A stretch of DNA of 64,000 nucleotides from positions 96,001-160,000 of the forward strand of contig CAWDPO010000003.1 of assembly GCA_963804165.1 (NCBI GenBank), written 5' to 3'. The notes under the pieces are model-generated. The model was not told the DNA's origin. It was given only the letters and a program-made list of their open reading frames with translations, and ran no database searches. The DNA comes from an uncultured delta proteobacterium (GTDB lineage Bacteria; Desulfobacterota; Binatia; UBA9968). This document shows positions 1 through 64,000 of this stretch, piece after piece; within the stretch, counting starts at the first letter, position 1, and each line of letters begins with the position of its first letter. The translations under genes were made by a program, and so were the position numbers.

Positions 1-430
1 TGAGTCCGGTCAAGAAAACCTCGCGGACTTCGGGTTTCCCGTCGCCATTGGTGTCGCGGAAAAGCGTGATCCGATTGGCCGATTTCTCGGGCCGATCCGC
101 GCGCCCGGGCCACTCGCGAATGGCTTCGACGACAAGAATATCTTTATTCGGGAGCACATAAGCCTGACGGGGATTATCAAAGTTGTCGGCGAACAAGCTC
201 ACTTCGAATCCCGGCGCCGGCGTTGGCATTTTTCCTCTCGGCCAGCCGACGACTTTCGAATTATTCCGGGCCGACGGAGTGTCGAAAGGCGCGGGGAGCT
301 TAAGTCGGTCCACCGGGCCGGTGCCCGCGGGGTATTCAACGCCGGCTCGATCATTTTGAGTGATCGCGCAAGAGAAGATGGCAGCAGCCCCGATGATTGC
401 GGCGATCGTGATGACATAGCGATGGATCAT
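1..430 (-). CDS. Sorbosone dehydrogenase / PQQ-dependent sugar dehydrogenase family lipoprotein (partial, runs off the left edge)
   Basis: Not in the ORF track. Manual translation from ATG at 430 (AAGGAGG upstream) gives MIHRYVITIAAIIGAAAIFSC...LPAPFDTPSARNNSKVVGWPRGKMPTPAPGFEVSLFADNFDNPRQAYVLPNKDILVVE, a typical N-terminus for this family with a lipobox-like FSC. Confidence 0.8.
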   Translation of the reverse strand, partial: MIHRYVITIAAIIGAAAIFSCAITQNDRAGVEYPAGTGPVDRLKLPAPFDTPSARNNSKVVGWPRGKMPTPAPGFEVSLFADNFDNPRQAYVLPNKDILVVEAIREWPGRADRPEKSANRITLFRDTNGDGKPEVREVFLTGL

Positions 431-586
431 GACGCTTTCCTCCTTGGGAAATTTTTACCGTCAAGCCGAGGGCTCACGACGGGAGTAACATATACAATAA
501 ACTTCGGTTGCGGCGAAAGCGAGATCGCATTGGTTGTGCGCCGGGGCTGGTCCGTTCTAATATCGGCCCGGACTGCAGGAGGGTAC

Positions 587-2008
587 ATGCACTATCGTGA
601 TTTGCGCGGTTGGCTGGAGGGGGTGGACTCGTTCGGCGAACTGCGCGTTATCGAAGGCGCCGACTGGAATCAAGAGATCGGCGCCGTGGCGGAAGTTGCG
701 GCGCAGTCTCAGCCGCCGCCGGCGGTACTCTTCGACAAGATTAAAGACTATCCGGCGGGCCGCCGCGTCCTGACCGGCATTCACAATCCGACGCTAAAGC
801 GCCAATGCCTGACCAATCATCTGCCGCTCGATTACAGCCGCGATCAATTCATCGACGCCTGGAAAAAGCGTCTGGACAATCCCACGCTTATTCCGCCCCG
901 AGTCGTCGACTCCGGGCCGCTGCTGGAAAATGTTTTCGAAGGGAATGACATCGATCTCCTGTCCTTGCCGGCGCCGCATTGGCACGAGGGCGACGGCGGA
1001 CGCTATATGGGTTCCCTCGACATCACGATCAGCCGCGACCCCGACGAAGACTGGATCAATCTTGGCTGTTATCGTGTCATGGTGCACGACCGTGACACGC
1101 TCGCGCTCTATATTTCTCCCGGACATCACGGCAACATTCACCGGCAAAAATATTTCGATAAAGGCATGCCGTTTCCGGTGGCGATCAGCTTCGGTCCCGA
1201 TCCGTTGCTGTGGTTCTTCGGCCAGATGGAAATTCCCGCAGGGCAGTCGGAGTACGATTATGCCGGCGGGGTGCGCGGCGAGCCCTATGAGGTGATCCCA
1301 GGCAAGCATACCGGGCTGCCGATTCCAGCTTACTCCGAGATAGCGATCGAAGGCGAAGTGATTCCCGGAACGAAAATTCCCGAGGGTCCTTTCGGCGAAT
1401 TCACCGGCTACTATGCGGGCGGGTTGCGCTCCGAGCCGATGCTCAAAGTGAAGCGGCTCATGTATCGCAACGATCCGATCATCACCGGCGCGCCGCCGTT
1501 CAAGCCGGCGCCCGGCGCGGAAAACAATCTGATCCGCGCCGCTTATATTTGGCATTACCTCGACAAGGCCGGCGTGCCGGAGGTGCGTGGGGTCGCCTAT
1601 TATCAGACGCGCATGTTGGTCGTCGTGGCGATCAAACAGCGCTATCCGGGACATGCGCGGCAGGCGGCGCTGATCGCGTCGCAATGCCGAGCCGCCGCGC
1701 TGCTCACGCGTTACGTCGTCGTGGTCGACGAAGACATTGATATCTGGGACAGCAATGAGATTCTGTGGGCGCTGTGCACGCGCACCGATCCGGCGAAAGA
1801 TATCGATATCGTGCGCCGCTGCTGGAGCAACCCGATAGATCCGATTATCCCGCCGAGCGAGCGCGGCTTTCAGTCGCGCGGCATTATAGACGCCTGCAAG
1901 CCCTACGAGTGGATGAATGAATTCCCAAAAGTTTCCGGCGCCAGTGAAGAATTAAAAAAGAAAGTTACCGCGAAGTTCGGCGCGAGCCTGGCGGGCAAGA
2001 AGAATTAA
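587..2008 (+). CDS. UbiD family prFMN-dependent (de)carboxylase
   Basis: MHYRDLRGWL N-terminus after a GCAGGAGG RBS; EGPFGEFTGYY motif; VVVVDEDIDI and WALCTRTDP motifs. Start moved from 356 to 587. Confidence 0.9.
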   Translation: MHYRDLRGWLEGVDSFGELRVIEGADWNQEIGAVAEVAAQSQPPPAVLFDKIKDYPAGRRVLTGIHNPTLKRQCLTNHLPLDYSRDQFIDAWKKRLDNPTLIPPRVVDSGPLLENVFEGNDIDLLSLPAPHWHEGDGGRYMGSLDITISRDPDEDWINLGCYRVMVHDRDTLALYISPGHHGNIHRQKYFDKGMPFPVAISFGPDPLLWFFGQMEIPAGQSEYDYAGGVRGEPYEVIPGKHTGLPIPAYSEIAIEGEVIPGTKIPEGPFGEFTGYYAGGLRSEPMLKVKRLMYRNDPIITGAPPFKPAPGAENNLIRAAYIWHYLDKAGVPEVRGVAYYQTRMLVVVAIKQRYPGHARQAALIASQCRAAALLTRYVVVVDEDIDIWDSNEILWALCTRTDPAKDIDIVRRCWSNPIDPIIPPSERGFQSRGIIDACKPYEWMNEFPKVSGASEELKKKVTAKFGASLAGKKN

Positions 2009-2043
2009 GAATTTCAAACACAAGGAACACAAAGAAAAGCAAG

Positions 2044-2069
2044 GTAGGGGCGGACCTGCGTGTCCGCCC
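2044..2069 (+). repeat. GTAG-type REP-like hairpin
   Basis: GTAG followed by GGGCGGAC-CTGCGT-GTCCGCCC, a perfect 8-bp stem, in the intergenic gap after the UbiD gene. Confidence 0.65.
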
Positions 2070-2143
2070 GCATCGGTCCTGTAGAGGCAACCCCATTCCT
2101 CGACGGATTTTTTACCACGAAGCAGACGAAGGGACACGAAGAT

Positions 2144-3097
2144 TTGATAAAGAAAATATTCATTCGAGCGGTTGCGTTGCTTGTTGTATTCCTCGGTGTG
2201 TCGCAGGACGCGCACGCCCAGCCGAAGCCGTTGGAGAAAGTTCGCCTCACCGTACCGGCGAAATCGCTCACTTTTCTGCCGTATTACTTCGGCAAAGCGC
2301 AGGGAATGTTTGCCAAGGAAGGCATCGATCTGGAAATCATCATCATGCGCCCGCCACTCGGCGTGACCGCACTGGTGGCAGGCGATCTCGACTACACGGC
2401 GGCAGGCGGCTTGTCGTTTCGCGCCGCGATGAAAGGCGCACCGATTCGTACCATCGCATTCATTCAGACCCGCTTGAGTTTCAGCCTCATCGGTCAGCCC
2501 GGCATGACTCCGGCGCGGATTCGCAACGTCGCAGTTAGCGGCATCGGCTCGCTGGCGCATTACGCCGCGATCACCCTGATGAAGAGACTGGCCAATGAAA
2601 AAGTCGCTTACATTTCCACCAACACGACGGCGAACAGCTACACGGCGTTACTGGGAAAAGCCGCTGACGCCGCCATCGTGACGCCGCCGTATACGTCGAT
2701 GGCGACCTTGGCCGGGCATCCGGACTTTGGCAATACTTTTGACGTGCGCGACTTGCAGGGCGGGTTGGTGGCGCGAGTGCAATACATTCACGATCATCGC
2801 GATCGGGTGAAAGCGATGATCCGCGCAACGCTACGGAGCATGGACGCGCTCGTCAGAACCGAATCAGAAGCGCGTCTTTATTTGCAGCGGGATTTTGCAT
2901 TGGAACCGACGATCGCCGCAGACACCTATAAAATTCTCCGCCAGATCGTCAATTCTGACGGTGATATCGAGGAGCCGGTATTGAAATCGATCGTCGACAA
3001 GATTAAGCAGGAATCCGGCATCGTCGGGGAAATGCCGGCCGACCGGCTCGTTGATCTATCGCTACTGCGCGAAGTCCGCGCGGAAATGCGCAAGTGA
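2144..3097 (+). CDS. ABC transporter substrate-binding protein, NMT1/THI5/SsuA-like
   Basis: Signal peptide (AHA-Q), GMFAKEGIDLEII, ALVAGDLD, C-terminal LVDLSLLREV. Start approximate (TTG 2144). Confidence 0.85.
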   Translation: MIKKIFIRAVALLVVFLGVSQDAHAQPKPLEKVRLTVPAKSLTFLPYYFGKAQGMFAKEGIDLEIIIMRPPLGVTALVAGDLDYTAAGGLSFRAAMKGAPIRTIAFIQTRLSFSLIGQPGMTPARIRNVAVSGIGSLAHYAAITLMKRLANEKVAYISTNTTANSYTALLGKAADAAIVTPPYTSMATLAGHPDFGNTFDVRDLQGGLVARVQYIHDHRDRVKAMIRATLRSMDALVRTESEARLYLQRDFALEPTIAADTYKILRQIVNSDGDIEEPVLKSIVDKIKQESGIVGEMPADRLVDLSLLREVRAEMRK

Positions 3098-3171
3098 TAA
3101 CTCAAGTGTTGCGCGAATGGTGCCTGCTTGATTATGATCTTTACGTTAAGCCATTTTGAGGGAGGTTAGCG

Positions 3172-3639
3172 ATGAGAACCTTATTCAGCATCATGATGTT
3201 TGTGGTGACATTGATTTTCGGCCAGACGGTCGCGTTTGCAGATCTACCCGAGCCGAAAGGTAAATCAGAGAATCCTAACATCGTCGCCGGACGCAAAGCG
3301 ATCGAAACGAAAGATTTCAAAGGCGCGGTGGGACATCTGTCCAAGGCCGTGCAGGAAGAGCCGAAAAATGCCGACGCGCACAGCATGCTCGGCTACAGCT
3401 ACCGAAAGGTCGGCACCTTCGATAAATCGATGGAACATTACCAGGCCGCGCTGAAGATCGACTCCAACCACCGGAGCGCGCAAGAATATCTCGGCGAACT
3501 CTATCTCGATATGAACCAGCCCGACAATGCCGAGAAGCAACTGGTGACGTTCAAAAAGGCTTGCCCGTTTTTCGGCAAGTGCGAAGAGTTCGAAGATTTG
3601 AAAAAGGCGATCGACGCTTATAAGGCGAAGAAAAAATAA
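3172..3639 (+). CDS. Secreted tetratricopeptide repeat protein
   Basis: GGAGG RBS, signal peptide, TPR helices (PKNADAHSMLGYSYRKVG; AQEYLGELYL). Confidence 0.85.
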   Translation: MRTLFSIMMFVVTLIFGQTVAFADLPEPKGKSENPNIVAGRKAIETKDFKGAVGHLSKAVQEEPKNADAHSMLGYSYRKVGTFDKSMEHYQAALKIDSNHRSAQEYLGELYLDMNQPDNAEKQLVTFKKACPFFGKCEEFEDLKKAIDAYKAKKK

Positions 3640-3645
3640 ATATTC

Positions 3646-3729
3646 GGTTCAAGGTTCCGGGTTCAAAGTTCAAAGGCGGATTTTAGGTCCTAGACTCAAA
3701 CCTTGAACCTTGAACGTTGAACTTTGAAC
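3646..3729. repeat. Inverted array of 7-nt units (GGTTCAA x4 / TTGAACC x4)
   Basis: ggttcaa-ggttccg-ggttcaa-agttcaa, a spacer, then ccttgaa-ccttgaa-cgttgaa-ctttgaa; can fold as a long hairpin. Confidence 0.85.
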
Positions 3730-3762
3730 GGGCCCCGCAATCACAGCAGCAGAGGCGACATC

Positions 3763-4480
3763 ATGGCTGAAGGATGTAAAAACCCGGATCGGCTTTGTCA
3801 GCGGCGGCACGAGCTCGATGCCGCATTACAATAGTTTCTTGCCCATCGTTCCCAAAGATGTCGAGATCGAGTTTCAAGGATTGCAGCTCTACGGCAAATC
3901 GCTTTACGAGATCTCGGATAAAAAAGAAATTATTCTGCGCCGGGTCCAAGAGTTTATCGACGAAAGAAAGTGGAATGGACTGATCCTTACGGCAGCGCCG
4001 ACGGAAGTCCTGAATCCCGGTCTCTATGACGACCTTAAAGCGGCTATCTCGATTCCTTTCACAACCGCATTGAATGCTTGTGTTGCCGCGCTCCGTGTGT
4101 ACCGTGCGCCGAAGGTGCTGTTGCTCACTCCGTTCGACGCGCGTTTAAACGATTTGATCGTCGCTCATCTCGCCAAGGCCGGAGTGACCGCGCTCGCGCC
4201 GCAATCCTTCGACGAGCTGGCCGTGCCGAAACGCATGACACCTGATGAAGTCTTCGAGCTGACGAAAAAGAATCTCGCGGCGGTCGGTAAAGTCGATGCG
4301 ATTTATTTTCAAGGCGCCGTGCTCGATCCGATCAAGTGCCTGGAGCGGATCGAGTCCGAGCTCGAAGCGACGGTTATCGCCAGCAATCCAGCGATGCTTT
4401 GGTACGTGTTATCCAAGTTGAACTTGTCCTTTCCAATGAGCGGGTATGGCCGTTTGCTGCGCGAGTGGCCGGCGCTCTGA
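3763..4480 (+). CDS. Asp/Glu racemase / maleate isomerase / arylmalonate decarboxylase superfamily protein (probable 5' indel)
   Basis: KVLLLTPF, VDAIYFQG, VIASNPAMLW and C-terminal GYGRLL. The frame extends upstream of 3818 as KDVKTRIGFVSGG and is one base out of frame with the ATG at 3763. Confidence 0.7.
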
Positions 4481-4485
4481 TAAAG

Positions 4486-4528
4486 GTTCCAATCGTTCAA
4501 AAAGTTCAAATCGTTCCAGTCGTTCAGG
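4486..4528. repeat. Tandem 9-nt units (GTTCCAATC-like), single arm
   Basis: gttccaatc gttcaaaaa gttcaaatc gttccagtc gttcagg between convergent genes. Confidence 0.8.
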
Positions 4529-4549
4529 TCGGGGAGGCGAACGGTTCTG

Positions 4550-5371
4550 CTAGCCGAGAGTTTGCTTTAGCCAGTCCGTCACAATCTTCGAGACCTTCTC
4601 TTCCGCGCCGACGTAGAAGTGGTCGCAGTTGGACACAATCGCGACTTCGCACGGGCCGGAGCAGTTTTCTTTGAAGCGTTCGGCGGGATAATTTTCTACC
4701 GGTTCCTGGTCGCCGCGGATGAAGAGGACGGGGCATTTGATCCGCTTGGCGTTCTCTACCAAATCTGGCGCGTTGGTGAGGCGGTCGAGGTAGGTTCGTG
4801 CTGAGATCACCCATCACCAAGCCGGGATGAGCATGAGTTGCCGCGGTTTGGCGGCGGCCATTAATGCCTTGGCTTCTTTGATCTGCTCGTCGGTATTTCC
4901 CGCCAGAGAAAAGTTGCGCGCTGCCGTCGGATTGGTCATTCGGTTCCCGCCTGCATGGGCGGATAGCAAGATTAGCGCTTTGGTCTCCCGGATGGTTCGC
5001 CACATGCTCACTGGCGAGCACGCCGCCGTTGCTGTGACCGATGACGATGGGGTTGGTGAAGCCTTTGCTCGCCAAATACTTTGCCGCCAGTTTATTGTCT
5101 TCCACGCCTTCGGCGACCGTTTGATAAGCGCCGCCGACGCACTCGCGGCTATCATAGGTGCTCACCGAATCGTGGCCGCGCCGATTGAACGGCATGAATC
5201 ATAGCCAAGCGCGGTGATGTGCGGCGCGAGAAAGCGCGCGGCGCACACGTAAAAGTTCATCTGATTGCCGTGGCAATACATCGCTGCGCCCTTGCTCGAA
5301 CCGTCCGGTGTGTAGTAGGCAGCGTCTAAGGGATGGGTCGGCGTCGGTATGCTGATAAGTTCGGTTTTCAC
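4550..5371 (-). CDS. Alpha/beta hydrolase, frameshifted into about 4 pieces
   Basis: Consecutive fragments give CHGNQMNFY, the GHSNGG nucleophile elbow, LILLSAHAGG, PVLFIRGDQE and CDHFY. Confidence 0.75.
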
Positions 5372-5479
5372 GTGAATCTCCTTGCTGATTTAATTGACAG
5401 AGTTTATCGCTAAATGGATTTCGAGTACAAAGACTGACAGGTGTGACAGTTTATCGACGTACGTCGAGGTCAACCTGAG

Positions 5480-5526
5480 CGTCATTCCGGACGAGCTGGC
5501 GATAGCTAGCGAGATCCGGAATCCAG
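5480..5526. repeat. CGTC-type REP-like palindromic element
   Basis: CGTCATTCCGGA...GCTGGC-GATA-GCTAGC...TCCGGAATCCAG nested hairpin in the divergent intergenic region. Confidence 0.55.
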
Positions 5527-5640
5527 GTAAGGCGGGGAGTCCGGATTCACGCCTGCGCAAGTACGAAACGACTGATGCCCGCATTCAATTTCGAGCTAAA
5601 ACCAAAGTGGGTCATGCAGGAGATAAAATAGGAGAAGGTT

Positions 5641-6771
5641 ATGGTTGATGAAAAAAGAGCGCCGTTTCGCGCCAATCATGTCGGCAGTTTGTTGCGTCCG
5701 CCCGAGTTGCGCCAGGCGCGTGAGAAGCGCGAGAAGGGCGAGATCAGTGCGGCGCAGTTGCGGGAGGTCGAGGATCGCTGCATCCGCGATGCGGTAAAAA
5801 TGCAGGAAGACGTCGGTATGCAGGGCATCACCGACGGCGAATTTCGCCGGACTCTCTGGCATGCCGATTTTCTGAGCCAGATCGAAGGGGTGAAAGTTGT
5901 CGAAGGACTGCTGCCCGACTCGGCCAAACATTTTCAAAATCCCGATGCCGACGTGCAGCGTTCGCCGACTCAATTTGTCGTCACTGGCACGCTGCGTCAT
6001 TCGCATGGAATTGAAGTCGACAATTTCAAATTCCTCAATTCGCTGACTAAGCAGACGCCCAAGCAGTGTATCCCGTCGCCATCGCTGGTGCATTTTCGCA
6101 CCGGCCGGGCCGGCGTGGATAAGACGGCATATCCTAATATAGAGAATTTCTTCATCGACCTGGCGCGAGTTTATCGCGAGGAAATCGCTCAACTTGCCCA
6201 GGCAGGCTGCACCTATCTGGAGATCGATGATGTGAATTTTGCCTATCTCTGCGATCCCAAGATGCGCGAAGGGGCAAAGAAGATCGGCGAAGACCCGGAC
6301 CAACTGCCGGCGCTGTATGCCGAGCTGATCAACGAGTGCATCAAAGATCGCCCGGCGAACATGTCGGTATGCACGCACCTTTGCCGCGGTAATTTTCGCA
6401 GCTCCTGGGTCGCTGAAGGGGGTTACGATCCGGTCGCCGAAGTTTTGTTTAACGCATTGAAGGTCGACGGTTATTTTTTGGAATTCGATACGCCGCGAGC
6501 GGGAAACTTCGCGCCACTACGTTATTTGCCCAAAGATAAAAAGCTGATCCTCGGGCTGGTGACGTCCAAGACCGGCGCCTTGGAAAATCCTGACGACCTG
6601 AAACGGCGCATCGACGAGGCCAGCAAGCTAGTGCCCCTCGATCAACTCGGCATCAGCCCGCAGTGCGGTTTTTCCAGCACGGTGCTCGGCAACAAACTGA
6701 CGATCGACGATCAGATAGCGAAGCTAAGACTGATCGTCGAAGTTGCGCGGGATGTTTGGGGATCGGTGTGA
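5641..6771 (+). CDS. Cobalamin-independent methionine synthase II family protein (single-barrel MetE/YxjH-like)
   Basis: HVGSLLRP, ITDGEFRR, HLCRGN, LEFD and SPQCGF zinc-ligand motifs; 376 aa. Confidence 0.9.
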   Translation: MVDEKRAPFRANHVGSLLRPPELRQAREKREKGEISAAQLREVEDRCIRDAVKMQEDVGMQGITDGEFRRTLWHADFLSQIEGVKVVEGLLPDSAKHFQNPDADVQRSPTQFVVTGTLRHSHGIEVDNFKFLNSLTKQTPKQCIPSPSLVHFRTGRAGVDKTAYPNIENFFIDLARVYREEIAQLAQAGCTYLEIDDVNFAYLCDPKMREGAKKIGEDPDQLPALYAELINECIKDRPANMSVCTHLCRGNFRSSWVAEGGYDPVAEVLFNALKVDGYFLEFDTPRAGNFAPLRYLPKDKKLILGLVTSKTGALENPDDLKRRIDEASKLVPLDQLGISPQCGFSSTVLGNKLTIDDQIAKLRLIVEVARDVWGSV

Positions 6772-6893
6772 GCCGATGCGACTATTTTCATCAGCGCTGC
6801 GCAACGTGGGCTAAAGTCCGGTTCTCTCTTGCGACGCCTGGTTGCGGAAGTTTTGCCCATTTGCTAATTCATGGACAAATTAAAGGGGGCATT

Positions 6894-7205
6894 ATGCTAC
6901 TACGAAAATTGCAAAGGGTCGTACTAGCGCTACTGTTGGTCGGCGCTGTTTCTGGTTGCCAAGCGCTTACCGGTGAGACTATGGGTGAACATATCGATGA
7001 CACCACGATCACGAGTACTGTTAAGACACGGCTCGCACAGGAGAAGGGGGCGAGCCTGACGCGCATCCAAGTCGACACCGACCGCGGCGTAGTCCAGCTA
7101 TCCGGCGTGGTCGAGACAGCCGCCGAAAAAGCGCGAGCCGAGCAGATCGCGCGCGGAGTGGGCGGCGTCAAGAGCGTAAGAAACAATCTGCAAGCCCAGC
7201 GGTAG
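6894..7205 (+). CDS. BON domain lipoprotein (OsmY-like)
   Basis: Lipobox VSGC; IDDTTITSTVKTRL...GVVQLSG...GVKSVRNNL. Start at ATG 6894. Confidence 0.9.
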   Translation: MLLRKLQRVVLALLLVGAVSGCQALTGETMGEHIDDTTITSTVKTRLAQEKGASLTRIQVDTDRGVVQLSGVVETAAEKARAEQIARGVGGVKSVRNNLQAQR

Positions 7206-7213
7206 GCACGCAG

Positions 7214-8221
7214 CTAAAAGTTGCAGCGGCCTTCTTTTTCAAGCTCCTGCACCAGGGCAGCGTCGGTTAGATCTTGCGGCTTCAGCGCTCGTGCCGCCGG
7301 AATCAACGACGCCGTCATTTGGACGGCGAGCTCGATACCTTCGCTCTTTAAATGGGGCCGGGCGGGAATCACATCGGTTATATAGAGCCGATAGAGGTAT
7401 TCGATTCCTGCGCCGTCCAGGTTCCGACCGCTCTTGGCGACAAACTCCAACGCTTTCGCTTTATCTTTTCTGGCCAAAGCGATGCCTTCGCAAATCCCGG
7501 CCATGAATTTCTTTGCGTCTTCCCTACGGTTATTCAAGACCGTCGAGGCGATAGCATAATCGGCGCCGCCGCCGGCGTAGATTTTTAGCTGCTTGTGGTC
7601 GGTCAGCCTGTTGAGACGGTTTAGCTTCCCTGTCCTCTCCAAATCATACATCGCCTCGGCGGTCACCATCATGCCGGCGACGTTTCCATCGAGTAGACTC
7701 TTGACTCGGTCCGTGTTGCGGCCTTCGTCGAAATGAACCAACGTCACATCCTTCTCAGGATCGATGCCGAGTTTTCTAAGCGCCAAACGAGTCAATTGAT
7801 CCGGCGTGCTGCCCGGTTCACCGGTGCCAACTCTTTTCCCCTTCAGATCGGTCGCGCTTTTAATTGACGCGTCGGCGAAGAAGGCCGAATAGTTGTATCC
7901 TGTGTTGCCGACCAAAAGCATCGGCGTGCCGCCGGAAGCATTGTTATGAACGATGTGATTGGCGCTGGCGACGGCGATATCGGCCTCGCCTTTTTTTAAT
8001 GCGGCGAGCAGTTTTTCATTCGAGCCGGGATTGGTCCACGTGATTTTCAAGCCGCTGCGCTCGAAGATCCCCGTGTCGCGCGCCAGATACATCGGTAGCT
8101 TGCTGATGTTCCAAGGCGGGTAATAGAGGACACGGAGGGGATCAGTTTGCGCCGTATCAGTCGTAGAAAGCAATGAGGCTAAAACTACCGCGATGCGGAT
8201 CAGCATGGCTCGAATCTTCAT
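7214..8221 (-). CDS. ABC transporter substrate-binding protein, NMT1/THI5-like
   Basis: Signal peptide, DLKGKRVG, LRKLGIDPEKDV, C-terminal LVQELEKEG. Confidence 0.85.
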   Translation of the reverse strand: MKIRAMLIRIAVVLASLLSTTDTAQTDPLRVLYYPPWNISKLPMYLARDTGIFERSGLKITWTNPGSNEKLLAALKKGEADIAVASANHIVHNNASGGTPMLLVGNTGYNYSAFFADASIKSATDLKGKRVGTGEPGSTPDQLTRLALRKLGIDPEKDVTLVHFDEGRNTDRVKSLLDGNVAGMMVTAEAMYDLERTGKLNRLNRLTDHKQLKIYAGGGADYAIASTVLNNRREDAKKFMAGICEGIALARKDKAKALEFVAKSGRNLDGAGIEYLYRLYITDVIPARPHLKSEGIELAVQMTASLIPAARALKPQDLTDAALVQELEKEGRCNF

Positions 8222-8233
8222 GTCACTGCACCC

Positions 8234-9952
8234 TTACTTCTTAAACGAGACAATGAAATAGGCCGGCGCCGACTTCGAGGCGGAATCACCTTGACCAACC
8301 ACGATGATTGGATAGGTCCCCACTTGTTTGGTCAGTGCGAGCGGAACCGTCGCTTCGAGCTCACCAGGGCCGACGAATCGGGTTTCCAGTTCGTTGCCGT
8401 TCAACGTGACGCGGTGAAAACGGTCGAAACCGCTTCGCGTGGTCACTTTGATGGTCGCAGGCCCGGACGCCCTGGGCAAGCGAGCGCGGCGAGATTTCAA
8501 TTTCTTGCGGTGTTGCGCGCCACGGCCGAACCGCTGCAATCGGGTTTTTGTAATTGGCATGAAATTCATGATCGACAATCTTGCCGCCGAGCACGACCAG
8601 TTTTACATTTTGTACTGCCCATATGTCTTTCAGAGGATCGCCATCGACGGCGATAATGTCGGCGATTTTTCCCGGCTCGAGCGTGCCGAAATCTTTGTCT
8701 TTGCGGAAAGCTTTGGCGACGTTGATGGTCGCTGACTGGATCGCCTGCATGGGCGTCATGCCCGCTTCGACGAACATGACCAGTCTCCTGGTGAAGACCG
8801 AGACCCGGCAAGCCGTTATTGGGATCGGAGCCGGCTCGAATGAGCCCGCCGGCCTGGCTGTAGCGCCGGATGAAATCTTCAATTTTCTTATAGCCCGTCG
8901 CGCGCATTGTTCGAGCCGCTCGGGAGCGAAACTTCGCGTAACGCTCGTATTGTCCAAGCGCTTGCTCGCGCAACACGCCGCGGCAGATAACCGGCGCTTT
9001 CTTGTCGAGGATGGAAAGCTCGCGTTCTTTGAAACGAGCGACGCTCGGCGACAGCGGCCGATACCAAGTTGCGATGGTCGGGCTCCAGGAGACGTTTTTT
9101 TCAGTCATGGCTTTGACGATCTTGTCGAAATTTTCCGGCTCGTAGTAGTACGACAGATCGGCCGTATTGATTTTGCCGGTCATGCGCCGTTCGTGGATCT
9201 CCCAGCGCTTTTTCACATCGCCGATGGATGTCATGCCCGGCGCCCAGTGATGTTCGACACCGGCAAATCCCGCTTCGGCGGCGAGAAACACGTCGAGACA
9301 GTGGCAGGTGACCGGCAGACCCAAGCGATTGGCTTCCGTCCGCGCCGGCTTTGATCGCTTCAGGCGCGACGTATTCGTTGAACTTGATGATCTCGATGCC
9401 TTCTGCTTTCTTTTTCCGCACGGCGGCGCTCGCTTCTTCCGGCGTTTTGATCAAATGGCCGCGTTCGCCGCGCAGCGCCCACGGCGGTGGCGGGCCGACC
9501 AAGCGCCCGCCGGTGGACCAAATACGCGGGCCGCGAATCTTGCCAAGCTGCGTTCCGTCGCGTTGCGCCAGGGTCCACTCGTCGTCGTTCTGGGTAATAT
9601 CGGGACAGGTCGTGATTCCCAGATGAAGATAAATCTCGCCGACAAAGTCGAGCAGGTGGCAGTGGCCGTCGATCAAGCCGGGGAGAAGGGTTTTGCCCTT
9701 CGACGTCGATGACGCGCGCGCCGCGAGGAATCGCGACTTCGCCGCGTTTGCCGACGGCTTTGATCCGCTCTCCTTCGACGAGGATGACTGCGTCTTCAAC
9801 GGCGGCCGGCCGGTGGCGTCGATCAGCGTGCCGCCGTGTAAGACCAGCAGGCGCGGATTTCGCTGGGCCGCGACATGACTGTCGGCAATGAGAGCACCGT
9901 TAGGACAAATCAGAATGAAAGCTATCAATCCTCGACGAGGCAGGGTTTGCAT
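8234..9952 (-). CDS. Secreted amidohydrolase with C-terminal Ig-like (IPT/TIG-like) extension, multiply frameshifted
   Basis: Fragments give LHGGTLIDATG, LLPGLIDGHCH, IRAGSD, AGMTPMQAIQSATIN, GTLEPGKIADIIAVDGDPL and a beta-rich tail (VTLNGNELETRFVGPGELEATVP...GTYPIIV). Confidence 0.75.
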
Positions 9953-9978
9953 TAAATCGTTCTCCTCGACGTCACAAG

Positions 9979-10978
9979 TTACTTGTTTACAGAATCGATA
10001 AAGCCGCTCTTCTCCAATTGTTCGACGACCGAGAAGTCGACAAACTGCTCAGGTTTGGGCAGCGGCTTTTTCCCGGGAAACTGATTCTCGACTCATAAAC
10101 TGAATCGCTTTCAAAGACGGGCGCGGGGTTTTTTGCAGCGTCGGCGCATAGTCCTGCCAGGTGCCTTCCAAGATCTCCTCATCGTTGATTTTGCCGTATT
10201 TGCCGAGGACTTTCTTACTGTACTCTTTGTCGGTGCGATAGCGATGCATGCCGCGGGTGAAGCCGCGCAGGAAGCGAGACGCGGTGTCGCGCTGTTGAGT
10301 TGATAAAGGTTCTGCGTCGTGATCACGGTGCCGTTGATGTCTTCGACGCCGAGCGTCGGCAAAATTGACCAACTCCCGCATGCCCAGCTTGGCGGCTTTT
10401 GGATACAGCGGATAACTCAAAGCGGCGGCTTGTACGATACCGTTGTGCAGCGCGGCAAAAGCTTCCGGTTGGGCGCCGAAGGTTAGATAGCGCCACATCT
10501 TTGTTCGGTTCGAGGTTGAATTGCTTCAGCGCGATCCGGACGACTTGATCCGAGGTCGAGCCGAACGTCGTGATGCCGGCCTTTTTCCCCTTCAAGTCTG
10601 ATGGCTGCTTGATCTCCGGGCCGAACCATCAAACGAAAGGGCGAGACCGTTCCGGTGGCGCCGATAATCACAACATCGGCGCCGGCGGCGGTGGCGGCTA
10701 CTGCCGCCGCTGCACCCGCCTGAATGATCGGCGCGCTGCCGCCGAGCATGGCGGCGACCATGCGGTGCTTCCGCCGACACGAATCAATTCAACATCCAAA
10801 CCTTCGTCGAGAAAATAGCCGGCCTCCTTGGCAATCCATGCAGTGGCCCAGGAGCCGGCGAAGCTGGGGTAGAGAAGGCGCATCGGCGTCGGAGCCGACG
10901 CGGCGAAACTGACCGCCGGAAGTATAACAGAACGAGAGCTAACAATAGAGACAGTTGTTCGTAAGATCTTTTGAACAT
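9979..10978 (-). CDS. ABC transporter substrate-binding protein, NMT1-like, multiply frameshifted
   Basis: Fragments WIAKEAGYFLDEGLDVELIRVGGS, KGKKAGITTFGSTSD, FLRGFTRG, and C-terminus FVDFSVVEQLEKSGFIDSVNK-stop. Confidence 0.75.
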
Positions 10979-11013
10979 GCTTTCCTCCGTACCAGATATT
11001 TGAGATAAAACCA

Positions 11014-12172
11014 TTATCCAGCGCTTGCCGGCGACTTCGCGAAACAAGCGCATGAAGTTGCCGCCGAGGATTTTTCCACGACGTTTGCGGCATAGCCGCG
11101 CTGCAACAAAGCCGGCGGCGATCAAAGAAAATTCTTTATGGGTCGGGATCGCTGATGATCCATGTCGAGACCGAAGAGATCGGTGGCGACGCCGACATGG
11201 TCAGCGCCGATCAAGTTCTTCACATAGTCGATGTTTGTAAATAGTTGTCAAAGGTATTCGCGGCGGCGCAGGTAACGGCCAGATGCCGATGACACCGCCT
11301 TTCTTGGCGATGGCGAGGATGTCTTTATCGCCAAATGGCGCGCGAGCGTCCAACAGAATATGCACCCGTATGGGAGAAAATGACCGGATGTTGACTCTCG
11401 GCAAGAATGCCGGCCAAAGTTTCTGCGGAGCAATGGGCCGATGTCGATGACCATGCCGAGCTTATTCATCTCGCTCACGACTTCGCGGCCGAACGAGGTG
11501 AGACCATTATGCCGCGGGTCCTCGGTCTGAATATCGCCGATCTCATTGATGCGGTAATGCAGCAATTGCAAAACCCGCACGCCGCGGTCATAAAAGAGAT
11601 GACACGCGAGACAAATCGCCCTCCAGCGGATCGCTGCCCTCGATGGCCAGCACGGCGCAGGGCGTAGCCCTCTTTTTGGCTTCGACGATTTCCGCCGGGC
11701 GATCGGGCAGCGGCGATTTTTCCTTCTTTGGTGGCTTCAAGAACCTTGTCGAGTTGCTCCCGTGCTTCGGCGAAGCAATTCGCTCTTCTCTCGGTTTCCG
11801 GGATTCCGTAACGCCGGCCCGCGGGATCGCGTCTGATCGGCGGATGGTCACCGCGCGCCGCGAACAGTCGCCGAGATCCAGACCCCCGGCTCTCATGTTG
11901 GCAGGCACTTCGGGATCGAACCGCGGAAAGTGGCCCCGGCCAGAAGCGTTGGGATGGCAATGGAGATCTACGGTGATGGTTTCTTTCGAGATTTCCGCCG
12001 CCTCCGCGAGAAGAGTGTTGTCGCCGAGTATGGCACGCAGAAGAGCCGAATCGATGGACATCGCAACAGTGCCTGTCGAGAGCAGGCGCAAAAATCCGCG
12101 CCGCGAAATCGATGGATCGGCGCTGCCGGAGTTTTGCCATTCAATTGGGTCGCCAGGGGCGATAGAAATCAT
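11014..12172 (-). CDS. Membrane dipeptidase (peptidase M19) with Tat signal, multiply frameshifted
   Basis: SRRGFLR Tat motif, DLHCH, VLAIEG, GLTSFGREVVSEMNKLGMVID, AIAKKGGVIGI, KILGGNFMRLF. 3' end approximate. Confidence 0.75.
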
Positions 12173-12299
12173 TTGCGCGATGTTCCTCGCTCTTGAATCG
12201 GTGGCTGCCGTCGTTCGCTTCTGGCGCTTAGTGCATGTAAAGATTAAGACTCAGGGCGATCTCGCATGCAACGTGAAGATACATCAAAGCCGAGAGCAA

Positions 12300-13510
12300 T
12301 TGAAAAGTTCACCGGACGGCACAGTGGGGCCACGGCTTTCGGGGCGCAACTTGGCCCGCTTTATTTTCTCGTCGTCATCTTTCTCTGAATTTTGTTTCGC
12401 GAATTATCCTCTCGCCGCTCTTGCCGACGATCGAAAAAGAGTTGGCGATCAGCCATAGCCAAGCGGGATTTTTCTTCTTTTTGACTTCCGGCGGTTACCT
12501 GGTCGGGTTGTTATCCTCGGGTTTGCTGGCATCGCGAACGACACACCGATTGGCAATTGTGGTTTCGATCTCTGGCGTGGGCGTGGCCATGTTGACGCAT
12601 CGCCTTTGCCGCCAGAGCTGTGGCGTGATGCGCTGCGGGCTTTTTGGCGTTGGATTTGCCGCCGGGCTCTACATGCCGTCGGCGATCGCGACGATCACCT
12701 CGCTGGTCGATCGACGCGCACTGGGGCAAAGCCATCGCCGTGCACGAGGTGGCTCCAACTTGGCATTTTTTATCAGCCCGTTTATCGCCGAGCTGTTTCT
12801 TAAATGGTCAAGCTGGCGTTCCGCGCTGGGTACACTCGGCGCGCTGGCGTTAATCGCCGGCGCGTGTTAGTTTCGCCCGTTTCGGCCGCGGCGGCGAGTT
12901 TCCCGGAGAGTCGCCGCTATCGACGGCGTTTGGTACGCTGGCGCGAATGCCGGCATTCTGGCTGATGTATTTTGTTCGGTCTTGGGTGTCAGCTCCACAG
13001 TGGGTGTTTACGCGATGCTGCCGCTTTATCTCGTCGCGGAACGAAGACTTCGAACCGACCTGGGCGAACACGATTCTGGCCTTTTCCCGCGCGCATGGCC
13101 CGATTTTCGGGCTTCTCGGCGGCTGGGCGTCGGACAAGCTCGGAGCGAGACAAACGATCATGCATCAGCTTGGCATTCACCGGCGTAGTGACGTTACTGC
13201 TGGGTTTGCTGTCGGAGGCGTGGCCTGAGCGCTGCGGTGTTTTCCAGCCCTTGGTCGCCGTTTGGTTTTTCCCGGCGGCCTTTGCGGCGATCGCGATGAT
13301 CACGCCGCCAACGCGCGGAATCTCGCGGTGTCATTCTCGGTGCCGTTCGGAGTTCGTTATCGGCGGCGGCGTCAATTCCCACGTTCATCGGCGCCATGGG
13401 CGATGCCGGATCGTTTGCGATCGGATTCGCTTTCACCGGCGTCGTTGATCGCTGCGGGCGGCTCGATGGCGCTATTGCTCAGGTTGCCTCCGACCGGCGA
13501 CAAGAAGTGA
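12300..13510 (+). CDS. MFS transporter, multiply frameshifted
   Basis: Hydrophobic fragments PTIEKELAISHSQAG, GLYMPSAIATIT, WGKAIAVHE, GGWASDKLG. Boundaries approximate. Confidence 0.7.
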
Positions 13511-13554
13511 TCGGCGGTTGTTTTCGCCGCGGCCGCTGTTCTATAAATTGAATC

Positions 13555-14317
13555 ATGATGAACCTCAAGCGATTTCGCGGAAAAAATGCGCGAGAGCGAA
13601 CAGATACTGTGGTATTTACCGGCGCGGGAATCAGCACGGAATCCGGCATTCCGGATTTCCGCAGTCCAGGCGGCGTCTGGACGCGCTACCGGCCCGATCA
13701 CGTTTCAGGAGTACTTGAGCAGCGAAGTCGGCGCGCATCGAAGCTTGGAAACGGCGCCTCGACGGCTGGGAGCAATACAAAAACGCCAAACCGAACATCG
13801 GCCATTATTTTATCCACTCGTTGGATGCCAAAGGAAAACTCGTCGGGCTGATCACACAAAACGTCGACGGCTTGCACAGCGTGGCGGGACTGGCCGGACG
13901 AAAAGATCGTCGAGCTGCACGGCAGCAACGGCAAAGTTCTCTGTCTAAAGTGCGACCGGAGTTCGATCCCGACGAGGTTATCAAACGGCTGGTCGGGGGC
14001 TTCGAATCTCCCAAATGCGACGCGTGCGGCGGTATTCTCAAATCTGCGACGGTTTCCTTCGGCCAGGCGATGCCGGAGAAAGCGATGCGCGTCGGCGCAG
14101 GAGTGGACCGAGCAGGCGGAAATTTTCATCGTTATGGGCTCGTCGTTGCAGGTGCAGCCGGCGGCATCATTTCCGGTCGACCGCCAAACGCAACGGTGCG
14201 CTGCTGGCGATTATCAACCGCGAGCCGGGCCCGCTCGATGAAATCGCCGATTTCGTCCATCACGGTGCCATCGGCGAGTTTTGCGCGCGGTTCGGCGAAA
14301 TGATCGCGGACGGATAA
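13555..14317 (+). CDS. cobB: Sir2 family NAD-dependent protein deacylase, frameshifted
   Basis: [36 protein letters not shown] and AIINREP across frames. Confidence 0.8.
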
Positions 14318-14326
14318 ATCGGAAAT

Positions 14327-14406
14327 CTCCCGTCAAAGACGCAAAGTTCGCAAAGAAAACAATAAAATAAATTCCGAACTTGGCGTCCTTAGCGCCTTGG
14401 CGCGAG
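14327..14406. repeat. Inverted array of CGCAAAG-type units
   Basis: ctcccgtcaaagacgcaaagttcgcaaag is the imperfect reverse complement of cttggcgtccttagcgccttggcgcgag. Confidence 0.7.
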
Positions 14407-14443
14407 GAATATCCGAGTCGATGTATGGCAACGGAGGTTCAAA

Positions 14444-15454
14444 ATGATCGATTGGAAAATGATCGACGCGGACGGTCATATCCGCGAAGTGGAGAGCGAC
14501 GTTTTCGAGTACCTACCGGAACACTACAAAAACCGCCGCGAGGCGGTGCTGTATTTTCCGCTGCTGCCGCACCATGGCTGGCATCGCCAGGCGGGCCACG
14601 GCGGCATGGGCGGCATCGTTTCTCATTCCTACTCTGCAGGATTGGCGCATGGCGCTGGAGCAAGGCAATATCGAAGCGGCGGTGGTTTATCCCACGCGCT
14701 TCATGCACATCGGCCAAGTCGGCATGACCGAGTTCGCCGTCGATTTGAGCAGCGCCTACAACGATTATCTATACGACCGCTTTCTGCGCGACGAGAACGC
14801 GCTTGAAGGGCATTGCGGTGTTGCCGCTGCAAGACGTTCCCGCTGCGGTGATCGAGTTGCGCCGCGCCGTGAAAGACTACGGCATGGTCGGCGGGGTGTT
14901 GCCGGCGGATGGCTTGCCGAGGCCCCTGGGTCATCCTGAGTTCCATCCACTCTACGAAGAGGCGAATCGTTTGGGCTGCATGCTCGCGGTGCACTCGCAG
15001 AATTCGCTGCGCAACAACGATCTTTTCATGTGGCGCGGTGAAGCGGCGACGCTGGCCCACGTCTGGCCGCAAATGCGCCAGTTCACCAACTTCATGTTTT
15101 CCGGGGTGCTCGGGAGATTTCCCGACTTGAAAATAGCTTTTCTCGAGGCGGGTTGCGGCTGGGTGCCTTATCTAATGAGCAAGATGGAAGCGCGCATGGG
15201 CGAAGCTGCCTGCGCCCGTCGAAACTGATCGAACGTGGGCAAATTTATTTTCAGTGTGGCGAAGAGATGACGACCAGCCGGGATCTGGAGCTGATCGGCG
15301 ACGAATGCCTGTTTTGGGCGTCGGACTTTCCCCACGAAGGGATCGTCGATATGAGCAAGGCGGTGAATGAATTCTTGAGCCGAGAGGATATTCCCGAAGC
15401 GGCAAAAAGAAAAATCAGCTACGACAATCCGAAAACGGCTTTACGGCAATTTAG
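14444..15454 (+). CDS. Amidohydrolase_2 family protein, frameshifted
   Basis: IDADGHIRE, AVVYPT, AVHS, FPDLKIAFLEAGCGWVP and FWASDFPHE across 4 frames; 3' end approximate. Confidence 0.8.
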
Positions 15455-15462
15455 AAATTCGC

Positions 15463-15557
15463 GTTTCAATTGTTCCAATCGTTCCAGCCGTTCCAATTGT
15501 TTAGCGGAATCGGGTTCCGGGCATTGGAACGACTGGAACGTATGAAACTATTGGAAC
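15463..15557. repeat. Inverted array of 9-nt units (GTTCCAATC / GATTGGAAC)
   Basis: gtttcaatt gttccaatc gttccagcc gttccaatt ... cattggaac gactggaac gtatgaaac tattggaac between convergent genes. Confidence 0.85.
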
Positions 15558-15566
15558 TTTTGAGGT

Positions 15567-15956
15567 TCAGCCGTCGCTGACTTCCGCCGGAACCTGTTGC
15601 CGCATGTCTTTGCGCGTGACGTAGTCGATGATTTGGATCTTTTCTGCCGGGCCGGAGCGGTTGCCCATCATGATCATCGGGCCGTCGCCGGTGTTTTCCA
15701 AAGTATAAAACGAACCGCCGGTGATCAGCGCGGCCTGACCGGATGTAAGCCGCACTTTACCGCCGTCGGGAAAGCTCATCGTGCATTCGCCGTCGAGGAC
15801 GACGAACGTCTGGTCGGCGTTGTGGCAGTGCATGGCGTCTTTTTGTCCCGGCTGATAGTAGTGCATCCAGGAGTGGAAGCGCGGCGTGTTAAAGATGTTC
15901 TTGCGCCGTTTTTCCTTGTGCGCCATATCGACGAGATCGACGACTTCGATGCCCAT
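15567..15956 (-). CDS. Cupin domain protein
   Basis: PGQKDAMHCHNADQTFVVLDGE cupin motif 1; GAGGAGG RBS. Confidence 0.8.
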   Translation of the reverse strand: MGIEVVDLVDMAHKEKRRKNIFNTPRFHSWMHYYQPGQKDAMHCHNADQTFVVLDGECTMSFPDGGKVRLTSGQAALITGGSFYTLENTGDGPMIMMGNRSGPAEKIQIIDYVTRKDMRQQVPAEVSDG

Positions 15957-15985
15957 TGAAAATTCCTCCTCGTTGTTATTTTTCG

Positions 15986-16366
15986 CTATAAAACTGCGAT
16001 CACTTCAATTTGAAACAGGTTGTCGCCGCGCAGCTCGACTTTCGTCGCGTGGCGCGCCGGACGATCGTGCTCGTCCGGGAACATCTTGAGCCAGGCCTTG
16101 TTGACCGAGTCGCGGAGCTTTTCTTCTTTGAGGTACACCTTCATGTAAGCGATATTATCGGGCGCGCCGCCGGCGTTTTCCATGAACAAGCGCAGGTTGC
16201 GAAACATCGCTTCCGCCTGTTCGTCGGGGTCGGGCGACAACACGCCGGTCTTGGCGTCTTTGCCGGATATCGCAGAGGAAAAAATCAGATTGCCGATTGT
16301 CACGCCGTTGGGAATCGGCGCGCCGTGCTCCATGCCCTTAACATGAATGCTTTTTCTCTTCGCCAT
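15986..16366 (-). CDS. RidA/YjgF family protein
   Basis: GNLIFSSAISG, RPARH, FQIEVIA. Confidence 0.85.
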   Translation of the reverse strand: MAKRKSIHVKGMEHGAPIPNGVTIGNLIFSSAISGKDAKTGVLSPDPDEQAEAMFRNLRLFMENAGGAPDNIAYMKVYLKEEKLRDSVNKAWLKMFPDEHDRPARHATKVELRGDNLFQIEVIAVL

Positions 16367-16428
16367 GGGATCTCTCCTGATTGATTTATTCGCTTGAGGT
16401 TTTCATAGCACGAGGCGCGAACCCCCGT

Positions 16429-17928
16429 CTAGCCCGGGACAGGGATCCTTTTACCAAGCTCCTGATCGACGTGCCACATCGCCCGGCAGTCGTCTTCATT
16501 GTAGATCAGCGCTGGGTCGATGGCGAAGAGATCCTTGTTCTCCAAATAATCCCAGTAGCAAACCATCGATTGATACGCGCCGATGTCTTTCTGGCGCCAG
16601 TGAAAACCGAGCGCCGGCGCCACCGACTTAATCGAGAAGGTCGGCACGGGCAAATAAACGGCGTCTTGAATCGCTACTTTCAGATCGAAACAGTGGGGAA
16701 TGATCTGCGCCAGCGATCCCGCTAACGGCGGCCAGCGGCGCGCCACGCGGCGCATCTGGTGGATCTCGAAATCGGTCCAATGATAGAGCCGGACGTCGCG
16801 CGGATCACCGACATAGTCGATAAACTCTTCGAATATCCGCCCTTCATCTTCGGCGCCGCGACTGAGAAATTTGACGAACTGATCGCGTGAGCCGTCGTAA
16901 CAACCGATCAGATAGGTATGTGGCGGTTCAGTGGGATAGACGGCGTCGGTCGTCTCGAAATCGAAGTAGAGCAGCCGCTTGGCGCGGGGAATCTTAAGTT
17001 CATGGCCCGGCTTTAAAATCGGACCGGTGATCCTATAGGCTCGCGCGACGTGGTGCGCGATGGCGCCGTAGTGTTCGCCGACCATTTCAATAATCTCTTC
17101 CTGGCGGAGCGGCCACAGCTGATCGATGCGAGCGATGCCCGCATTGCGCAGTTTGTCGCGTTCGCGCTTGGGAATTCCTCCGAGGAGCACTAAATCATTC
17201 GCTGTCTGCGCATGATGGTTACCGTAGAATCGCCATGGTGAGCTCGTCGCGTGGGGCGGACGTTTGGTTTCGGGAATCAGTTCGCCGTCGCGCAACGATT
17301 TCCACAAATGGCGAGTGGACGCGAGATCCGTCTCGCATCCGATGTACGGAACCGTGTCAGTGCCGTTTTTAAGCACGAGGGTGAGCTGAGTTGGAACGTA
17401 ACCTTGGAGCAGCGCGACGCTCTGATTATAAAAGGCGGCTTGTAGGACATGATACGACTGCAAGGAGTTCGACCGCTTGAGCTCGACGACGCGGTAGTGA
17501 AACGAGCCGAGATCGGATCGGGCGGAATCATCGCGCACCAGGAGATCCCCTTTGCCATAGCTCTCTTGTCCGAGATCCCATAACTGCGGCTGATAGATCG
17601 CCGGCGCGCCGTCGAGCATGGCGCGAAGAGTATTCTTGAGCGCGTCGAAGCCGAACGCGGGTTGGATTTCGAGCGCGTCTGGAAAATGGGCGTTGACCCA
17701 TTGCCGCTCATGCTCGATGCCGTGTTGCATGCGCAGCTCGTCATAGCGCGTCGTTTCATCGACGGCCGCTTCTTTGGGGGCGTGGTATTCGCACCAGATC
17801 CAGAACGGATCTTTGAGCAGATAATAGGCGAGCGAAGGACGGAAGAGTTGATGCCGATTGAATTTGCGCCCGGCCGTGGCACGCTGGATCAGCTCTTCGA
17901 GCCGTATCTTGCTTTGCGATTGAGCCAT
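16429..17928 (-). CDS. TM0106 family RecB-like nuclease with C-terminal RNase H-like domain
   Basis: PD-(D/E)XK-like GKGDLL...VELKRS...LQAAFY; YFDFET; FSIKSVAPALGFHWR; YNEDDCRA. Confidence 0.85.
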   Translation of the reverse strand: MAQSQSKIRLEELIQRATAGRKFNRHQLFRPSLAYYLLKDPFWIWCEYHAPKEAAVDETTRYDELRMQHGIEHERQWVNAHFPDALEIQPAFGFDALKNTLRAMLDGAPAIYQPQLWDLGQESYGKGDLLVRDDSARSDLGSFHYRVVELKRSNSLQSYHVLQAAFYNQSVALLQGYVPTQLTLVLKNGTDTVPYIGCETDLASTRHLWKSLRDGELIPETKRPPHATSSPWRFYGNHHAQTANDLVLLGGIPKRERDKLRNAGIARIDQLWPLRQEEIIEMVGEHYGAIAHHVARAYRITGPILKPGHELKIPRAKRLLYFDFETTDAVYPTEPPHTYLIGCYDGSRDQFVKFLSRGAEDEGRIFEEFIDYVGDPRDVRLYHWTDFEIHQMRRVARRWPPLAGSLAQIIPHCFDLKVAIQDAVYLPVPTFSIKSVAPALGFHWRQKDIGAYQSMVCYWDYLENKDLFAIDPALIYNEDDCRAMWHVDQELGKRIPVPG

Positions 17929-17929
17929 T

Positions 17930-18703
17930 TTAATCGGACGGCGGATTCAGAAAGTCGACCACGATCTCAGAAAACTCGTCCGGCGCGTCGATGTGAACCC
18001 AATGGCCGGCGCCGGCAATGGTCTTGAATTGTGCTTGTGGAAACCGCGATCGGATTGACGGCAAATCACTTTCTTCGAGAAGGTTCGACCGGCCGCCGCG
18101 GATGAAGCAGGCGGGTTTGTTGAAAGGTTGTTCCACGATAACCGCTCTGGTCAGCTCATCGTAATTTTGCATGATTGCGTCCAGCGGGATGCGCCAGCGA
18201 AATCCATGATCGCCGTCCCGCTTCAGATTCTTCATCAGGAATTGTCTGGTGGCCTGATCCGGGATAGCTTCGCTGAGGACAGTGTCAATATCTCCGAAAG
18301 TTTTAAAAGCCGGCAGATTGAGGCCGCGAAGCGCCGCGAGCAATATTCTCTGTGTTGGCGGATAAGCTTTCGGCGCGATGTCGACGGCGATAAGTTTGTC
18401 GACCCTACCGGGATATTGCGCCGCGAACTGAATGGCGACTTTGCCGCCCATGGAATGACCGAGGACGAAGGACGTCCCCAGATCCTGCGCTTCGATAAAT
18501 TCTCGCAGGTCTTCAGCCATAATCGGGTAATTCATCACATTGCTGTGCGGCGATTGGCCGTGATTGCGTAGATCGACGCAATACACTTTGAAGCGGGTGG
18601 CCAGGCGTTTGCTCATGGCGCGCCAGTTGTCCGACGAACCGAGAAATCCGTGGAGAATGACCAGCGGGTGCCCGTCACCCTGAAGGTAAAAGTAGAGTTG
18701 CAT
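17930..18703 (-). CDS. YbfF-like alpha/beta-fold esterase
   Basis: LHGFLGSSDNW, DLRNHG, GHSMGGK, VDIAP, AGHWVH. Confidence 0.9.
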   Translation of the reverse strand: MQLYFYLQGDGHPLVILHGFLGSSDNWRAMSKRLATRFKVYCVDLRNHGQSPHSNVMNYPIMAEDLREFIEAQDLGTSFVLGHSMGGKVAIQFAAQYPGRVDKLIAVDIAPKAYPPTQRILLAALRGLNLPAFKTFGDIDTVLSEAIPDQATRQFLMKNLKRDGDHGFRWRIPLDAIMQNYDELTRAVIVEQPFNKPACFIRGGRSNLLEESDLPSIRSRFPQAQFKTIAGAGHWVHIDAPDEFSEIVVDFLNPPSD

Positions 18704-18749
18704 AGTTTCCGGGGTTGCACGCCCCGCCTGCAACTCTTACAAGATTGCC

Positions 18750-19022
18750 ATGAAAAAGAAACAATTTCGAAGGCGGCGTTTCACGCTTCACTGGGGCGGC
18801 GGTTGGGTCACCGAAGAGGCGCGCTCGATTACGCAATATCACGAGCCGTCGATCCAGCTACTGTCCTTCGATTCGGGAGCGAAATCGCTGCGCTTTTGTT
18901 ACTACCACGACGGGGTCTTTCAAGGCGGGCCGCTGATCGTAAGCGAGTCCCAACTCGCCGGTTTGCGCCGGGAGATCCGCAAAAACAAAGCGCTCCATGC
19001 GTTGATGAAAAAATTGGTTTGA
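18750..19022 (+). CDS. Hypothetical protein (90 aa, basic)
   Basis: ATG-started ORF with protein-like composition filling the gap between two minus-strand genes; no family recognised. Confidence 0.55.
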   Translation: MKKKQFRRRRFTLHWGGGWVTEEARSITQYHEPSIQLLSFDSGAKSLRFCYYHDGVFQGGPLIVSESQLAGLRREIRKNKALHALMKKLV

Positions 19023-19177
19023 ATGGATCTTCGCAAAAACTTGTGTCGGGATCCGGGGGAGACTGCGCGCACCGTTGTGCAACGTCCCTTGACATTGCGC
19101 TGCAAAATTCGATGACCGAAAAGCTGTTCGTCCTAGTTGCTTGCTCTAGCTGGAGGAAGCGGGGGTGGGCCGTAAGC

Positions 19178-20728
19178 TCAGTTTTGCGCGGCGACGCGTG
19201 CGGCGACTTCGCTGCGAATGAATCCCGGCGGGCGGCCGTGTTTCGAGTGGATTTCCAGCCAGCCGTCGCGGCTGTTGACAACGTTGACTTTCAGGCCCGG
19301 TTCGATATCGCCGATCGACTGCGAGAATTCACTCGGCGCGGCATAGACTCGGCTCGCGCGGGTAATTTTATAGGTGGCTGCGACTCGTGATGGTGGCTTT
19401 ACCGGCAGGGCCAGGTTGGCGCTTTCGCGATTGTCCCTGACAGCGGGCCGGACCGCGTCTTTCACCGCGGAGGGCGCGGGTGCGGCCTCGGGTGCGACGG
19501 CGGTGGCCTGGATGCTGGCGGTTAATTCACGTTCGGGCTGCTTCGGCAGACCATCGTTACTGCTGGCAGTAACCGTCGGCACCGTCGATTCGGAGGAGTC
19601 CAAGTCAACGTACCAGGCTCCAAGTGCTCCCGCGGCCATCAACAAAACCACCACAGAAAAAATGCCAAACCGGCGCGCTCGTTTTGGTTCCGCTTGCGCA
19701 ACAGCCGCGGGTTGCTCCGGCTCCAGCGGGGCAGCACTTGGTGCCGCCGTCGACTGGCTGGCAATCCCGTTCGTGAGCGAAGTCGTTGCTTGCACCGCCT
19801 GGACGGGAGCGGCCATAAGCCGAGCAAAGGCTTCTAAATCGTCCTGAAGCTCGCGCTGTTTTTCGACGACTGAAACTTGTTTAGAGATCAGTTCGCTATA
19901 GGGCTTTTGTAGTGCGCTGATCTGCTGGCGATGCGCTTCCGCCTCCGCGATGCGCGCTTGCCACCGAGGAATCTCCTCGTCGCGGCGGCGGATCTCGTCG
20001 CACAGGGCCTGTTGAGCTTGCTCGGACTCAGCGCAACGGGCGCGCAGCGTGTCCAGTTCGTGAAGTTTTTCTCGGCCCGCTGAAATTTCGCTATCCATTT
20101 CGGTTATGCGCGCCTGCAAGCGTTGGCGTTCTTCGAGGTGTTTAGCTTCCAGCGCGTCGACGTTGACCACGTTCCGTTGAGCGGTTTCGAGCCCGCCAAG
20201 TTTTGCCTGGCTATCGTCGAGTTTCTGTCGCAGCTCGGCAATTTCGCTCTGTGCCTGAGCCAACAGTTGTTGGCTAACGTCTTGCTGAGCTGTGACCGAG
20301 CCTTGGGATTGTGTCTCGTTGACTTGCAGCCGGCTGCGCAGTTCGTTCAATTCCATTTTCAATTGCTCGTTGGACAAACGGAGTTGACGCGCTTCATCCT
20401 GATCACCGGCGTTGCTCTGCTGCGTCGCTTCCAACTCTGCGATGGTTCTCCGGCTTAATTCCAGCTTGCCGGAAAGCCCGGCCATTTGACTGTGGAGGTC
20501 CTGGTTAGCTGCGCGCAGCTCCGCCAATTGCGCGAAGTTGTCTTGCTGCGGCACAATCGCTTGTGGCGGCACATTTCCCTGCGGAGCATCTTCCAGTTTG
20601 GCGAGCAAGTTCTCGATCTCGCGCCGCTTATTTCTAAGCTCTCTTTCCGATGCGATCAAAAAGACACCCAGTAAAGCGATAGCTGCGCCGGCAAACATTA
20701 CGATCCAAACAAACAGGCTTTGCATCAT
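19178..20728 (-). CDS. Membrane-anchored coiled-coil protein with second TM and C-terminal SH3b domain
   Basis: N-terminal TM, long heptad-rich region, TM (FGIFSVVVLLMAAGALGAWY), Pro/Ala linker, SH3b-like end (VNVVNSRDGWLEIHSKHGRPPGFI). Confidence 0.8.
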   Translation of the reverse strand: MMQSLFVWIVMFAGAAIALLGVFLIASERELRNKRREIENLLAKLEDAPQGNVPPQAIVPQQDNFAQLAELRAANQDLHSQMAGLSGKLELSRRTIAELEATQQSNAGDQDEARQLRLSNEQLKMELNELRSRLQVNETQSQGSVTAQQDVSQQLLAQAQSEIAELRQKLDDSQAKLGGLETAQRNVVNVDALEAKHLEERQRLQARITEMDSEISAGREKLHELDTLRARCAESEQAQQALCDEIRRRDEEIPRWQARIAEAEAHRQQISALQKPYSELISKQVSVVEKQRELQDDLEAFARLMAAPVQAVQATTSLTNGIASQSTAAPSAAPLEPEQPAAVAQAEPKRARRFGIFSVVVLLMAAGALGAWYVDLDSSESTVPTVTASSNDGLPKQPERELTASIQATAVAPEAAPAPSAVKDAVRPAVRDNRESANLALPVKPPSRVAATYKITRASRVYAAPSEFSQSIGDIEPGLKVNVVNSRDGWLEIHSKHGRPPGFIRSEVAARVAAQN

Positions 20729-20770
20729 CGTCTCCTAATCTATATTTTTACACGGTTCATTATCCAACTT

Positions 20771-20787
20771 CGCCAAATATATGCCAA
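20771..20787 (-). promoter_or_regulatory. Candidate sigma-54 promoter
   Basis: Minus strand TTGGCATATATTTGGCG has GG-N10-GC spacing about 45 bp upstream of the coiled-coil gene start; the -12 box deviates from TTGC. Confidence 0.4.
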
Positions 20788-21031
20788 GGTAAAAGAACGA
20801 CCCTTGATTACCCGCATTGCTTGCATCTCGGCTAGTTTTTACTTGGAAGGGCATAATTTGCAGCTTCGCCGAGGAAGATTACGAACAAATTCGTGAACTC
20901 TGAAGAATTTTGTAACTGCTTGACCAGTAACGATTTTCTGCTCCAGAGCCGTTCAATGAAAGGCGCCTCCGGACCCCGTCGCTCGCAACACCTCATAAAC
21001 TGGAAACTTGGAAAAGATCTTACGTGAGTGC

Positions 21032-22453
21032 ATGAACCGCGAAACGCTGATCCCCAGTTCTGTGCATTATTCGCGCAGCGAAGAGCGAGCCATACTAACG
21101 GTTACTTGTCTGGCGGCGTTTCTCTTTTTCAATAGTTTCGGCAGCATCGGTGTCGCCTTGCCGGCGATTCAAAAGCAGTTTGGCAACAGTTTATCGGAGA
21201 TACAGTGGGTCACATTGATGGGAGTGGTGACGATATCGAGTTTGTCGTTCTGCTTCGGGCGCGCCGGCGGGATCCTTGGCCAGAGGCTCCTTTACAAAAT
21301 CGGTGTGGCGCTCTACGCCGCGGGCGCGGGACTCGGCGCCATATCGGGTTCGTTTAGCGAGCTCTTCGTGGCGCGCGCGGTGATGGCCGTTGGACTTGCG
21401 ATGGCCTTGCCTATGTCGACGGCGATTCTTGCCGTCAGTTTCGACTCCAACCGGCGCGGTCAGGTCCTTGGCCTGTTCGCGTCGGCCGTCGCCGTCGGAC
21501 GAATGACCGGCCCTACGATCGGCGGTTTTCTCCGACACTTCGGTGACTGGCAGTGGATTTTTTGGATGAATTTTTTAGTCGGTTCCGCGGTTACGGCGGC
21601 GGTGATCAAAATTTTTCGCGGTGCCGGCGAGCGCCGTCGTGACCAATTTGATTTCTCCGGCGCCCTAGCGTTGCTGATCGGTTATCCGGCACTTTTGCTA
21701 GGATTGACGTTCGCCGCCAGCGAAGGCTGGACATCTTCGTTCGTCGTGAGCTCATTCGCCGTGGCGACGATCGGTCTCTTCAGCTTTGTGTGGATCGAAC
21801 TCCACACGACTGAGCCGCTCATCGACATTCGTATCTTCAAGCAGAGGATGCTCGCGGCCGCATTAGTCACCGTAGCGCTAAGTAACATGATCCATTATCC
21901 GATCGCGCTATGCGCGCCGCTTTATCTCCAAAACGTGCTCGGTTCATCGGCGGTGGCCGCCGGATTGATGCTTGCCGTGTTGCCGCTTGCTACGGCCCTC
22001 GCTTCGCCGCTCAGCGGTCGGCTGGCCGACCGCTTCGATGCTGCGACGGTGGCAAGCAGCGGATTGCTGCTGATCGTTGTGGGGATTGCTTGCTATTCCC
22101 GGCTCGCGGCAAATTCCGGCTATGCTATCGTCATTGTGGTGCTAATTTTCGTGGGAGCCGGAATCGGTGTCTTTACGCCGGCCAATCAAACGGTGGCCTT
22201 TGCCGCCGTGAAACAACAGGACTACGGCATCCTGGCAGCCATGCTCAGCTCCTTCGGAACGGCTGCCGGAACGATCGGTACGACGATCGCCGTGGCTTTG
22301 ATGGAGCTCGACGCCGGACAAAAGCTCTGGAGTAGGGCTGAAGCATTTGCCGGCGCGCAGCAATTTGCGTTTGCTTGTCTGGCGCCGATCGGGTTAGTAG
22401 CTCTGATCATTGCACTCATGACCCGGCGCGGCGATCAGCGGACGGTGTCATGA
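21032..22453 (+). CDS. MFS transporter, DHA2 (EmrB/QacA-like)
   Basis: About 14 hydrophobic segments, VALPAIQKQF, GPTIGG, WQWIFWMN, EPLIDIRIFK, GRLADRF. Confidence 0.85.
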   Translation: MNRETLIPSSVHYSRSEERAILTVTCLAAFLFFNSFGSIGVALPAIQKQFGNSLSEIQWVTLMGVVTISSLSFCFGRAGGILGQRLLYKIGVALYAAGAGLGAISGSFSELFVARAVMAVGLAMALPMSTAILAVSFDSNRRGQVLGLFASAVAVGRMTGPTIGGFLRHFGDWQWIFWMNFLVGSAVTAAVIKIFRGAGERRRDQFDFSGALALLIGYPALLLGLTFAASEGWTSSFVVSSFAVATIGLFSFVWIELHTTEPLIDIRIFKQRMLAAALVTVALSNMIHYPIALCAPLYLQNVLGSSAVAAGLMLAVLPLATALASPLSGRLADRFDAATVASSGLLLIVVGIACYSRLAANSGYAIVIVVLIFVGAGIGVFTPANQTVAFAAVKQQDYGILAAMLSSFGTAAGTIGTTIAVALMELDAGQKLWSRAEAFAGAQQFAFACLAPIGLVALIIALMTRRGDQRTVS

Positions 22454-22489
22454 AGATTTGATGCCTAGGCTTCACTCAGAGGTACAGAA

Positions 22490-23458
22490 ATGGTTATCGA
22501 TTTTCAGCATCACTACATCCCAATAGAGTTGGCGAAAAAACGCGGCCTGTACTCGGCGACGGGCAGAACCATGCGGCAAGAGGGTGGCCTGCCGGCGACG
22601 ACCATGCATCAACGGCTCTATGATTTGGACCTGCAGCTCGACGATATGGCACAAGCCGGTATCGATGTCTCCGTTCTTTCTTGTCTTCTCGGCTGGTCCG
22701 CGCCGCTGGAAGAGTGCCGTTTCATCAACGATGATCTGGCGGCGGTCAAAAAAAAATACCCGCGCAGCTTCGTCGGCTTGGCCCAAGCGCCGATCCTGGA
22801 CGGCGAGCCGGCGCTGGATGAGCTGCGTCGGGCGATCAACGATCTGGGCCTGCGCGGCGTGACGATTACTTCTCAAGTCAGCGGCTTGTCGCTCGATTCC
22901 CACAGGCTCTACGATTTCTATGAAACCGTGTGCAAACTCGACGCTCTTGTGTTTGTTCATCCCGCTTTAGTGCCGACGGGCTACGAGCATTTGAAAGACT
23001 ATGATTTGCCGCGCGTGCTTGGCCGTGAGGTAGATCTGACGGTCGCGACGACGAGGTTGATCGCCGGCGGGATCTTCGATCGATTTCCCAATCTCAAGAT
23101 CGTCATGGCTCATTTTGGCGGCGGGATCGCGGCGGTCAAAGACCGTTTAGTCGGCAAAGGATACCGTTTCGGCTCGTTGCAAAAGCCCTTCGCGGAGTAT
23201 TTCGACGGGATCTATTTCGACATGGCAGGCTTCGAAGGCGGTCTCGCAGCGCTTCGATGCGCGCTGCAGGGGATCAAACCTGAACGCCTGATCTTCGCCA
23301 GCGACTATCCGCAGGACTTCACCGGCGTCAACACGGACACCGGCAAAGGTATGACGGAACTAAAAAATTACGTCGATACGGTCAGGAAACTTGCTATCAA
23401 CGCCGATAGCATCGAGCGGATACTCGGAGGCACGGCGGCCGAGCTATTGAGGCTTTGA
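22490..23458 (+). CDS. Amidohydrolase_2 family protein (ACMSD-like)
   Basis: IDFQHH, FVHP, FDRFPNLKIVMAHFGG, IFASDYP. Confidence 0.85.
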   Translation: MVIDFQHHYIPIELAKKRGLYSATGRTMRQEGGLPATTMHQRLYDLDLQLDDMAQAGIDVSVLSCLLGWSAPLEECRFINDDLAAVKKKYPRSFVGLAQAPILDGEPALDELRRAINDLGLRGVTITSQVSGLSLDSHRLYDFYETVCKLDALVFVHPALVPTGYEHLKDYDLPRVLGREVDLTVATTRLIAGGIFDRFPNLKIVMAHFGGGIAAVKDRLVGKGYRFGSLQKPFAEYFDGIYFDMAGFEGGLAALRCALQGIKPERLIFASDYPQDFTGVNTDTGKGMTELKNYVDTVRKLAINADSIERILGGTAAELLRL

Positions 23459-24010
23459 TCGCGCGCTTACAGGTCTCGCCAGATTTGCTTCGACATAGCC
23501 GGGCTTGTTGCCGCGTTTCGACTCGACTTTCAGCCAGCCGTTGTCTTCTTCGACGACATTGAGCTCGGTTCCCTTCGAGATGTCGGCGACGACTGGATAA
23601 TGCAATCCCGGCCCGCTCCTCACCTGAGTGTTCGTAAGCGCTTCGTACTTGCCGTCAAGCCGCGGGTTGAGAGCATCCTTAGCGTCGCCGGCCGCCGAAG
23701 GTCTTACCGCGGCCATTTCAATGAAGCCGGGTGCATTGCCTTTTTTGGAGACGATCAGCACCCAATCGCCGTCCCTGCCAACGACTGTCACTTTGGCGTC
23801 ACGGCCAATCTCGGCGATGGTGCGAAATTGCTGCCCGGGGCCAGTGCGCACTTTGGTATTTTCCGTGGTCACGTAGGGTCGAGCTTGTTCGTTGAGATCG
23901 GGGAGATCCTTCGGTTGCGGAGTTTTTTCCTCGTTTTTGCATCCGAACGAAGCCAACGCGATCAGCGCGACAAGAGCCCATGAAGTAACGCGAAACCCGA
24001 ATTGGATCAT
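23444..24010 (-). CDS. Lipoprotein with two SH3b domains
   Basis: Lipobox SFGC; repeats KVRTGPG...GDWV...GFI and QVRSGPG...NGWL...GYV. Confidence 0.85.
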   Translation of the reverse strand: MIQFGFRVTSWALVALIALASFGCKNEEKTPQPKDLPDLNEQARPYVTTENTKVRTGPGQQFRTIAEIGRDAKVTVVGRDGDWVLIVSKKGNAPGFIEMAAVRPSAAGDAKDALNPRLDGKYEALTNTQVRSGPGLHYPVVADISKGTELNVVEEDNGWLKVESKRGNKPGYVEANLARPVSARSKPQ

Positions 24011-24140
24011 CTGTGGCCTCCTAAATACTACTCAGTCGCGATAAGTATAACATGCTTTGGATAAACGTTAATTATTCCGTGCGACGTCGGCCGGACCGGC
24101 AGCCGTAACGGAAGTTCGCGCTTTGGGGCAATAAATTTCA

Positions 24141-24557
24141 TCAGATTTCTTTCCAGACCTTCGCCAGGCTTTCCCCATAGACGCTCAAATCCCACTCGCA
24201 GAAGTAGCCGAACGGCGTCGTCCAAACCTGGTAACCGCTCTCGCTCAGCCGCTCCGCGACGACGCTGATGAATGCTTCGGCAAAGGCCGACTCGCCAGTG
24301 TTGCCGCCCAGATGAGTAAAAGAGTGCAAGACGATATTTTTGAACGATCGTTTGTTGGCCAGCCACTTGATGTGTTTTAGGGTTTGTCTAAAGACCGAAG
24401 CACGGCGCTCACCGAGCGCATCGGAAACTTCGCCGTGGATGAAAACGACGAGAGTGTCTTGAACCTCCCGGTCAATTTCTTGATCGGAAACATCGGCAAG
24501 GGTTTTTGAGTGGGTCTTCCAGCGAAAGCGCTTGGCCTGGAAACAGAGAAGCTTCAT
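24141..24557 (-). CDS. Free-standing archaeal-type threonyl-tRNA synthetase editing domain
   Basis: LVVFIHGE, IVLHSFTHLG, GYQVWTTPFGYF...GESLAK align with the archaeal ThrRS N-terminal editing domain pattern (VxFIxVE, YPFAHLS, APFGYY...GHPLAE). Confidence 0.8.
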   Translation of the reverse strand: MKLLCFQAKRFRWKTHSKTLADVSDQEIDREVQDTLVVFIHGEVSDALGERRASVFRQTLKHIKWLANKRSFKNIVLHSFTHLGGNTGESAFAEAFISVVAERLSESGYQVWTTPFGYFCEWDLSVYGESLAKVWKEI

Positions 24558-24571
24558 TGCCTGGGGCTCAC

Positions 24572-25134
<563 letters not shown>

Positions 25135-25138
<4 letters not shown>

Positions 25139-26622
25139 CGCTTTCTCCACCGTTCGGCGAGCTCGACGGCTTTGAACATGGCGCGCGCTTTGTTGAGCGT
25201 TTCCTGGTATTCCATTTTTGGATCTGAGTCGGCAACGATGCCTGCGCCGGCCGTGATATAGACTTTTTTCCCTTTCATCACGATGGTGCGGATGACGATG
25301 CAAGTATCCAGGTTTCCGTTGTAGCCGAAGTAGCCGATGGCGCCGGCATAAAGGCCGCGGTTTTGCGGCTCTAATTCGCCAATGATCTGCATGGCGCGAA
25401 TTTTCGGCGCTCCGGAAACCGTACCGGCCGGAAACGCGGACACAAAGAGATCGAAAGCCGTTTTGTCCGCGGCTAATTTGCCGCGCACGTTGGAGACGAT
25501 GTGAATGACATGAGAATAGCGTTCGATCTCCATTAATTCGTTGACTTCGACAGTGCCGATCTCGGCGACGCGACCGACATCGTTGCGCCCCAGGTCGACG
25601 AGCATGATATGTTCGGCGCGCTCTTTAGGATCTGCCAGCAAATCGGCTTCAAGCTCGCGTTCTTCTTCGGGCGTGGTGCCGCGGCGGCGCGTGCCGGCGA
25701 TGGGGCGCAACTCAATAGTGTCGCCGGTCAGACGAACCATCGTCTCCGGCGATGAGCCGATGACCCGGAGGTCCTCCAGCTCCAAATAGAACATATAGGG
25801 AGAGGGGTTGACGAAGCGTAGGGCGCGGTAAATTTCAAAAGGATCCGTGTTCGTCTCGGTTTCGAGCCGTTGGCTGAGCACGACTTGAATGACGTCGCCG
25901 GCCTTGATGTATTCCTTGGCTTTGTCTACGGCTTTTTCAAAACCGCTCTCGGTCAAATTCGAGCGAAATTTTCGGTTGGTTTTGCTTTGAGTTAAATCCC
26001 TGGGCTCGATCCCGCGTGGCTTCTTCTGCAGACTGGAAATCACCTTTCGGATTCGATTGACTGACGCGTCGTAGGCCCTGCGAAGGTTGGTCTGTTCTGT
26101 CAATTGAACGTTATCGATCACTTTGATCGTGTGTTTCAAATTATCAAATGCGACCAGAGTCTGGACAAAAACGAAAAAAATCTCGGGCATGCCGAGCGGA
26201 TCCTTCTTGCCGCCGGCGATATCGTGAAGTTGCTGCACGGCATTGTAAGAAACGTAACCGAGGGCGCCGCCAAAAAAAGGCGGAACCCCCGGCACCGCGA
26301 CAGGTTGGCAACCCTGCAGCAATCCCTCCAAGATTTTTAACGGAGCCGCGGAAGTCAACCTACGTGATTTGCTGCCGTCGAGTATTTCAACTTGATCGCC
26401 TTGGGCCTTAAAGACCCGGTACGGTCGCGTCCCTAAGAAGGAATAACGCGCCCAGCGCTCGCTGCCTTCGACGCTTTCAAGCAAGAATGAATATCTGTCG
26501 CGCTCGAGGCGCTTAAAAAAAGACAACGGTGTTTCAAGGTCCATCAGCAACTCTTGGTACACCGGTATCAAGTTGCCCTGCTTGGCGAGCGCGCAAAATT
26601 CTTTATAGGTCGGGTGGATCAT
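25135..26622 (-). CDS. trpE: Anthranilate synthase component I
   Basis: FLLESVEG (Trp feedback site), NPSPYM, PIAGTRRRG, EHIMLVDLGRND, GTVSGAPK; preceded by a Trp attenuator. Confidence 0.95.
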
Positions 26623-26628
26623 CTGTCT

Positions 26629-26670
26629 AAGAAAACAAAAAGGGCCATAGGTTTACCACCTATGGCCCTT
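26629..26670 (-). terminator. trp attenuator terminator hairpin
   Basis: Minus strand AAGGGCCATAGG-TGGTAAA-CCTATGGCCCTT followed by TTTGTTTTCTT, immediately before the trpE ATG. Confidence 0.9.
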
Positions 26671-26692
26671 GTACCATGCGATCGCTAGGGAA

Positions 26693-26770
26693 CTAGCCAC
26701 GGCGGAGACGCTGACTCGAGTGCCAGCGCCACCAACCCGAAGTTGTCTGTGCGATTCCTTGCCGAGGCAT
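26693..26770 (-). CDS. trpL: trp operon leader peptide, MPRQGIAQTTSGWWRWHSSQRLRRG
   Basis: Manual translation; 25 aa with three Trp codons (TGG TGG CGC TGG), located 22 bp upstream of the terminator. Confidence 0.88.
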   Translation of the reverse strand: MPRQGIAQTTSGWWRWHSSQRLRRG

Positions 26771-27030
26771 AGTGGGGCTATATTGCAATATTGAATGTCA
26801 GCGGTCAAGTGCGAGCTAACGTCACTTTCCGACGCTTTGTTGCAAATATGAGGATTTGACAAGTCAATAATGCCGTGATTATGCGACGGTTCACTGCTGA
26901 TGAGTTCTTTCGCGCATTTGTGACGAATGCGTTCTACCCAATATTCTCCCGATTGTATTTGACGAATTGAGTGCTCAATAGGACGTCCGAGCACTTCATT
27001 GCCGAGGGCAATTCGAGTGCTTAACGCCGT

Positions 27031-27097
27031 TTGACATCAAATAACCTCTGGGTTAGGTTAAAACGCTTTTTTGGAACGGCCATTCAGTTGTTCTAAA
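27031..27097 (+). promoter_or_regulatory. Sigma-70 promoter plus inverted-repeat operator upstream of iclR
   Basis: TTGACA-N17-TAGGTT (27031-27059), then TTTGGAAC-N12-GTTCTAAA (27070-27097). Confidence 0.55.
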
Positions 27098-27137
27098 TGG
27101 TGTTATAAATTTTTAGCAAAATTCAACCGGAGGAATC

Positions 27138-27917
27138 ATGGTGCGGCGTGAGAAGTCCAACTACGTCATTCAGTCTGTCTCCCATGCGCTCGACGTCTTG
27201 GAGCAGTTCAATGGTAATGTCGATGAAATCGGAGTCACCGAGCTGAGCAAACGGCTGAAGCTGCATAAAAACAATGTTTTTCGATTACTCGCTACGCTCG
27301 AAGCGCGCGGTTATATTGAACAAAATAAGGTGACGGAGAATTACCGTTTGGGTCTGAAGTGTCTCCAACTCGGTCAAACCTTCATCCATCAAATGGGCTT
27401 ACTGCTGCAATCAAGAGCGATACTGGAGGAGTTATCGAAAACCACCAAAGAAAGCGCATATGTTGCGATTCGCAAGGGGAGTGCGATTATTCCTCTCGAT
27501 TTCGTCGAGCCGGCGCGTACGGTACGCGTGGTCTCCTTTTTAGGCACCGTCTTGCCGCCGCATTGCACTGCGGCTGGCAAAGTGCATCTGGTCTTTGAGC
27601 TCGACGGAGCTGCGGGCCAGAATCTGCCGGAGCGCCTGGAGCGCTACACGGAAAGAACCATCGTCGATCGCAACGTCTTACGGGAGCAGATGACGATGAT
27701 CGGCGAGTCTGGGTATGCCGTGGAACGCGGCGAGTTCGCCGAGGAAGTGAATGCGGCTGCTGTGCCGATCCGGGACTATACTCGCTCGCTGGTCGGCACG
27801 CTGGCTGTCGTCGGTCCGGGATACCGCCTCAGCGACGAAACCATTAATGCTGAAATCGCACCTTTGTTACTGAAGGCCGGGACCGAATTGTCCAAGCGCC
27901 TCGGCTTTCCCGGTTAA
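27138..27917 (+). CDS. IclR family transcriptional regulator
   Basis: IQSVSHALDVLE HTH start, GVTELSKRLKLHKNNVFRLL, HCTAAGK, GYAVERGE. Confidence 0.93.
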   Translation: MVRREKSNYVIQSVSHALDVLEQFNGNVDEIGVTELSKRLKLHKNNVFRLLATLEARGYIEQNKVTENYRLGLKCLQLGQTFIHQMGLLLQSRAILEELSKTTKESAYVAIRKGSAIIPLDFVEPARTVRVVSFLGTVLPPHCTAAGKVHLVFELDGAAGQNLPERLERYTERTIVDRNVLREQMTMIGESGYAVERGEFAEEVNAAAVPIRDYTRSLVGTLAVVGPGYRLSDETINAEIAPLLLKAGTELSKRLGFPG

Positions 27918-28151
27918 GGCTGAGATTGTTGACGGTGCCCCGCTCAAACGTAATAAGTCCTACGCACGTACGGTTTGTGTCATTTTAAATCAACGTCGGT
28001 CTTGTCTCCCTCAACCAATCCGCGGGATAAAAATATTCGGTTAGGGGAACTGCACGAACCCGACTTTAGCGCTGCTTTACTGCGAACGATTTTGACAGAC
28101 CGCTCCCGGTAACGGTAAGAAAGGAGTGAAACGGAGGTCCGTGAGACCGCA

Positions 28152-30149
28152 ATGCTAACTACGACCGAAAAAATTCTATTCGTCTTACTCGCACTTGGAT
28201 CGATTTATTATGGCGGCCAGAAATTCTATGCCGTGTATCGCGCGATCGGCCGCGGCAAGGCCGACGCGCGCTTCGACCATCTCGTTGAGCGAATCCAGCG
28301 CGCGCTTTGGATCGTTCTGACACAACAATCGGTCTTTAAAAAGCGGCCAATCGTTTCGTTGCTGCACGCGTTTGTTTTTTACGGTTTCGTTTTTTATTTT
28401 CTGGTTAATTTAGTCGACCTGCTCGAAGGGTTCTTTGGTATCCACGCGCGCGGCGGAGGGTGGAATCTGTTCAATCTCGCCGCGGATGTTTTTACCGCCA
28501 GCGTTTTGACCGGGATTATTGGCCTGTTGATGCGCCGTTTGTTCGTGCAGCCCAAGGACTTTGAATTCCCGGCCAATGTTCCGGTGCAGCCAGAAGTTCG
28601 TGCGGGAATTTTTCGCGATTCGACACTGGTTGCGGGCTTCATCATTTTTCACGTCGGTTGCCGCCTATTGTTCAAAGCAACGCAACTGGCCCTTGAAGGG
28701 GCGGATGCCTACCAGCCGGTGAGTTCGACGTTGGGCGCTGCCTTTGTCGGGCTCGGGCCCGGCGGGCAGGAATTGTTAAATCATTGTTTTTGGTGGGGCG
28801 CGTTGGGATCGATTCTATTATTCATTCCTTATTTTCCGCGGTCCAAACACATCCACATATTTCTCGCGCCGGTTAAGCTGGCGTTGAAAAAGGAGAAACC
28901 TGGCGTTCTCCAGCCGATGGACTTCGAAAAGGAAGAAGTTTTCGGCGCGGTAAAGCTCGAAGACTTCACCTGGCCGAGGCTTTTGGATTCTTACAGCTGT
29001 ATTATGTGCAATCGCTGTCAGGATGTTTGCCCGGCGACCAATACCGGCAAAGCCCTCAGCCCGGCGGCGATTTTGATCAACGAGCGTTACGAGCTCAACA
29101 AAATTCTTTCCGAATTTTCGGCCGGCCGGGAGAGCCCGCGGCCTCTGCTGGATTTCGCGTTAAGCGAGGAAGCGGCGTGGGCGTGCACGACCTGCAATGC
29201 TTGCATCGAAGTCTGCCCGGTCGGCAACGAGCAAATGCTCCACATTATCGATGTGCGCCGCGAGCGCGTGCTCACTGCGGCGGAGTTTCCCAAAGGATTG
29301 CAGAACACCTTCAACCATATGGAGCGGGCCGGCAACCCTTGGGGCATGCCGGCCGGTGAGCGGCTTGATTGGGCCAAAGATCTGCCGTTTCCGGTGCCGA
29401 CGTTGGAACAGAAAGCGGATCCGGAAATTCTTTATTGGGTCGGTTGCGCGGTGGCCTTCGATCCGCGCGCACAAAAAATCGCCCGCAGCCTGGCGACGAT
29501 CTTAAATGCCGCTGGCGTGGATTGGGCCGTGCTGGGTAAGGAGGAAAAATGCACCGGCGACACGGCGCGGCGCACGGGCAACGAATATCTCTTCGCCCAA
29601 ATGGCCGAAGAAAACGTCAACGCGCTGAATGAAATCAAGCCGAAAACGATAGTGACGACTTGCCCGCACTGCTTTCATACCATCGCTAACGAGTACCCTC
29701 AGTTCGGCGGCAAGTTCGTCGTGAAGCACCACACGGAGTTCATCGACGAATTGATCCGCGCCGGAAGACTCAAGCTGGAAAACGCCGGCGACGGCTCAGT
29801 GACCTACCATGATCCGTGCTATCTCGGGCGGCATAACGGGATCTTCGATCAGCCTCGGACGCTGATCCAGTCGACGGGAGCAAAACTCACCGAACCCGCC
29901 CGGAATCGAAGCAATAGCTTTTGTTGCGGCGCCGGTGGCGGCCAATTTTGGAAGGAAGAGGAAAAAGGAACCGAACGGGTCAGTACGAACCGCTACCGTG
30001 AGCTAAAGCAGACGGGCGCGAAAACCGTAGCTACCGGCTGTCCTTTCTGCATGCGTATGATCACCGAAGAAACCGCCAAGGAAGAGCCTGAAACCGCGAT
30101 GCAAGTTTTGGATGTCGCCGAGCTGGTCGCGGCGCGGCTGCAAAAGTAA
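28152..30149 (+). CDS. Membrane-bound Fe-S oxidoreductase with CCG domains (FadF/HdrD-like)
   Basis: N-terminal TMs, CIMCNRCQDVCP and CTTCNACIEVCP ferredoxin motifs, EKCTGD, CPHC, YHDPCYLGR, CCGAGGG, CPFC. Confidence 0.9.
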   Translation: MLTTTEKILFVLLALGSIYYGGQKFYAVYRAIGRGKADARFDHLVERIQRALWIVLTQQSVFKKRPIVSLLHAFVFYGFVFYFLVNLVDLLEGFFGIHARGGGWNLFNLAADVFTASVLTGIIGLLMRRLFVQPKDFEFPANVPVQPEVRAGIFRDSTLVAGFIIFHVGCRLLFKATQLALEGADAYQPVSSTLGAAFVGLGPGGQELLNHCFWWGALGSILLFIPYFPRSKHIHIFLAPVKLALKKEKPGVLQPMDFEKEEVFGAVKLEDFTWPRLLDSYSCIMCNRCQDVCPATNTGKALSPAAILINERYELNKILSEFSAGRESPRPLLDFALSEEAAWACTTCNACIEVCPVGNEQMLHIIDVRRERVLTAAEFPKGLQNTFNHMERAGNPWGMPAGERLDWAKDLPFPVPTLEQKADPEILYWVGCAVAFDPRAQKIARSLATILNAAGVDWAVLGKEEKCTGDTARRTGNEYLFAQMAEENVNALNEIKPKTIVTTCPHCFHTIANEYPQFGGKFVVKHHTEFIDELIRAGRLKLENAGDGSVTYHDPCYLGRHNGIFDQPRTLIQSTGAKLTEPARNRSNSFCCGAGGGQFWKEEEKGTERVSTNRYRELKQTGAKTVATGCPFCMRMITEETAKEEPETAMQVLDVAELVAARLQK

Positions 30150-30150
30150 T

Positions 30151-30615
30151 ATGCGGCGACATTACGCGTACTTTTTTTTTGTCGGATTCGTGCTGCTTCG
30201 CAGCGCGACCGCCTGTAAAGCGGAACCTAAGGTGACGATTATGACCAAACTGGGCCGCGACGTAGCCTTTCAGGTTGAGGTCGCCGATTCGCCGACGAAG
30301 CGAGAATTGGGGCTGCAGTTCCGGCGGGATCTCGCGGCCGACCGCGGCATGATCTTTTTGTTTCCGGCAGAGTCGCAACAGAGTTTCTGGATGAAAAACA
30401 CGCCGATTTCCTTGGACATGATTTTCATCAGTCGCGATATGAAGATTGTTGGTATCGTTGAACAGACAGTGCCGTTTTCTCTTGATTCCCGTTCGGTCGG
30501 AACGCCGAGCCAGTATGTGCTGGAGATCAACGGCGGCCTGGCCAAACGTCACGGGATTCAGGTGGGCGATAGGGTTCGGTTCGACTCCCTTTCATCCCAA
30601 GGCGTGCGCGAATAA
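30151..30615 (+). CDS. DUF192 family protein
   Basis: VEVADSP..RELGLQFR, GMIFLF, FWMKNTPISLDMIFI, YVLEINGG. Confidence 0.9.
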   Translation: MRRHYAYFFFVGFVLLRSATACKAEPKVTIMTKLGRDVAFQVEVADSPTKRELGLQFRRDLAADRGMIFLFPAESQQSFWMKNTPISLDMIFISRDMKIVGIVEQTVPFSLDSRSVGTPSQYVLEINGGLAKRHGIQVGDRVRFDSLSSQGVRE

Positions 30616-30650
30616 AAAAAGGGTCAAAAGCCGTAAGCTTTTGACCCTTT
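30614..30650. terminator. Intrinsic terminator between convergent genes
   Basis: AAAGGGTCAAAAGC-CGTAA-GCTTTTGACCCTTT 14-bp stem with a preceding A-run (U-tract on the minus strand). Confidence 0.85.
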
Positions 30651-30671
30651 GGGATTTTACGTATCCGCTTG

Positions 30672-31739
30672 TTATATCTCGCTGAAAAAATAGGGCTTCA
30701 CGGGGGTGAGCTTCTCTTCGTAAGAATCCGGGTACATGAACCAAAGTGTCGCGGCGATGCTGCTCAGCAGCGAATTACCATCCTGCGGCGTGAAGCAGGT
30801 GCCGACGATTTCCTTGTCGCCACGCATCGCCAGGCTCTGCGTGACGATCACTGTTTGATTGAGAATCCTGCCGAACATGCCGTGATCGCGCCCGAACGAG
30901 AACACGGAAGCGGATGACTTTTTGTTGGTCAGAGCGACTCTCAAGTTGCCCTGCAGTCGGCGCATCAATTCATCTTTATTGATTCCCCTGCGTAGTTTCA
31001 GATTGAAGTGAATCGTGTGCATGTATTGCGTATTCAGCTTCAACGCGGAGGAGTAAATATCCAGATCCAGGCCCAGAGTTTTGAATAGATAATGGGCGTC
31101 GCGGCCCTGATGCGTGCCAAACTTAGGGTCGTCGTGTTTACCGGCTTCGGGAGCCGGGATGAAATCACCTTCCTGGCTTAGATCGTTGGCGCGGCGCATG
31201 CAGACAAAGCGGCTTTCCGCGAGGTTGTCTTCCTTTTCCGGGCCCAACGCGATGGTATCGATCAGTACTGCCAAGTTGTGGGTATTGCAGCTGACGACCT
31301 GAACGAACTGATCTTTGCCTCTCTCCAGCGCCCTATCATTGATGCCGCGCGCGTACTTTTTGCCGAAGCCGTCTTCACTGCCTTGTGCGATGAAACCGCG
31401 GCCATTTCCGGCGTACTTGTTATAGAGCTTTTCCTTGTTTTCGTTGCCCACCGGCGTGCAATCGATGATCACGCTGGCTCGCTCGATCGCTTCTTCAGCC
31501 TCGAGGCTGGGATGCATGCCCATTTCGACGAACTTTTGCCAACGATCTTTGTCAACGGCGAGCTTTGCGCCTTGATTGCAGGACACCATGACCTTGGATC
31601 GGTCGGTCAAAAGCGGAGTGCGCTTGTGAAAGGTCACCTCATCGATCCCAAATGGTTCCTTGAAGGTTGATAAAATACCGACCAGCGGTTCGCCGATGGT
31701 TCCGGTACCGACGATGTGAACGATTTTTTTCTGGGCCAT
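30672..31739 (-). CDS. Type II (archaeal-like) glyceraldehyde-3-phosphate dehydrogenase-like protein
   Basis: IVGTGTIG Rossmann motif, IIDCTP, FIAQGSE, VVSCNTHNL catalytic Cys, RRAND, HQGRDA; this follows the type II pattern, not the type I ASCTTNCL. Confidence 0.7.
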   Translation of the reverse strand: MAQKKIVHIVGTGTIGEPLVGILSTFKEPFGIDEVTFHKRTPLLTDRSKVMVSCNQGAKLAVDKDRWQKFVEMGMHPSLEAEEAIERASVIIDCTPVGNENKEKLYNKYAGNGRGFIAQGSEDGFGKKYARGINDRALERGKDQFVQVVSCNTHNLAVLIDTIALGPEKEDNLAESRFVCMRRANDLSQEGDFIPAPEAGKHDDPKFGTHQGRDAHYLFKTLGLDLDIYSSALKLNTQYMHTIHFNLKLRRGINKDELMRRLQGNLRVALTNKKSSASVFSFGRDHGMFGRILNQTVIVTQSLAMRGDKEIVGTCFTPQDGNSLLSSIAATLWFMYPDSYEEKLTPVKPYFFSEI

Positions 31740-31902
31740 GGTCTTCCGCCTCGTACTTTTGATAGGCGGATATTAGCCCAATAGCCGCGGACGATCAATA
31801 GAATTTTGTCATCCTGTTTGGTGGCTAGAGAGCGATTAGTTAAAGTATAGAGAGCTTAATCATGAGTCACATATGTGTTAGAACTTCCGTGGAGGAATTG
31901 AC

Positions 31903-33348
31903 ATGGCCACTGCAAATCTACCGGCGGCGTTTTTCGGCGACAATTTTGGCGTTAAGAGCAATGATCTGGAAAAAGTTCTCGATACCGCTTTAGCCAAGAA
32001 GGCGGACTACGCCGACCTCTATTTTGAGTATCGCCAAAACGAAGGCGTCAGTCTGGAAGAGGGGCTGGTGAAAAACTGCTCCCAGTCCACCGCCAATGGC
32101 GTGGGGGTTCGCGTCCTCGCCGACACTAAAACCGGATACGCTTACACCGACGATATCACCATTGAAAATTTAGAGCTTGCCGCGCGCACGGCACATTACA
32201 TCGCGCAAAACCGGCCGTCGGCGACCCCGGTGCCGGTCGGGCGGCAGCGCGGCGAGGCTCACGACCTCTATCCGATCAAAACACCGGTGAACGATGTCGC
32301 GCTGGAGAAAAAAGTCGAGTTGCTTTACGACATCGATAAATATGCACGAGGCTTGGATACGCGCGTTAAAAACGTCTTCGTGTCTCTTGGCAGTGAATAT
32401 AAAGTGATCCTCGTCGCTTCGTCCCAGGGTTTGGTCGTCGGTGATCTCCAGCCGCTAACGCGTCTCAACGTCACCTGTATCGTCGAGGAGGGCGGCAATC
32501 GGCAGATCGGCAGCTTTGGCGGCGGCGGGCGAGTCGAGTTCGGCTTTTTTGTCGACAACCGGGATTGGCAGCGTTACGCGGGTGAAGCGGTGCGCCAAGC
32601 GATCTTGAATTTGACCGCCATTGACGCGCCCGCTGGCACGATGGACGTAGTCCTCGGTTCGGGCTGGCCAGGCATATTGCTTCACGAAGCTATCGGCCAT
32701 GGCCTGGAAGGCGATTTTAACCGCAAAAAGACTTCGGCGTTTTCTGATCGCATCGGCCAGAAAGTGGCGTCCGAATTATGCACCGTGGTCGATGACGGCA
32801 CGATCCCGTCCCGCCGTGGCTCGATCAACGTCGACGACGAGGGCACGCCGACGCATCGGACCGTGCTGATCGAAAATGGCATCCTCAAAGGCTACTTGCA
32901 GGACAAACTCAACGCCGGCCTGATGAAGATGCCGCTGACCGGCAACGGCCGGCGCGAAAGCTACGCGCACATTCCCATGCCGCGCATGACCAACACGTTT
33001 ATGCTCGCCGGCCAGTCGGCGCCGGAAGACATCGTCGGTTCGGTGAAAAAGGGACTCTACGCGGTTTCCTTCGGCGGCGGGCAAGTCGACATCACGAGCG
33101 GCAAGTTCGTTTTCTCAGCGAGCGAAGCGTATCTCATCGAAGACGGCAAGGTCACTCAGCCGGTGAAGGGCGCGACGCTGATCGGCAACGGTCCGGACGT
33201 CCTCACGCGCGTATCGATGGTTGGCTCGGATCTAAAACTGGACGAGGGCGTAGGCACCTGCGGCAAGGACGGACAATCGGTGCCGGTCGGCGTAGGCATG
33301 CCGACGATCAAGATCGACGGATTAACCGTGGGGGGGACGCGGGCGTAA
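31903..33348 (+). CDS. tldD: Metalloprotease TldD
   Basis: ADYADLYFE, LLHEAIGHGLEGDFNRK, TGNGRRESY, MPRMTNT, CGKDGQSVPVGVG. Confidence 0.95.
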   Translation: MATANLPAAFFGDNFGVKSNDLEKVLDTALAKKADYADLYFEYRQNEGVSLEEGLVKNCSQSTANGVGVRVLADTKTGYAYTDDITIENLELAARTAHYIAQNRPSATPVPVGRQRGEAHDLYPIKTPVNDVALEKKVELLYDIDKYARGLDTRVKNVFVSLGSEYKVILVASSQGLVVGDLQPLTRLNVTCIVEEGGNRQIGSFGGGGRVEFGFFVDNRDWQRYAGEAVRQAILNLTAIDAPAGTMDVVLGSGWPGILLHEAIGHGLEGDFNRKKTSAFSDRIGQKVASELCTVVDDGTIPSRRGSINVDDEGTPTHRTVLIENGILKGYLQDKLNAGLMKMPLTGNGRRESYAHIPMPRMTNTFMLAGQSAPEDIVGSVKKGLYAVSFGGGQVDITSGKFVFSASEAYLIEDGKVTQPVKGATLIGNGPDVLTRVSMVGSDLKLDEGVGTCGKDGQSVPVGVGMPTIKIDGLTVGGTRA

Positions 33349-33356
33349 CGGCTAAA

Positions 33357-33480
33357 GTTCCAATCGTTCCAAATGTTTCAATCGTTCCAATAGTTCATGA
33401 ATTGAAAATCCGAAACGATTGGAACCGCTGGAACGAATGGAACGTCTGGAACGCGGGTGAAAACATGGAACGACTGGAAC
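33357..33480. repeat. Inverted array of 9-nt units between tldD and tldE, overlapping the tldE start
   Basis: gttccaatc gttccaaat gtttcaatc gttccaata ... gattggaac cgctggaac gaatggaac gtctggaac ... catggaac gactggaac. Confidence 0.85.
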
Positions 33481-34820
33481 TAAGCCAACAATTGGGCCGG
33501 GATATTTTATCGATGGCCAAAGCCAAAGGCGCGTCGCAGGGCGACGTCGTGATGGCGGAGAGCGAATCGTTCTTCGTCACCGTGCGCATGGGCGAGGTCG
33601 AGAAGATCAGCCAGGCGGGCGAAAAGCGCTTGGGGTTACGGCTATTCTTCGCCAATAGTTCAGCTTCGGCATCGACATCGGATATTTCGCAGAAATCGAT
33701 TGAGAAGCTGGTCGACGATACCGCGCGAATGGCTAAAGTGACGGCGCAAGATCCGCATGGCGGTTTACCGGACGCGGCGGATCTCGCGCGCGAGGTGCCG
33801 CAGCTGGATTTGCTCGATGATTCGGCACGCGCGGTTTCCGTCGACGAGAAGATTCAGATCGCGCTCGATGCCGAGAAAACCGCTCTGAGTTACGATCCGC
33901 GCATTACGAATTCCGAGGGCGCGGAGTTTTCTAACCAATTCGGCCGGGTGATTTACGCGAGCAGCCACGGCTTTTCCGGCGAGTACTCCGGCTCGACATT
34001 CGGCCACTCCGTCTCACCCATCGCCGCGCAGAATGGATCCATGCAGCGCGACTATTGGTACTCGTCGAACCGAAAATTTGCCAAGCTGGATTCGCCAAAG
34101 ACCGTCGGCGACCGGGCCGCGCAGCGTGTGCTGCGAAGACTCGGCGCGCGCAAGGTAAAAACCTGCGAAGTCCCGATCGTCTTCGATCCGGAAATGGCGG
34201 CGTCGCTGATTCGCAATCTATCGTCCGCCTTATCCGGTTACGCACTGTATAAGGGCGCGTCGTTTTTGATCGGGAAGCTAGGAACTAGCATAGGCTCGGA
34301 ATTTCTTACAGTGATCGATGACGCGACAATTCCGGGCGCACTCGGCTCGCGGCCGTTCGACGCCGAGGGACTGCCGACGCGGAAAAAATCGGTTGTGGAG
34401 CGGGGTGAGCTCAAGAGTTACTTGCTCGATACCTATAGCGGTAAGAAACTCGGGATGAAATCCACCGGCAATGCTTCTCGTTCCGTGGGCGAACCGCCCG
34501 GAGTTTCCCCTGCCAATTTTCATCTCGTTCCCGGCAAAGATTCACCGGAGCGTATCGTCAAGTCCGTGAAGGCCGGTTTGTACGTGACTGAGATGATCGG
34601 CTTCGGCGTCAACATGGTCACGGGCGACTACTCCCGCGGCGCCGCCGGCCAGTGGATCGAAAACGGCGAGTTCGCTTATCCCGTCGAAGAGATCACGATT
34701 GCCGGCAACCTCAAAGAGATGTTTCAGAACATTGAGATGGTCGGCAACGATCTCGAAATGCGCGGGCGGATAGCGTCGCCGACGATCAAGATCTCGCAGA
34801 TGACGGTAGCGGGGGACTGA
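33465..34820 (+). CDS. pmbA: TldE/PmbA
   Basis: MQRDYWY, SRPFDAEG, STGNA, GVNMVTGDYSRGA, EITIAGNL; follows tldD. Start set at ATG 33465. Confidence 0.92.
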   Translation: MERLELSQQLGRDILSMAKAKGASQGDVVMAESESFFVTVRMGEVEKISQAGEKRLGLRLFFANSSASASTSDISQKSIEKLVDDTARMAKVTAQDPHGGLPDAADLAREVPQLDLLDDSARAVSVDEKIQIALDAEKTALSYDPRITNSEGAEFSNQFGRVIYASSHGFSGEYSGSTFGHSVSPIAAQNGSMQRDYWYSSNRKFAKLDSPKTVGDRAAQRVLRRLGARKVKTCEVPIVFDPEMAASLIRNLSSALSGYALYKGASFLIGKLGTSIGSEFLTVIDDATIPGALGSRPFDAEGLPTRKKSVVERGELKSYLLDTYSGKKLGMKSTGNASRSVGEPPGVSPANFHLVPGKDSPERIVKSVKAGLYVTEMIGFGVNMVTGDYSRGAAGQWIENGEFAYPVEEITIAGNLKEMFQNIEMVGNDLEMRGRIASPTIKISQMTVAGD

Positions 34821-34826
34821 AAGCTC

Positions 34827-34868
34827 GGTTCAAGGTTCCACGTTCAAGGTTCAAGGTTAAAGGTTAAC
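34827..34868. repeat. Tandem 7-nt units (GGTTCAA x6), single arm
   Basis: ggttcaa ggttcca cgttcaa ggttcaa ggttaaa ggttaac between convergent genes. Confidence 0.8.
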
Positions 34869-34878
34869 CCGTGAAGTT

Positions 34879-35085
34879 CTACAGCACCTGAAATCCCGCC
34901 TTCAACGCGGCGCGCAAAAAATCGTCGATGTGAGATTGGCTTGGATCGAATTCGATCACGGCGACGCTCCGCTCTAAACTAAAATCAATCTTCGTTACGC
35001 CCGGTAACTCAAAAGCGGCGCGCAGGCGCGGTGTATCCTCCGTTTTTAAATTCGCGATTGAGAGTATGGCCGTTTTTGTGCTCAT
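34879..35085 (-). CDS. HMA-fold small protein lacking CxxC
   Basis: 68 aa; LPGVTKIDFSLERSVAVIEFDP...ALKAGFQV matches the heavy-metal-associated fold pattern; no Cys present. Confidence 0.65.
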   Translation of the reverse strand: MSTKTAILSIANLKTEDTPRLRAAFELPGVTKIDFSLERSVAVIEFDPSQSHIDDFLRAALKAGFQVL

Positions 35086-35300
35086 CTTGCCTTGCTTGTT
35101 TTTGAATTTGACAAAACTTTCCTGGATTCGCAACCGATCGCGCTCTTAGTGGATCAGTTAAATCGCTAAAAGTCACCGTTTGCTGCGTAATTTTCTTGAC
35201 GTTCGCCGCCTGGATATGTGACATTAAGCGCGCTGATACTGCTTCAGGCGCAACGTTTCGATTCAAAAGATTTGCGACAATCTAAAAAGGAGGGGCGAAC

Positions 35301-35732
35301 ATGGCGTACGATGTGGCCAAGCTTTTGACCATGACCCAGGCTGAGCTCGACACTCTTTTCACCAACAGTCTCGTCGGCGATATCCCGGATGGAGAGGCAG
35401 ACGGCACCGCGATCGTCGCGCCCGGGACTCATTTCAGTCCGACCATCGCCAAATTCATAAGTTTCTTCGCATGGCAGGGAAAAGTTTTTGACGCGAAAAA
35501 GGGTGTTCTGAAAAACCGAATATCTCCTTTCGGGCTGAACGCGATCATCGCCAAGGTCTACAAGGGACCGAGCTGGCTCGACGGGAAGGAATGCATCGTT
35601 TTGGATTATTCCGACACATCGACCGTGGCGCAGTGGATCAGGGATGAGATCCGTCAAATTGAGCCTGGGTTGTATTTGGGAAAAGTCTACTGGGACAAGA
35701 GCCGGTTGATCGATTTCGCGTTGAAGTTTTGA
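35301..35732 (+). CDS. Conserved hypothetical protein (143 aa)
   Basis: AAGGAGG RBS; WQGKVFD, GPSWLDGKECIVLDY, IRDEIRQIEPGLYLG; resembles small proteins seen near flavin/heme oxidases (recollection, not a search result). Confidence 0.75.
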   Translation: MAYDVAKLLTMTQAELDTLFTNSLVGDIPDGEADGTAIVAPGTHFSPTIAKFISFFAWQGKVFDAKKGVLKNRISPFGLNAIIAKVYKGPSWLDGKECIVLDYSDTSTVAQWIRDEIRQIEPGLYLGKVYWDKSRLIDFALKF

Positions 35733-35985
35733 GGGGCTGAGAGGCGGCGATTAGAAATCAATCATTCGCCACGCGAGCGACACCCGGAGACGCTTCGTGC
35801 GGATAACTCGCCGCCACTTTCCCGAACCACTTAAATCACGCGTCAAAAGTATTTTTCTGCCGTTCAACAGTGAAACCTTGGGTTTTGTTCGATCAAAGAT
35901 TAACAACGCTTGAAGCATTGGCTTCCTGGCGCGGGCGCCTGGGCGATGTGAATTCGCTCGAGACGGTCGTGGCGGATGACGGCTT

Positions 35986-37509
35986 ATGGACGAAAGAACC
36001 TCTATGTCGCCCACCCAACGTTTTCTAAACCTAATCGGATTGTTTACGGTTGCTGCGTTGGTTGTCGCGCTTTTGGCAGGCGCGTGGCTGTTGGGCCGCT
36101 TCGGTGCCGATAGGCCTGTCGTTTACAAAGACGATCTCGATCACTTCAAATATGGATCGCTCGGCAGCGAGCATGAGTTCGGCGTGCCTTATTGGATTTG
36201 GCGCGCCTTGCCGGAACTTTTTGCCGACAAGCTTCCCGGCAAAGGATTGGAGTCCCTCGGTTTCGTTTTCGAGAAGGGCAAAGTATTGCCCGCCGGCATG
36301 TCACAGCGGCGCTATCTCGGATTCGATTTAGTCTGGTTGAACTGCGCTATCTGTCACACCGGCACGGTGCGCGAGTCACCACAGAGCGCGCCGAAGGTCT
36401 ACGCGGCCATGCCTGCCAATACTTTTGATTTTCGTGCTTTCACGCGATTTCTCTTCGCCGCGGGCGAAGACCGACGCTTTACTCCGCGCGACATCATACG
36501 CCAGATCAACGTCATTCGGCGCCGTGAGGGGCTGAGGGATCTGCCGCTGATCGAGCGGTTGGTGTTTCGCTTCTACGCCATTTACTACATGCGCGAGCGG
36601 TTGCTTACACTGCGGGATCGATTGAATTTTATCAAAGAAGAGCCGGAATGGGGCCCGGGGCGGGTGGATACTTTCAATCCGCTGAAGGCCTATTTCAATT
36701 TTCCGCCCGAGAAGTTGTCTAAGGAAGAACGCATCGGTACGACGGATTTCCCGTCGATTTGGTACCAAGGTCAGCGTGAGACACTGAAGATGAATCTCCA
36801 CTGGGACGGCAACAATGTTTCTCTCGAGGAGCGCAACCGTAGCGCCGCCATGGGCACCGGCATTACACCGCCTACAGGGGATCGGCCGAGCTTAAAACGC
36901 GTCGCCGATTGGCTGCGCGACCTCGCCTCGCCGCCCTATCCATTCAAAATCGACAAGGATATCGCTGCGCAGGGCGCACCGATTTACAAGAAATACTGCG
37001 CCGAGTGCCATGGCGCCGACGGCAAGGATTTCCGCGGCGAATACGCCGGCAAAGTCGTGCCGATCGACGAAATCGGTACGGACCGGCATCGATTGGATTC
37101 TTACACTTACGACGTCGCGGTCAACCAAAACATGATTTTTGCCGGCTACGGCGACGAGCGCTTCAGCCACTTCCGCAAGACCTTCGGATATGCCAACAGC
37201 CCGCTGGATGGCTTGTGGCTGCGGGCGCCGTATTTGCACAACGGCTCCGTACCCACGCTGCGGGATTTGCTCGAACCTAGCGCTAAGCGGCCGAAAACTT
37301 TTTATCGCGGCTACGACGTCTATGATCAGAAAAGAGTCGGTTTCGTCGGCGATGTTGCGGAGGAGAAGGGCAAGAAGTTTTTTCTTTTCGATACCGATGA
37401 GACCAAGCAGCCGGGCAATTCCAACAAAGGGCACGAGGGAAAGCGCTTTGGCACCGAGCTGTCTACTGCCGAGAAAGACACTCTGGTTGAATATCTCAAG
37501 ACTTTCTAG
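35986..37509 (+). CDS. Membrane-anchored di-heme cytochrome c, RoxA/CcP-like (paralog A)
   Basis: N-terminal TM; CAICH and CAECH; IGTDRHRL; WLRAPYLHNGSVPTL; NKGHE; EYLKTF. Confidence 0.85.
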   Translation: MDERTSMSPTQRFLNLIGLFTVAALVVALLAGAWLLGRFGADRPVVYKDDLDHFKYGSLGSEHEFGVPYWIWRALPELFADKLPGKGLESLGFVFEKGKVLPAGMSQRRYLGFDLVWLNCAICHTGTVRESPQSAPKVYAAMPANTFDFRAFTRFLFAAGEDRRFTPRDIIRQINVIRRREGLRDLPLIERLVFRFYAIYYMRERLLTLRDRLNFIKEEPEWGPGRVDTFNPLKAYFNFPPEKLSKEERIGTTDFPSIWYQGQRETLKMNLHWDGNNVSLEERNRSAAMGTGITPPTGDRPSLKRVADWLRDLASPPYPFKIDKDIAAQGAPIYKKYCAECHGADGKDFRGEYAGKVVPIDEIGTDRHRLDSYTYDVAVNQNMIFAGYGDERFSHFRKTFGYANSPLDGLWLRAPYLHNGSVPTLRDLLEPSAKRPKTFYRGYDVYDQKRVGFVGDVAEEKGKKFFLFDTDETKQPGNSNKGHEGKRFGTELSTAEKDTLVEYLKTF

Positions 37510-37560
37510 ATCGCCGATTCGTGCTGCGGAATAGCGGAATAATGGACGGAGGTAGGAAGG

Positions 37561-39024
37561 ATGGCTGACGCGCAGAAAAAGAAATCGTGGTGGAAAATTT
37601 GTTTGCTGCTTGTTGTTGTCCTGGCGGCAGTCGGCGGGGCCATCGGCTGGTACAAGTTCTTTCGCGAGGAGCCGCAGCCGGATTGGGTAACGGCGACACC
37701 GGACATGCGCTTCAAGTACGGCTCCATTGGCGCCGAGCACGACGCCGGCATCCCATACTGGATTTTCTTCGTGATGCCCCGCATGTTTCCGGAAAAATTG
37801 CCCGGCCCGGGCGGATACGCCTCGTTGGGCGTCGCATGGGAACAGGGACAAGAACTACCGGTTGGTTTCACCAAGAAAGTCATAGGGTTTCCGCGCGTAG
37901 CGAATAATTGCGCGTCCTGCCACGTGGCGAGCTATCGCAAGAGCGCCAGTGACAGTCCGGTATTCGTACCGACCGGACCGAACCATACGCTCAACCTTCA
38001 GGCGTTCTTTCGCTTCGTCGTTGATTGCGCCAAGGATCCACGCTTTAACGCAGACGAGATCATGAGTGAGATCGCGCTTGTTTACAAAATGCCCGTGCTC
38101 GATAAATTGATCTATCGCTACCTGTTGATCCCGATCACCAAAAAGCGCTTGCTCGAGCGCGAGAAGCAATTTCAATGGGTCTATCACAAGGAGTTTCCGC
38201 TGTGGGGCCGCGGGCGCGACGATGCCATGAATCTCACCAAATATTTTTTACTCAACTGGCCGATGGACGACAGTATCGGCCCCACCGATATGCCGTCGGT
38301 ATGGAATCTCAACAAGTACAAGCCGGAGAAGGGTATGCTGATGAATCTCGCCGGCGACAGCCACGACGCGCGCTCGGTGATTATCGACTCGGCGCTCGGA
38401 TTGCTCAGCGCCGCGCCGCACAACCGCGAGGAATTTCTGGAGCAAATCGATTGGCTGGTAAAATATCTGGGCGAAAAGCAAGCTCCTAAATTCCCGTTTC
38501 CGATCAATCCGGCGCAAGCCGATGCCGGCAAGGCCGTTTTCGACAGCAATTGCGCTCGTTGTCACGCCAGCGAGCGCACCGGCACGCGCGTGCCGGCGGA
38601 GGAGATCGGCACGGATCGCGAGCGGCTCAAAACTTGGAGCAAGCAGGCTGCGATCGAATCGAACAAGGTGGTGCGCAATTTCGGCATCGAGCGACGCGGT
38701 CTCGTGGAGATCGAACCGAGCGGCTACATCGCGGCGTTTCTCGACGGCATTTGGCTGCGGGCGCCGTATCTACACAACGGTTCGGTGCCCACGCTGCGCG
38801 ACATGCTCAAACCGGTCGCCGAGCGACCGAAAGTATTTTATCGCGGCTATGATGTTTATGATCCGGTCGATGTCGGGTTTGTGACGCAAGGCGCCGAAGC
38901 CGAGCGGGTGGGGACGAAGTACGATGTGAGCCAGCGTGCCAGCGGCAACCAAGGGCACGAATTCGGCATCAGCTTGTCCGCCAAGGAAAAGGACGCGCTG
39001 ATCGAGTATTTGAAGACGCTGTGA
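37561..39024 (+). CDS. Membrane-anchored di-heme cytochrome c, RoxA/CcP-like (paralog B)
   Basis: N-terminal TM; CASCH and CARCH; IGTDRERL; WLRAPYLHNGSVPTL; NQGHE; EYLKTL. Confidence 0.85.
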   Translation: MADAQKKKSWWKICLLLVVVLAAVGGAIGWYKFFREEPQPDWVTATPDMRFKYGSIGAEHDAGIPYWIFFVMPRMFPEKLPGPGGYASLGVAWEQGQELPVGFTKKVIGFPRVANNCASCHVASYRKSASDSPVFVPTGPNHTLNLQAFFRFVVDCAKDPRFNADEIMSEIALVYKMPVLDKLIYRYLLIPITKKRLLEREKQFQWVYHKEFPLWGRGRDDAMNLTKYFLLNWPMDDSIGPTDMPSVWNLNKYKPEKGMLMNLAGDSHDARSVIIDSALGLLSAAPHNREEFLEQIDWLVKYLGEKQAPKFPFPINPAQADAGKAVFDSNCARCHASERTGTRVPAEEIGTDRERLKTWSKQAAIESNKVVRNFGIERRGLVEIEPSGYIAAFLDGIWLRAPYLHNGSVPTLRDMLKPVAERPKVFYRGYDVYDPVDVGFVTQGAEAERVGTKYDVSQRASGNQGHEFGISLSAKEKDALIEYLKTL

Positions 39025-39113
39025 CGGCTCGGGGTCTATTGGGACAGATCGGTCCGCTGAAAGCGGAGTGGACTTTTGCTTGCGCGGTAACGCCGATGTT
39101 GAGGGGAGTAAGA

Positions 39114-41510
39114 ATGATTAGCTTACGATCGGTCAACTTAATGTTGATTTGGTTTGTCGTGTTCATCACTTGGGGGTGTGGCAAGAAATCGCCCGAGCCC
39201 GGCACGGTCAAAGACGAGGCGCTGATGGTGGGGCGCATGGCGGAGAGCTTCCCGGCGGCTGATGAGGATTATTTCAAAGAAATGGACGCTGCGTTGGAGC
39301 TCACCGCGAACGAAATCAAAGGACGGAACAACTGGATCGTCTGGACCGGCGGCAACGATCGCTTTTGGGACCACCTCGCCAACAACAGCTTTGGCGCCTT
39401 GGATTTCCTAAAAACTCTTTCATCTCACGCAAGCATCAAACACTTCAGCCGCGACAATCGCTGGCGCTATCTGGGTTTAGTCAACGAGCCCTGCTTCGAA
39501 AAAGCCAAGGGACCGCGCGCCGATCGTTTCGGCCTATGGCTCGACACGCGCGGCAAGGATTGCCCCGCAGACCCGTTTGAAAACGAGCAGAAATATCCCG
39601 GCGTCAAGATCGGCGCGCGGGGTAAAAATATCCCCGTGGGCTCTTACTATGGTTATGCAACCGGTGTCGTCGGATTGCGCCTCTTTCCCAATCCGGAATT
39701 CGACGAAGCGGCGGCGAAAAAATGGGACGCGGAGAAATTTTATACCGATCCCAATTATTACAACGACAAGAATTTGATTCGGCCCTATCGGGTCGGCATG
39801 TCGTGCGGTTTCTGCCACGTTGGGCCGAGCCCGGTGAAGCCACCCGCCGATCCGGAAAATCCCCAATGGGCCAACCTGAACTCCAATCCCGGCGCGCAAT
39901 ATTTTTGGGTGGACCGGGTCTTTTTCTGGGATAAGGACGACGCGAGTTTCGCTTTTCAACTGTTTCATACCTCGTTGCCAGGGACGCTCGACACTTCTTT
40001 TATTTCCACCGACTACATCAACAATCCGCGGACGATGAACGCGGTCTATAATGTGCTGCCGCGGTTGGGGCCGGCTTTGCGCTGGGGCAGAGAAAAACTC
40101 ACCGGCGGCGGTCTCAAGAACAAGCAGTTTCAGGACTTCAAGCAGACCGCTGCGTTATCGCAGTTTTACAAAGCGCCGGACACGGTGATGACGCCGCGAG
40201 TACTCAAGGACGGCGCCGACTCGGTGGGCATTCTGGGAGCGCTCAATCGTGTCTTCATCAACATCGGGCTATTCAGCGAGGAGTGGTTGTTGCATTTCAA
40301 TCCGCTGGTCGGCGGTAAGGAGATTACGCCGATCAGGATCGAAGACGCGGAGAAAAACTCCAGCTATTGGAACGCCACGGTGAATCAGACCGCCGACGTG
40401 GCGTTATTCTTTCTCAAGACGGCAAAACCCGATCTGCTCAAGGATGCGCCGGGCGGCAGCGACTATTTAACCGCCGATAGAGCCACGCTGGACCGCGGCA
40501 AGCTTGCCTTCGCGACTTACTGCGCGCGGTGTCATTCGAGCAAGATTCCCGAGGCGCCGGCAAACGTCGATGAGTCCAAGTGGGACCAATATTGGGCCTG
40601 GACCAAGACCGACGATTTCAAAGAAAAGATGAAAGCCATAGCCTTGGCCGAAGATTTTCTCACCGATAATTATCTCTCCACCGAACGGCGCATCCCCGTG
40701 ACCTTGCTGCAGACCAACGCGTGCAGTCCGCTGGCGACCAACGCCCTCGGCGGCAACATCTGGGATAATTTTTCATCGCAAACTTATAAAGACTTACCGT
40801 CGGCGGGAAAGATGACGCTCTACAATCCGATCGACGGCACGCCATTCGAATACGAATTACCGGCCGGCGGGCGCGGCTATACGCGCGTGCCGTCGCTGAT
40901 CAGTTTGTGGTCGACGGCGCCGTTCTTGTTGAACAACTCCGTGGGCAAGTTCAACTGGAATCCCTCCGTCGAGTCGCGCATGGATTCGTTCAACGATGCC
41001 ATCGAAAAAATGCTCTGGCCGGAAAAGCGCGACAAGGATCCGATTCTCGGCGATAAGGTGCCCGGTTACGTTTATCGCACGACGACGACCAGCTACATCA
41101 AAGCTCCCGCGGGTTATTTGCCGGACAAGTTGGGTAAGTTGCTCAGCTGGGGCGATTGGCTGCATAATCTGTTCCCGTGGCTCTTCAGTGAGGGGATGAT
41201 CAAAATCGGACCGATCCCCAAAGGCACACCGGTCAGTTTGCTTACCAACGTCGATCTGGAATCGGACAAACTCGATCTCGTCAAGCTCTTACTCAAGATG
41301 AAGGCCGACTTGAAACAGGTCGAAGGCAAGAGCGAGGAGGAAGCGGCGCAAGTCTTTAAAAATCTCGTGCCAGATCTGATCAAAGCCAGCAAATGTCCGG
41401 ACTACGTCGTGAACAAAGGCCACTATTTCGGGACGAGCTTTTTGAAGGAAGAGCCGCCGATGAGCGACGATGATAAGCGCGCGCTGGTTCACTTCCTAAA
41501 AACCTTCTAG
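39114..41510 (+). CDS. Large di-heme cytochrome c lipoprotein (divergent RoxA-like)
   Basis: Lipobox TWGC; CGFCH and CARCH; SLWSTAPFLLNNSV; NKGHYFG; HFLKTF. Start at ATG 39114 after GAGGGGAG. Confidence 0.8.
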   Translation: MISLRSVNLMLIWFVVFITWGCGKKSPEPGTVKDEALMVGRMAESFPAADEDYFKEMDAALELTANEIKGRNNWIVWTGGNDRFWDHLANNSFGALDFLKTLSSHASIKHFSRDNRWRYLGLVNEPCFEKAKGPRADRFGLWLDTRGKDCPADPFENEQKYPGVKIGARGKNIPVGSYYGYATGVVGLRLFPNPEFDEAAAKKWDAEKFYTDPNYYNDKNLIRPYRVGMSCGFCHVGPSPVKPPADPENPQWANLNSNPGAQYFWVDRVFFWDKDDASFAFQLFHTSLPGTLDTSFISTDYINNPRTMNAVYNVLPRLGPALRWGREKLTGGGLKNKQFQDFKQTAALSQFYKAPDTVMTPRVLKDGADSVGILGALNRVFINIGLFSEEWLLHFNPLVGGKEITPIRIEDAEKNSSYWNATVNQTADVALFFLKTAKPDLLKDAPGGSDYLTADRATLDRGKLAFATYCARCHSSKIPEAPANVDESKWDQYWAWTKTDDFKEKMKAIALAEDFLTDNYLSTERRIPVTLLQTNACSPLATNALGGNIWDNFSSQTYKDLPSAGKMTLYNPIDGTPFEYELPAGGRGYTRVPSLISLWSTAPFLLNNSVGKFNWNPSVESRMDSFNDAIEKMLWPEKRDKDPILGDKVPGYVYRTTTTSYIKAPAGYLPDKLGKLLSWGDWLHNLFPWLFSEGMIKIGPIPKGTPVSLLTNVDLESDKLDLVKLLLKMKADLKQVEGKSEEEAAQVFKNLVPDLIKASKCPDYVVNKGHYFGTSFLKEEPPMSDDDKRALVHFLKTF

Positions 41511-41536
41511 TTGCAATCGCGTAAGATTACATTCGA

Positions 41537-43390
41537 ATGGCTCAAGCCGTTGCCCGCGCTGCCGAATACGAATATATCGTCGTAGGTTCAGGCGCGGGCG
41601 GCGGCACGCTTGCCGCGCGGCTGGCCGAGAGCGGTTGTTCCGTCTTGCTGCTCGAGGCCGGCGGCGATCCTCTGCAGACGAGCGGCGAGAGGCTACCCGA
41701 AGACTACCAAGTTCCGGCCTTCCACGCCTTCGCGTCGGAAAATCCCGCGTTGAGGTGGGATTTTTTCGTGCGCCATTACACGGACGAGGGCAGACAAAAA
41801 AGCGATTACAAGTACACGCCGGAACGAGGCGGCGTGCTTTATCCCAGAGCGGGCGCGCTCGGCGGCTGCACCGCGCACAACGCGATGATCCTGATTTACC
41901 CGAACAACATGGACTGGGACTACATCGCGGAGCTCACGGGCGACGAGTCGTGGCGCGGGGCCAAAATGCGCCGCTATTTTGAGCGTCTCGAAAATTGCCG
42001 CCATCGGCCAATCTATCGATGGCTGCGAAAGCTCACCGGCATCAACCTTACGCGGCACGGCTTTGACGGTTGGTTGTCGACCGAGCGGACCCGTCCGCCG
42101 CGAGAAGCGCTCCGCGATCGCGATATGATGAACGTGATCGAACGCTCGGCATTCGGCGCCATGGCGGCGCTGGAACATCCACTCCGGCGGCTCCTCTGGT
42201 TCTTTCGCGCCAAGGGCGATCCCAACGACTGGCGGCTCGTGCGGCGCAACGCGTTCGGCATCCGCTACGTGCCCCTGACGACCGCAGCTCACGCGCGCAT
42301 GGGTAGCCGGGAACGGCTGTTGGAAGTTGCGCGCGCATGTCCCCACAAATTACACATCGAACTCGACGCGCTGGCGAGCCGAGTTATCTTTGATGGTCAT
42401 CGCGCCGTCGGCGTCGAGTATCTCAAGGGCGGAAATCTCTATCGCGCACACGCCCAACCGAGCGAAAGTGCGGGTGAGCTACGCGAAGCGCGAGCGTCCA
42501 GGGAAGTGATCCTTTGCGGTGGCGCGTTCAACACGCCGCAATTGCTGATGCTTTCGGGTATCGGTCCCAAGAGCGAGCTCGCGCGACACGGCATCGAAGC
42601 ACGCATCGATTTGCCGGGGGTTGGCACGAATCTCCAGGATCGCTACGAAGTGAGCGTCGTCAACCGCATGAAAGATGACTGGGAGTTTATGGCAGGCGCG
42701 GAGTTCGAAAAAGGCGATAGGCAATTCGATCAATGGGCGAGCTCTCGCCAGGGCGTCTACGCGACCAACGGCGGCATGTTCGCCGTCGTAAAAAAGTCTC
42801 AAAAGGATCGTCCCGTGCCCGATCTGTTTTTGCTAAGCTTGCTGACGCGGTTCGAAGGCTACTTTCCGGGCTACTCAAATCTGATTTCCGGCCACCGCGA
42901 TTACCTTAGCTGGATAGTTTTGAAGGCGCACACGCGCAACGTCGCCGGCACGGTGCGCCTGAAATCCGCCGATCCGCGCGATCCGCCGGAGATCAATTTC
43001 CGCTACTTCGAAGAAGGAAGCGATCGGGAAGATGACGATCTAAACGCGGTGGTCGACGGCATCAAATTCATACGCGCCATCAGCGCGGACCTCAAAAATG
43101 AAAAATTGATCGTCAAGGAAGAACTGCCGGGAGATCTTTTTCAAACCGACGAACAGTTGAAAAACTTCGTGCGCGATAACGCGTGGGGGCATCACGCGTC
43201 GTGCTCCTGTCCGATCGGTCCTAAAGAAAAGGGGGGAGTCTTGGGCGGCGATTTTCGCGTCCACGGAACACAAGGGTTGCGAGTCGTCGACGCGTCGGTG
43301 TTCCCGCGGATTCCAGGTTACTTCATCGTCAGCGCGGTTTACATGATCGGTGAAAAAGCCGCGGACGTGATCCTCGCCGATGCCAGGTAA
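41537..43390 (+). CDS. GMC family flavin oxidoreductase
   Basis: IVVGSGAGG, LLLEAG, LGGCTAHNAM, EVILCGGAFNTPQLLMLSGIG, VGTNLQDR, WGHHASC, LRVVDASVFP. Confidence 0.92.
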   Translation: MAQAVARAAEYEYIVVGSGAGGGTLAARLAESGCSVLLLEAGGDPLQTSGERLPEDYQVPAFHAFASENPALRWDFFVRHYTDEGRQKSDYKYTPERGGVLYPRAGALGGCTAHNAMILIYPNNMDWDYIAELTGDESWRGAKMRRYFERLENCRHRPIYRWLRKLTGINLTRHGFDGWLSTERTRPPREALRDRDMMNVIERSAFGAMAALEHPLRRLLWFFRAKGDPNDWRLVRRNAFGIRYVPLTTAAHARMGSRERLLEVARACPHKLHIELDALASRVIFDGHRAVGVEYLKGGNLYRAHAQPSESAGELREARASREVILCGGAFNTPQLLMLSGIGPKSELARHGIEARIDLPGVGTNLQDRYEVSVVNRMKDDWEFMAGAEFEKGDRQFDQWASSRQGVYATNGGMFAVVKKSQKDRPVPDLFLLSLLTRFEGYFPGYSNLISGHRDYLSWIVLKAHTRNVAGTVRLKSADPRDPPEINFRYFEEGSDREDDDLNAVVDGIKFIRAISADLKNEKLIVKEELPGDLFQTDEQLKNFVRDNAWGHHASCSCPIGPKEKGGVLGGDFRVHGTQGLRVVDASVFPRIPGYFIVSAVYMIGEKAADVILADAR

Positions 43391-43424
43391 TTGAAGCAAC
43401 AAGAGGGTCGCTTAGTCCAAGGGG

Positions 43425-46238
43425 CTACTTTGTGGATCTACCAGCCTTGAATGTCGGGTCGCTTTCGGCGCCCGGGCGTGGTTGCCATTGCAGCGAATAG
43501 TATTCGCCCCGGTCGCGCGCCCAGGGATCGAAAACGTTGACCACAGAATCAAGCTCGGCGCGCAGCTCCGGCATGGTTCGTAAGAGCACTCGCTTCAACG
43601 GCGACACTTCGATTTCGTGACCATTGGATTTCACTTTCTCCATGACCTTACCGTTGGGACCGTTGTCGTTGACCCACTTCACGCCAAAATCGGTATAAAA
43701 CGCCGGCCGAAAGCTCGAGGTTAGGAAACGGTCGCTAAACAGCCGTCGGGAAGCGTTGAGAATGAAAACCTGAAATTGCGTTTCCGAGATAGCAAAACCA
43801 TGGGGCCGCACGAACTCGGCGAGCCAACCGACGACCGCGTCCACATCTTCGATATTATCGACGATGCTGCCATCGGGCCGGCCCAGACAATCGTTGATCG
43901 CCTTGCCGTCGTCGTTTTTCTGCGACGTGGTAATTATCTTTGCGGCGTCGCACCGATGTTGCCCGTAGATCTCCCGCAGCAGCGCGACAACTCTCTGTTC
44001 CTCGACGCGCTCGGGTGAATTTAACGGCAGCCGCGAGTCGACGAAGTCGTCGAAACCGGTTAGTTGTTTGAGGCCGTATTGGCGGCGATATTCGTTGTAG
44101 CGCGGGATGCCGCGCTCCCGGTCACGAATGATATCCAAAGCCAAGACGTCGACTTTGCCCGTCGTGGTTTTTAGGCGCGGTAAACTTAGATTCTGCAAAA
44201 ACAGCGGATGGTTTTGCAACGACAGCTTACCGGCGCGCTGGCGTCCCATGGACAGCGCCCAATTGGCGATCCCGTGGCGGCGCATCGCCTGGGTCGCCTT
44301 GCCGAATACGGTGTTGACGACCGGAACTTTCCCCCTGATTGAGTTCGGATCGCCGTCCAGCTCGCGCAACTCGATCAAATCCGGAACCATCGGATGCAGC
44401 CGATAGGCGTTGACAAATTCCTCGGGGAAACTAAATGGCACACCGAAATGATTGACGCCGCCAGCGATGTCAGGCCTATCGCTGCCGAGAGCGAAAATCC
44501 CCGGGCCGGCGGCAAACGCCGAATACCAGTCGGTCGATCGTTTGCCGTGTGCCGATGCGGCAAATCGTTGAATCACTTTTGCCAGGGCGGCGCTGACGAG
44601 CGGATGATTTTGCAAAAGGCCGGACCAGTTGGCGTTCATCGCTAGATAAAGCGGCTCGTTGTACAGCAGCTGCGTTGTCCACTCGATCGTGTGAATCTTG
44701 GCGATCTCGGCGGAGACCACAAGGCGCGCGATTCCAAACAATTCATCAGAGCGGATGTCTTTGTATTTGATCGCCCGGTCGGGTGCATCGGGGTTTCGTA
44801 AACCGGAGTCCGATTCCGGATCGAAAGCGGCTTTGCGGCGAAATGCGTCGACAAAGAGATTATGCTCGCGGGCAAAGACATTATGAAAAAAACTCAAGCC
44901 GATGTTCCAATTATCCGGAAACGCCACGGTTTCTTGACCGGCCCATTGGGGGTTATGCGGATCAGACTTTCGCAAAACCGGCAGGTAGCCAGGTTGTTTC
45001 GGCGTGTCGGCGCCATTCGCTTCGAGCAGAAGCTTTGCCGGGTCGCGAGGATCGCGTTTGACGCGGCGGCGCGAAGTCTCGTCATACCCGTATACCTGCG
45101 AGGCGTCCCACCAGGCGGTAACTTTATTCAGCGTCGTTTTGGGAGCGCGGGATAAGTGCCGCTTACTACCGATTGTGAATGTCGGGGCGGGCGCATCCCC
45201 GCCGGTAAGACTTCGATCAATTCGATCCTCCGGCCGGCAGCCGACCTGTTTAGTGTCGTTTGCGCTCGACGCTCTTGTGCCGCCGTCGAGAAGTTGCGCG
45301 CCGCATCCCGTTGCGATCATCACTGCGTCGTTCTGTCCTTCCTGGAGATGGGAAAACCAGTCATGAGTCATGAATTGAATCCAAAAGGCGGCCAAGACGT
45401 TTAAATGCGTCGCCTTCTGGTAGTCGCAGTTGGTTTGTTGGGTTGAACCGTCCGTTACGCCTATACCGTCATTGCAGTTCGCTGAGGGCGACTGTGCGCG
45501 CGTGAAGAGTTTTCGACTGATCACCTGGGGATCAGGCCGCAACAAGCCGAGACGATCGCCGTGGCGGTTTTTTACGATTTCGTCCTCGCCCAGCTCCGGG
45601 AAAGTCGCTTCGAATTCGGTGTTGCGGCTGAAGGGTTGATCCACCGAGCCCATGAGAGGATTGACGATATCGTTACAGATGCCGGTCAGCGTGCGGAAAC
45701 GGATGAATTCGCCGGCGCACTTTTGCGCGCCTTCGCCGCCGACGGCGGCGAAATCTGGATGGTCCTTCGGGAGTCGCAGTTGCGGCCAGCTCTTTTGAAG
45801 ATCGCCTGCGGCGGTCTCTTGGCTCCGGACATAGTTCTCGTAGGTACCGCTGTTGTCGAAAAGATTGAACTTGAGCAGCTCGATGCGCTGGTATTCGATA
45901 TCGAGCAGCGCGCCGTTGATGCCGCGCCGGTTGGGGCTAAGAAAGCCGAACTTAGCAGTTAAGCCAACAGCCCGGCTGGGATCGGCGCCTGCCGCCCAAT
46001 ATCGCGGCCAGTCGAGCCACGGCGTTTCGCGCCAAGAAACCGCGGCTTCACCGCCGCGACAGCGGGCTGTGTCTTCGGAAACCTTTCCTAGAAATCGACC
46101 CGAATGATCCGCGGCGACAACGCGGAAACCGCCGAACGCATAGGCGATGCAGCTGCCGATTCGCGAATGGCGGAGGATCGGATAGGCGCCTAGCAGAACC
46201 GTGATGCTCGCTAAAAGATAGAGTGCAATTTTCTTCAT
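43425..46238 (-). CDS. Heme peroxidase-cyclooxygenase superfamily protein, fatty-acid alpha-dioxygenase-like
   Basis: WIQFMTHDW (distal His), WWDASQVYG, REHN, AKIHTIEWT, EEFVNAYRLHP (catalytic Tyr and proximal His), DRERGIPRYNEYRR, SRRLFSDRF; N-terminal signal/anchor. Confidence 0.85.
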   Translation of the reverse strand: MKKIALYLLASITVLLGAYPILRHSRIGSCIAYAFGGFRVVAADHSGRFLGKVSEDTARCRGGEAAVSWRETPWLDWPRYWAAGADPSRAVGLTAKFGFLSPNRRGINGALLDIEYQRIELLKFNLFDNSGTYENYVRSQETAAGDLQKSWPQLRLPKDHPDFAAVGGEGAQKCAGEFIRFRTLTGICNDIVNPLMGSVDQPFSRNTEFEATFPELGEDEIVKNRHGDRLGLLRPDPQVISRKLFTRAQSPSANCNDGIGVTDGSTQQTNCDYQKATHLNVLAAFWIQFMTHDWFSHLQEGQNDAVMIATGCGAQLLDGGTRASSANDTKQVGCRPEDRIDRSLTGGDAPAPTFTIGSKRHLSRAPKTTLNKVTAWWDASQVYGYDETSRRRVKRDPRDPAKLLLEANGADTPKQPGYLPVLRKSDPHNPQWAGQETVAFPDNWNIGLSFFHNVFAREHNLFVDAFRRKAAFDPESDSGLRNPDAPDRAIKYKDIRSDELFGIARLVVSAEIAKIHTIEWTTQLLYNEPLYLAMNANWSGLLQNHPLVSAALAKVIQRFAASAHGKRSTDWYSAFAAGPGIFALGSDRPDIAGGVNHFGVPFSFPEEFVNAYRLHPMVPDLIELRELDGDPNSIRGKVPVVNTVFGKATQAMRRHGIANWALSMGRQRAGKLSLQNHPLFLQNLSLPRLKTTTGKVDVLALDIIRDRERGIPRYNEYRRQYGLKQLTGFDDFVDSRLPLNSPERVEEQRVVALLREIYGQHRCDAAKIITTSQKNDDGKAINDCLGRPDGSIVDNIEDVDAVVGWLAEFVRPHGFAISETQFQVFILNASRRLFSDRFLTSSFRPAFYTDFGVKWVNDNGPNGKVMEKVKSNGHEIEVSPLKRVLLRTMPELRAELDSVVNVFDPWARDRGEYYSLQWQPRPGAESDPTFKAGRSTK

Positions 46239-46489
46239 GAATGTTCTACGAAGAGGCCCCATCCCGTCGAAGTACGGTCGTTACGCGACGACTTTCGTCT
46301 CGAATTGACGATGCAGTATGCGGGGAAAAGTAGCAATTAGTCAATTTGACTGTAGACAATGCGCACTCTGACTCAGCGATCTTGGAAAATCGCGCGATCT
46401 CGAATTGCCCTTCAGAGCCAAACTCTGTATAGCTCAACTGATCAATTCAGCGATCAGCTCTGTAACGACGAAATCATTACTCTTCACAG

Positions 46490-47368
46490 ATGACTTCCAT
46501 TCCGGCTGAGTTTTACGCGCTGGCCAACGCGTTTCTTTTCGCGTTACACAACATGTTCACGAAAAAGGCGCTGCGCTACTCTAATCCCGCGACCGCGGTG
46601 ATCAGCAGCCTGTTAATCAACATCATTTTCCTTTGGAGCGTATCGATTTTGTTCGTGCCGTTGTCGTCGCTGACCAGCGCTTCGATCCTTATTTTCGTCG
46701 TCGTCGGATTTTTTCAGCCGGGGCTGACCCGTTTGCTCAGCTACAAGGGCATCGATGCGCTCGGCGTGGCGATCACCGATCCGATCCGCGCCACGACACC
46801 GCTGTTCAGCGCGGCGATGGCAATAATTTTTCTTGGCGAGAAAATCACCATAGCGATCGTCGTCGCCACCTTGATGATCATCGCCGGTATCACGCTCTTA
46901 TCGTGGCGCAGCGGGTCGATGAGACTCGCCGGCTCCGCAGTCTTTCTCTGGTACCCGATCGTCGCCTCGGCGCTCGCCGGCGCGACACAAGTCGTGCGCA
47001 AGTTCGGCTTGGCCGCGGTGCCGCACCCACTTCTCGCCGCCGCGGTGACTGCGACTTCATCGTTCATAGTTTCAATCCTCACGCTTTGGTACGTCGAGAA
47101 GAGCCAACAAACCTGGAAGATGAACCGGCAGTGTTTTTGGTGGTTTCTCGCGGCCGGAGTGACGATCAGTCTCGGCATGACCTGCATCTACTACGCCCTC
47201 GATCTCGGGCAAGTCTCCGTCGTGATTCCCATCAGTAGCACCGGCCCGTTCTTCTCGTTAATCTTGGCCGCGATCTTCTTGCGTGACGTCGAACGGGTCA
47301 CGTTGAGAATTGTGATCAGCGCGGCGATGATTGTCGGCGGAGTCGTGCTGTTAACGCTTTGGAAGTAA
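46490..47368 (+). CDS. EamA/DMT family transporter
   Basis: About 10 TMs in two repeats; IIFLGEKIT; YYALDLGQVSVVIPI. Confidence 0.88.
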   Translation: MTSIPAEFYALANAFLFALHNMFTKKALRYSNPATAVISSLLINIIFLWSVSILFVPLSSLTSASILIFVVVGFFQPGLTRLLSYKGIDALGVAITDPIRATTPLFSAAMAIIFLGEKITIAIVVATLMIIAGITLLSWRSGSMRLAGSAVFLWYPIVASALAGATQVVRKFGLAAVPHPLLAAAVTATSSFIVSILTLWYVEKSQQTWKMNRQCFWWFLAAGVTISLGMTCIYYALDLGQVSVVIPISSTGPFFSLILAAIFLRDVERVTLRIVISAAMIVGGVVLLTLWK

Positions 47369-47469
47369 GCGAGACGCGATCTAATTCGGAGAACCGAGGG
47401 CTCTGCGGCAATTCTTTCCAAAGCCGGCAAAACGCGCTATGAGAAGGCGATGAAAACGGACGAGGTATT

Positions 47470-49809
47470 GTGATGTCTGACTATTCCGTCGTCGGGCAAT
47501 CGGTCTATCGAACCGACGCCAATCCGAAAGTCACGGGGCGGGCGCTCCATGTCGGCAACATCGAGATGCCGAGCATGCTGCATGTCGCGGTTTTACGCAG
47601 CCCGTATGCGCATGCGCGCATTACGCACATTGAGAAATCCAAGGCTGAAGCGCTGGACGGCGTCGCGGTTGTGCTGACCGGCGCGGAGATCGCGAAGATG
47701 CCGGGAATAGATCCACACTTCGGGCCGGCGTTTCGCGATCAGCCGATTCTCGCCGTGGAAAGAGCTTGCTATATCGGCGACCCGGTGGTGGCCGTCGCGG
47801 CTATCGATCGGCGCACCGCCGAAGACGCACTTCAGCTTATCGAAATCGATTACGAGCCGTTGCCGGGCGTGCATGACGTACTGGAAGCAGCAAATCCGGG
47901 ATCGCCGCTTGTGCATGAACAGCACCGGCCGGCTAAGGCGTTCGCCGATCTCGCGCATGTCAAAGCCGGTCAGCAATCGAACATATGCTATCACTTCAAA
48001 CTCCGCACCGGCGACGTCGACAAGGCCTTTGGCGAAGCGGACCGGATTTTCGAGGATACCTTCAGCTCGCCACCGGCGCAGCACATGCCGATGGAGCCGC
48101 ACGTAACATTAGCTTACGTCGACGAGCATGAGCGCTTGAACATCTGGACGGCGAGCCAATCGCCGTCTTACGTTCGCACGGAAATTTCCACCACCTTCGG
48201 TATTCCCATGAATCGCATTCGTGTACGCGTACCGTACATCGGCGGCGGTTACGGCGCCAAGCTCTACGCCAAGCTCGAACCGCTGGTGACGGTACTGGCG
48301 CTGATCACAAAAAAGCCGGTGCGTTACGCGCTCACGCGCGAAGAAGAATTTCTGACGATCACCAAGCATAAAGTCGTTACGAAAATCAAAACCGCGATCA
48401 AAGACGGCGCGATCACGGCGCGCAAGTGCGAAGTCTACTGGGACACCGGAGCCTACGCCGAAATCGGTCCGCGCATCGGACACAAATCCGGCTACACGTC
48501 AGCCGGGCCCTATCGGATTCCCAATGTGTGGATCGATTCCTATTGCGTGTACACAAACAAAGTCCCGGCGGGCGCCTTCCGCGGTTTCGGCGTGCCGCAA
48601 GTTATTTGGGCTTATGATTCGCAAACCGATTTAATCGCCCGCGCGCTCGGCGTGGACCCGGTGGAGTTTCGTCTTAAGCCGGCGCTGGACGAGGGCGAAC
48701 GCTTCGCTACCGGTACGGTCGTGCGATCTTTCGGAATCAAAGAGGCGATCCGACAGGCCGCGCGGGCGATCGAGTGGAACAAGGCGATGCCGGTGCAAAC
48801 TGGAACAAAGCGTCGCGGCAAAGGCATCGGCGCAGGCGTAAAAGCGGTACTCACGCCGTCTATTTCCGGCGCTATTGTGATACTCAATGCCGACGGCTCG
48901 GCGAACGTGTTGAGCAGCACCGTCGAAATGGGGCAGGGATCGGAGACGACGATGGGACAGATCGTCGCCGAGGAATTGGGCATCGCGCCCGATCGCGTGC
49001 ACATCGTTCAGCCCGACACCGATGTCACGCCTTATGACACGATAACTGCGGGAAGCCGTTCGACCTACCATATGGGAAACGCGGTGCGCATGGCCGCGGG
49101 GAAGATCAAAACGGAGCTATGCGAAGTCGTGGCATCGAAACTCGAAGTCGATCCCGATGATTTGCTACTGCGCAACAGCCGGGTGGTCGTGCGCGGCAAT
49201 GAAGAGCGCGGCATGGCGATCGGCGAAATATTTCTCGCCAAGTTCGGCAGTCTCGGAACAACCCTTGCCGCGGAAGCCGTTTGCCAACCGACGGCGGCGC
49301 ACATGGACCCGGAAACCGGTCAGTCGGAAAAATGCACGGAGTATTGGTTTCCTTCTGCCACCAGCGCGGAAGTCGAGGTCGACACCGAAACAGGGCGGGT
49401 AAAAGTTCTCCAGCTCTTCAGCGTCGGCGACACCGGCACGGCGATCAATCCGCGCCACTGCGAACAGCAACTGCAGGGCGCTGCGATTATGCATCTCGGT
49501 CTCACGATGTTCGAGGAAATGATCTTCGACGAGGGTCAGCTCACCAACGGATCGCTGCTCGACTACCAGGTCGCGTCGATCAAAGACATGCCGGAGTCGA
49601 TACAGTCAATCGTCGTCGAAGTACCGCACGAAGACGGGCCGTTCGGCGCAAAAGGAGTGGGCGAGACGGGCGCCCTAACAGTCGCCCCGGCGATCGCCAA
49701 CGCGATTCACGAAGCCGTCGGCGTGCGCATCCGCGATCTGCCGATCACACCGGAAAAAGTGTTGCGGGCGTTGGTAGAGCGAGAAGAAAATGCGAATGTA
49801 GGCCGTTGA
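47470..49809 (+). CDS. Xanthine dehydrogenase family molybdopterin-binding subunit (orphan)
   Basis: KVTGRA, LRSPYAHA, PMEPH, IGGGYGAK, GAFRGFGVPQ, EMGQG, AGSRST, GAKGVGE. Confidence 0.92.
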   Translation: MMSDYSVVGQSVYRTDANPKVTGRALHVGNIEMPSMLHVAVLRSPYAHARITHIEKSKAEALDGVAVVLTGAEIAKMPGIDPHFGPAFRDQPILAVERACYIGDPVVAVAAIDRRTAEDALQLIEIDYEPLPGVHDVLEAANPGSPLVHEQHRPAKAFADLAHVKAGQQSNICYHFKLRTGDVDKAFGEADRIFEDTFSSPPAQHMPMEPHVTLAYVDEHERLNIWTASQSPSYVRTEISTTFGIPMNRIRVRVPYIGGGYGAKLYAKLEPLVTVLALITKKPVRYALTREEEFLTITKHKVVTKIKTAIKDGAITARKCEVYWDTGAYAEIGPRIGHKSGYTSAGPYRIPNVWIDSYCVYTNKVPAGAFRGFGVPQVIWAYDSQTDLIARALGVDPVEFRLKPALDEGERFATGTVVRSFGIKEAIRQAARAIEWNKAMPVQTGTKRRGKGIGAGVKAVLTPSISGAIVILNADGSANVLSSTVEMGQGSETTMGQIVAEELGIAPDRVHIVQPDTDVTPYDTITAGSRSTYHMGNAVRMAAGKIKTELCEVVASKLEVDPDDLLLRNSRVVVRGNEERGMAIGEIFLAKFGSLGTTLAAEAVCQPTAAHMDPETGQSEKCTEYWFPSATSAEVEVDTETGRVKVLQLFSVGDTGTAINPRHCEQQLQGAAIMHLGLTMFEEMIFDEGQLTNGSLLDYQVASIKDMPESIQSIVVEVPHEDGPFGAKGVGETGALTVAPAIANAIHEAVGVRIRDLPITPEKVLRALVEREENANVGR

Positions 49810-49851
49810 CGGCCATCCGCGGTTGTCTGGAAACCATGGATCAAGTTCTAC

Positions 49852-50361
49852 TTATGGCCCCTTTAAGGCGCGCTTTTTCATCTCGTCAATATTGATGTTC
49901 GGCATACCGGGCATTACGATATCACCCGGTTTCTGTCCCGCTTTGCACGGACCTAGCCATTTTGCTTCGATCACCGATGAGGACTCCTTCATCCCCGATA
50001 CCGGCGGCTCATAGGTGCTCTTTATGTCGCCCTTATACGCGGAGTCGAACCGGCCCGTGAAGACGGCGCGGGTCGTCGCCGTGCTGTTTTCCACTTTGCA
50101 CACTGATTCGGCGATGACTTTATCTCCTTCTTTGCGCATCTCATTTTTAGTGCACTGGGGTTTTTGATTGTCGCCGAGGTCTTTTTTCATGAGGTCGTCG
50201 GTCTTCTCGTCGATACACTGTTGCATCGCATGACTGCCTTTGGTTTGGCCGCTCGAAATCTTGATCTCCCACAGGCCGGACTTGCGCTTGGGCGGATCGA
50301 AGGATGCGGCGGCAGCAGCGTTGGCGGCAAAAAGGACGAGGAGCAGGGCAAAATATCTCAT
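49852..50361 (-). CDS. DUF3617 family secreted protein
   Basis: Signal peptide; PKRKSGLWEI; QQCID; AKWLGPCKAGQKPGDI. Confidence 0.8.
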   Translation of the reverse strand: MRYFALLLVLFAANAAAAASFDPPKRKSGLWEIKISSGQTKGSHAMQQCIDEKTDDLMKKDLGDNQKPQCTKNEMRKEGDKVIAESVCKVENSTATTRAVFTGRFDSAYKGDIKSTYEPPVSGMKESSSVIEAKWLGPCKAGQKPGDIVMPGMPNINIDEMKKRALKGP

Positions 50362-50405
50362 CTGGATCTCCTTTAGAGAATTTTTCAATCGGTTCCGGAC
50401 GCGAT

Positions 50406-51386
50406 TTAGATCGCCGCCGGCGAATCGAGTTCGAAGCCGAGGTCCGCAATCATTTGATGCGCATCGGAGGCTTCTTGTCCCGGCGTAGTTAAGTAGCCGT
50501 TCACGAAGATCGAATTTGCCGGGTAGAGGCTCATCGGTTGGAGCGAACGCAGATTCACTTCTCTGCCGCCGGCGACGCGGATCTCCTTATTCGGATTCAC
50601 GAAGCGAAAGAGACAGAGCGTTTTTAGACACCGTTGCGGCGTAAGTTCTCGCTTGCTTTCGAAAGGCGTCGTCGGAATTGAATTCAAAAAGTTCACCGGG
50701 ATCGAGTCGATGTCCATGGCGCGGAGCGTCAACGCGAGATCGATGATGTCCTCGTCGCTTTCGCCCATGCCGATGATGCCGCCGGAGCAGGTGCCGATGC
50801 CGGCGTGTTTGACGTTCTCGATGGTCGCGACGCGGTCGTCATAGGTGTGCGTCGTGACGATTTCCGGGTGGTGAGCGCGGCTGGTATTCAAATTATGATT
50901 CACTCGGCCGACTCCGGCAGCTTTAAGTTTCTCGGTCTTGTCTTGGTTCATGAGACCGAGCGAGCAGCAAACGTTCATGCCGGTTTCTTTGCGGATCTCG
51001 CGTACGGCGTCGGCGATTTCGTCGATCTCTTTGTTCGTCGGGCCGCGGCCGCTGTTGACGATGCAGTATCGCACTGCGCCTGCGGCCTTTGCCGCTTTCG
51101 CGCCCTCAATGAGTTTTTCCTTGGACATGAACGGATAGCGGTCAATCGGCGCTTCGGAAACGGAGGATTGGGAGCAATAGTGACAGTCTTCCGGACAGAG
51201 GCCGCTTTTGGCGTTCTGCAGGACGTGGATTTGCACGCGCTTACCGTAGTAGTGGCGGCGCACTTTGAATGCTGCGCTCACCAACTCCGGCAGCTCGTCG
51301 TCCGTCGCGTCCAATACTGCTCTTAATTCATCTCGTTCAGGAATAATGCCTTGAAGCGCTTTGTTGGCCAACTGGTAAAAATCCAT
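50406..51386 (-). CDS. bioB: Biotin synthase
   Basis: SGLCPEDCHYCSQS radical SAM motif, CCSLG, NHNLNTS, CSGGIIGMGE, SIPVNFL, IRVAGGRE, ANSIF..YLTT. Confidence 0.95.
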   Translation of the reverse strand: MDFYQLANKALQGIIPERDELRAVLDATDDELPELVSAAFKVRRHYYGKRVQIHVLQNAKSGLCPEDCHYCSQSSVSEAPIDRYPFMSKEKLIEGAKAAKAAGAVRYCIVNSGRGPTNKEIDEIADAVREIRKETGMNVCCSLGLMNQDKTEKLKAAGVGRVNHNLNTSRAHHPEIVTTHTYDDRVATIENVKHAGIGTCSGGIIGMGESDEDIIDLALTLRAMDIDSIPVNFLNSIPTTPFESKRELTPQRCLKTLCLFRFVNPNKEIRVAGGREVNLRSLQPMSLYPANSIFVNGYLTTPGQEASDAHQMIADLGFELDSPAAI

Positions 51387-51411
51387 TCCATCCTCCGAAG
51401 TCAGACCGGTT

Positions 51412-51879
51412 TTAGCATGCGCTGTCCGGCCTTGCAAATAACGCTTCGCGCGCGTGGAAATTTCCCCACGTGTACAAGAACGCGGCCAACACGAAATGGA
51501 AAAAGATTGGTATCGTGCCGCCGTACCAGCGCATCTCGGGGCGCAAGATCATAGTTATAACGTAGCGCAGCACCATGGTGGTGGCGTAAATCGCGCTGAA
51601 GCCGACGAGAAAACGCGCAAAGCGGAGTCGTTTCTGCGCAAAAAACCCTTTGCCCCGCCACACGTCGGAGACGACCTCAACCATAACGATTAACATGACC
51701 ACCTGAATCGCCAGCAGAATGGGATACGGAACCAGACCTGATGCCCACTGTTCAGCAGAAGGTAACCAGCGAACCGAAAAAAATACGACAAGACCTTGGC
51801 CCAGGACGCGAAAAAAGAATAACAGAGTGAGAAACGCGAGAACGGGCCCGTATGCGCTCGACTTCAATCTCGCTTTCAC
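51412..51879 (-). CDS. Hypothetical integral membrane protein (about 4 TM)
   Basis: Four hydrophobic segments; GTGA overlap with the GH3 stop codon. Confidence 0.75.
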   Translation of the reverse strand: MKARLKSSAYGPVLAFLTLLFFFRVLGQGLVVFFSVRWLPSAEQWASGLVPYPILLAIQVVMLIVMVEVVSDVWRGKGFFAQKRLRFARFLVGFSAIYATTMVLRYVITMILRPEMRWYGGTIPIFFHFVLAAFLYTWGNFHAREALFARPDSAC

Positions 51880-53549
51880 GAGAGCAATTTGCCGGCCGTC
51901 TTCACGACAAATTCGATTTCGCTCGTCTCCTCCGGAGTAGCGCTCAGAAGCCGGGCTTTGAATTGCGCGTCGCGTGTCCCGGAGCGGAGAGCGTCATTGG
52001 CGCTGCGCTGGAACCAGCCCGGTTTCATCACGCACAACAGCGGCGCGCCGAGCCGCCGAGACTCACGTTTCTGCGCATACTCGATATTGAGCTCGCACAG
52101 GGACGCGTCCAGTTCCCCCAGCAATTGAACGAGCCGCTCTTGAGTTGCCATGACACCGTCCAATTCCACGAAGAACACATAAAGAGATTTTTCTACATCG
52201 GCACAGGCGCGATAGTGTTGAACCGCCATTGCCGCGGCGTTTTGCGCCTGTGCCATCGCCTGGATCACCTGGTTGACGTGAAGTTTTTCGCCGGTGATGT
52301 TGGTGACGTCGCGACCTTTGCGGACAAATTCGATCAGCGGCGTCTGGTTGTAATAGCCGGCGACGCGAACGACGTCGTTAATGTCGTAGCGGTAAAGGCC
52401 GGCGGGCGTGGTGAGAACCAGATAGTAGTTCGATCCTGCTTCGAGCTCAGTGCAGGTAAGGATCGTGGGCACCGGGCTGTCAACGTCCGATTCGGGAATG
52501 AACTCATAGAAATTTTCATCGATCGCAAGAATCCCGGCCGAGCCTGAGTCGGAAATGGGCAGGGTCATCTGCGCTTCGCTCGCCATGTAACCGAGATCGC
52601 GTGCCGGTGTTGTCTGGCCAAACCAGCGGGCAAATTCCTTGAGACGGAGGCCAACGGTGCCACCTTTCCAACAACCGATGAGTTGCAATCGCGGCCAATA
52701 CTCTTTGGGGCGGAGGGTCCCGTCGTTCTTAATTAAAGATTCTAGTCTCCTAGCGCGCGCCGGGTTTTTCCCAAGTCGGCTTCCGAGCACCGCTCGTACT
52801 TTGGGCGGCAGATTACAACGCTGGGCGATGGTGCCATCGCGAATGTCTTTGATGATTTCGTCCTTATGCCGGTCGGCGCTTTCAACGAGCTTCAGTATTG
52901 TGCTCGGGTTGGGTGTGCCCAAAAACGTGATGTTGTGTTCCAGCGCCAAGCGCATCGTAAGATAGTATTTCGATTCGAAGTCGTTGACTTCAGCAATTTC
53001 GTAGGGCACCGCGTAAGCATTTTTGATCCAGCTTGGACTGCTCTGATAGATCAATCCGGAAGCCGCGCCGAAAGCGACGTTGCCCGCGGTGTGGCCCTCG
53101 ATGGCGGGACTCACGACACCGAGCAGCTTGCCGCTAAACAGATCGGGATGGTCCACGAGAGCGCGGTAATACCAAAATCTGGTGAGTTGACGATGATTCC
53201 GGCGCGTGGTCTCTGTGACGGGGATCAGTTTGGGCTGACCGGTGCTGCCGCTGGTCATCGTGAACATCAATGCCGGCTCCGCGGTCAAGACGTTCGACTC
53301 GCCATTTTGCGCACGCTCGACGTAAGAGCGCAGGTGCTCGTAGTCGCCGATGTCAACCTGTTTGCGGTATTCGCTGAGAGAATGAATCGTGTCGAAATGA
53401 TGATCGCGACCGAAGCGCGCGCCGCGATTTCGACTTACAATATCGAGAAGCAAGCGATTCTGAATTCGTTCTGGATTCGTCGTGAGGCTCTCCCAGCGTG
53501 TCCACTGGCGGCGTGTAAGGAACGTAGCGGTTTTGAGAAGGATACCCAT
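51876..53549 (-). CDS. GH3 family acyl-acid amido synthetase
   Basis: Adenylation motifs TSGSTGQPKLIP, GYMASE, GLYRYDINDV; FYEFIP; TGEKL. Confidence 0.9.
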   Translation of the reverse strand: MGILLKTATFLTRRQWTRWESLTTNPERIQNRLLLDIVSRNRGARFGRDHHFDTIHSLSEYRKQVDIGDYEHLRSYVERAQNGESNVLTAEPALMFTMTSGSTGQPKLIPVTETTRRNHRQLTRFWYYRALVDHPDLFSGKLLGVVSPAIEGHTAGNVAFGAASGLIYQSSPSWIKNAYAVPYEIAEVNDFESKYYLTMRLALEHNITFLGTPNPSTILKLVESADRHKDEIIKDIRDGTIAQRCNLPPKVRAVLGSRLGKNPARARRLESLIKNDGTLRPKEYWPRLQLIGCWKGGTVGLRLKEFARWFGQTTPARDLGYMASEAQMTLPISDSGSAGILAIDENFYEFIPESDVDSPVPTILTCTELEAGSNYYLVLTTPAGLYRYDINDVVRVAGYYNQTPLIEFVRKGRDVTNITGEKLHVNQVIQAMAQAQNAAAMAVQHYRACADVEKSLYVFFVELDGVMATQERLVQLLGELDASLCELNIEYAQKRESRRLGAPLLCVMKPGWFQRSANDALRSGTRDAQFKARLLSATPEETSEIEFVVKTAGKLLS

Positions 53550-53555
53550 TTCACT

Positions 53556-55427
53556 CTATCGGCGCACTTCGTGCTTGGTGATTGCGAGGCGTTCCAAAAC
53601 GTCTTCACTGACCGTAACGCTGAGGCCGCGTGTTTTGAGGAGAGGCGCGCGCCCGGCGAAACCGAAAGCGACGTTTTCGAACGTGACATCCTCGGCGAGG
53701 AGCCAGGTGCCGAAGGAGCCTTCGGCGAATTCGAGCGCCGGCAAATGTGCCGCAAAGGTTCGGCCTGCGGCCGAAAGAATGCCGGTTTCGCCCACTTGCG
53801 CGCCGACTTGGATCTTGATGCCCGCGTCATGCGTGAGCTTGGCGATGGCCAAGCTGCCGGAGATGCCGGCGTTTTTCGACAAGCGAATGTTGAAGTAATC
53901 ACAGGCGCCACGCTCGATGAGGCGGCGCGCCTGTTCGAGCGTGACGAGGGATTCGTCGGCCATGACGGCGAGTCCACTTTCGGAACGCACGTGTTTCATT
54001 CCTTCGAGATCGTCGGCCGGCACCGGCTGCTCGATCACTGATAATTTAAATTGCCCGAGTCGCCTTAGTTGTTCCACGGCTTCATCGGCATTCCAAGCGC
54101 CGTTGGCATCCGCGCGCAATTCAACCTGGTCACCGACGGCTTTACGCACGGCCTCGAGGCGCGCCGCGTCGTTGGACGTGCCGACTTTCACCTTGATCTG
54201 ACGCAATCCCAAGCGCGCCATACGTTTGGCCAGAGCGGCGGCGTCTTTCGGTTCATCGGCGGAGATCACACCGCTATAGACGACTTCGAAACGCGCGGGG
54301 GCAAGCAGATCCGCCAGCGCGCAATGGCCGCCGCGCAGGCTCCAATCGAGAAGCGCCAATTCCACCGCGCAAAATGCCGCATTCCAAGCGGTGACAGCGG
54401 TTTCTCCGTAGCCGCTGCGCGTCCAGTCCGGCATCAGCGCTTGCAGGTGTTCAAGAGCTTCCCATCCAGGAATAAAGGTTTCACCAAAAATGTTTGGTGT
54501 CAGATGATCGCGAATGCGCGCAACCATGGTTTCCGTCGTTTCTCCACTGACATAGGAACGAGGCAAGCTCTCGCCGAAACCGCTGCGTCCGTCGTCGCCG
54601 GTGACTTTGATGATCACCGTGTCGCTCTCTTCGCGGCTCTGCAGCGCGTGGCGAAAAGTCTGTTTAAACGGGATACCTAACTGGTAGATGGTTACGGACT
54701 CGATGTGCCGCGCCTTTGCCGCAGTTGATTTCATTCGAGTACGTTGTTTCGAGCTGGGCGGAAAATAATGACGCACGAAGAGGTTGTCGTCGAGAGTTAA
54801 ACGCGCGATCCGGTCGAATAGTGTGTCTGAGATTTGGTGAAAGTCCGAATAGTCCTGGATCACCGTCACGCCTTCCTCGGCGTGGCGGACATCGACCTCG
54901 GAATGAAGCGCAAACCAGTGCAGTGCCGGTTTGGGGATTGCGTAGCGGTTCGTCAAGGCTTCGGCGATTTCGCTCGAACAGCGCGACAGCATGAACTCGA
55001 AGCTCATGGTTTCGAGCAGGACGGACAGGCAAAGCTCACGCAGGGTCGCCACCGGCACGCGGGTGGCGCAGAAGATCGCGACGCGTTTGCGCGCGTCGGC
55101 GACCAGATCGTCGATTTCACTGTCAGTAAAACCCACGCCGCGGGCCAATTCCAAAAGCAGCGCCGAGTGCGGCTTCTCGTGCTCCGAGCAGCCCATTTCT
55201 TCCATGAGGTTCTCTTTTAATGACTCTGCGCCGCTCGACGGCAGAGAAGCGAAACACAGCGCGACGATATGCGACGACAGAAAGTGGGTGCGAAAAACGT
55301 TGCGGAGAAACTCGAGCGCGGCGTCGCGCGTAGCATATCCCGATACTAGGTCGCGGTACTCGGGAGATTCCTTGAACTCGCGAGTAGCGCTTTCAAAGAA
55401 TTCGATTATCGTCTTCGCGGCGACCAT
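53556..55427 (-). CDS. Fusion: heme-oxygenase-like diiron (CADD/PqqC-like) domain plus enolase-superfamily (MLE subgroup) epimerase-like domain
   Basis: N-domain NLMEEMG..EKPH, ETMSFE, WFALHSEVDVRH; C-domain GFGESLPR, VELALLD, IKVKVG, RADANG, IEQP, MADES, NIRLSK, GAQVGE. Start at ATG 55427 after GAGGTG. Confidence 0.85.
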   Translation of the reverse strand: MVAAKTIIEFFESATREFKESPEYRDLVSGYATRDAALEFLRNVFRTHFLSSHIVALCFASLPSSGAESLKENLMEEMGCSEHEKPHSALLLELARGVGFTDSEIDDLVADARKRVAIFCATRVPVATLRELCLSVLLETMSFEFMLSRCSSEIAEALTNRYAIPKPALHWFALHSEVDVRHAEEGVTVIQDYSDFHQISDTLFDRIARLTLDDNLFVRHYFPPSSKQRTRMKSTAAKARHIESVTIYQLGIPFKQTFRHALQSREESDTVIIKVTGDDGRSGFGESLPRSYVSGETTETMVARIRDHLTPNIFGETFIPGWEALEHLQALMPDWTRSGYGETAVTAWNAAFCAVELALLDWSLRGGHCALADLLAPARFEVVYSGVISADEPKDAAALAKRMARLGLRQIKVKVGTSNDAARLEAVRKAVGDQVELRADANGAWNADEAVEQLRRLGQFKLSVIEQPVPADDLEGMKHVRSESGLAVMADESLVTLEQARRLIERGACDYFNIRLSKNAGISGSLAIAKLTHDAGIKIQVGAQVGETGILSAAGRTFAAHLPALEFAEGSFGTWLLAEDVTFENVAFGFAGRAPLLKTRGLSVTVSEDVLERLAITKHEVRR

Positions 55428-55474
55428 GATCACCTCATTCAACAAACGGCGAAGCGGTGCGTTTAACCAGTCGG

Positions 55475-58400
55475 TCAGCTTCGCTCCAGAGCCAGCGCTT
55501 TTACTTTTTTGAGGTCCGCTTTGCCTGATCCGAGCACAGGAATGGCATCGATGGGATGGAGATTCTCGCGTTTCGGGACCCAGAGCTTGGGCAACTCGGA
55601 CTGATTGAGCTTGCTCCATAACTCGTCGCGCGTGACACCGTTGTGCGCGTAGAAGGCGACAAGCTTCTCGCCGCGTTGCTCGTCTGGAATCGCGGTGACG
55701 ACGGAGGCCACGTGACCCAGTACTTCGTTGATCACTTCCTCGACTTTCATATGTGGCACCATCTCGCCGCCGATTTTACTGAAGCGCGAGACCCGATCGG
55801 TGATGCGAATGAACCCGTCTTCGTCGATCGCCCCAACATCGCCGGTAACATACCAGCCGCGACGCATCGCTTGTTCGGTTAGATTAGGTTGGTTGAGATA
55901 ACCGAGCATGACGTTGGGACCTTTGATCAGCAATAACCCTTCTTCGCCGGGACCGAGAGGTTGCTCGGTATCCGGATCAATGATCTTCGCCGCGACGCCG
56001 GGGATCGGGTGGCCGACAGTGCCGGGTTTGTGGCTGATCTGGTTTTCCTTGCCATCGACGACGTCCGGGGTATTAACCGCGACCACCGGCGCCAGCTCCG
56101 TGCAGCCGTAACCTTCGAGGATCGTCAAGCCAAATTTCTCTTGAAAGCCTTTGGCAATCTGTTCGCGCAATTTTTCAGCGCCGGCGATGATGTAGCGCAG
56201 GCTGGCAAATTCCTCCTTGCTGCAGCGGCGCCAGTAGCTGACATAGAAAGTCGGCGTGCTGATCAAAAGCGTGGCTTGGTATTTTTGGACAGTCTCGCCG
56301 ATGGTTTTGGCGTCGGTGGGATTGGGATGGTAAACCGCGCCGAACCTTTCGAGCACCGGCAGCCACAGCGTTGCAGTGAAACCGAAGGAATGAAACAGCG
56401 GCAGCACTCCCATGATACGATCGGTCGGTGTAAACCGGATGACTTGGGCGATCCCTTCGACGTTCGACAAGATGTTATGATGCGACAGCATGACGCCCTT
56501 GGGTGTGCCGGTACTGCCGCTGGAAAAAATCACCGTCGCGAGATCATTGGGCCGCTGTTGCTTGAGATAGCGGCGGTTCAACCAGCCTGCCGGTGTAGGA
56601 AAAGTTCTGACCGCCGTCGCGGCCTTGCGCAAGCCGGTGAAGGTTTCCCGAATATCTTCGACGAAAACCATTCCTTCCATCTCGCCTATGTTCGCCTTCG
56701 ATAAAAATGCCTGGGACGTGACGATGGTTTCTATCCCGCACTGCGCGACCGCCGCGCTCATCGTCTCCGCCCCTGAAGTGAAATTTAGGTTTACGGGCAC
56801 TTTCCCAGCTAATAAGATTGAAATATTCACCAGCGATCCGCCCACCGACGGCGGTAGAATAACGCCTACCATCGTCTGATTGACGCAATGGTTTCTGACC
56901 CAGCGTGCGAACAGCAAAGCGCCGATCAATGTTTTTCCGTAGGTCAACTCCACGCCTGTAGTGTCGGCCATACAGAAGGAAAACCAATTGCGCTTTGCTA
57001 TTCTAATGAATTTGGCGTGAAGGAGATCGGCAGTGCTTTCGCGGCAGTCGAACGCGTTGCTCTCGAGTTCGAGGACGGCATTGCGAACTTGATGGACGCT
57101 GGCAGTGGACGGCAGCGGTGACCCAAAAGAGACCGTGACGGGATAGGAGAACTTTTTCGGCCACTTCCAGAAAAAACGCCCATCCGCAAAGCTGAAGATA
57201 CTGCCCCAGAGTTGGTCGATGTGAACCGGTATGATCGGTATATTTGTGCCTTCGACGATCTTCTCGAAGCCGCGTTTGAATGGCAGCAAATGGCCCACGC
57301 GGCTAATCGCGCCTTCCGCGAAGATGCAGACCATGTGGCCGTTGTCCAATTCGTTGCGTGCGCGTTTGAGCGACTGGACGATATCGCGCCGGTTGGTCGC
57401 CGATACCGGTATGGAGCGCATCAGTCGGAAAAACCAATTGAGCCACTTGAGGTCGTAATAGTCGCGGTGCAGCATAAAGCGCACGAAGCGGGGCGTGCCG
57501 CCGCCGATCATGAGCGCGTCGACGAAAGAAACGTGATTCGAAACGAGTAATGCCGGACCGTGCGCTGGCAGGTTTTCGGCGCCAACGATTTTGATCCGAT
57601 AGATCGTGTGAGTGAAGAGCCACAGAATGAAGCGGACGAAATAATCGGGCAGGAAATAAAGAATCACTCCCGTGCCGGCCAAGGTGACAAGTCCGGTTAG
57701 AAGAATGATCGAATCGGGAGAAAATGCGAGCGGCGCTTTGAGAATCCAGTGAATGCCAGCGGCAAGAAAAATTCCGATGGTATTCATAAAATTGTTGGTT
57801 GCGATCAGTTGGCCCTTCTCCTCTTTACCGCTGCGCTGCTGCAGTAACGCGTTCAGCGGCACGGCGAACAGTCCGGCGGAGAATCCGAGCAGCGTCAGCG
57901 AAGCGCATGTGTAAGGATAGGACGGAGCGGAAAGTGCCACCAAACCGAGGCAAACACCCATTGCTACCGACCCCAGTGGCACCAAGCCCAGCTCGATATG
58001 ATCGCCCGAGAGCCGGCCCGCAGCGAGGCTCCCCGCGCCGATGCCGATCGCCAAAAACGTTCCAAGCAGGCCGATGTGGAACTCATCCAATTGCAAAAGC
58101 TCTTTGCCAAAAAATAGGAGATTGATCTGAACGAGGGCGCCGAGAAACCAAAAGTAGGAAATCCCGATCACCGTTAGCCAGAGCACTCTCTCGGCGCGCA
58201 AGCGGCCGAGGCCTTCGAAGACTTCGCGCAGCGGATTGAGCCGCAGAAGTTTTGCGGCGCCTGAGGCGGGAACCCGAGTGATGCCGAGACTCGTAAACAT
58301 GCCCAGGCCGGCAATGGCGATCATTAAAATGCCGATCAGAGGCAGCTTGTCTTTCCACACGGCAAAGATCGCGCCTCCTACGGAAGTGCCGAGAATGATC

Positions 58401-58867
58401 GCCATAAAAGTGCTCATCTCGAGCAGGCCATTGCCCCGCGACAGCTCTCTTTCGGGAAGCATCTCCGGCAAAATGCCGTATTTGGCCGGGCTGAAGAAAG
58501 CGGCGTGGAGTCCCATGAGAAAGACTATGGCGAGCATGGACTGAATATGACCGGTGAAGAATGCCGCGAGCGCCAACAGCATGATCCCGATTTCGCATAC
58601 CTTAACCGCGACTAAGATGGTTCTCTTACTGTAGACATCGGCCAGATAACCCGCATAGCCTGAAAACAGCGCTCCCGGCAGTATGAACAGAAAAGCGATC
58701 AGCTCGACGTAACTATCGGCGCCTTGCGTTGCCAAATCCAAGGCGATGAACGACACCACAATCTTCAAAAAGTTGTCGTTAAACGCGCCGAGAAATTGCG
58801 TGCAGAAAAAAGCAAAAAAGCCCGGCTGCCTGAGCGTGTCGGTGTATTTGCCGTCGGTCATTGCCAT
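55475..58867 (-). CDS. aas: Aas-type trifunctional protein: LplT-like MFS plus acyltransferase plus acyl-ACP synthetase
   Basis: TQFLGAFNDN and FFSPAKYGILPE (LplT), NHVSFVD and FAEG (PlsC-type), IFSSGSTGTPKG, EGYGCTE, WYVTGD, GSGKAD. Confidence 0.9.
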   Translation of the reverse strand: MAMTDGKYTDTLRQPGFFAFFCTQFLGAFNDNFLKIVVSFIALDLATQGADSYVELIAFLFILPGALFSGYAGYLADVYSKRTILVAVKVCEIGIMLLALAAFFTGHIQSMLAIVFLMGLHAAFFSPAKYGILPEMLPERELSRGNGLLEMSTFMAIILGTSVGGAIFAVWKDKLPLIGILMIAIAGLGMFTSLGITRVPASGAAKLLRLNPLREVFEGLGRLRAERVLWLTVIGISYFWFLGALVQINLLFFGKELLQLDEFHIGLLGTFLAIGIGAGSLAAGRLSGDHIELGLVPLGSVAMGVCLGLVALSAPSYPYTCASLTLLGFSAGLFAVPLNALLQQRSGKEEKGQLIATNNFMNTIGIFLAAGIHWILKAPLAFSPDSIILLTGLVTLAGTGVILYFLPDYFVRFILWLFTHTIYRIKIVGAENLPAHGPALLVSNHVSFVDALMIGGGTPRFVRFMLHRDYYDLKWLNWFFRLMRSIPVSATNRRDIVQSLKRARNELDNGHMVCIFAEGAISRVGHLLPFKRGFEKIVEGTNIPIIPVHIDQLWGSIFSFADGRFFWKWPKKFSYPVTVSFGSPLPSTASVHQVRNAVLELESNAFDCRESTADLLHAKFIRIAKRNWFSFCMADTTGVELTYGKTLIGALLFARWVRNHCVNQTMVGVILPPSVGGSLVNISILLAGKVPVNLNFTSGAETMSAAVAQCGIETIVTSQAFLSKANIGEMEGMVFVEDIRETFTGLRKAATAVRTFPTPAGWLNRRYLKQQRPNDLATVIFSSGSTGTPKGVMLSHHNILSNVEGIAQVIRFTPTDRIMGVLPLFHSFGFTATLWLPVLERFGAVYHPNPTDAKTIGETVQKYQATLLISTPTFYVSYWRRCSKEEFASLRYIIAGAEKLREQIAKGFQEKFGLTILEGYGCTELAPVVAVNTPDVVDGKENQISHKPGTVGHPIPGVAAKIIDPDTEQPLGPGEEGLLLIKGPNVMLGYLNQPNLTEQAMRRGWYVTGDVGAIDEDGFIRITDRVSRFSKIGGEMVPHMKVEEVINEVLGHVASVVTAIPDEQRGEKLVAFYAHNGVTRDELWSKLNQSELPKLWVPKRENLHPIDAIPVLGSGKADLKKVKALALERS

Positions 58868-59058
58868 CTCAGATTACTAGCGTCTATTTTTTTCGGCAAG
58901 TTCAAAACCCAAAACAAAATTGCGGTCCGTCACCGTGAAGCGGCCGCGATCGCGAAGACAGAAAACTCAAGGAAGATTTCAAATGAATACCCTAAACGCA
59001 ACAATCACGGAACCGCATAAACTATTGCACACATTCAAGCAACCGACCATAATCGGGC

Positions 59059-59832
59059 ATGGAAATCAGCCGGTTTAGTGTTCCCCAGTGGGAGAATCAT
59101 GTCGGCTTGCTGCACGGCTTCATGGGCCGGCGCGGTGGCAAGAGCATCGGGCCGTATGCCGCGCTGAATGTCTCTTACCGCGTCGGCGACGATCCGAAAG
59201 TTGTCAGTCAGAACATCTGCGATATGAAGCTCGCCGTCGGCATTCACGACGGGCGAATCGTCACCTTGCGGCAAGTGCACGGTGATCACGTCGTCGAAGT
59301 CCAAGACAAAACTCTCAAAGAGGCGGGCGAAGCGGATGGAATGATCACGAGGGAACCGGATGTTTATCTCGGGGTGTTAACCGCCGACTGCGTGCCGATT
59401 CTCTTCGTCGCGCCCAAGCAGAAGTTGGTTGCTGCCGTCCACGCCGGCTGGCGCGGCACGTTGGCCGGGATCGCGGAAAAGACTGCACGCTTATTCAGGA
59501 GCCGATACGATGTTCAACCAAGTGATTTGGAGGTCGCGCTGGGTCCTTCCATCGGGCCGTGTTGTTATGAAGTGAAGGACGATGTCGTCGTTCCGCTAAT
59601 GAAAAAATGGGGGAAGTTGACGACTCCCAGCGTCTTGGTCAAGCAAGGCAAGTCGTTTGTCAATTTGCGCCGGCTCAACCGAGATATTCTCCGCGCCGCC
59701 GGAGTGCCCGGAAAGCAACTCTTTCAAGTCGGACCCTGCACCAGTTGCGTCACGGAAGAGTTTTTCTCCTACCGGCGCGAGCGCAGTGAAACCGGCCGGC
59801 AAATGAGCGTGATTGGCTGGTCGCCCGCCTAG
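59059..59832 (+). CDS. pgeF: Peptidoglycan editing factor PgeF (YfiH/LACC1 family)
   Basis: QVHG, ADG, LTADCVPIL, HAGWRG, GPSIGPCCYEV, CTSC, FFSYRR. Confidence 0.92.
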   Translation: MEISRFSVPQWENHVGLLHGFMGRRGGKSIGPYAALNVSYRVGDDPKVVSQNICDMKLAVGIHDGRIVTLRQVHGDHVVEVQDKTLKEAGEADGMITREPDVYLGVLTADCVPILFVAPKQKLVAAVHAGWRGTLAGIAEKTARLFRSRYDVQPSDLEVALGPSIGPCCYEVKDDVVVPLMKKWGKLTTPSVLVKQGKSFVNLRRLNRDILRAAGVPGKQLFQVGPCTSCVTEEFFSYRRERSETGRQMSVIGWSPA

Positions 59833-59930
59833 TGCCCCAGCCATCGGCAAATTTCTGTTGACGTCTTGCGGCTAAGTAGCTAGTTTTACCAGGCTCTCGT
59901 GGCGATTTTCTTATTCTGGCGGAGGAATCT

Positions 59931-60893
59931 ATGGGGATTACGCGACGACAATTTCTAGCCACGCTAACGGTAGGTGTGACGAGTTTGGGGGTGACGCGCG
60001 ATTTCAGTTGGGCGCAGGCGAAGGGCAAGCTCGGCTACATGAAGATCGTCGATAACGCGGCGATGTTCGTGGCGATGGAAAAAGGTTTCTTCAAAGCCGA
60101 AGGGCTCGAGTTGGAGACCGTGCCGATGGCGGGCGGAGCGGTGATCGTGCAAGGGGTGACCTCGGGCGACCTGCAGTTCGGCTGGACCAACGTCATTTCT
60201 TTGTATCAGGCTTACGTCGAAGGGTTCGACTTCAAACTGATCGCCGGCGGCGCGACCAACGTCAGAGGCAGCAACGAAACGCACGCGATCGTCGTCGGGA
60301 AAGATTCCTCTATCAAGAGCGCCAAAGATCTCGAAGGGAAAACCGTTGCGGTTAACACGTTGAACAACATCGTCCATTTGATGGCGATGGCGTGGGTCGA
60401 CAAGAACGGCGGCATCTCAAGTAAAATAAAGTTCGTGGAGATTCCATTTCCGCAAATGGAGCCCGCGCTCGTGGCGGGTAAAGTAGACGCCATCAGCGTG
60501 CAGGAGCCCTTTGCCGCGGTGGCCGCGCGAAAGCCAGAGACTCGGGTGTTATCGAATCCCTGGGGCGATGTCGCGCCGAAATTCTTGATCGCCAGCTGGT
60601 TCGCCTCGGAAAAGTGGATTCAAAAAAATAAGAGTACAGCCCAGGCATTCGTGCGCGCGATCAATCGCGGCATCGACGCGATTCATGCGGATAAGGATGG
60701 CGCCCGTGCCGCGATGATCAAGTGGGCGGGGCTCAATCCAGAAATGGTCGGCAAGATCGGTTTGCCGCTTTTTGAAAAGGCCGTCAATGAGAAAGACGTT
60801 CAAGCGACCATCGATTTGACGGTAAAATACAAATTTATAACCCGAGCCCTCAAAGCGAGAGAAGTGATCAGCGACATCACGCCGAAGGCATGA
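59931..60893 (+). CDS. ABC transporter substrate-binding protein (SsuA/TauA/NMT1-like), Tat signal
   Basis: TRRQFL Tat motif; GFFKAEGLELE; DLEGKTVAVN; GKVDA. Confidence 0.9.
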   Translation: MGITRRQFLATLTVGVTSLGVTRDFSWAQAKGKLGYMKIVDNAAMFVAMEKGFFKAEGLELETVPMAGGAVIVQGVTSGDLQFGWTNVISLYQAYVEGFDFKLIAGGATNVRGSNETHAIVVGKDSSIKSAKDLEGKTVAVNTLNNIVHLMAMAWVDKNGGISSKIKFVEIPFPQMEPALVAGKVDAISVQEPFAAVAARKPETRVLSNPWGDVAPKFLIASWFASEKWIQKNKSTAQAFVRAINRGIDAIHADKDGARAAMIKWAGLNPEMVGKIGLPLFEKAVNEKDVQATIDLTVKYKFITRALKAREVISDITPKA

Positions 60894-60902
60894 CAAGGAT
60901 GC

Positions 60903-60984
60903 TGGAGTGATGGAGTATTGGAGTGTTGGAATAATGGGCTTTTGATCCCACCAATATTCCAGTACTCCATCATTCGAATACTCC
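60903..60984. repeat. Inverted array of 8-nt units (TGGAGTAT / ATACTCCA)
   Basis: tggagtga tggagtat tggagtgt tggaataa tggg ... ccca ccaatatt ccagtact ccatcatt cgaatact cca, between the SBP and ATPase genes. Confidence 0.85.
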
Positions 60985-61001
60985 AATTCCTCTACTCTCT
61001 C

Positions 61002-61766
61002 GTGTCCATCCTCGAAGTCCAAGGTCTGTCGAAGAGTTACCGTCAAGCGGGTGGGGAAACCACCGCCGCCATCGGCAATATCACGTGCCAAGTCGAAGCC
61101 GGCGAGTTTGTTTCCTTCGTCGGGCCATCCGGCTGCGGTAAGACCACGCTGCTCATGTCGATCGCCGGGCTGTTGCCGCCCAGCTCGGGTCGCGTCGTGG
61201 TGAGCGGCAAGGAAGTCGCCGGTCCGCCCAAGGATTTGGTCCTGCTCTTTCAAGAATATAACAAATCCCTTTTCGCCTGGCGGACGGTTCTCGGCAACGT
61301 TCGCTTCGGCCTCGACGCGCGTCGCAACGCTTCTCAGGACGCTGACGGTAAGGCGAGATCGCTGATCGAGCTCGTTGGACTGCAGGGATTCGAGGATCAT
61401 TACCCTTGGGAGCTTTCCGGCGGCATGCAGCAGCGCGTGGCGATCGCCCGCGCGCTCGCTTACGAGCCAAAAGTGTTGTTGATGGATGAGCCGTTCGGTT
61501 CGCTCGACGCGCTGACCCGTTTGGAGCTCGAGGACGCGCTGCTGACGCTCTGGGCGGAGCTTAAGACAACGATCCTTTTCATCACCCACGACATCGAAGA
61601 GGCGATTTATCTCTCCGACCGCATCTGGGTATTGAGCCCGCGGCCGTCGCAAATTATCGATGAAATTGAAATTGCTTTTCCCCGCCCGCGCAATCAGGTG
61701 ACAACCCGCGCCGAGGGACGATTCATGGAAATCCGCAACGATATCTACCGCCAGATCCGCAAATGA
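61002..61766 (+). CDS. ABC transporter ATP-binding protein (SsuB/TauB-like)
   Basis: GPSGCGKT, LSGGMQQR, LLMDEPF, ITHD. Start set at GTG 61002. Confidence 0.92.
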   Translation: MSILEVQGLSKSYRQAGGETTAAIGNITCQVEAGEFVSFVGPSGCGKTTLLMSIAGLLPPSSGRVVVSGKEVAGPPKDLVLLFQEYNKSLFAWRTVLGNVRFGLDARRNASQDADGKARSLIELVGLQGFEDHYPWELSGGMQQRVAIARALAYEPKVLLMDEPFGSLDALTRLELEDALLTLWAELKTTILFITHDIEEAIYLSDRIWVLSPRPSQIIDEIEIAFPRPRNQVTTRAEGRFMEIRNDIYRQIRK

Positions 61767-61774
61767 ACTGAAGC

Positions 61775-62554
61775 GTGAAAGAACGGAAACAATTTAATTG
61801 GTCGGGTTGGTTGAGCTTTGGCTTTCTGTTGTGCCTGTGGGAGATCGGCGCGCGCGCGGCTCCCAAGCTCCAGCTCTATATGCCGCCCATCAGCCAGGTT
61901 CTTGCAGCCCTCGGCCAAAGTGCGATTTCAGGTGCGCTGACTGGGCACTTGATCATTACCGTTAGCCGGTTCTTACAAGGATATTTGTTATCGGCGGCGC
62001 TGGGGGTTTCACTTGGGATCTTGCTCGGTTATTTCCGGTTTTTTCACAGCCTCTTGGCAACGCTGATCGAATTTCTCCGGCCGATGCCGTCGGTGGCGAT
62101 CATCCCGGTGGCTATTTTGATGCTCGGCATCGGCGACTCGATGATCGTGGCCGTCACGGTCTACGCCAGCGTGTGGCCGATTTTGATCAATTGCATCGAC
62201 GGCGTCCGACACATCGAAAACATTCTCATCGACACCGGCCGAACCTTTGGCCTCAGCCGCCGGCAGATCTTATGGCAGATCATTTTGCCGGGCGCGTCGC
62301 CCTATATCGTGACCGGATTGCGCGTCGGCTTGTCGATCGCGCTTATCTTGGTCACCACCGCCGAGATGATTGCCGGCAGCAAAGGCTTGGGGTTTTTTAT
62401 CCTCGATGAAGAGCGCTCGATGAACAGCGCCCCGATGTACGCCGGCATCCTGCTCGTGGCCGTGCTCGGCTATTTGCTCAACCGGGTTTTTCTCTTGGTG
62501 GAAGCGAAAACGATGAAATGGCGCCACGGCATGATGGCCCGGGAGTCGGCGTAA
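61775..62554 (+). CDS. ABC transporter permease (SsuC/TauC-like)
   Basis: LRPMPSVA, EAA-like LIDTGRTFG, AEMIAGSKGLG. Confidence 0.9.
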   Translation: MKERKQFNWSGWLSFGFLLCLWEIGARAAPKLQLYMPPISQVLAALGQSAISGALTGHLIITVSRFLQGYLLSAALGVSLGILLGYFRFFHSLLATLIEFLRPMPSVAIIPVAILMLGIGDSMIVAVTVYASVWPILINCIDGVRHIENILIDTGRTFGLSRRQILWQIILPGASPYIVTGLRVGLSIALILVTTAEMIAGSKGLGFFILDEERSMNSAPMYAGILLVAVLGYLLNRVFLLVEAKTMKWRHGMMARESA

Positions 62555-62555
62555 G

Positions 62556-63323
62556 ATGAGACCGAAGAAGGTGGCGGGTATATTGTGCTTTTGCGGACTG
62601 CTCGTCCTTTGGGAAATCTTCGCGCGGGCGGAGTTGATCAATGTGCTGATCGTGCCGGCGCCCAGCCGGATTCTCGGCATCTTCTGGCAGTTGGTCGCGT
62701 CGGGCCAGATCCCGATGCAGATTCTATTGAGCATGAAGCGCGCGTTGGCCGGTTATTTTCTCGCCGCGGCGATTTTTATTCCGCTGGGTATCGTTATGGG
62801 ATTGAACCGATCGGTCTATCGCTTGTTGGAAGTCATCATTGAAATGTTGCGGCCGGTGCCGCCGCCGGTGATCATTCCCGCCGCAATGCTCATCTTCGGG
62901 CTCGAAGACGAGATGAAAATCTTCGTGATCTTGTTTTCCTGTGCCTGGCCGATTTTGCTCAACACCATCGACGGCGTGCGCAATCTAGATTGGGTTTTGT
63001 TGAATACCGCACGAACCTTCGGTCTGTCCCGCGCCAAAACAATTTGGCAAATCGTCCTTCCAGCGGCGTCGCCGCAGATCATCACCGGCATGCGGGTGAG
63101 CTTGCCAATCATGCTGATCCTGGTGGTGATCTCGGAAATGGTCGGCAGCACCGACGGTATCGGTTACTTTATTCTCGACTCGCAGAGGAGATTCAAAGTC
63201 GCGCAGATGTATGCCGGGATGTTGTCTTTGGCGATGCTTGGCTACGCACTCAATCAATTATTCGATTTACTGCACCGCAAGTTGCTCTCGTGGCATTGGG
63301 GAATGATGAGAAGAGGGGAGTGA
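62556..63323 (+). CDS. ABC transporter permease (SsuC/TauC-like)
   Basis: LRPVPPP, LLNTARTFG, SEMVGSTDGIG. Confidence 0.9.
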   Translation: MRPKKVAGILCFCGLLVLWEIFARAELINVLIVPAPSRILGIFWQLVASGQIPMQILLSMKRALAGYFLAAAIFIPLGIVMGLNRSVYRLLEVIIEMLRPVPPPVIIPAAMLIFGLEDEMKIFVILFSCAWPILLNTIDGVRNLDWVLLNTARTFGLSRAKTIWQIVLPAASPQIITGMRVSLPIMLILVVISEMVGSTDGIGYFILDSQRRFKVAQMYAGMLSLAMLGYALNQLFDLLHRKLLSWHWGMMRRGE

Positions 63324-63396
63324 TGGAGTGCTGGAGCAATGGAGCGATGGTTCGCTGAATCACAATACTCCAATACTCCATCACTCCAATGCTCCA
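63317..63396. repeat. Inverted array of 8-nt units overlapping the permease stop
   Basis: ggagtga tggagtgc tggagcaa tggagcga tgg ... caatact ccaatact ccatcact ccaatgct cca. Confidence 0.85.
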
Positions 63397-63404
63397 ACGT
63401 TTCG

Positions 63405-64000
63405 TTAGACGATATGGATGCCGCCGCCGGGAGGCGGGGTCGGCTGATTCTTGCCGGGGAGCCATTCCACTTCTTTGCGCGGCGTGTTGCCTTTGACGTT
63501 GAATTTCGCGCGGCCCAAATTGTCAAACTCTATTTCGATCGTGTCGCCGGGATTCACCGGCATCAACCCTTCGTGAAAAGTTCCCGTCGCGACGACGTCG
63601 CCTGGACTGAGGCGTAGAAACTTCGTCAACCACGCGATCTGATTGGGAATCTTATGCGCCATGGCGCCGGTGTTGTAATTTTGCCGTGGCTGGCCATTGT
63701 TCCACGATTTTACAACTACGTTGTGCGGATCGGGGATTTCATCTTTGGTGATGATCCATGGCCCGCAGCAGCCGTGCGAGCCTTGGCCTTTGCCGATAAA
63801 CTGCGTGCGCCGGAGAAGGCCGCGCGTAGAGATATCGAAGACCGGCACATAGCCGAAAACGTAGTCGAGCGCTTTGTTCTCCGCAACGTTCTCCGCGGTC
63901 TTGCCCATGACAAAGGCAAACTCGGCTTCCGGCTGATAGACGACGCAGGCCGGAATGTCACGCAGCTCGACGGATTCGCCCGGACCGACCAGGTCCGGCG
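63405..64000 (-). CDS. Fumarylacetoacetate hydrolase family protein (partial, 5' end off the right edge)
   Basis: EAEFAFVMGK, YVFGY..DIS.R, GK, GPWIITKDEIPDP, LSPGDVVATGT. Confidence 0.88.
   Translation of the reverse strand, partial: PDLVGPGESVELRDIPACVVYQPEAEFAFVMGKTAENVAENKALDYVFGYVPVFDISTRGLLRRTQFIGKGQGSHGCCGPWIITKDEIPDPHNVVVKSWNNGQPRQNYNTGAMAHKIPNQIAWLTKFLRLSPGDVVATGTFHEGLMPVNPGDTIEIEFDNLGRAKFNVKGNTPRKEVEWLPGKNQPTPPPGGGIHIV

Follow-up and report, generated by a model that had tools for sequence, protein, structure and literature searches.

One of the closest described counterparts of the genes analysed here is OlsH of Singulisphaera acidiphila, a bacterial GH3-family enzyme that was shown experimentally to N-acylate an amino acid with a fatty acid (available part of PMC12493201). 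OlsH provides a precedent for the amide formation that an earlier sequence-only reading of our locus had inferred for the GH3 protein. The locus resembles the OlsH/OlsI system in its predicted GH3-family amide formation, which in that system uses a free fatty acid, an amino acid and ATP without CoA or ACP, and in the lack of NRPS and PKS genes, OlsH being encoded in a small operon (same part of PMC12493201); no NRPS/PKS core occurs among our six genes, as that reading had stated. The two differ in that our GH3 protein is not an OlsH equivalog, the OlsI hydrolase is missing among the six genes, and the heme-oxygenase-like diiron (HDO) oxygenase, the enolase domain and the four-helix membrane protein of our locus are not in the Ols pathway. 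The available part of a review giving the orders with OlsH homologues (PMC12971839) names neither Binatia nor a racemase or an HDO. The mangotoxin genes mboABCDEF (PMC13185094) likewise combine a heme-oxygenase-like oxidase with free-standing ATP-dependent amide ligases, amino-acid-derived substrates and a non-NRPS logic. However, the mangotoxin ligases are ATP-grasp and not GH3 enzymes, the system is without an enolase partner, fusion or membrane protein, and our HDO domain is instead nearest in fold to CADD, with which it shares only 18% identity.

The window, the whole stretch of 64,000 nt that was analysed, contains six co-oriented ORFs on the minus strand: aas (55475–58867, 1130 aa), a gene for a fusion of an HDO domain with an enolase-superfamily domain of the MLE subgroup (HDO::MLE, 53556–55427, 623 aa), a GH3 gene (51876–53549, 557 aa), a membrane protein gene (51412–51879, 155 aa), bioB (50406–51386, 326 aa) and a DUF3617 gene (49852–50361, 169 aa). 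The gaps between them, with starts read from the sequence, are 47, 6, -4, 25 and 44 bp from aas to DUF3617. The arrangement and coordinates given in the sequence-only reading were all recovered, and the domain content that it had assigned to five of the genes agrees with the Pfam and NCBIfam scores. A terminator scan of the region gave 14 terminator-like sites against 12.4 ± 3.3 in shuffled sequences, with none in the gaps between the six genes. One transcript for all six is plausible and compatible with the spacing alone; aas probably shares a transcript with the three genes that follow it, which would be read through from the aas promoter. The functional unit, however, is those three genes, encoding the HDO::MLE fusion, GH3 and the four-helix membrane protein, and not a six-gene pathway. 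The literature searched did not yield an account of these genes in combination. The three-gene set (hereafter the cassette) is rare and movable, and in this lineage it sits between housekeeping aas and bioB.

The N-terminal HDO domain of the fusion protein spans approximately residues 1–235 (window 54723–55427, minus strand), and its start codon, read from the sequence, is an ATG at 55427 behind GAGGTG. The domain matches Haem_oxygenas_2 with 58 bits (Pfam). Its AF2 model (pLDDT 94.7) was matched by Foldseek to CADD, HrmI, PqqC, FlcD, RohS and UndA with a probability of 1.00, the top match being CADD with a TM of 0.67–0.74 (TMq 0.61–0.68, TMt 0.66–0.74; 18% identity). Across 9 sequences, residues E76/E77, H87, E144, H175, E177, D179 and H182 do not vary, and the motifs E..H, E and HxExDxxH align with what we take to be the metal-binding residues of CADD. 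As judged from sequence and model, the domain is a member of the HDO fold with a carboxylate/histidine ligand set and a putative diiron oxygenase. It shares the seven-helix fold and the aligned metal motifs with CADD, the 4-aminobenzoate synthase of Chlamydia trachomatis (1rcw, 8va9), but differs from it in the low identity, in a score of 25.9 bits against the CADD-family model TIGR04305 (cut-off 200) and in being always paired with MLE and GH3; CADD is not known to be so paired. The family is very small, with 100 representatives at E <= 0.001 among 1.84 billion, and an ECH::HDO fusion (P0188) was also observed. In alignment A1, 6 of 27 more distant HDO relatives have degenerate metal motifs and have lost part of the ligand set, which counts against the lipid pathway proposed below.

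The C-terminal MLE domain (approximately residues 241–623; window 53556–54707, minus strand) gave 167 bits for MR_MLE_C and 27 bits for MR_MLE_N (Pfam). When compared by sequence with the PDB, it matches dipeptide epimerases and the protein 2p88 best (E 1e-41 to 4e-39), and it aligns over the full length with 2p88 (E 4e-39), an N-succinyl-Arg/Lys racemase. With the dipeptide epimerases 3jva, 1tkk and 3q45 and with 2p88 (E 1e-41 to 7e-34) it shares a TIM barrel in which KxK, the D/E/D metal ligands and a second lysine base are present. Specifically, KxK on beta2, the D/E/D metal ligands and the lysine on beta6 align with those of 1tkk and 3jva, and all are invariant in 28 family sequences of <= 60% identity. 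Dipeptide epimerases clamp the free ammonium of the N-terminus with a DxD motif located where beta8 ends. The domain differs from the MLE racemases and epimerases in lacking this motif, with EGSFG where 3q45 has DFD (EGSxG is conserved across the family members), in falling below the NCBIfam cut-offs and in being fused or translationally coupled to an HDO. The epimerase models gave 116 and 85 bits against cut-offs of 500 and 343, the highest score was for muconate cycloisomerase (TIGR02534, 142 against 334.95 bits), and the menC and DgcA models also remained under their cut-offs, so that the domain lies below every NCBIfam equivalog cut-off. Racemase or epimerase is a candidate function suggested by the sequence; given the top score for muconate cycloisomerase, which counts against the pathway proposed below, the domain may not be a racemase. 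No HDO-enolase fusion was found in the literature searched.

The GH3 protein contains the N-terminal, central and C-terminal GH3 domains (233.1, 81.1 and 60.9 bits; Pfam cut-offs 23.6 each), and its nearest solved relatives are JAR1 and GH3.15 (E 5e-32). Plant GH3 enzymes use aromatic and other non-fatty acids. The OlsH model NF052613 (NCBIfam) covers residues 280–518 only and gave 130.8 bits, far under its cut-off of 620, which, like the substrates of the plant enzymes, argues against a lipid substrate; the GH3 homolog of locus L084 gave 88.1 bits. Residues T99-S100-G101..K107..P110, S324-E325 and Y386-R387-Y388..D392 do not vary among 19 sequences and are conserved in 28. They correspond to the three nucleotide-binding motifs of adenylate-forming GH3 enzymes (PMC12493201). 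The protein is a predicted acyl-acid amido synthetase whose substrate class is suggested by analogy.

The membrane protein gene overlaps the GH3 stop codon by 4 bp. Its product has no Pfam or NCBIfam match, and its AF2 model (pLDDT 80.3) consists of four long helices with no PDB fold match at E <= 0.001, while Atlas matches were to "hypothetical protein" clusters only. The invariant polar residues include Q59, R105, R117 and H128. A homolog is present at the expected distance downstream of GH3, on either strand, in 35 of 54 loci; none was found there in the other 19, another point against a lipid product. The gene is thus a frequent but not universal member of the cassette.

In 77 of the 78 related loci that extend far enough, HDO is followed by an MLE gene. 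GH3 comes next after MLE in 56 of 59 loci, and the order holds at HDO identities as low as 34%. The conserved unit is HDO(::)MLE, then GH3, then usually the four-helix membrane protein. The sequence-only reading had staked its proposal on co-occurrence elsewhere; for GH3 and the fusion of HDO with an epimerase-type domain, this is nearly invariant and in fixed order. Binatia-like loci carry HDO and MLE as a fusion, and so, independently, do L075 and L077 at 38–41% identity; elsewhere the two are separate genes with 4-bp overlaps. Genome G026 has the split form in another order, memb-HDO-MLE-GH3. The distribution is patchy: of 151 genomes of the class, 3 have the full fusion, and none was found in two same-genus genomes that have bioB. 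The flanks of the distant loci are mixed (hut-like genes, an LCM methyltransferase, FMO, S15 peptidase), so that no fourth enzyme fixes the product. The genomes that supply the neighbour evidence are kin and not mutually independent. Both points weigh against the pathway proposed below.

The aas gene encodes an LplT-Aas protein with MFS_1, Acyltransferase and AMP-binding domains (Pfam), corresponding to a lysophospholipid transporter, a PlsC-type acyltransferase and an acyl-ACP synthetase. It scored 1391 bits against PRK08633 (NCBIfam cut-off 1221) and is the sole full-length LplT-Aas in the genome. The gene lies within 5 kb upstream of HDO in 33 of 52 loci and in 2 of 14 distant loci, and is near the cassette in three further arrangements (L025 and L107, L038, L005). 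The co-occurrence of aas that had been claimed is therefore not constant, but the gene does recur beside amide-lipid genes and, given this recurrence, may have a supporting role. More broadly, aas, PlsY, Lgt and MMPL neighbour the cassette in different lineages. In G148 an FA_hydroxylase::GH3 fusion is followed by MLE and membrane protein homologs; in this otherwise identical module, a diiron domain of the membrane fatty-acid-hydroxylase type takes the place of HDO. In the sister genome G105 a Rieske oxygenase and another GH3 come after the aas ortholog. FeeM-type synthases have the unrelated GNAT fold and use acyl-ACP instead of ATP and a free acid. They resemble the proposed system in making N-acyl amino acids (PF21926), and a fusion of such a synthase with a class V aminotransferase occupies the aas-bioB slot in the same-genus genome G011 and stands side by side with the cassette in L067; searching with this query did not find a FeeM-type synthase in the window's own genome.

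OlsH, the FA_hydroxylase::GH3 and ECH::HDO fusions, the recurrence of aas, PlsY, Lgt and MMPL, the FeeM-type synthase in the aas-bioB slot and the Rieske-GH3 pair of G105 all point to a lipid substrate. By analogy with OlsH, we consider the chances about even that GH3 makes an N-acyl amino acid, which the MLE domain epimerises and the diiron oxygenase oxidises at the membrane. GH3 would adenylate a carboxylic acid, for which a free fatty acid is the likeliest candidate, and couple this acid to an amino acid at its alpha-amino group, giving, as OlsH does, an N-acyl-L-amino acid with a free alpha-carboxylate. The MLE domain, with both lysine bases and the Mg ligands but without the DxD clamp, would take the alpha-proton next to this carboxylate and convert the head group to the D form, or may alternatively catalyse an elimination. 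With O2, the CADD-like diiron (or Fe/Mn) oxygenase would hydroxylate, desaturate or oxidatively decarboxylate the same conjugate, and the small membrane protein would hold, flip or export the lipid. Aas may feed the product or O-acylate it further via its PlsC-type domain. All of this chemistry is assigned by analogy, which weighs against it, as does the lack of an OlsI-type alpha/beta-hydrolase among the six genes.

The cassette might instead make a water-soluble small molecule, with GH3 forming a pseudo-dipeptide from an amino acid and an acid that is short, aromatic or itself derived from an amino acid. We regard this as doubtful, and equally so the tailoring that would follow, in which the HDO and enolase domains would yield a signal, a siderophore-like compound or an antimetabolite; the system would then be comparable to ligase-plus-HDO clusters such as that of mangotoxin. 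It agrees with the use of jasmonate, auxins and benzoates by the closest solved GH3 relatives, with CADD and the N-oxygenases HrmI and RohS as the nearest HDO folds, with the dipeptide epimerases as best PDB matches of the enolase domain, and with the class IV aminotransferase after the cassette in L007, L008, L009, L012, L053 and L065. Such a product is harder to reconcile with a dedicated membrane protein accompanying the cassette in 35 of 54 loci, with the FA_hydroxylase::GH3 and ECH::HDO variants, with the lipid genes recurring nearby, with a FeeM-type synthase filling the same slot in a sister genome and with the missing DxD clamp for a free N-terminus.

A salvage or catabolic role is improbable. 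In such a route, parallel to the N-succinyl-amino-acid racemase pathways, GH3 would N-acylate an amino acid that is damaged or in the D form, inversion would fall to the enolase domain, and a hydrolase encoded elsewhere would free the L form. The full-length similarity to 2p88 is consistent with this, as are the genes around the cassette in L012, where hydantoinase-like and D-glutamate-cyclase-like genes lie upstream and one for a class IV aminotransferase downstream, HutF and an ArgE-type deacylase downstream in L091, and Amidohydro_1 and M20 (Pfam) at the same downstream position in L097. However, no hydrolase is a constant neighbour, an ATP-spending ligase would be an unusual choice, and the O2-dependent oxygenase fused to the racemase and the membrane protein would be left without a role.

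That all six genes, including aas, bioB and DUF3617, form a single route, as the sequence-only reading proposed, is quite improbable and largely refuted by the distribution. The co-orientation, the short gaps free of terminator-like sites, the identical six-gene order in L001, L002, L010, L011 and others, and the recurrence of aas adjoining amide-lipid genes agree with it. Nevertheless, CuOx4, NMT1, ABC, MoCoBD and EamA are also kept on the flanks of those loci, and conservation on both sides indicates plain synteny among kin. The bioB product scored 401.2 bits against TIGR00433 (NCBIfam cut-off 225) and no other gene of the genome exceeds the BioB cut-off, so that bioB, like aas, is single copy; bioF, bioA and bioD are on another contig, C8. 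Near the cassette, bioB is missing in 31 of 48 loci and in all 18 distant ones. Neither aas nor bioB accompanies the cassette in L007, L008, L009 and L012, and in L005 the cassette lies away from an aas-bioB pair that is directly adjacent, with no cassette between. The DUF3617 protein (53.3 bits, Pfam cut-off 24.5) has a signal-peptide-like N-terminus, and its gene follows bioB in close relatives only, in 10 of the 21 genome_contigs loci, the set that this count covers. Both bioB and DUF3617 are ordinary neighbours that take no part in the pathway.

The position of bioB would also be explained by a new pimelate route for biotin, in which the diiron oxygenase cleaves a fatty acid and GH3 activates the product, but GH3 enzymes form amides and not thioesters, which counts against it. 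We consider this route very improbable: BioE, a ferritin-like diiron oxygenase, makes pimeloyl thioesters (available part of PMC12704756) and no BioC over the cut-off was found in the 81%-complete genome, but the full fusion was found in only 3 of 151 class genomes and not in two same-genus genomes with bioB, and the cassette is remote from bioB in all distant loci (0 of 18), with bioF, bioA and bioD elsewhere.

For the lipid pathway, we tentatively suggest that the product of the cassette is a membrane lipoamino acid of a new class, with a D-inverted, oxidised head group, and that the fusion protein would be the first known bifunctional HDO-enolase, its two active sites working in turn on the alpha-carbon region of an N-acyl amino acid. 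If so, oxidative decarboxylation might yield an enamide, or a hydroxylation might open the way for a second acyl chain, added by the PlsC-type domain of Aas. The cassette would then be one of a wider, unrecognised set of lipid-tailoring systems combining GH3 with an iron oxygenase (HDO, FA-hydroxylase or Rieske) that move in and out beside aas.

Starts read from the sequence reproduced the six minus-strand ORFs and the gaps of 47, 6, −4, 25 and 44 bp described in the sequence-only reading. The genes are aas, which encodes an LplT-Aas fusion (55475–58867), a fusion of a heme-oxygenase-like diiron domain (HDO) and an enolase-superfamily domain (MLE) (53556–55427, ATG preceded by GAGGTG), a GH3 gene (51876–53549), a gene for a 155-aa membrane protein (51412–51879), the biotin synthase gene bioB (50406–51386) and a DUF3617 gene (49852–50361). 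An alternative, longer ORF for the HDO::MLE fusion, starting from 55619, would overlap aas. The domains named for the six genes were all confirmed by Pfam and NCBIfam. Terminator-like sites were absent from the gaps between the six genes in the region scan; the whole region contained 14 vs 12.4 ± 3.3 by chance, and the promoter and terminator scan showed no excess over chance level. An Rfam scan of 49000–60000 gave no family. Among sequencing runs listed for this sequence, there was no RNA run, and two soil DNA runs contained small shares of it. Elsewhere in the window, the minus-strand gene at 43425–46262 encodes a 945-aa protein whose animal haem peroxidase domain (PF03098) scores 231 bits; this gene is kept in the synteny of the related loci L017 and L019.

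The window proteins were mapped by tblastn to related loci, 21 from species genomes, 80 from metagenomes and 3 from the class sample. The counts below cover the 104 loci with an HDO match; these include kin, which do not count as independent, and a few duplicates. Loci too short to reveal a given gene are left out of its count. The MLE gene directly follows HDO in 77 of 78 loci (the exception, L070, has an internal deletion) and in all 28 loci with HDO identity below 46%. GH3 comes next in 56 of 59 (missing in L070, L089, and L100) and in 22 of 24, respectively. The proposed co-occurrence of GH3 with HDO/epimerase-type genes in other genomes is therefore borne out. A small membrane protein gene follows GH3 in 35/54 loci (7/20 below 46% HDO identity), and in genome G026 the gene order is membrane protein, HDO, MLE, GH3. 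Binatia-like loci encode HDO and MLE as a single protein, as do L075 and L077 (38–41% identity), while in the remaining loci they are separate genes with a 4-bp stop/start overlap. These neighbour counts and fusion or overlap patterns identify HDO(::)MLE-GH3, in most cases together with the membrane protein, as the unit on which selection acts. In a same-genus genome (G056, contig C127, 454–1249; locus L109), the membrane gene alone of this cassette is kept, before bioB, and is preceded by a 99-aa FAD-binding fragment. In L070 (6053–6921), the membrane gene follows HDO residues 1–143 with almost nothing between them. Both are decay forms; the cassette is dispensable and decays.

The cassette is also rare. 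The window lies on contig C3 of an assembly that is 7.5 Mb in size and 81% complete; the full fusion was found in 3 of the 151 genomes sampled from the class, and searches of two same-genus genomes (96–98% complete, G056 among them) did not recover it. Those relatives of the fusion protein that carry a name are mostly labelled as Candidatus Binatia or “delta proteobacterium” MAGs, and a few fused relatives are labelled as Limnocylindria, Polarisedimenticolaceae, and Verrucomicrobiia. Among 1.84 billion proteins, the HDO domain (residues 1–235) has just 100 representatives at E ≤ 0.001. These are mostly stand-alone proteins of 225–240 aa. In one set of stand-alone relatives, Pyrinomonadaceae is the sole label outside Binatia. 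The fused ones include P0122 and P0131 (the latter at 40% identity), and P0188 is fused to an enoyl-CoA hydratase domain. In a 510-aa protein (P0196), the HDO match covers residues 26–201 and GH3 domains start from residue 166; it is either a natural HDO-GH3 fusion without the MLE part or a gene-calling artefact.

The GH3 protein contains all three Pfam domains, its closest solved relatives are JAR1 and GH3.15 (E 5e-32), and its nucleotide motifs are invariant in 19 sequences. It scores far under the NCBIfam cut-off for OlsH, a bacterial GH3-family enzyme of the ornithine-lipid pathway. The AF2 model of the HDO domain (pLDDT 94.7) is closest in fold to CADD of Chlamydia trachomatis (TM 0.67–0.74), HrmI, PqqC, FlcD, RohS, and UndA. 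Nine relatives all keep the HDO motifs E..H, E, and HxExDxxH unchanged, and these motifs align with their CADD counterparts. The best sequence matches of the enolase domain are the dipeptide epimerases 3jva and 1tkk, and 2p88; no variation occurs among 28 family members in the KxK motif, the D/E/D ligands or the second lysine. Strand β8 carries EGSxG in this family vs DFD in the dipeptide epimerase 3q45, a difference that speaks against a free N-terminus in the substrate and fits an N-blocked amino acid. The top NCBIfam score of the domain, below the cut-off, is nonetheless to the muconate cycloisomerase subfamily; the domain is a putative racemase. The membrane protein is modelled as four long helices, and its invariant polar residues include Q59, R105, R117, and H128. 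It had no Pfam or NCBIfam match, only unnamed clusters in the Atlas, and no Foldseek match in the PDB at E ≤ 0.001.

By analogy with OlsH, as described in the available part of PMC12493201, GH3 would use ATP to join a free acid to an amino acid, giving an N-acyl amino acid. In living E. coli, OlsH showed no activity, probably because free fatty acid was lacking (PMC12493201). The enolase domain would act on the N-acyl amino acid, which bears the proton alpha to a carboxylate that enolase-superfamily chemistry requires. Since the enolase domain is fused to an O2-activating HDO, the two would catalyze consecutive steps on one molecule. We give an even chance to the product being an oxidised, possibly epimerised N-acyl amino acid lipid.

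Several variants of the locus bear on the acyl substrate. In the same-genus genome G011 (C238, 1607–3280; L108), the slot between aas and bioB is occupied by a gene for a 557-aa protein in which an N-acyl amino acid synthase domain of the FeeM type (PF21926, 41 bits vs cut-off 27) is joined to a class V aminotransferase domain. This fusion gene (6310–7950) and the cassette lie side by side after aas in L067, and the fusion is also present in L070 (4107–5714). Full-length copies were found in 3 of 41 family genomes (G011, G173, and G158), and the same query did not detect the fusion in the genome that contains the window. G105 carries the cassette on a separate contig, and directly after its aas ortholog come genes for a Rieske/VanA-type oxygenase and a further GH3 (C39, 5904–13627; L114). 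An apparent 846-aa GH3 fusion at this locus was discounted, as its 290 N-terminal residues resemble the product of an over-extended ORF. The variable content (FeeM synthase, Rieske plus GH3, or HDO::MLE plus GH3) suggests that the site beside aas is a general place to seek lipid-tailoring genes.

GH3 genes are rare in the class (6/151 genomes), and the HDO/MLE pair adjoins GH3 in four of these six. The fifth, G148 (C39; L113), encodes a 907-aa FA_hydroxylase (PF04116)::GH3 fusion (5015–7738), then an MLE homolog (32%, 3826–5004) and a membrane-protein homolog (33%, 3322–3735). This set is the same module with HDO exchanged for a membrane-bound, lipid-type diiron oxygenase. Rieske/VanA-type oxygenases are paired with other GH3 paralogs in G105 and G121 (C29, 6289–10571; L115), and a 245–249-aa protein without a Pfam family precedes GH3 in G121 and G145 (40% identity between the two). 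A second GH3 gene, truncated by the assembly, is probably present in the window's genome, as an N-terminal fragment (73 bits) lies at a contig end (C28, 30640–30852).

Among other, divergent neighbours in distant loci are PlsY (L088 and L104), Lgt (L092) and an MMPL exporter (L068). A SAM methyltransferase of the TIGR00027 leucine-carboxyl-methyltransferase family directly follows GH3 in three distant loci (L068, 11560–12591; L069, 4615–5559; L084, 11543–12454), and in L068 the MMPL transporter gene comes after it; this enzyme may methylate the carboxylate of the product. The Amidohydro_1 and M20 genes downstream in L091 were rejected as N-acyl-amino-acid hydrolases because their scores point to HutF and an ArgE-type deacylase; the similar pair in L097 has Pfam matches only. 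A class IV aminotransferase after the cassette was also set aside, being under every NCBIfam cut-off and limited to one sub-clade and L005. Taken together, the recurrence of aas, the content of its slot, the FA_hydroxylase variant and the lipid-gene neighbours point to a fatty-acyl substrate, each item being circumstantial.

A soluble conjugate or pseudo-dipeptide, as made by the HDO-plus-ligase clusters in the available part of PMC13185094, is a possible but rather unlikely product, and it is improbable that the cassette is a salvage pathway. The sequence-only reading had joined all six genes in one route, which we reject as very improbable: loci with the six-gene order also keep the flanks on both sides (CuOx4, NMT1, ABC, MoCoBD, and EamA), so the apparent conservation is ordinary synteny. 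bioB neighbours HDO in 17/48 loci and in 0/18 with HDO identity below 46%; for aas within 5 kb upstream, the values are 33/52 and 2/14. L007, L008, L009, and L012 have the cassette but neither aas nor bioB beside it, and in L005 aas directly adjoins bioB, with the cassette 4.3 kb away. aas, the genome's only full-length LplT-Aas gene, is found elsewhere upstream with a TPR gene between (G026, L107) or downstream (L038); it is a recurrent neighbour of the cassette, not a constant partner. A pimelate route (cf. BioE in the accessible part of PMC12704756) is hardly credible: the biotin link is rejected on distribution, the failure to find a BioC above cut-off in this 81%-complete assembly leaving a small opening, and the genome has this bioB as its sole BioB above cut-off and bioF-bioA-bioD as a separate operon on contig C8.

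According to the available part of a 2026 amino-lipid review (PMC12971839), how many bacterial N-acyl amino acids are made is unclear; that part names no Binatia, no racemase, and no HDO. OlsH (2025) is the only characterised bacterial GH3 in the literature examined, and our search found no report of an HDO-type oxidase with a GH3 or enolase partner, nor, among the titles listed, any on a bacterial HDO-GH3 pairing. The combination of a GH3 ligase with these two enzyme types is without precedent in the searched literature. It extends two known kinds of system, GH3-dependent amide-lipid synthesis and ligase-plus-HDO clusters, and probably escapes standard NRPS/PKS-centred cluster finders. The cassette is a defined, strongly conserved three-gene target. 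Its elucidation would show what a rare HDO subfamily, a new branch of the enolase superfamily and an unannotated membrane-protein family do, and might uncover a novel membrane lipid or signal among soil Binatia and Acidobacteriota.

Follow-up and report, generated by a model that had tools for sequence, protein, structure and literature searches.

What reaction would join a heme-oxygenase-like diiron oxidase (HDO) to an enolase-superfamily enzyme in one polypeptide? The question is raised by a gene in a 64,000-nucleotide stretch of DNA (the window; contig CAWDPO010000003.1, assembly GCA_963804165.1, forward-strand positions 96,001 to 160,000) from an uncultured delta proteobacterium (GTDB Desulfobacterota; Binatia; UBA9968). 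An earlier note, made from the letters of the DNA, had described it as an unusual and uncharacterised two-domain fusion. Here we analyse its reading frame, its two domains, its relatives and the genes around them; positions are those of the window.

Reading frame and reality of the fusion

The fused open reading frame (53556..55427, minus strand) encodes 623 aa followed by a stop. Its minus-strand translation runs without a stop across 53556-55619, and many stops in a plus-strand reading of 53556-55427 place the gene on the minus strand. As start codon, ATG 55427 is favoured because the upstream gene ends at 55475, a Shine-Dalgarno-like GAGGTG read from the sequence (55431..55436, minus strand) lies 3 nt before it, and homologues start at the same residue: the initial Met is shared by 18 of the 19 homologues aligned with the fusion, the nineteenth (P0069) being without the first four residues. 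A start at ATG 55619 (687 aa) was rejected, as it overlaps the upstream gene, finds no support in homologues and is not the start that the Shine-Dalgarno sequence, located at 55427, accompanies.

Pfam assigns residues 39-195 to PF14518 (Haem_oxygenas_2, E 8.5e-16), 250-375 to MR_MLE_N and 396-610 to MR_MLE_C (E 4.5e-49). The fusion matches a 623-aa database cluster at 100%, and all 120 best database clusters are 619-640 aa long and contain both Pfam domains; it is therefore not an assembly artefact, and both the single uninterrupted frame and the joining of a diiron oxidase to an enolase-superfamily domain, as claimed in the earlier note, are borne out. The motif residues quoted there for the HDO domain and the barrel are invariant across 20 fused homologues. 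Its description as unusual and uncharacterised holds in part: no characterised example was found in the literature, but the architecture is not rare, with at least 120 clusters at 90% identity. Among the matches listed, the fused form is confined to two lineages, Binatia-type MAGs and Dehalococcoidia. In the window's genome, 8 loci score above the MR_MLE_C cut-off, of which only the window's copy lies in a long frame (739 aa). A sequencing-run search for the locus returned no RNA run and three DNA runs with 5-7% of the sampled words.

Between the domains lies a basic, disordered and alignment-variable linker (54720..54755, minus strand; residues 225-236), in agreement with the earlier claim of a basic linker after an N-terminal domain of about 220 aa. 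It is the sole segment with pLDDT below 50 in the full-length AlphaFold2 model, in which both domains fold; as the pTM of this model is 0.66, no conclusion on domain packing is drawn from it.

The N-terminal HDO domain

The N-terminal domain (54756..55427, minus strand; residues 1-224) carries the putative ligands E77, H87, E144, H175, D179 and H182. Modelling with AlphaFold and comparison with Foldseek, as proposed in the earlier note, gave an all-helical AlphaFold2 model (pLDDT 94.4, pTM 0.91) with CADD as best match (8vag, 8va9 and 1rcw; TM 0.67-0.74, 18% identity) and CADD, HrmI, PqqC, FlcD, RohS and UndA as top structures. Model, Foldseek and PF14518 agree on the heme-oxygenase-like seven-helix fold. 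The motif sites are E76/E77 (NLMEEMG), H87 (EKPH), E139/E144 (ETMSFE) and H175-x3-D179-x2-H182. In a family-profile alignment to CADD, E77, H87 and E144 pair with E81, H88 and E142, and H175, D179 and H182 with H174, D178 and H181, so that each residue of the CADD-type ligand set claimed earlier has a CADD ligand as its counterpart. None of the six varies among 20 fused and 20 mostly split sequences, and together they make up a dimetal ligand set of three His and three carboxylates. Judged by sequence and model, the N-terminal domain is an oxidase or oxygenase of the HDO superfamily with a complete predicted 3-His/3-carboxylate site.

Among solved structures, CADD (CT610, the self-sacrificing p-aminobenzoate synthase of Chlamydia trachomatis) has the nearest fold, with all six ligands aligned. 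CADD is a stand-alone protein, whereas the window's HDO domain is fused to (or, in relatives, stands beside) an enolase in a GH3 cassette. The sacrificial side chains of CADD are named in the accessible text of its description as Tyr27 and Lys152 (PMC13108848); in the window, in contrast, Lys152 lies opposite Ile154, and Tyr27 lies opposite Tyr24, a variable position at which split homologues have F, V, M or W. CADD is matched by profile at 2.2e-5, and the NCBIfam CADD model TIGR04305 scores 26 bits against the fusion (cut-off 200). UndA, FlcD, HrmI, RohS and SznF have the helical fold and dimetal site in common with the window's domain, and RohS and SznF, in the accessible part of their literature, likewise carry PF14518. 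Their identity to the window's domain is only 12-17%, SznF has a cupin domain, and for none of the five is a fusion to, or a partnership with, an enolase-superfamily enzyme or a GH3 known. By analogy, small-molecule O2 chemistry is expected for the HDO domain.

The enolase-superfamily domain and Arg515

The C-terminal domain (53559..54719, minus strand; residues 237-623) belongs to the MLE subgroup of the enolase superfamily and carries K412, K414, D440, E466, D491, R515 and K518. Its PDB matches start with 3jva (2.7e-41) and 1jpm (4.4e-40) and extend down to 1.2e-38, including 2p88. A capping domain is followed by a barrel with Asp/Glu/Asp ligands at beta3, beta4 and beta5, where D440, E466 and D491 align with the metal ligands of 1jpm (E219 and D244 by alignment numbering), and beta2 ends in Lys-x-Lys (K412-V-K414; 60 of 60 sequences). 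These KxK, D, E and D residues, named in the earlier note, are invariant in all 60 cassette enolases, as are R515, K518 and, in the capping loops, R265 and R290; some 20 more positions of barrel and cap show no variation over at least 10 phyla. The invariant R265, R290, H260 and Y292 lie within the 20s and 50s specificity loops, and R265, R290, R556, E547 and E569 are invariants specific to the family when compared with the epimerases.

At the end of beta6, the catalytic Lys of the MLE subgroup is replaced by Arg515 (codon 53883..53885, minus strand). In the PDB alignments, R515 (NIRLSK) lies under the Lys of NIKLMK in 3jva, 1jpm and 2p88 (K268 in 1jpm by alignment numbering), and Arg stands there in all 60 family members. 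The fusion has no DxD motif: the matching stretch of the PDB and homologue alignments reads A-E569-G-S571. The earlier note had pointed out both features correctly. The name epimerase used there finds no support: every NCBIfam equivalog match falls far below its cut-off (NF041118, Ala-Glu epimerase, 116.7 vs 500; NF011708, 85.5 vs 343; the N-acetyl-D-Glu racemase (DgcA) model, 111 bits vs 400; TIGR01928, OSBS, 99.4 vs 200.65), as does the muconate-cycloisomerase subfamily model TIGR02534, the best NCBIfam match (142.4 vs 334.95). Arg at beta6, E569-G-S571 in place of DxD and the scores below cut-off set the domain apart from L-Ala-D/L-Glu epimerase. Pfam and NCBIfam annotation of the neighbourhood contains no men or cat genes, and for muconate cycloisomerase and OSBS it is the scores and the missing pathway context that speak against membership.

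YkfB (1jpm/1tkk), 3jva and the N-succinyl-Arg/Lys racemase 2p88, the best sequence matches, act on N-acylated amino acids or dipeptides. They have the KxK, the D/E/D metal ligands and the beta6 motif NI-x-L-x-K-x-G-G in common with the window's domain, and differ from it in the Lys at beta6 and in the DxD, which in epimerases binds the free ammonium of the dipeptide N-terminus. OSBS and muconate-lactonizing enzyme, whose one-base reactions fall within the MLE subgroup, are mechanistic analogues of the barrel, although the window scores below their cut-offs and offers no menaquinone or catechol-pathway context. In these enzymes a single beta2 Lys is the base and the beta6 cation mainly stabilises the enediolate, with beta-elimination or addition following; an Arg at beta6 would thus be tolerable. 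One-base chemistry on the oxidase product, as suggested in the earlier note, is a reasonable inference. Some enzymes can use Arg as general base, so that two-base catalysis is conceivable here too, which counts as a point against the explanation preferred below.

A conserved HDO-enolase-GH3 cassette

A GH3-family acyl-acid amido synthetase gene (51876..53549, minus strand; 557 aa) begins 6 nt past the stop of the fusion and contains the N-terminal, central and C-terminal GH3 domains (PF03321, 5.5e-69; PF23571, 6.2e-23; PF23572, 2.4e-16). Its stop is overlapped (GTGA) by the GTG start of a predicted 4-TM membrane protein of 155 aa (51412..51879, minus strand). For the latter, Pfam and NCBIfam gave no match, and the clusters from an ESM Atlas search all bore the bare name 'hypothetical protein'; among the loci fetched, 41 homologues have the motifs RVxGQ, LPxxxxWxSG and PExRWxGxxIPIxFH.

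Related loci were searched with a 9-row HDO alignment as seed, which gave 72 loci from lineages other than that of the window: Cyanobacteria, Dehalococcoidia, Rokubacteria, Acidobacteria, Omnitrophota, Sericytochromatia, Actinomycetota, Nitrospirota, Myxococcota and Fibrobacterota. HDO and enolase genes adjoin in 70 of these distant loci, and a GH3 gene is present in 67, directly downstream in 66. Among 21 close loci, GH3 directly follows the fusion in 18; the other three contigs end within 612 nt. The fusion is the fused ('Rosetta stone') form of HDO and enolase genes that are adjacent but separate in most other lineages, and HDO, enolase and GH3 form a conserved cassette, often followed by the small 4-TM protein. 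The GH3 partnership, which the earlier note had missed, is the strongest clue to function. A database protein (P0197) joins part of an HDO to part of a GH3. In one locus (L083), a 597-aa protein beside a lone HDO was considered as a diverged GH3 and rejected (BLASTP E 3.4). The literature search, which covered the papers themselves, found none on the fusion or the cassette, and the words 'enolase', 'fusion' and 'fused' do not appear in the accessible text of an HDO review of 2026.

The only characterised bacterial GH3, according to the accessible text of its description, is OlsH, the lyso-ornithine-lipid synthetase of Singulisphaera acidiphila, which uses ATP to join free fatty acid to ornithine, giving N-acyl ornithine (PMC12493201). 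The cassette GH3 resembles it in having all three GH3 domains, and the two-step aminolipid logic of OlsH and OlsI, as far as described in that text (PMC12493201), is paralleled by the acyltransferase often found near the cassette. The partners of OlsH are the alpha/beta-hydrolase OlsI and the methyltransferase OlsG, whereas those in the cassette are HDO and enolase. The OlsH equivalog NF052613 scores 130.8 bits against the window's GH3 (cut-off 620), over residues 280-518 only, and Pfam finds no OlsI-type alpha/beta-hydrolase gene adjacent to GH3 in the window; by score and partner, the window's GH3 falls outside the OlsH family.

Predicted complex of the split proteins

For the split pair of Calothrix PCC 7103, complex prediction gave a score of 0.64, the best of 3 controls scoring 0.00. 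Of 80 solved complexes, 58 reach the mark for this prediction, as do 2 out of 110 mismatched pairs, a rough calibration since own alignments were used. The runs for the pair agree in at least 83% of contacts, with a partner pLDDT of at least 86, and the predicted interface between HDO and enolase includes enolase residues 14 and 16-18, in the 20s lid loop, which would face HDO residues 118-131 and 202-228.

Neighbouring genes

Upstream of the fusion, and ending 47 nt before it, lies a gene for an Aas-like protein of 1130 aa with the architecture MFS(LplT)-PlsC acyltransferase-AMP-binding (55475..58867, minus strand; NF006386 1391 bits, above the cut-off of 1221). Of the 21 close loci, 15 have it immediately upstream, and a protein of this architecture is again encoded near the split cassette of an Omnitrophota MAG (L038); the Aas-like gene is possibly linked to the cassette without being a core part of it. 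Downstream lies biotin synthase BioB (50406..51437, minus strand; TIGR00433 401 bits), whose true start is likely the ATG near 51386, after GGAGGA. As an explanation of the cassette, biotin chemistry was rejected: only some Binatia-type loci have the cassette between Aas and BioB, and none of the 72 distant loci contains BioB. BioB is probably a mere neighbour. In one Binatia-type locus (L005) Aas is next to BioB with the cassette elsewhere, and in three more (L007, L009 and L013) no Aas is nearby.

Genes of lipid type, namely PlsC/Aas acyltransferases, MMPL exporters and ICMT/LCM carboxyl methyltransferases, recur near the cassette in independent lineages. Separate MFS and PlsC genes occur in a Rokubacteria locus (L071), an MMPL gene in L060, a protein with an LPG_synthase_TM region in L061, ICMT-like methyltransferases in 8 loci and LCM-like ones in 4. 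CocE/NonD hydrolases are found in 13 cyanobacterial loci.

Proposed function and alternatives

From the domain identities, the ligand and catalytic residues, the cassette, its recurrent lipid-related neighbours and the predicted HDO-enolase interface we infer a substrate, an order of steps and a hydroxylation/elimination chemistry. The explanation we prefer, which is plausible while falling somewhat short of probable, is O2-dependent oxidation combined with one-base, Mg-dependent elimination on a GH3-made, probably lipidic metabolite of the N-acyl amino acid type. GH3 would adenylate a carboxylic acid, most likely a fatty acid, and couple it to an amino acid, and the HDO domain would use O2 to hydroxylate C-beta of the N-acyl amino acid. 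The enolase domain would then bind the free alpha-carboxylate on Mg2+, Lys414 taking the alpha-proton and Arg515 acting solely as cationic stabiliser of the enediolate, so that the beta-substituent would be expelled in an OSBS-like one-base elimination, leaving a dehydro or otherwise modified head group. Products of neighbouring genes may O-acylate, carboxyl-methylate or export the lipidic product. This explanation draws by analogy on the N-acylated amino acids and dipeptides used by the nearest solved enolases and on the absent DxD, and further on the OlsH precedent, the lipid neighbours, the predicted complex and a related HDO fused to a crotonase domain (P0189, see below). Against it count the score of the window's GH3, just 130.8 bits where the OlsH cut-off is 620, and the predicted domain arrangement in the full-length model with its pTM of 0.66. 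The adjacency of Aas and BioB in the window's lineage may be incidental, and some neighbours (aminotransferase, D-glutamate-cyclase-like, chorismatase-like and CocE/NonD genes) point elsewhere.

The order of steps could be the reverse, although we consider this unlikely: HDO and enolase would precede GH3 and take a free carboxylic acid as substrate, the HDO attacking C3 of a fatty acid in the manner of UndA and the enolase hydrating or dehydrating C2-C3. The resulting 3-hydroxy or 2-enoyl fatty acid, formed with no need of CoA or ACP, would then be ligated to an amino acid by GH3. The gene order HDO-enolase-GH3 in 66 of 72 loci fits this sequence of events, all three enzyme families use free carboxylates, and UndA is among the structural relatives of the HDO (4wwj, 6p5q, and 4wx0 with beta-hydroxydodecanoate). 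In P0189 a crotonase (enoyl-CoA hydratase, ECH) domain is joined to a related HDO, crotonases being another enolate-stabilising hydratase/dehydratase fold. The P0189 HDO, however, is just 28% identical to that of the window; a search for its context gave one weak partial relative on a 2.7-kb contig in the genome scan and nothing in the metagenome scan. Acyloxyacyl aminolipids need a 3-hydroxyl, and OlsH, in the accessible text, prefers non-hydroxylated fatty acids (PMC12493201), which leaves the source of the hydroxyl in GH3-type pathways to be explained. Against an action before GH3, the invariant R265, R290, H260 and Y292 in the 20s and 50s loops would accommodate an alkyl chain less well than a polar or anionic substrate, and the nearest solved enolases take N-acyl amino acids and dipeptides. 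A pathway of aryl acids or of D-glutamate has clearly less in its favour and is improbable: a CADD-like HDO would make or modify a p-aminobenzoate-like acid, GH3 would add glutamate, as the plant GH3 PBS3 joins benzoates to glutamate, and an AEE/DgcA-like enolase would then work on the N-aroyl-glutamate formed. It would account for CADD being the closest solved fold, with its profile match of 2.2e-5 and the weak 26 bits of TIGR04305, for the 117 and 111 bits of the Ala-Glu epimerase and N-acetyl-D-Glu racemase models, and for some neighbours: a class IV aminotransferase in four Binatia-type loci (L005, L007, L009 and L013), a D-glutamate-cyclase-like gene in the last three of these, and, in L038, a protein distantly similar to FkbO/Hyg5 chorismatases (40.8 bits, cut-off 325). 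The aminotransferase loci are, however, closely related (82-88% identity to one another), lipid-type neighbours are commoner and occur in more lineages, and the sacrificial residues of CADD, as given in the accessible text (PMC13108848), are not retained, with Ile154 opposite Lys152 and a variable Tyr24 position.

Two further readings concern the enolase domain itself. Database annotation could be right in kind, the domain being either a classical two-base enzyme, namely an L-Ala-D/L-Glu epimerase or N-acyl amino acid racemase, or a muconate cycloisomerase, and the HDO an unrelated passenger. Homologues are indeed named 'L-Ala-D/L-Glu epimerase', 'muconate cycloisomerase' and 'N-acetyl-D-glutamate racemase', and the best NCBIfam match is TIGR02534 at 142 bits; the specific models nevertheless remain far under their cut-offs (142/335, 117/500, 111/400, 99/201), all 60 sequences have Arg in place of the beta6 Lys that two-base racemisation requires, and DxD is absent. 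The tight conservation of HDO with its partner and the predicted interface disfavour a passenger role, and we give this reading very little credence. Just as far-fetched would be a non-catalytic enolase domain that serves the HDO as scaffold or substrate-binding module. The canonical second base is replaced and the predicted interface places the HDO at the enolase lid loop, as such a role would allow, but three metal ligands, both beta2 lysines and some 20 other residues stay invariant in at least 10 phyla, as expected of an active site that works.

Significance

HDO, the enolase superfamily and bacterial GH3 have each been studied for the evolution of new chemistry on an old scaffold; here the three families are locked in one cassette, and in two lineages two of the three in one polypeptide. 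The family adds an HDO subfamily near CADD without its sacrificial residues, and a natural Lys-to-Arg experiment in an enolase active site. The names 'muconate cycloisomerase' and 'L-Ala-D/L-Glu epimerase', carried by hundreds of such proteins, are probably wrong. As the split cassette occurs in the culturable Calothrix PCC 7103 and PCC 7716, Leptolyngbya PCC 6406 and Nodosilinea, genetics and lipidomics are feasible.

It is possible, though we regard it as doubtful, that the HDO-enolase pair is a new two-site catalyst in which O2-dependent C-H oxidation feeds directly into enolase-type carbanion chemistry on an N-acyl amino acid lipid. If so, it would be without precedent both as an enolase-superfamily family with an obligatory beta6 Arg and as an HDO family acting on GH3 products. 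It would also open a hitherto unrecognised route, independent of CoA and ACP, to membrane aminolipids or lipid signals of a new class in at least 10 phyla, including culturable cyanobacteria. The cassette is a testable lead to a metabolite, perhaps a new aminolipid or acyl-amino-acid signal of bacteria.

Fusion gene and its authenticity

The coordinates 53556-55427 and the 623-aa open frame claimed in the earlier note hold for the minus strand of the window, which is open from 55619 to 53556; the forward translation of the same interval is riddled with stops. The biologically sensible and likely true start is the ATG at 55427, because the upstream gene ends at 55475, a GAGGTG sits 3 nt 5' of this ATG, and, of 19 homologues aligned with the fusion, 18 share this initial Met (the other, database protein P0069, lacks the first four residues). 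Pfam recognized Haem_oxygenas_2 (PF14518) at residues 39-195 (E 8.5e-16), followed by MR_MLE_N at 250-375 and MR_MLE_C at 396-610 (E 4.5e-49). A search of 5.8 billion proteins yielded 678 matches among 8000 scored candidates; the best 120 of these were all 619-640 aa long, carried both PF14518 and PF13378, were 72-88% identical to the window protein, and came from many independent assemblies. On these comparative grounds a frameshift or chimeric assembly is excluded, and the proposed two-domain fusion, with no frameshift or stop between the domains, is genuine. In four long-read 'MFD' MAGs (loci L017, L018, L019, L021), fusion or GH3 (acyl-acid amido synthetase) genes appeared only as partial single tblastn segments, which suggests assembly frameshifts rather than true gene breaks.

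The component superfamilies are already known. A full-text search of the main texts of the literature found no paper on the fusion or on its gene cassette, in agreement with the earlier note, which knew of no characterized enzyme of this architecture, and the available parts of recent papers on heme-oxygenase-like diiron oxidases (HDOs) mention neither an enolase nor a fusion. As far as checked, no description exists of the fusion, of the Arg-variant enolase family, of the CADD-like non-sacrificial HDO family or of the fixed partnership with GH3.

HDO domain

Modelled by itself from an alignment of 26 sequences, the N-terminal domain was confidently predicted as all-helical (pLDDT 94.4, pTM 0.91). 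Foldseek against the PDB ranked Chlamydia CADD/CT610 highest (8vag, 8va9, 1rcw; E ~1e-5, TM 0.67-0.74, 18% identity), followed by HrmI, PqqC, FlcD, RohS and UndA, and only then by true heme oxygenases and TenA proteins; by sequence, the family profile matched FlcD (1.4e-5) and CADD (2.2e-5). Since the profile alignment pairs E77, H87, E144, H175, D179 and H182 one-to-one with CADD E81, H88, E142, H174, D178 and H181, the ligand set assigned in the earlier note is correct, and these residues were unvarying in 20 fused and 20 mostly split sequences. By its sequence, the domain carries a complete dimetal site. CADD is described as a pABA synthase of the self-sacrificing kind, using up its own Tyr27 and Lys152 (PMC13108848). 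In the window protein, Lys152 is replaced by Ile154, and Tyr27 corresponds to Tyr24, a position where the split homologues carry F, V, M or W. The metal site thus appears CADD-like without the sacrificial residues, and because these are not kept, the substrate of the domain should be a free one.

The HDO family is narrow, with only 100 clusters at 50% identity matching among 1.84 billion representatives (E <= 1e-3), most of them stand-alone proteins of 220-240 aa. A more distant member, the 572-aa database protein P0189 (28% identity), carries its HDO behind an enoyl-CoA hydratase/crotonase domain (ECH_1, 4.8e-21; PF14518, 6.1e-15) and is a second instance of this HDO type joined to an enolate-stabilizing fold; a search for its genomic locus found none. 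A marine 'Deltaproteobacteria' MAG (L083:2762-11930) encodes a lone HDO of the family without enolase or GH3, in the order ICMT-like methyltransferase, MMPL transporter, cytochrome P450, 236-aa unknown protein, HDO, APH-like kinase and 597-aa unknown protein. This is a further lipid-flavoured context, and locus L080 is arranged similarly.

Enolase domain

The closest solved relatives of the C-terminal domain were the dipeptide epimerases 3jva (2.7e-41) and YkfB (1jpm, 4.4e-40), followed by the N-succinyl-Arg/Lys racemase 2p88 (1.2e-38). In these alignments K412-x-K414, D440, E466 and D491 fall on canonical enolase-superfamily positions, and R515 lies under the Lys of 'NIKLMK' (K268 of 1jpm in the alignment's own numbering), the second catalytic base. 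All of these residues and K518 were unvarying in 60 cassette enolases spanning at least 10 phyla, which bears out both the metal/base residues and the Lys-to-Arg swap read from the sequence earlier; the DxD motif was indeed absent from the domain, the corresponding stretch being A-E-G-S. Family-specific invariants among the 60 were R265, E286, R290, E296, E356, D361, E547, T548, R556, E569, S571 and D580. Assignment as muconate cycloisomerase, Ala-Glu epimerase, DgcA or o-succinylbenzoate synthase (OSBS) was rejected, with NCBIfam scores of 142, 117, 111 and 99 far below the respective cut-offs of 335, 500, 400 and 201; the label 'epimerase' used previously is therefore not supported. Judged by sequence, the domain is a separate isofunctional family within the muconate-lactonizing (MLE) subgroup that matches none of the subgroup's named members, and its barrel is equipped with putative Mg ligands, one Lys base and an Arg.

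Predicted HDO-enolase contact

The split enolase and HDO of Calothrix PCC 7103, each supplied as an alignment, scored 0.64 in a complex prediction, and none of three controls exceeded 0.00. Of 80 solved complexes 58 attained the mark for this score, as did 2 of 110 mismatched pairs; these counts are a rough guide, as own alignments were used. Contact agreement between runs was at least 83% and partner pLDDT at least 86. In the predicted interface, HDO residues 118-131 and 202-228 contact residues 14, 16-18, 157-166 and 337-354 of the enolase, of which 14-18 align with the 20s lid loop above the active site. The model supports a putative physical HDO-enolase complex. In the full-length fusion (AlphaFold2), both domains folded (pLDDT 87.8) and the linker between them (225-236) was disordered; a pTM of only 0.66 left their arrangement unfixed.

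Conserved cassette

Among 21 loci of close relatives (67-86% identity; MAGs labelled Candidatus Binatia, 'Deltaproteobacteria' and similar), GH3 followed the fusion in 18, the remaining three contigs stopping within 612 nt, and the 155-aa ORF was then present in 16. A search with stand-alone HDO homologues added 72 distant loci from Cyanobacteria (Calothrix PCC 7103 and PCC 7716, Leptolyngbya PCC 6406, Nodosilinea, others), Dehalococcoidia, Rokubacteria, Pyrinomonadaceae, Omnitrophota, Sericytochromatia, Actinomycetota, Nitrospira, Myxococcota and Fibrobacterota. Here the enolase gene (38-52% identity to the window's domain) immediately followed the HDO gene in 70, GH3 was present in 67 and directly downstream in 66, and the 155-aa ORF occurred in 21. 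GH3 is thus an obligatory cassette partner; a database protein, P0197, joins part of an HDO to part of a GH3. Twelve Dehalococcoidia loci are also fused (~619 aa). In an enolase tree of 85 rows, built by a quick method and midpoint-rooted for drawing only, all 28 fused rows fell into one clade (SH-aLRT 99) together with one split Nitrospira sequence, and the fused/split state changed twice, where label shuffles averaged 23.8 changes; this is compatible with a single fusion event.

In the window, 6 nt separate the fusion from GH3 (51876-53549), which shares a GTGA overlap with the 155-aa ORF (51412-51879), a translationally tight arrangement. No promoter-like site was found on the strand of these genes, and terminator-like matches in the region (14 vs a mean of 12.6 in shuffled sequence) were not enriched. 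The 155-aa protein matched no family; its sequence shows four hydrophobic segments together with polar motifs that are conserved.

Neighbouring genes

Lipid-related genes recur near the cassette across unrelated lineages. An MFS(LplT)-PlsC-AMP-binding 'Aas-like' protein (55475-58867 in the window) lies directly upstream in 15 of the 21 Binatia-type loci; the same architecture is found two genes downstream in Omnitrophota (L038), and MFS and PlsC are separate genes by the cassette in Rokubacteria (L071). An MMPL exporter occurs in L060, as beside the lone HDO of L083, and a protein with an LPG_synthase_TM region in L061. Membrane carboxyl methyltransferases are ICMT-like in 8 loci and LCM-like in 4; because none of these 12 has the 155-aa ORF, the two may represent alternative ways of finishing the product. 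A CocE/NonD hydrolase is an additional neighbour in 13 cyanobacterial loci. Since L005 has Aas and BioB side by side and the cassette elsewhere, their flanking position in the window may be accidental. BioB (50406-51437, minus strand) is listed with a TTG start and a 26-nt overlap with the 155-aa ORF; its real start looks like the ATG near 51386, preceded by GGAGGA.

Elsewhere in the window, two tandem RoxA-like (rubber-oxygenase-like) dihaem cytochrome c paralogues (35986-37509 and 37561-39024, plus strand) open a run to 43390 that continues with an 829-aa protein (weak cytochrome c match only) and a GMC oxidoreductase. A 945-aa protein (43425-46262, minus strand) carries an animal haem peroxidase domain (PF03098, 2.8e-68), and its place beside the EamA and Mo-hydroxylase genes is conserved in related MAGs (L015, L019). 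The molybdenum hydroxylase large subunit (47470-49809, plus strand; xanthine dehydrogenase/4-hydroxybenzoyl-CoA reductase type) scored below the cut-off of every equivalog model, and the ORF list held no small or medium subunit genes beside it.

Proposed reaction sequence

MLE-subgroup enzymes hold a carboxylate on Mg2+ and take its alpha-proton; in OSBS and MLE a single Lys base suffices, with a beta6 cation steadying the enediolate. A classical racemase is a very improbable reading of the Arg-variant barrel, and we give as little credence to the enolase being a dead scaffold domain. Some neighbours point elsewhere: a class IV aminotransferase near the cassette (L005, L007, L009, L013), a D-glutamate-cyclase-like gene and an amidohydrolase, both upstream of the cassette in the closely related L007, L009 and L013, and, in the Omnitrophota MAG (L038:11503-14000), one of two proteins between GH3 and the Aas-like gene. 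This one has 391 aa and a Rid domain and resembles FkbO/Hyg5 chorismatases weakly and distantly (40.8 bits, cut-off 325); the other (436 aa) has no family. An aryl-acid or glutamate pathway seems improbable.

GH3 enzymes activate a carboxylic acid by adenylation and couple it to an amino acid through an amide bond, and OlsH, the one bacterial GH3 characterized so far, makes N-acyl ornithine from free fatty acid and favours non-hydroxylated acids (PMC12493201). This preference speaks for the main rival, in which HDO and enolase would precede GH3 and 3-hydroxylate or 2,3-dehydrate a free fatty acid, as do the gene order, the structural kinship of the HDO with UndA and the crotonase-HDO fusion; we consider it rather unlikely. 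The opposite order, GH3 first, is favoured because two invariant cations, R265 and R290, lie in the specificity loops (20s and 50s), and because the enolase is akin to N-acyl-amino-acid and dipeptide enzymes. Our best, still tentative reading is accordingly that GH3 would form an N-acyl amino acid, which HDO and O2 would oxidize, most simply by C-beta hydroxylation; Lys414 would then take the alpha-proton in a one-base elimination expelling the beta-substituent, with Arg515 as electrostatic partner, and the product might afterwards be acylated, methyl-esterified or exported.
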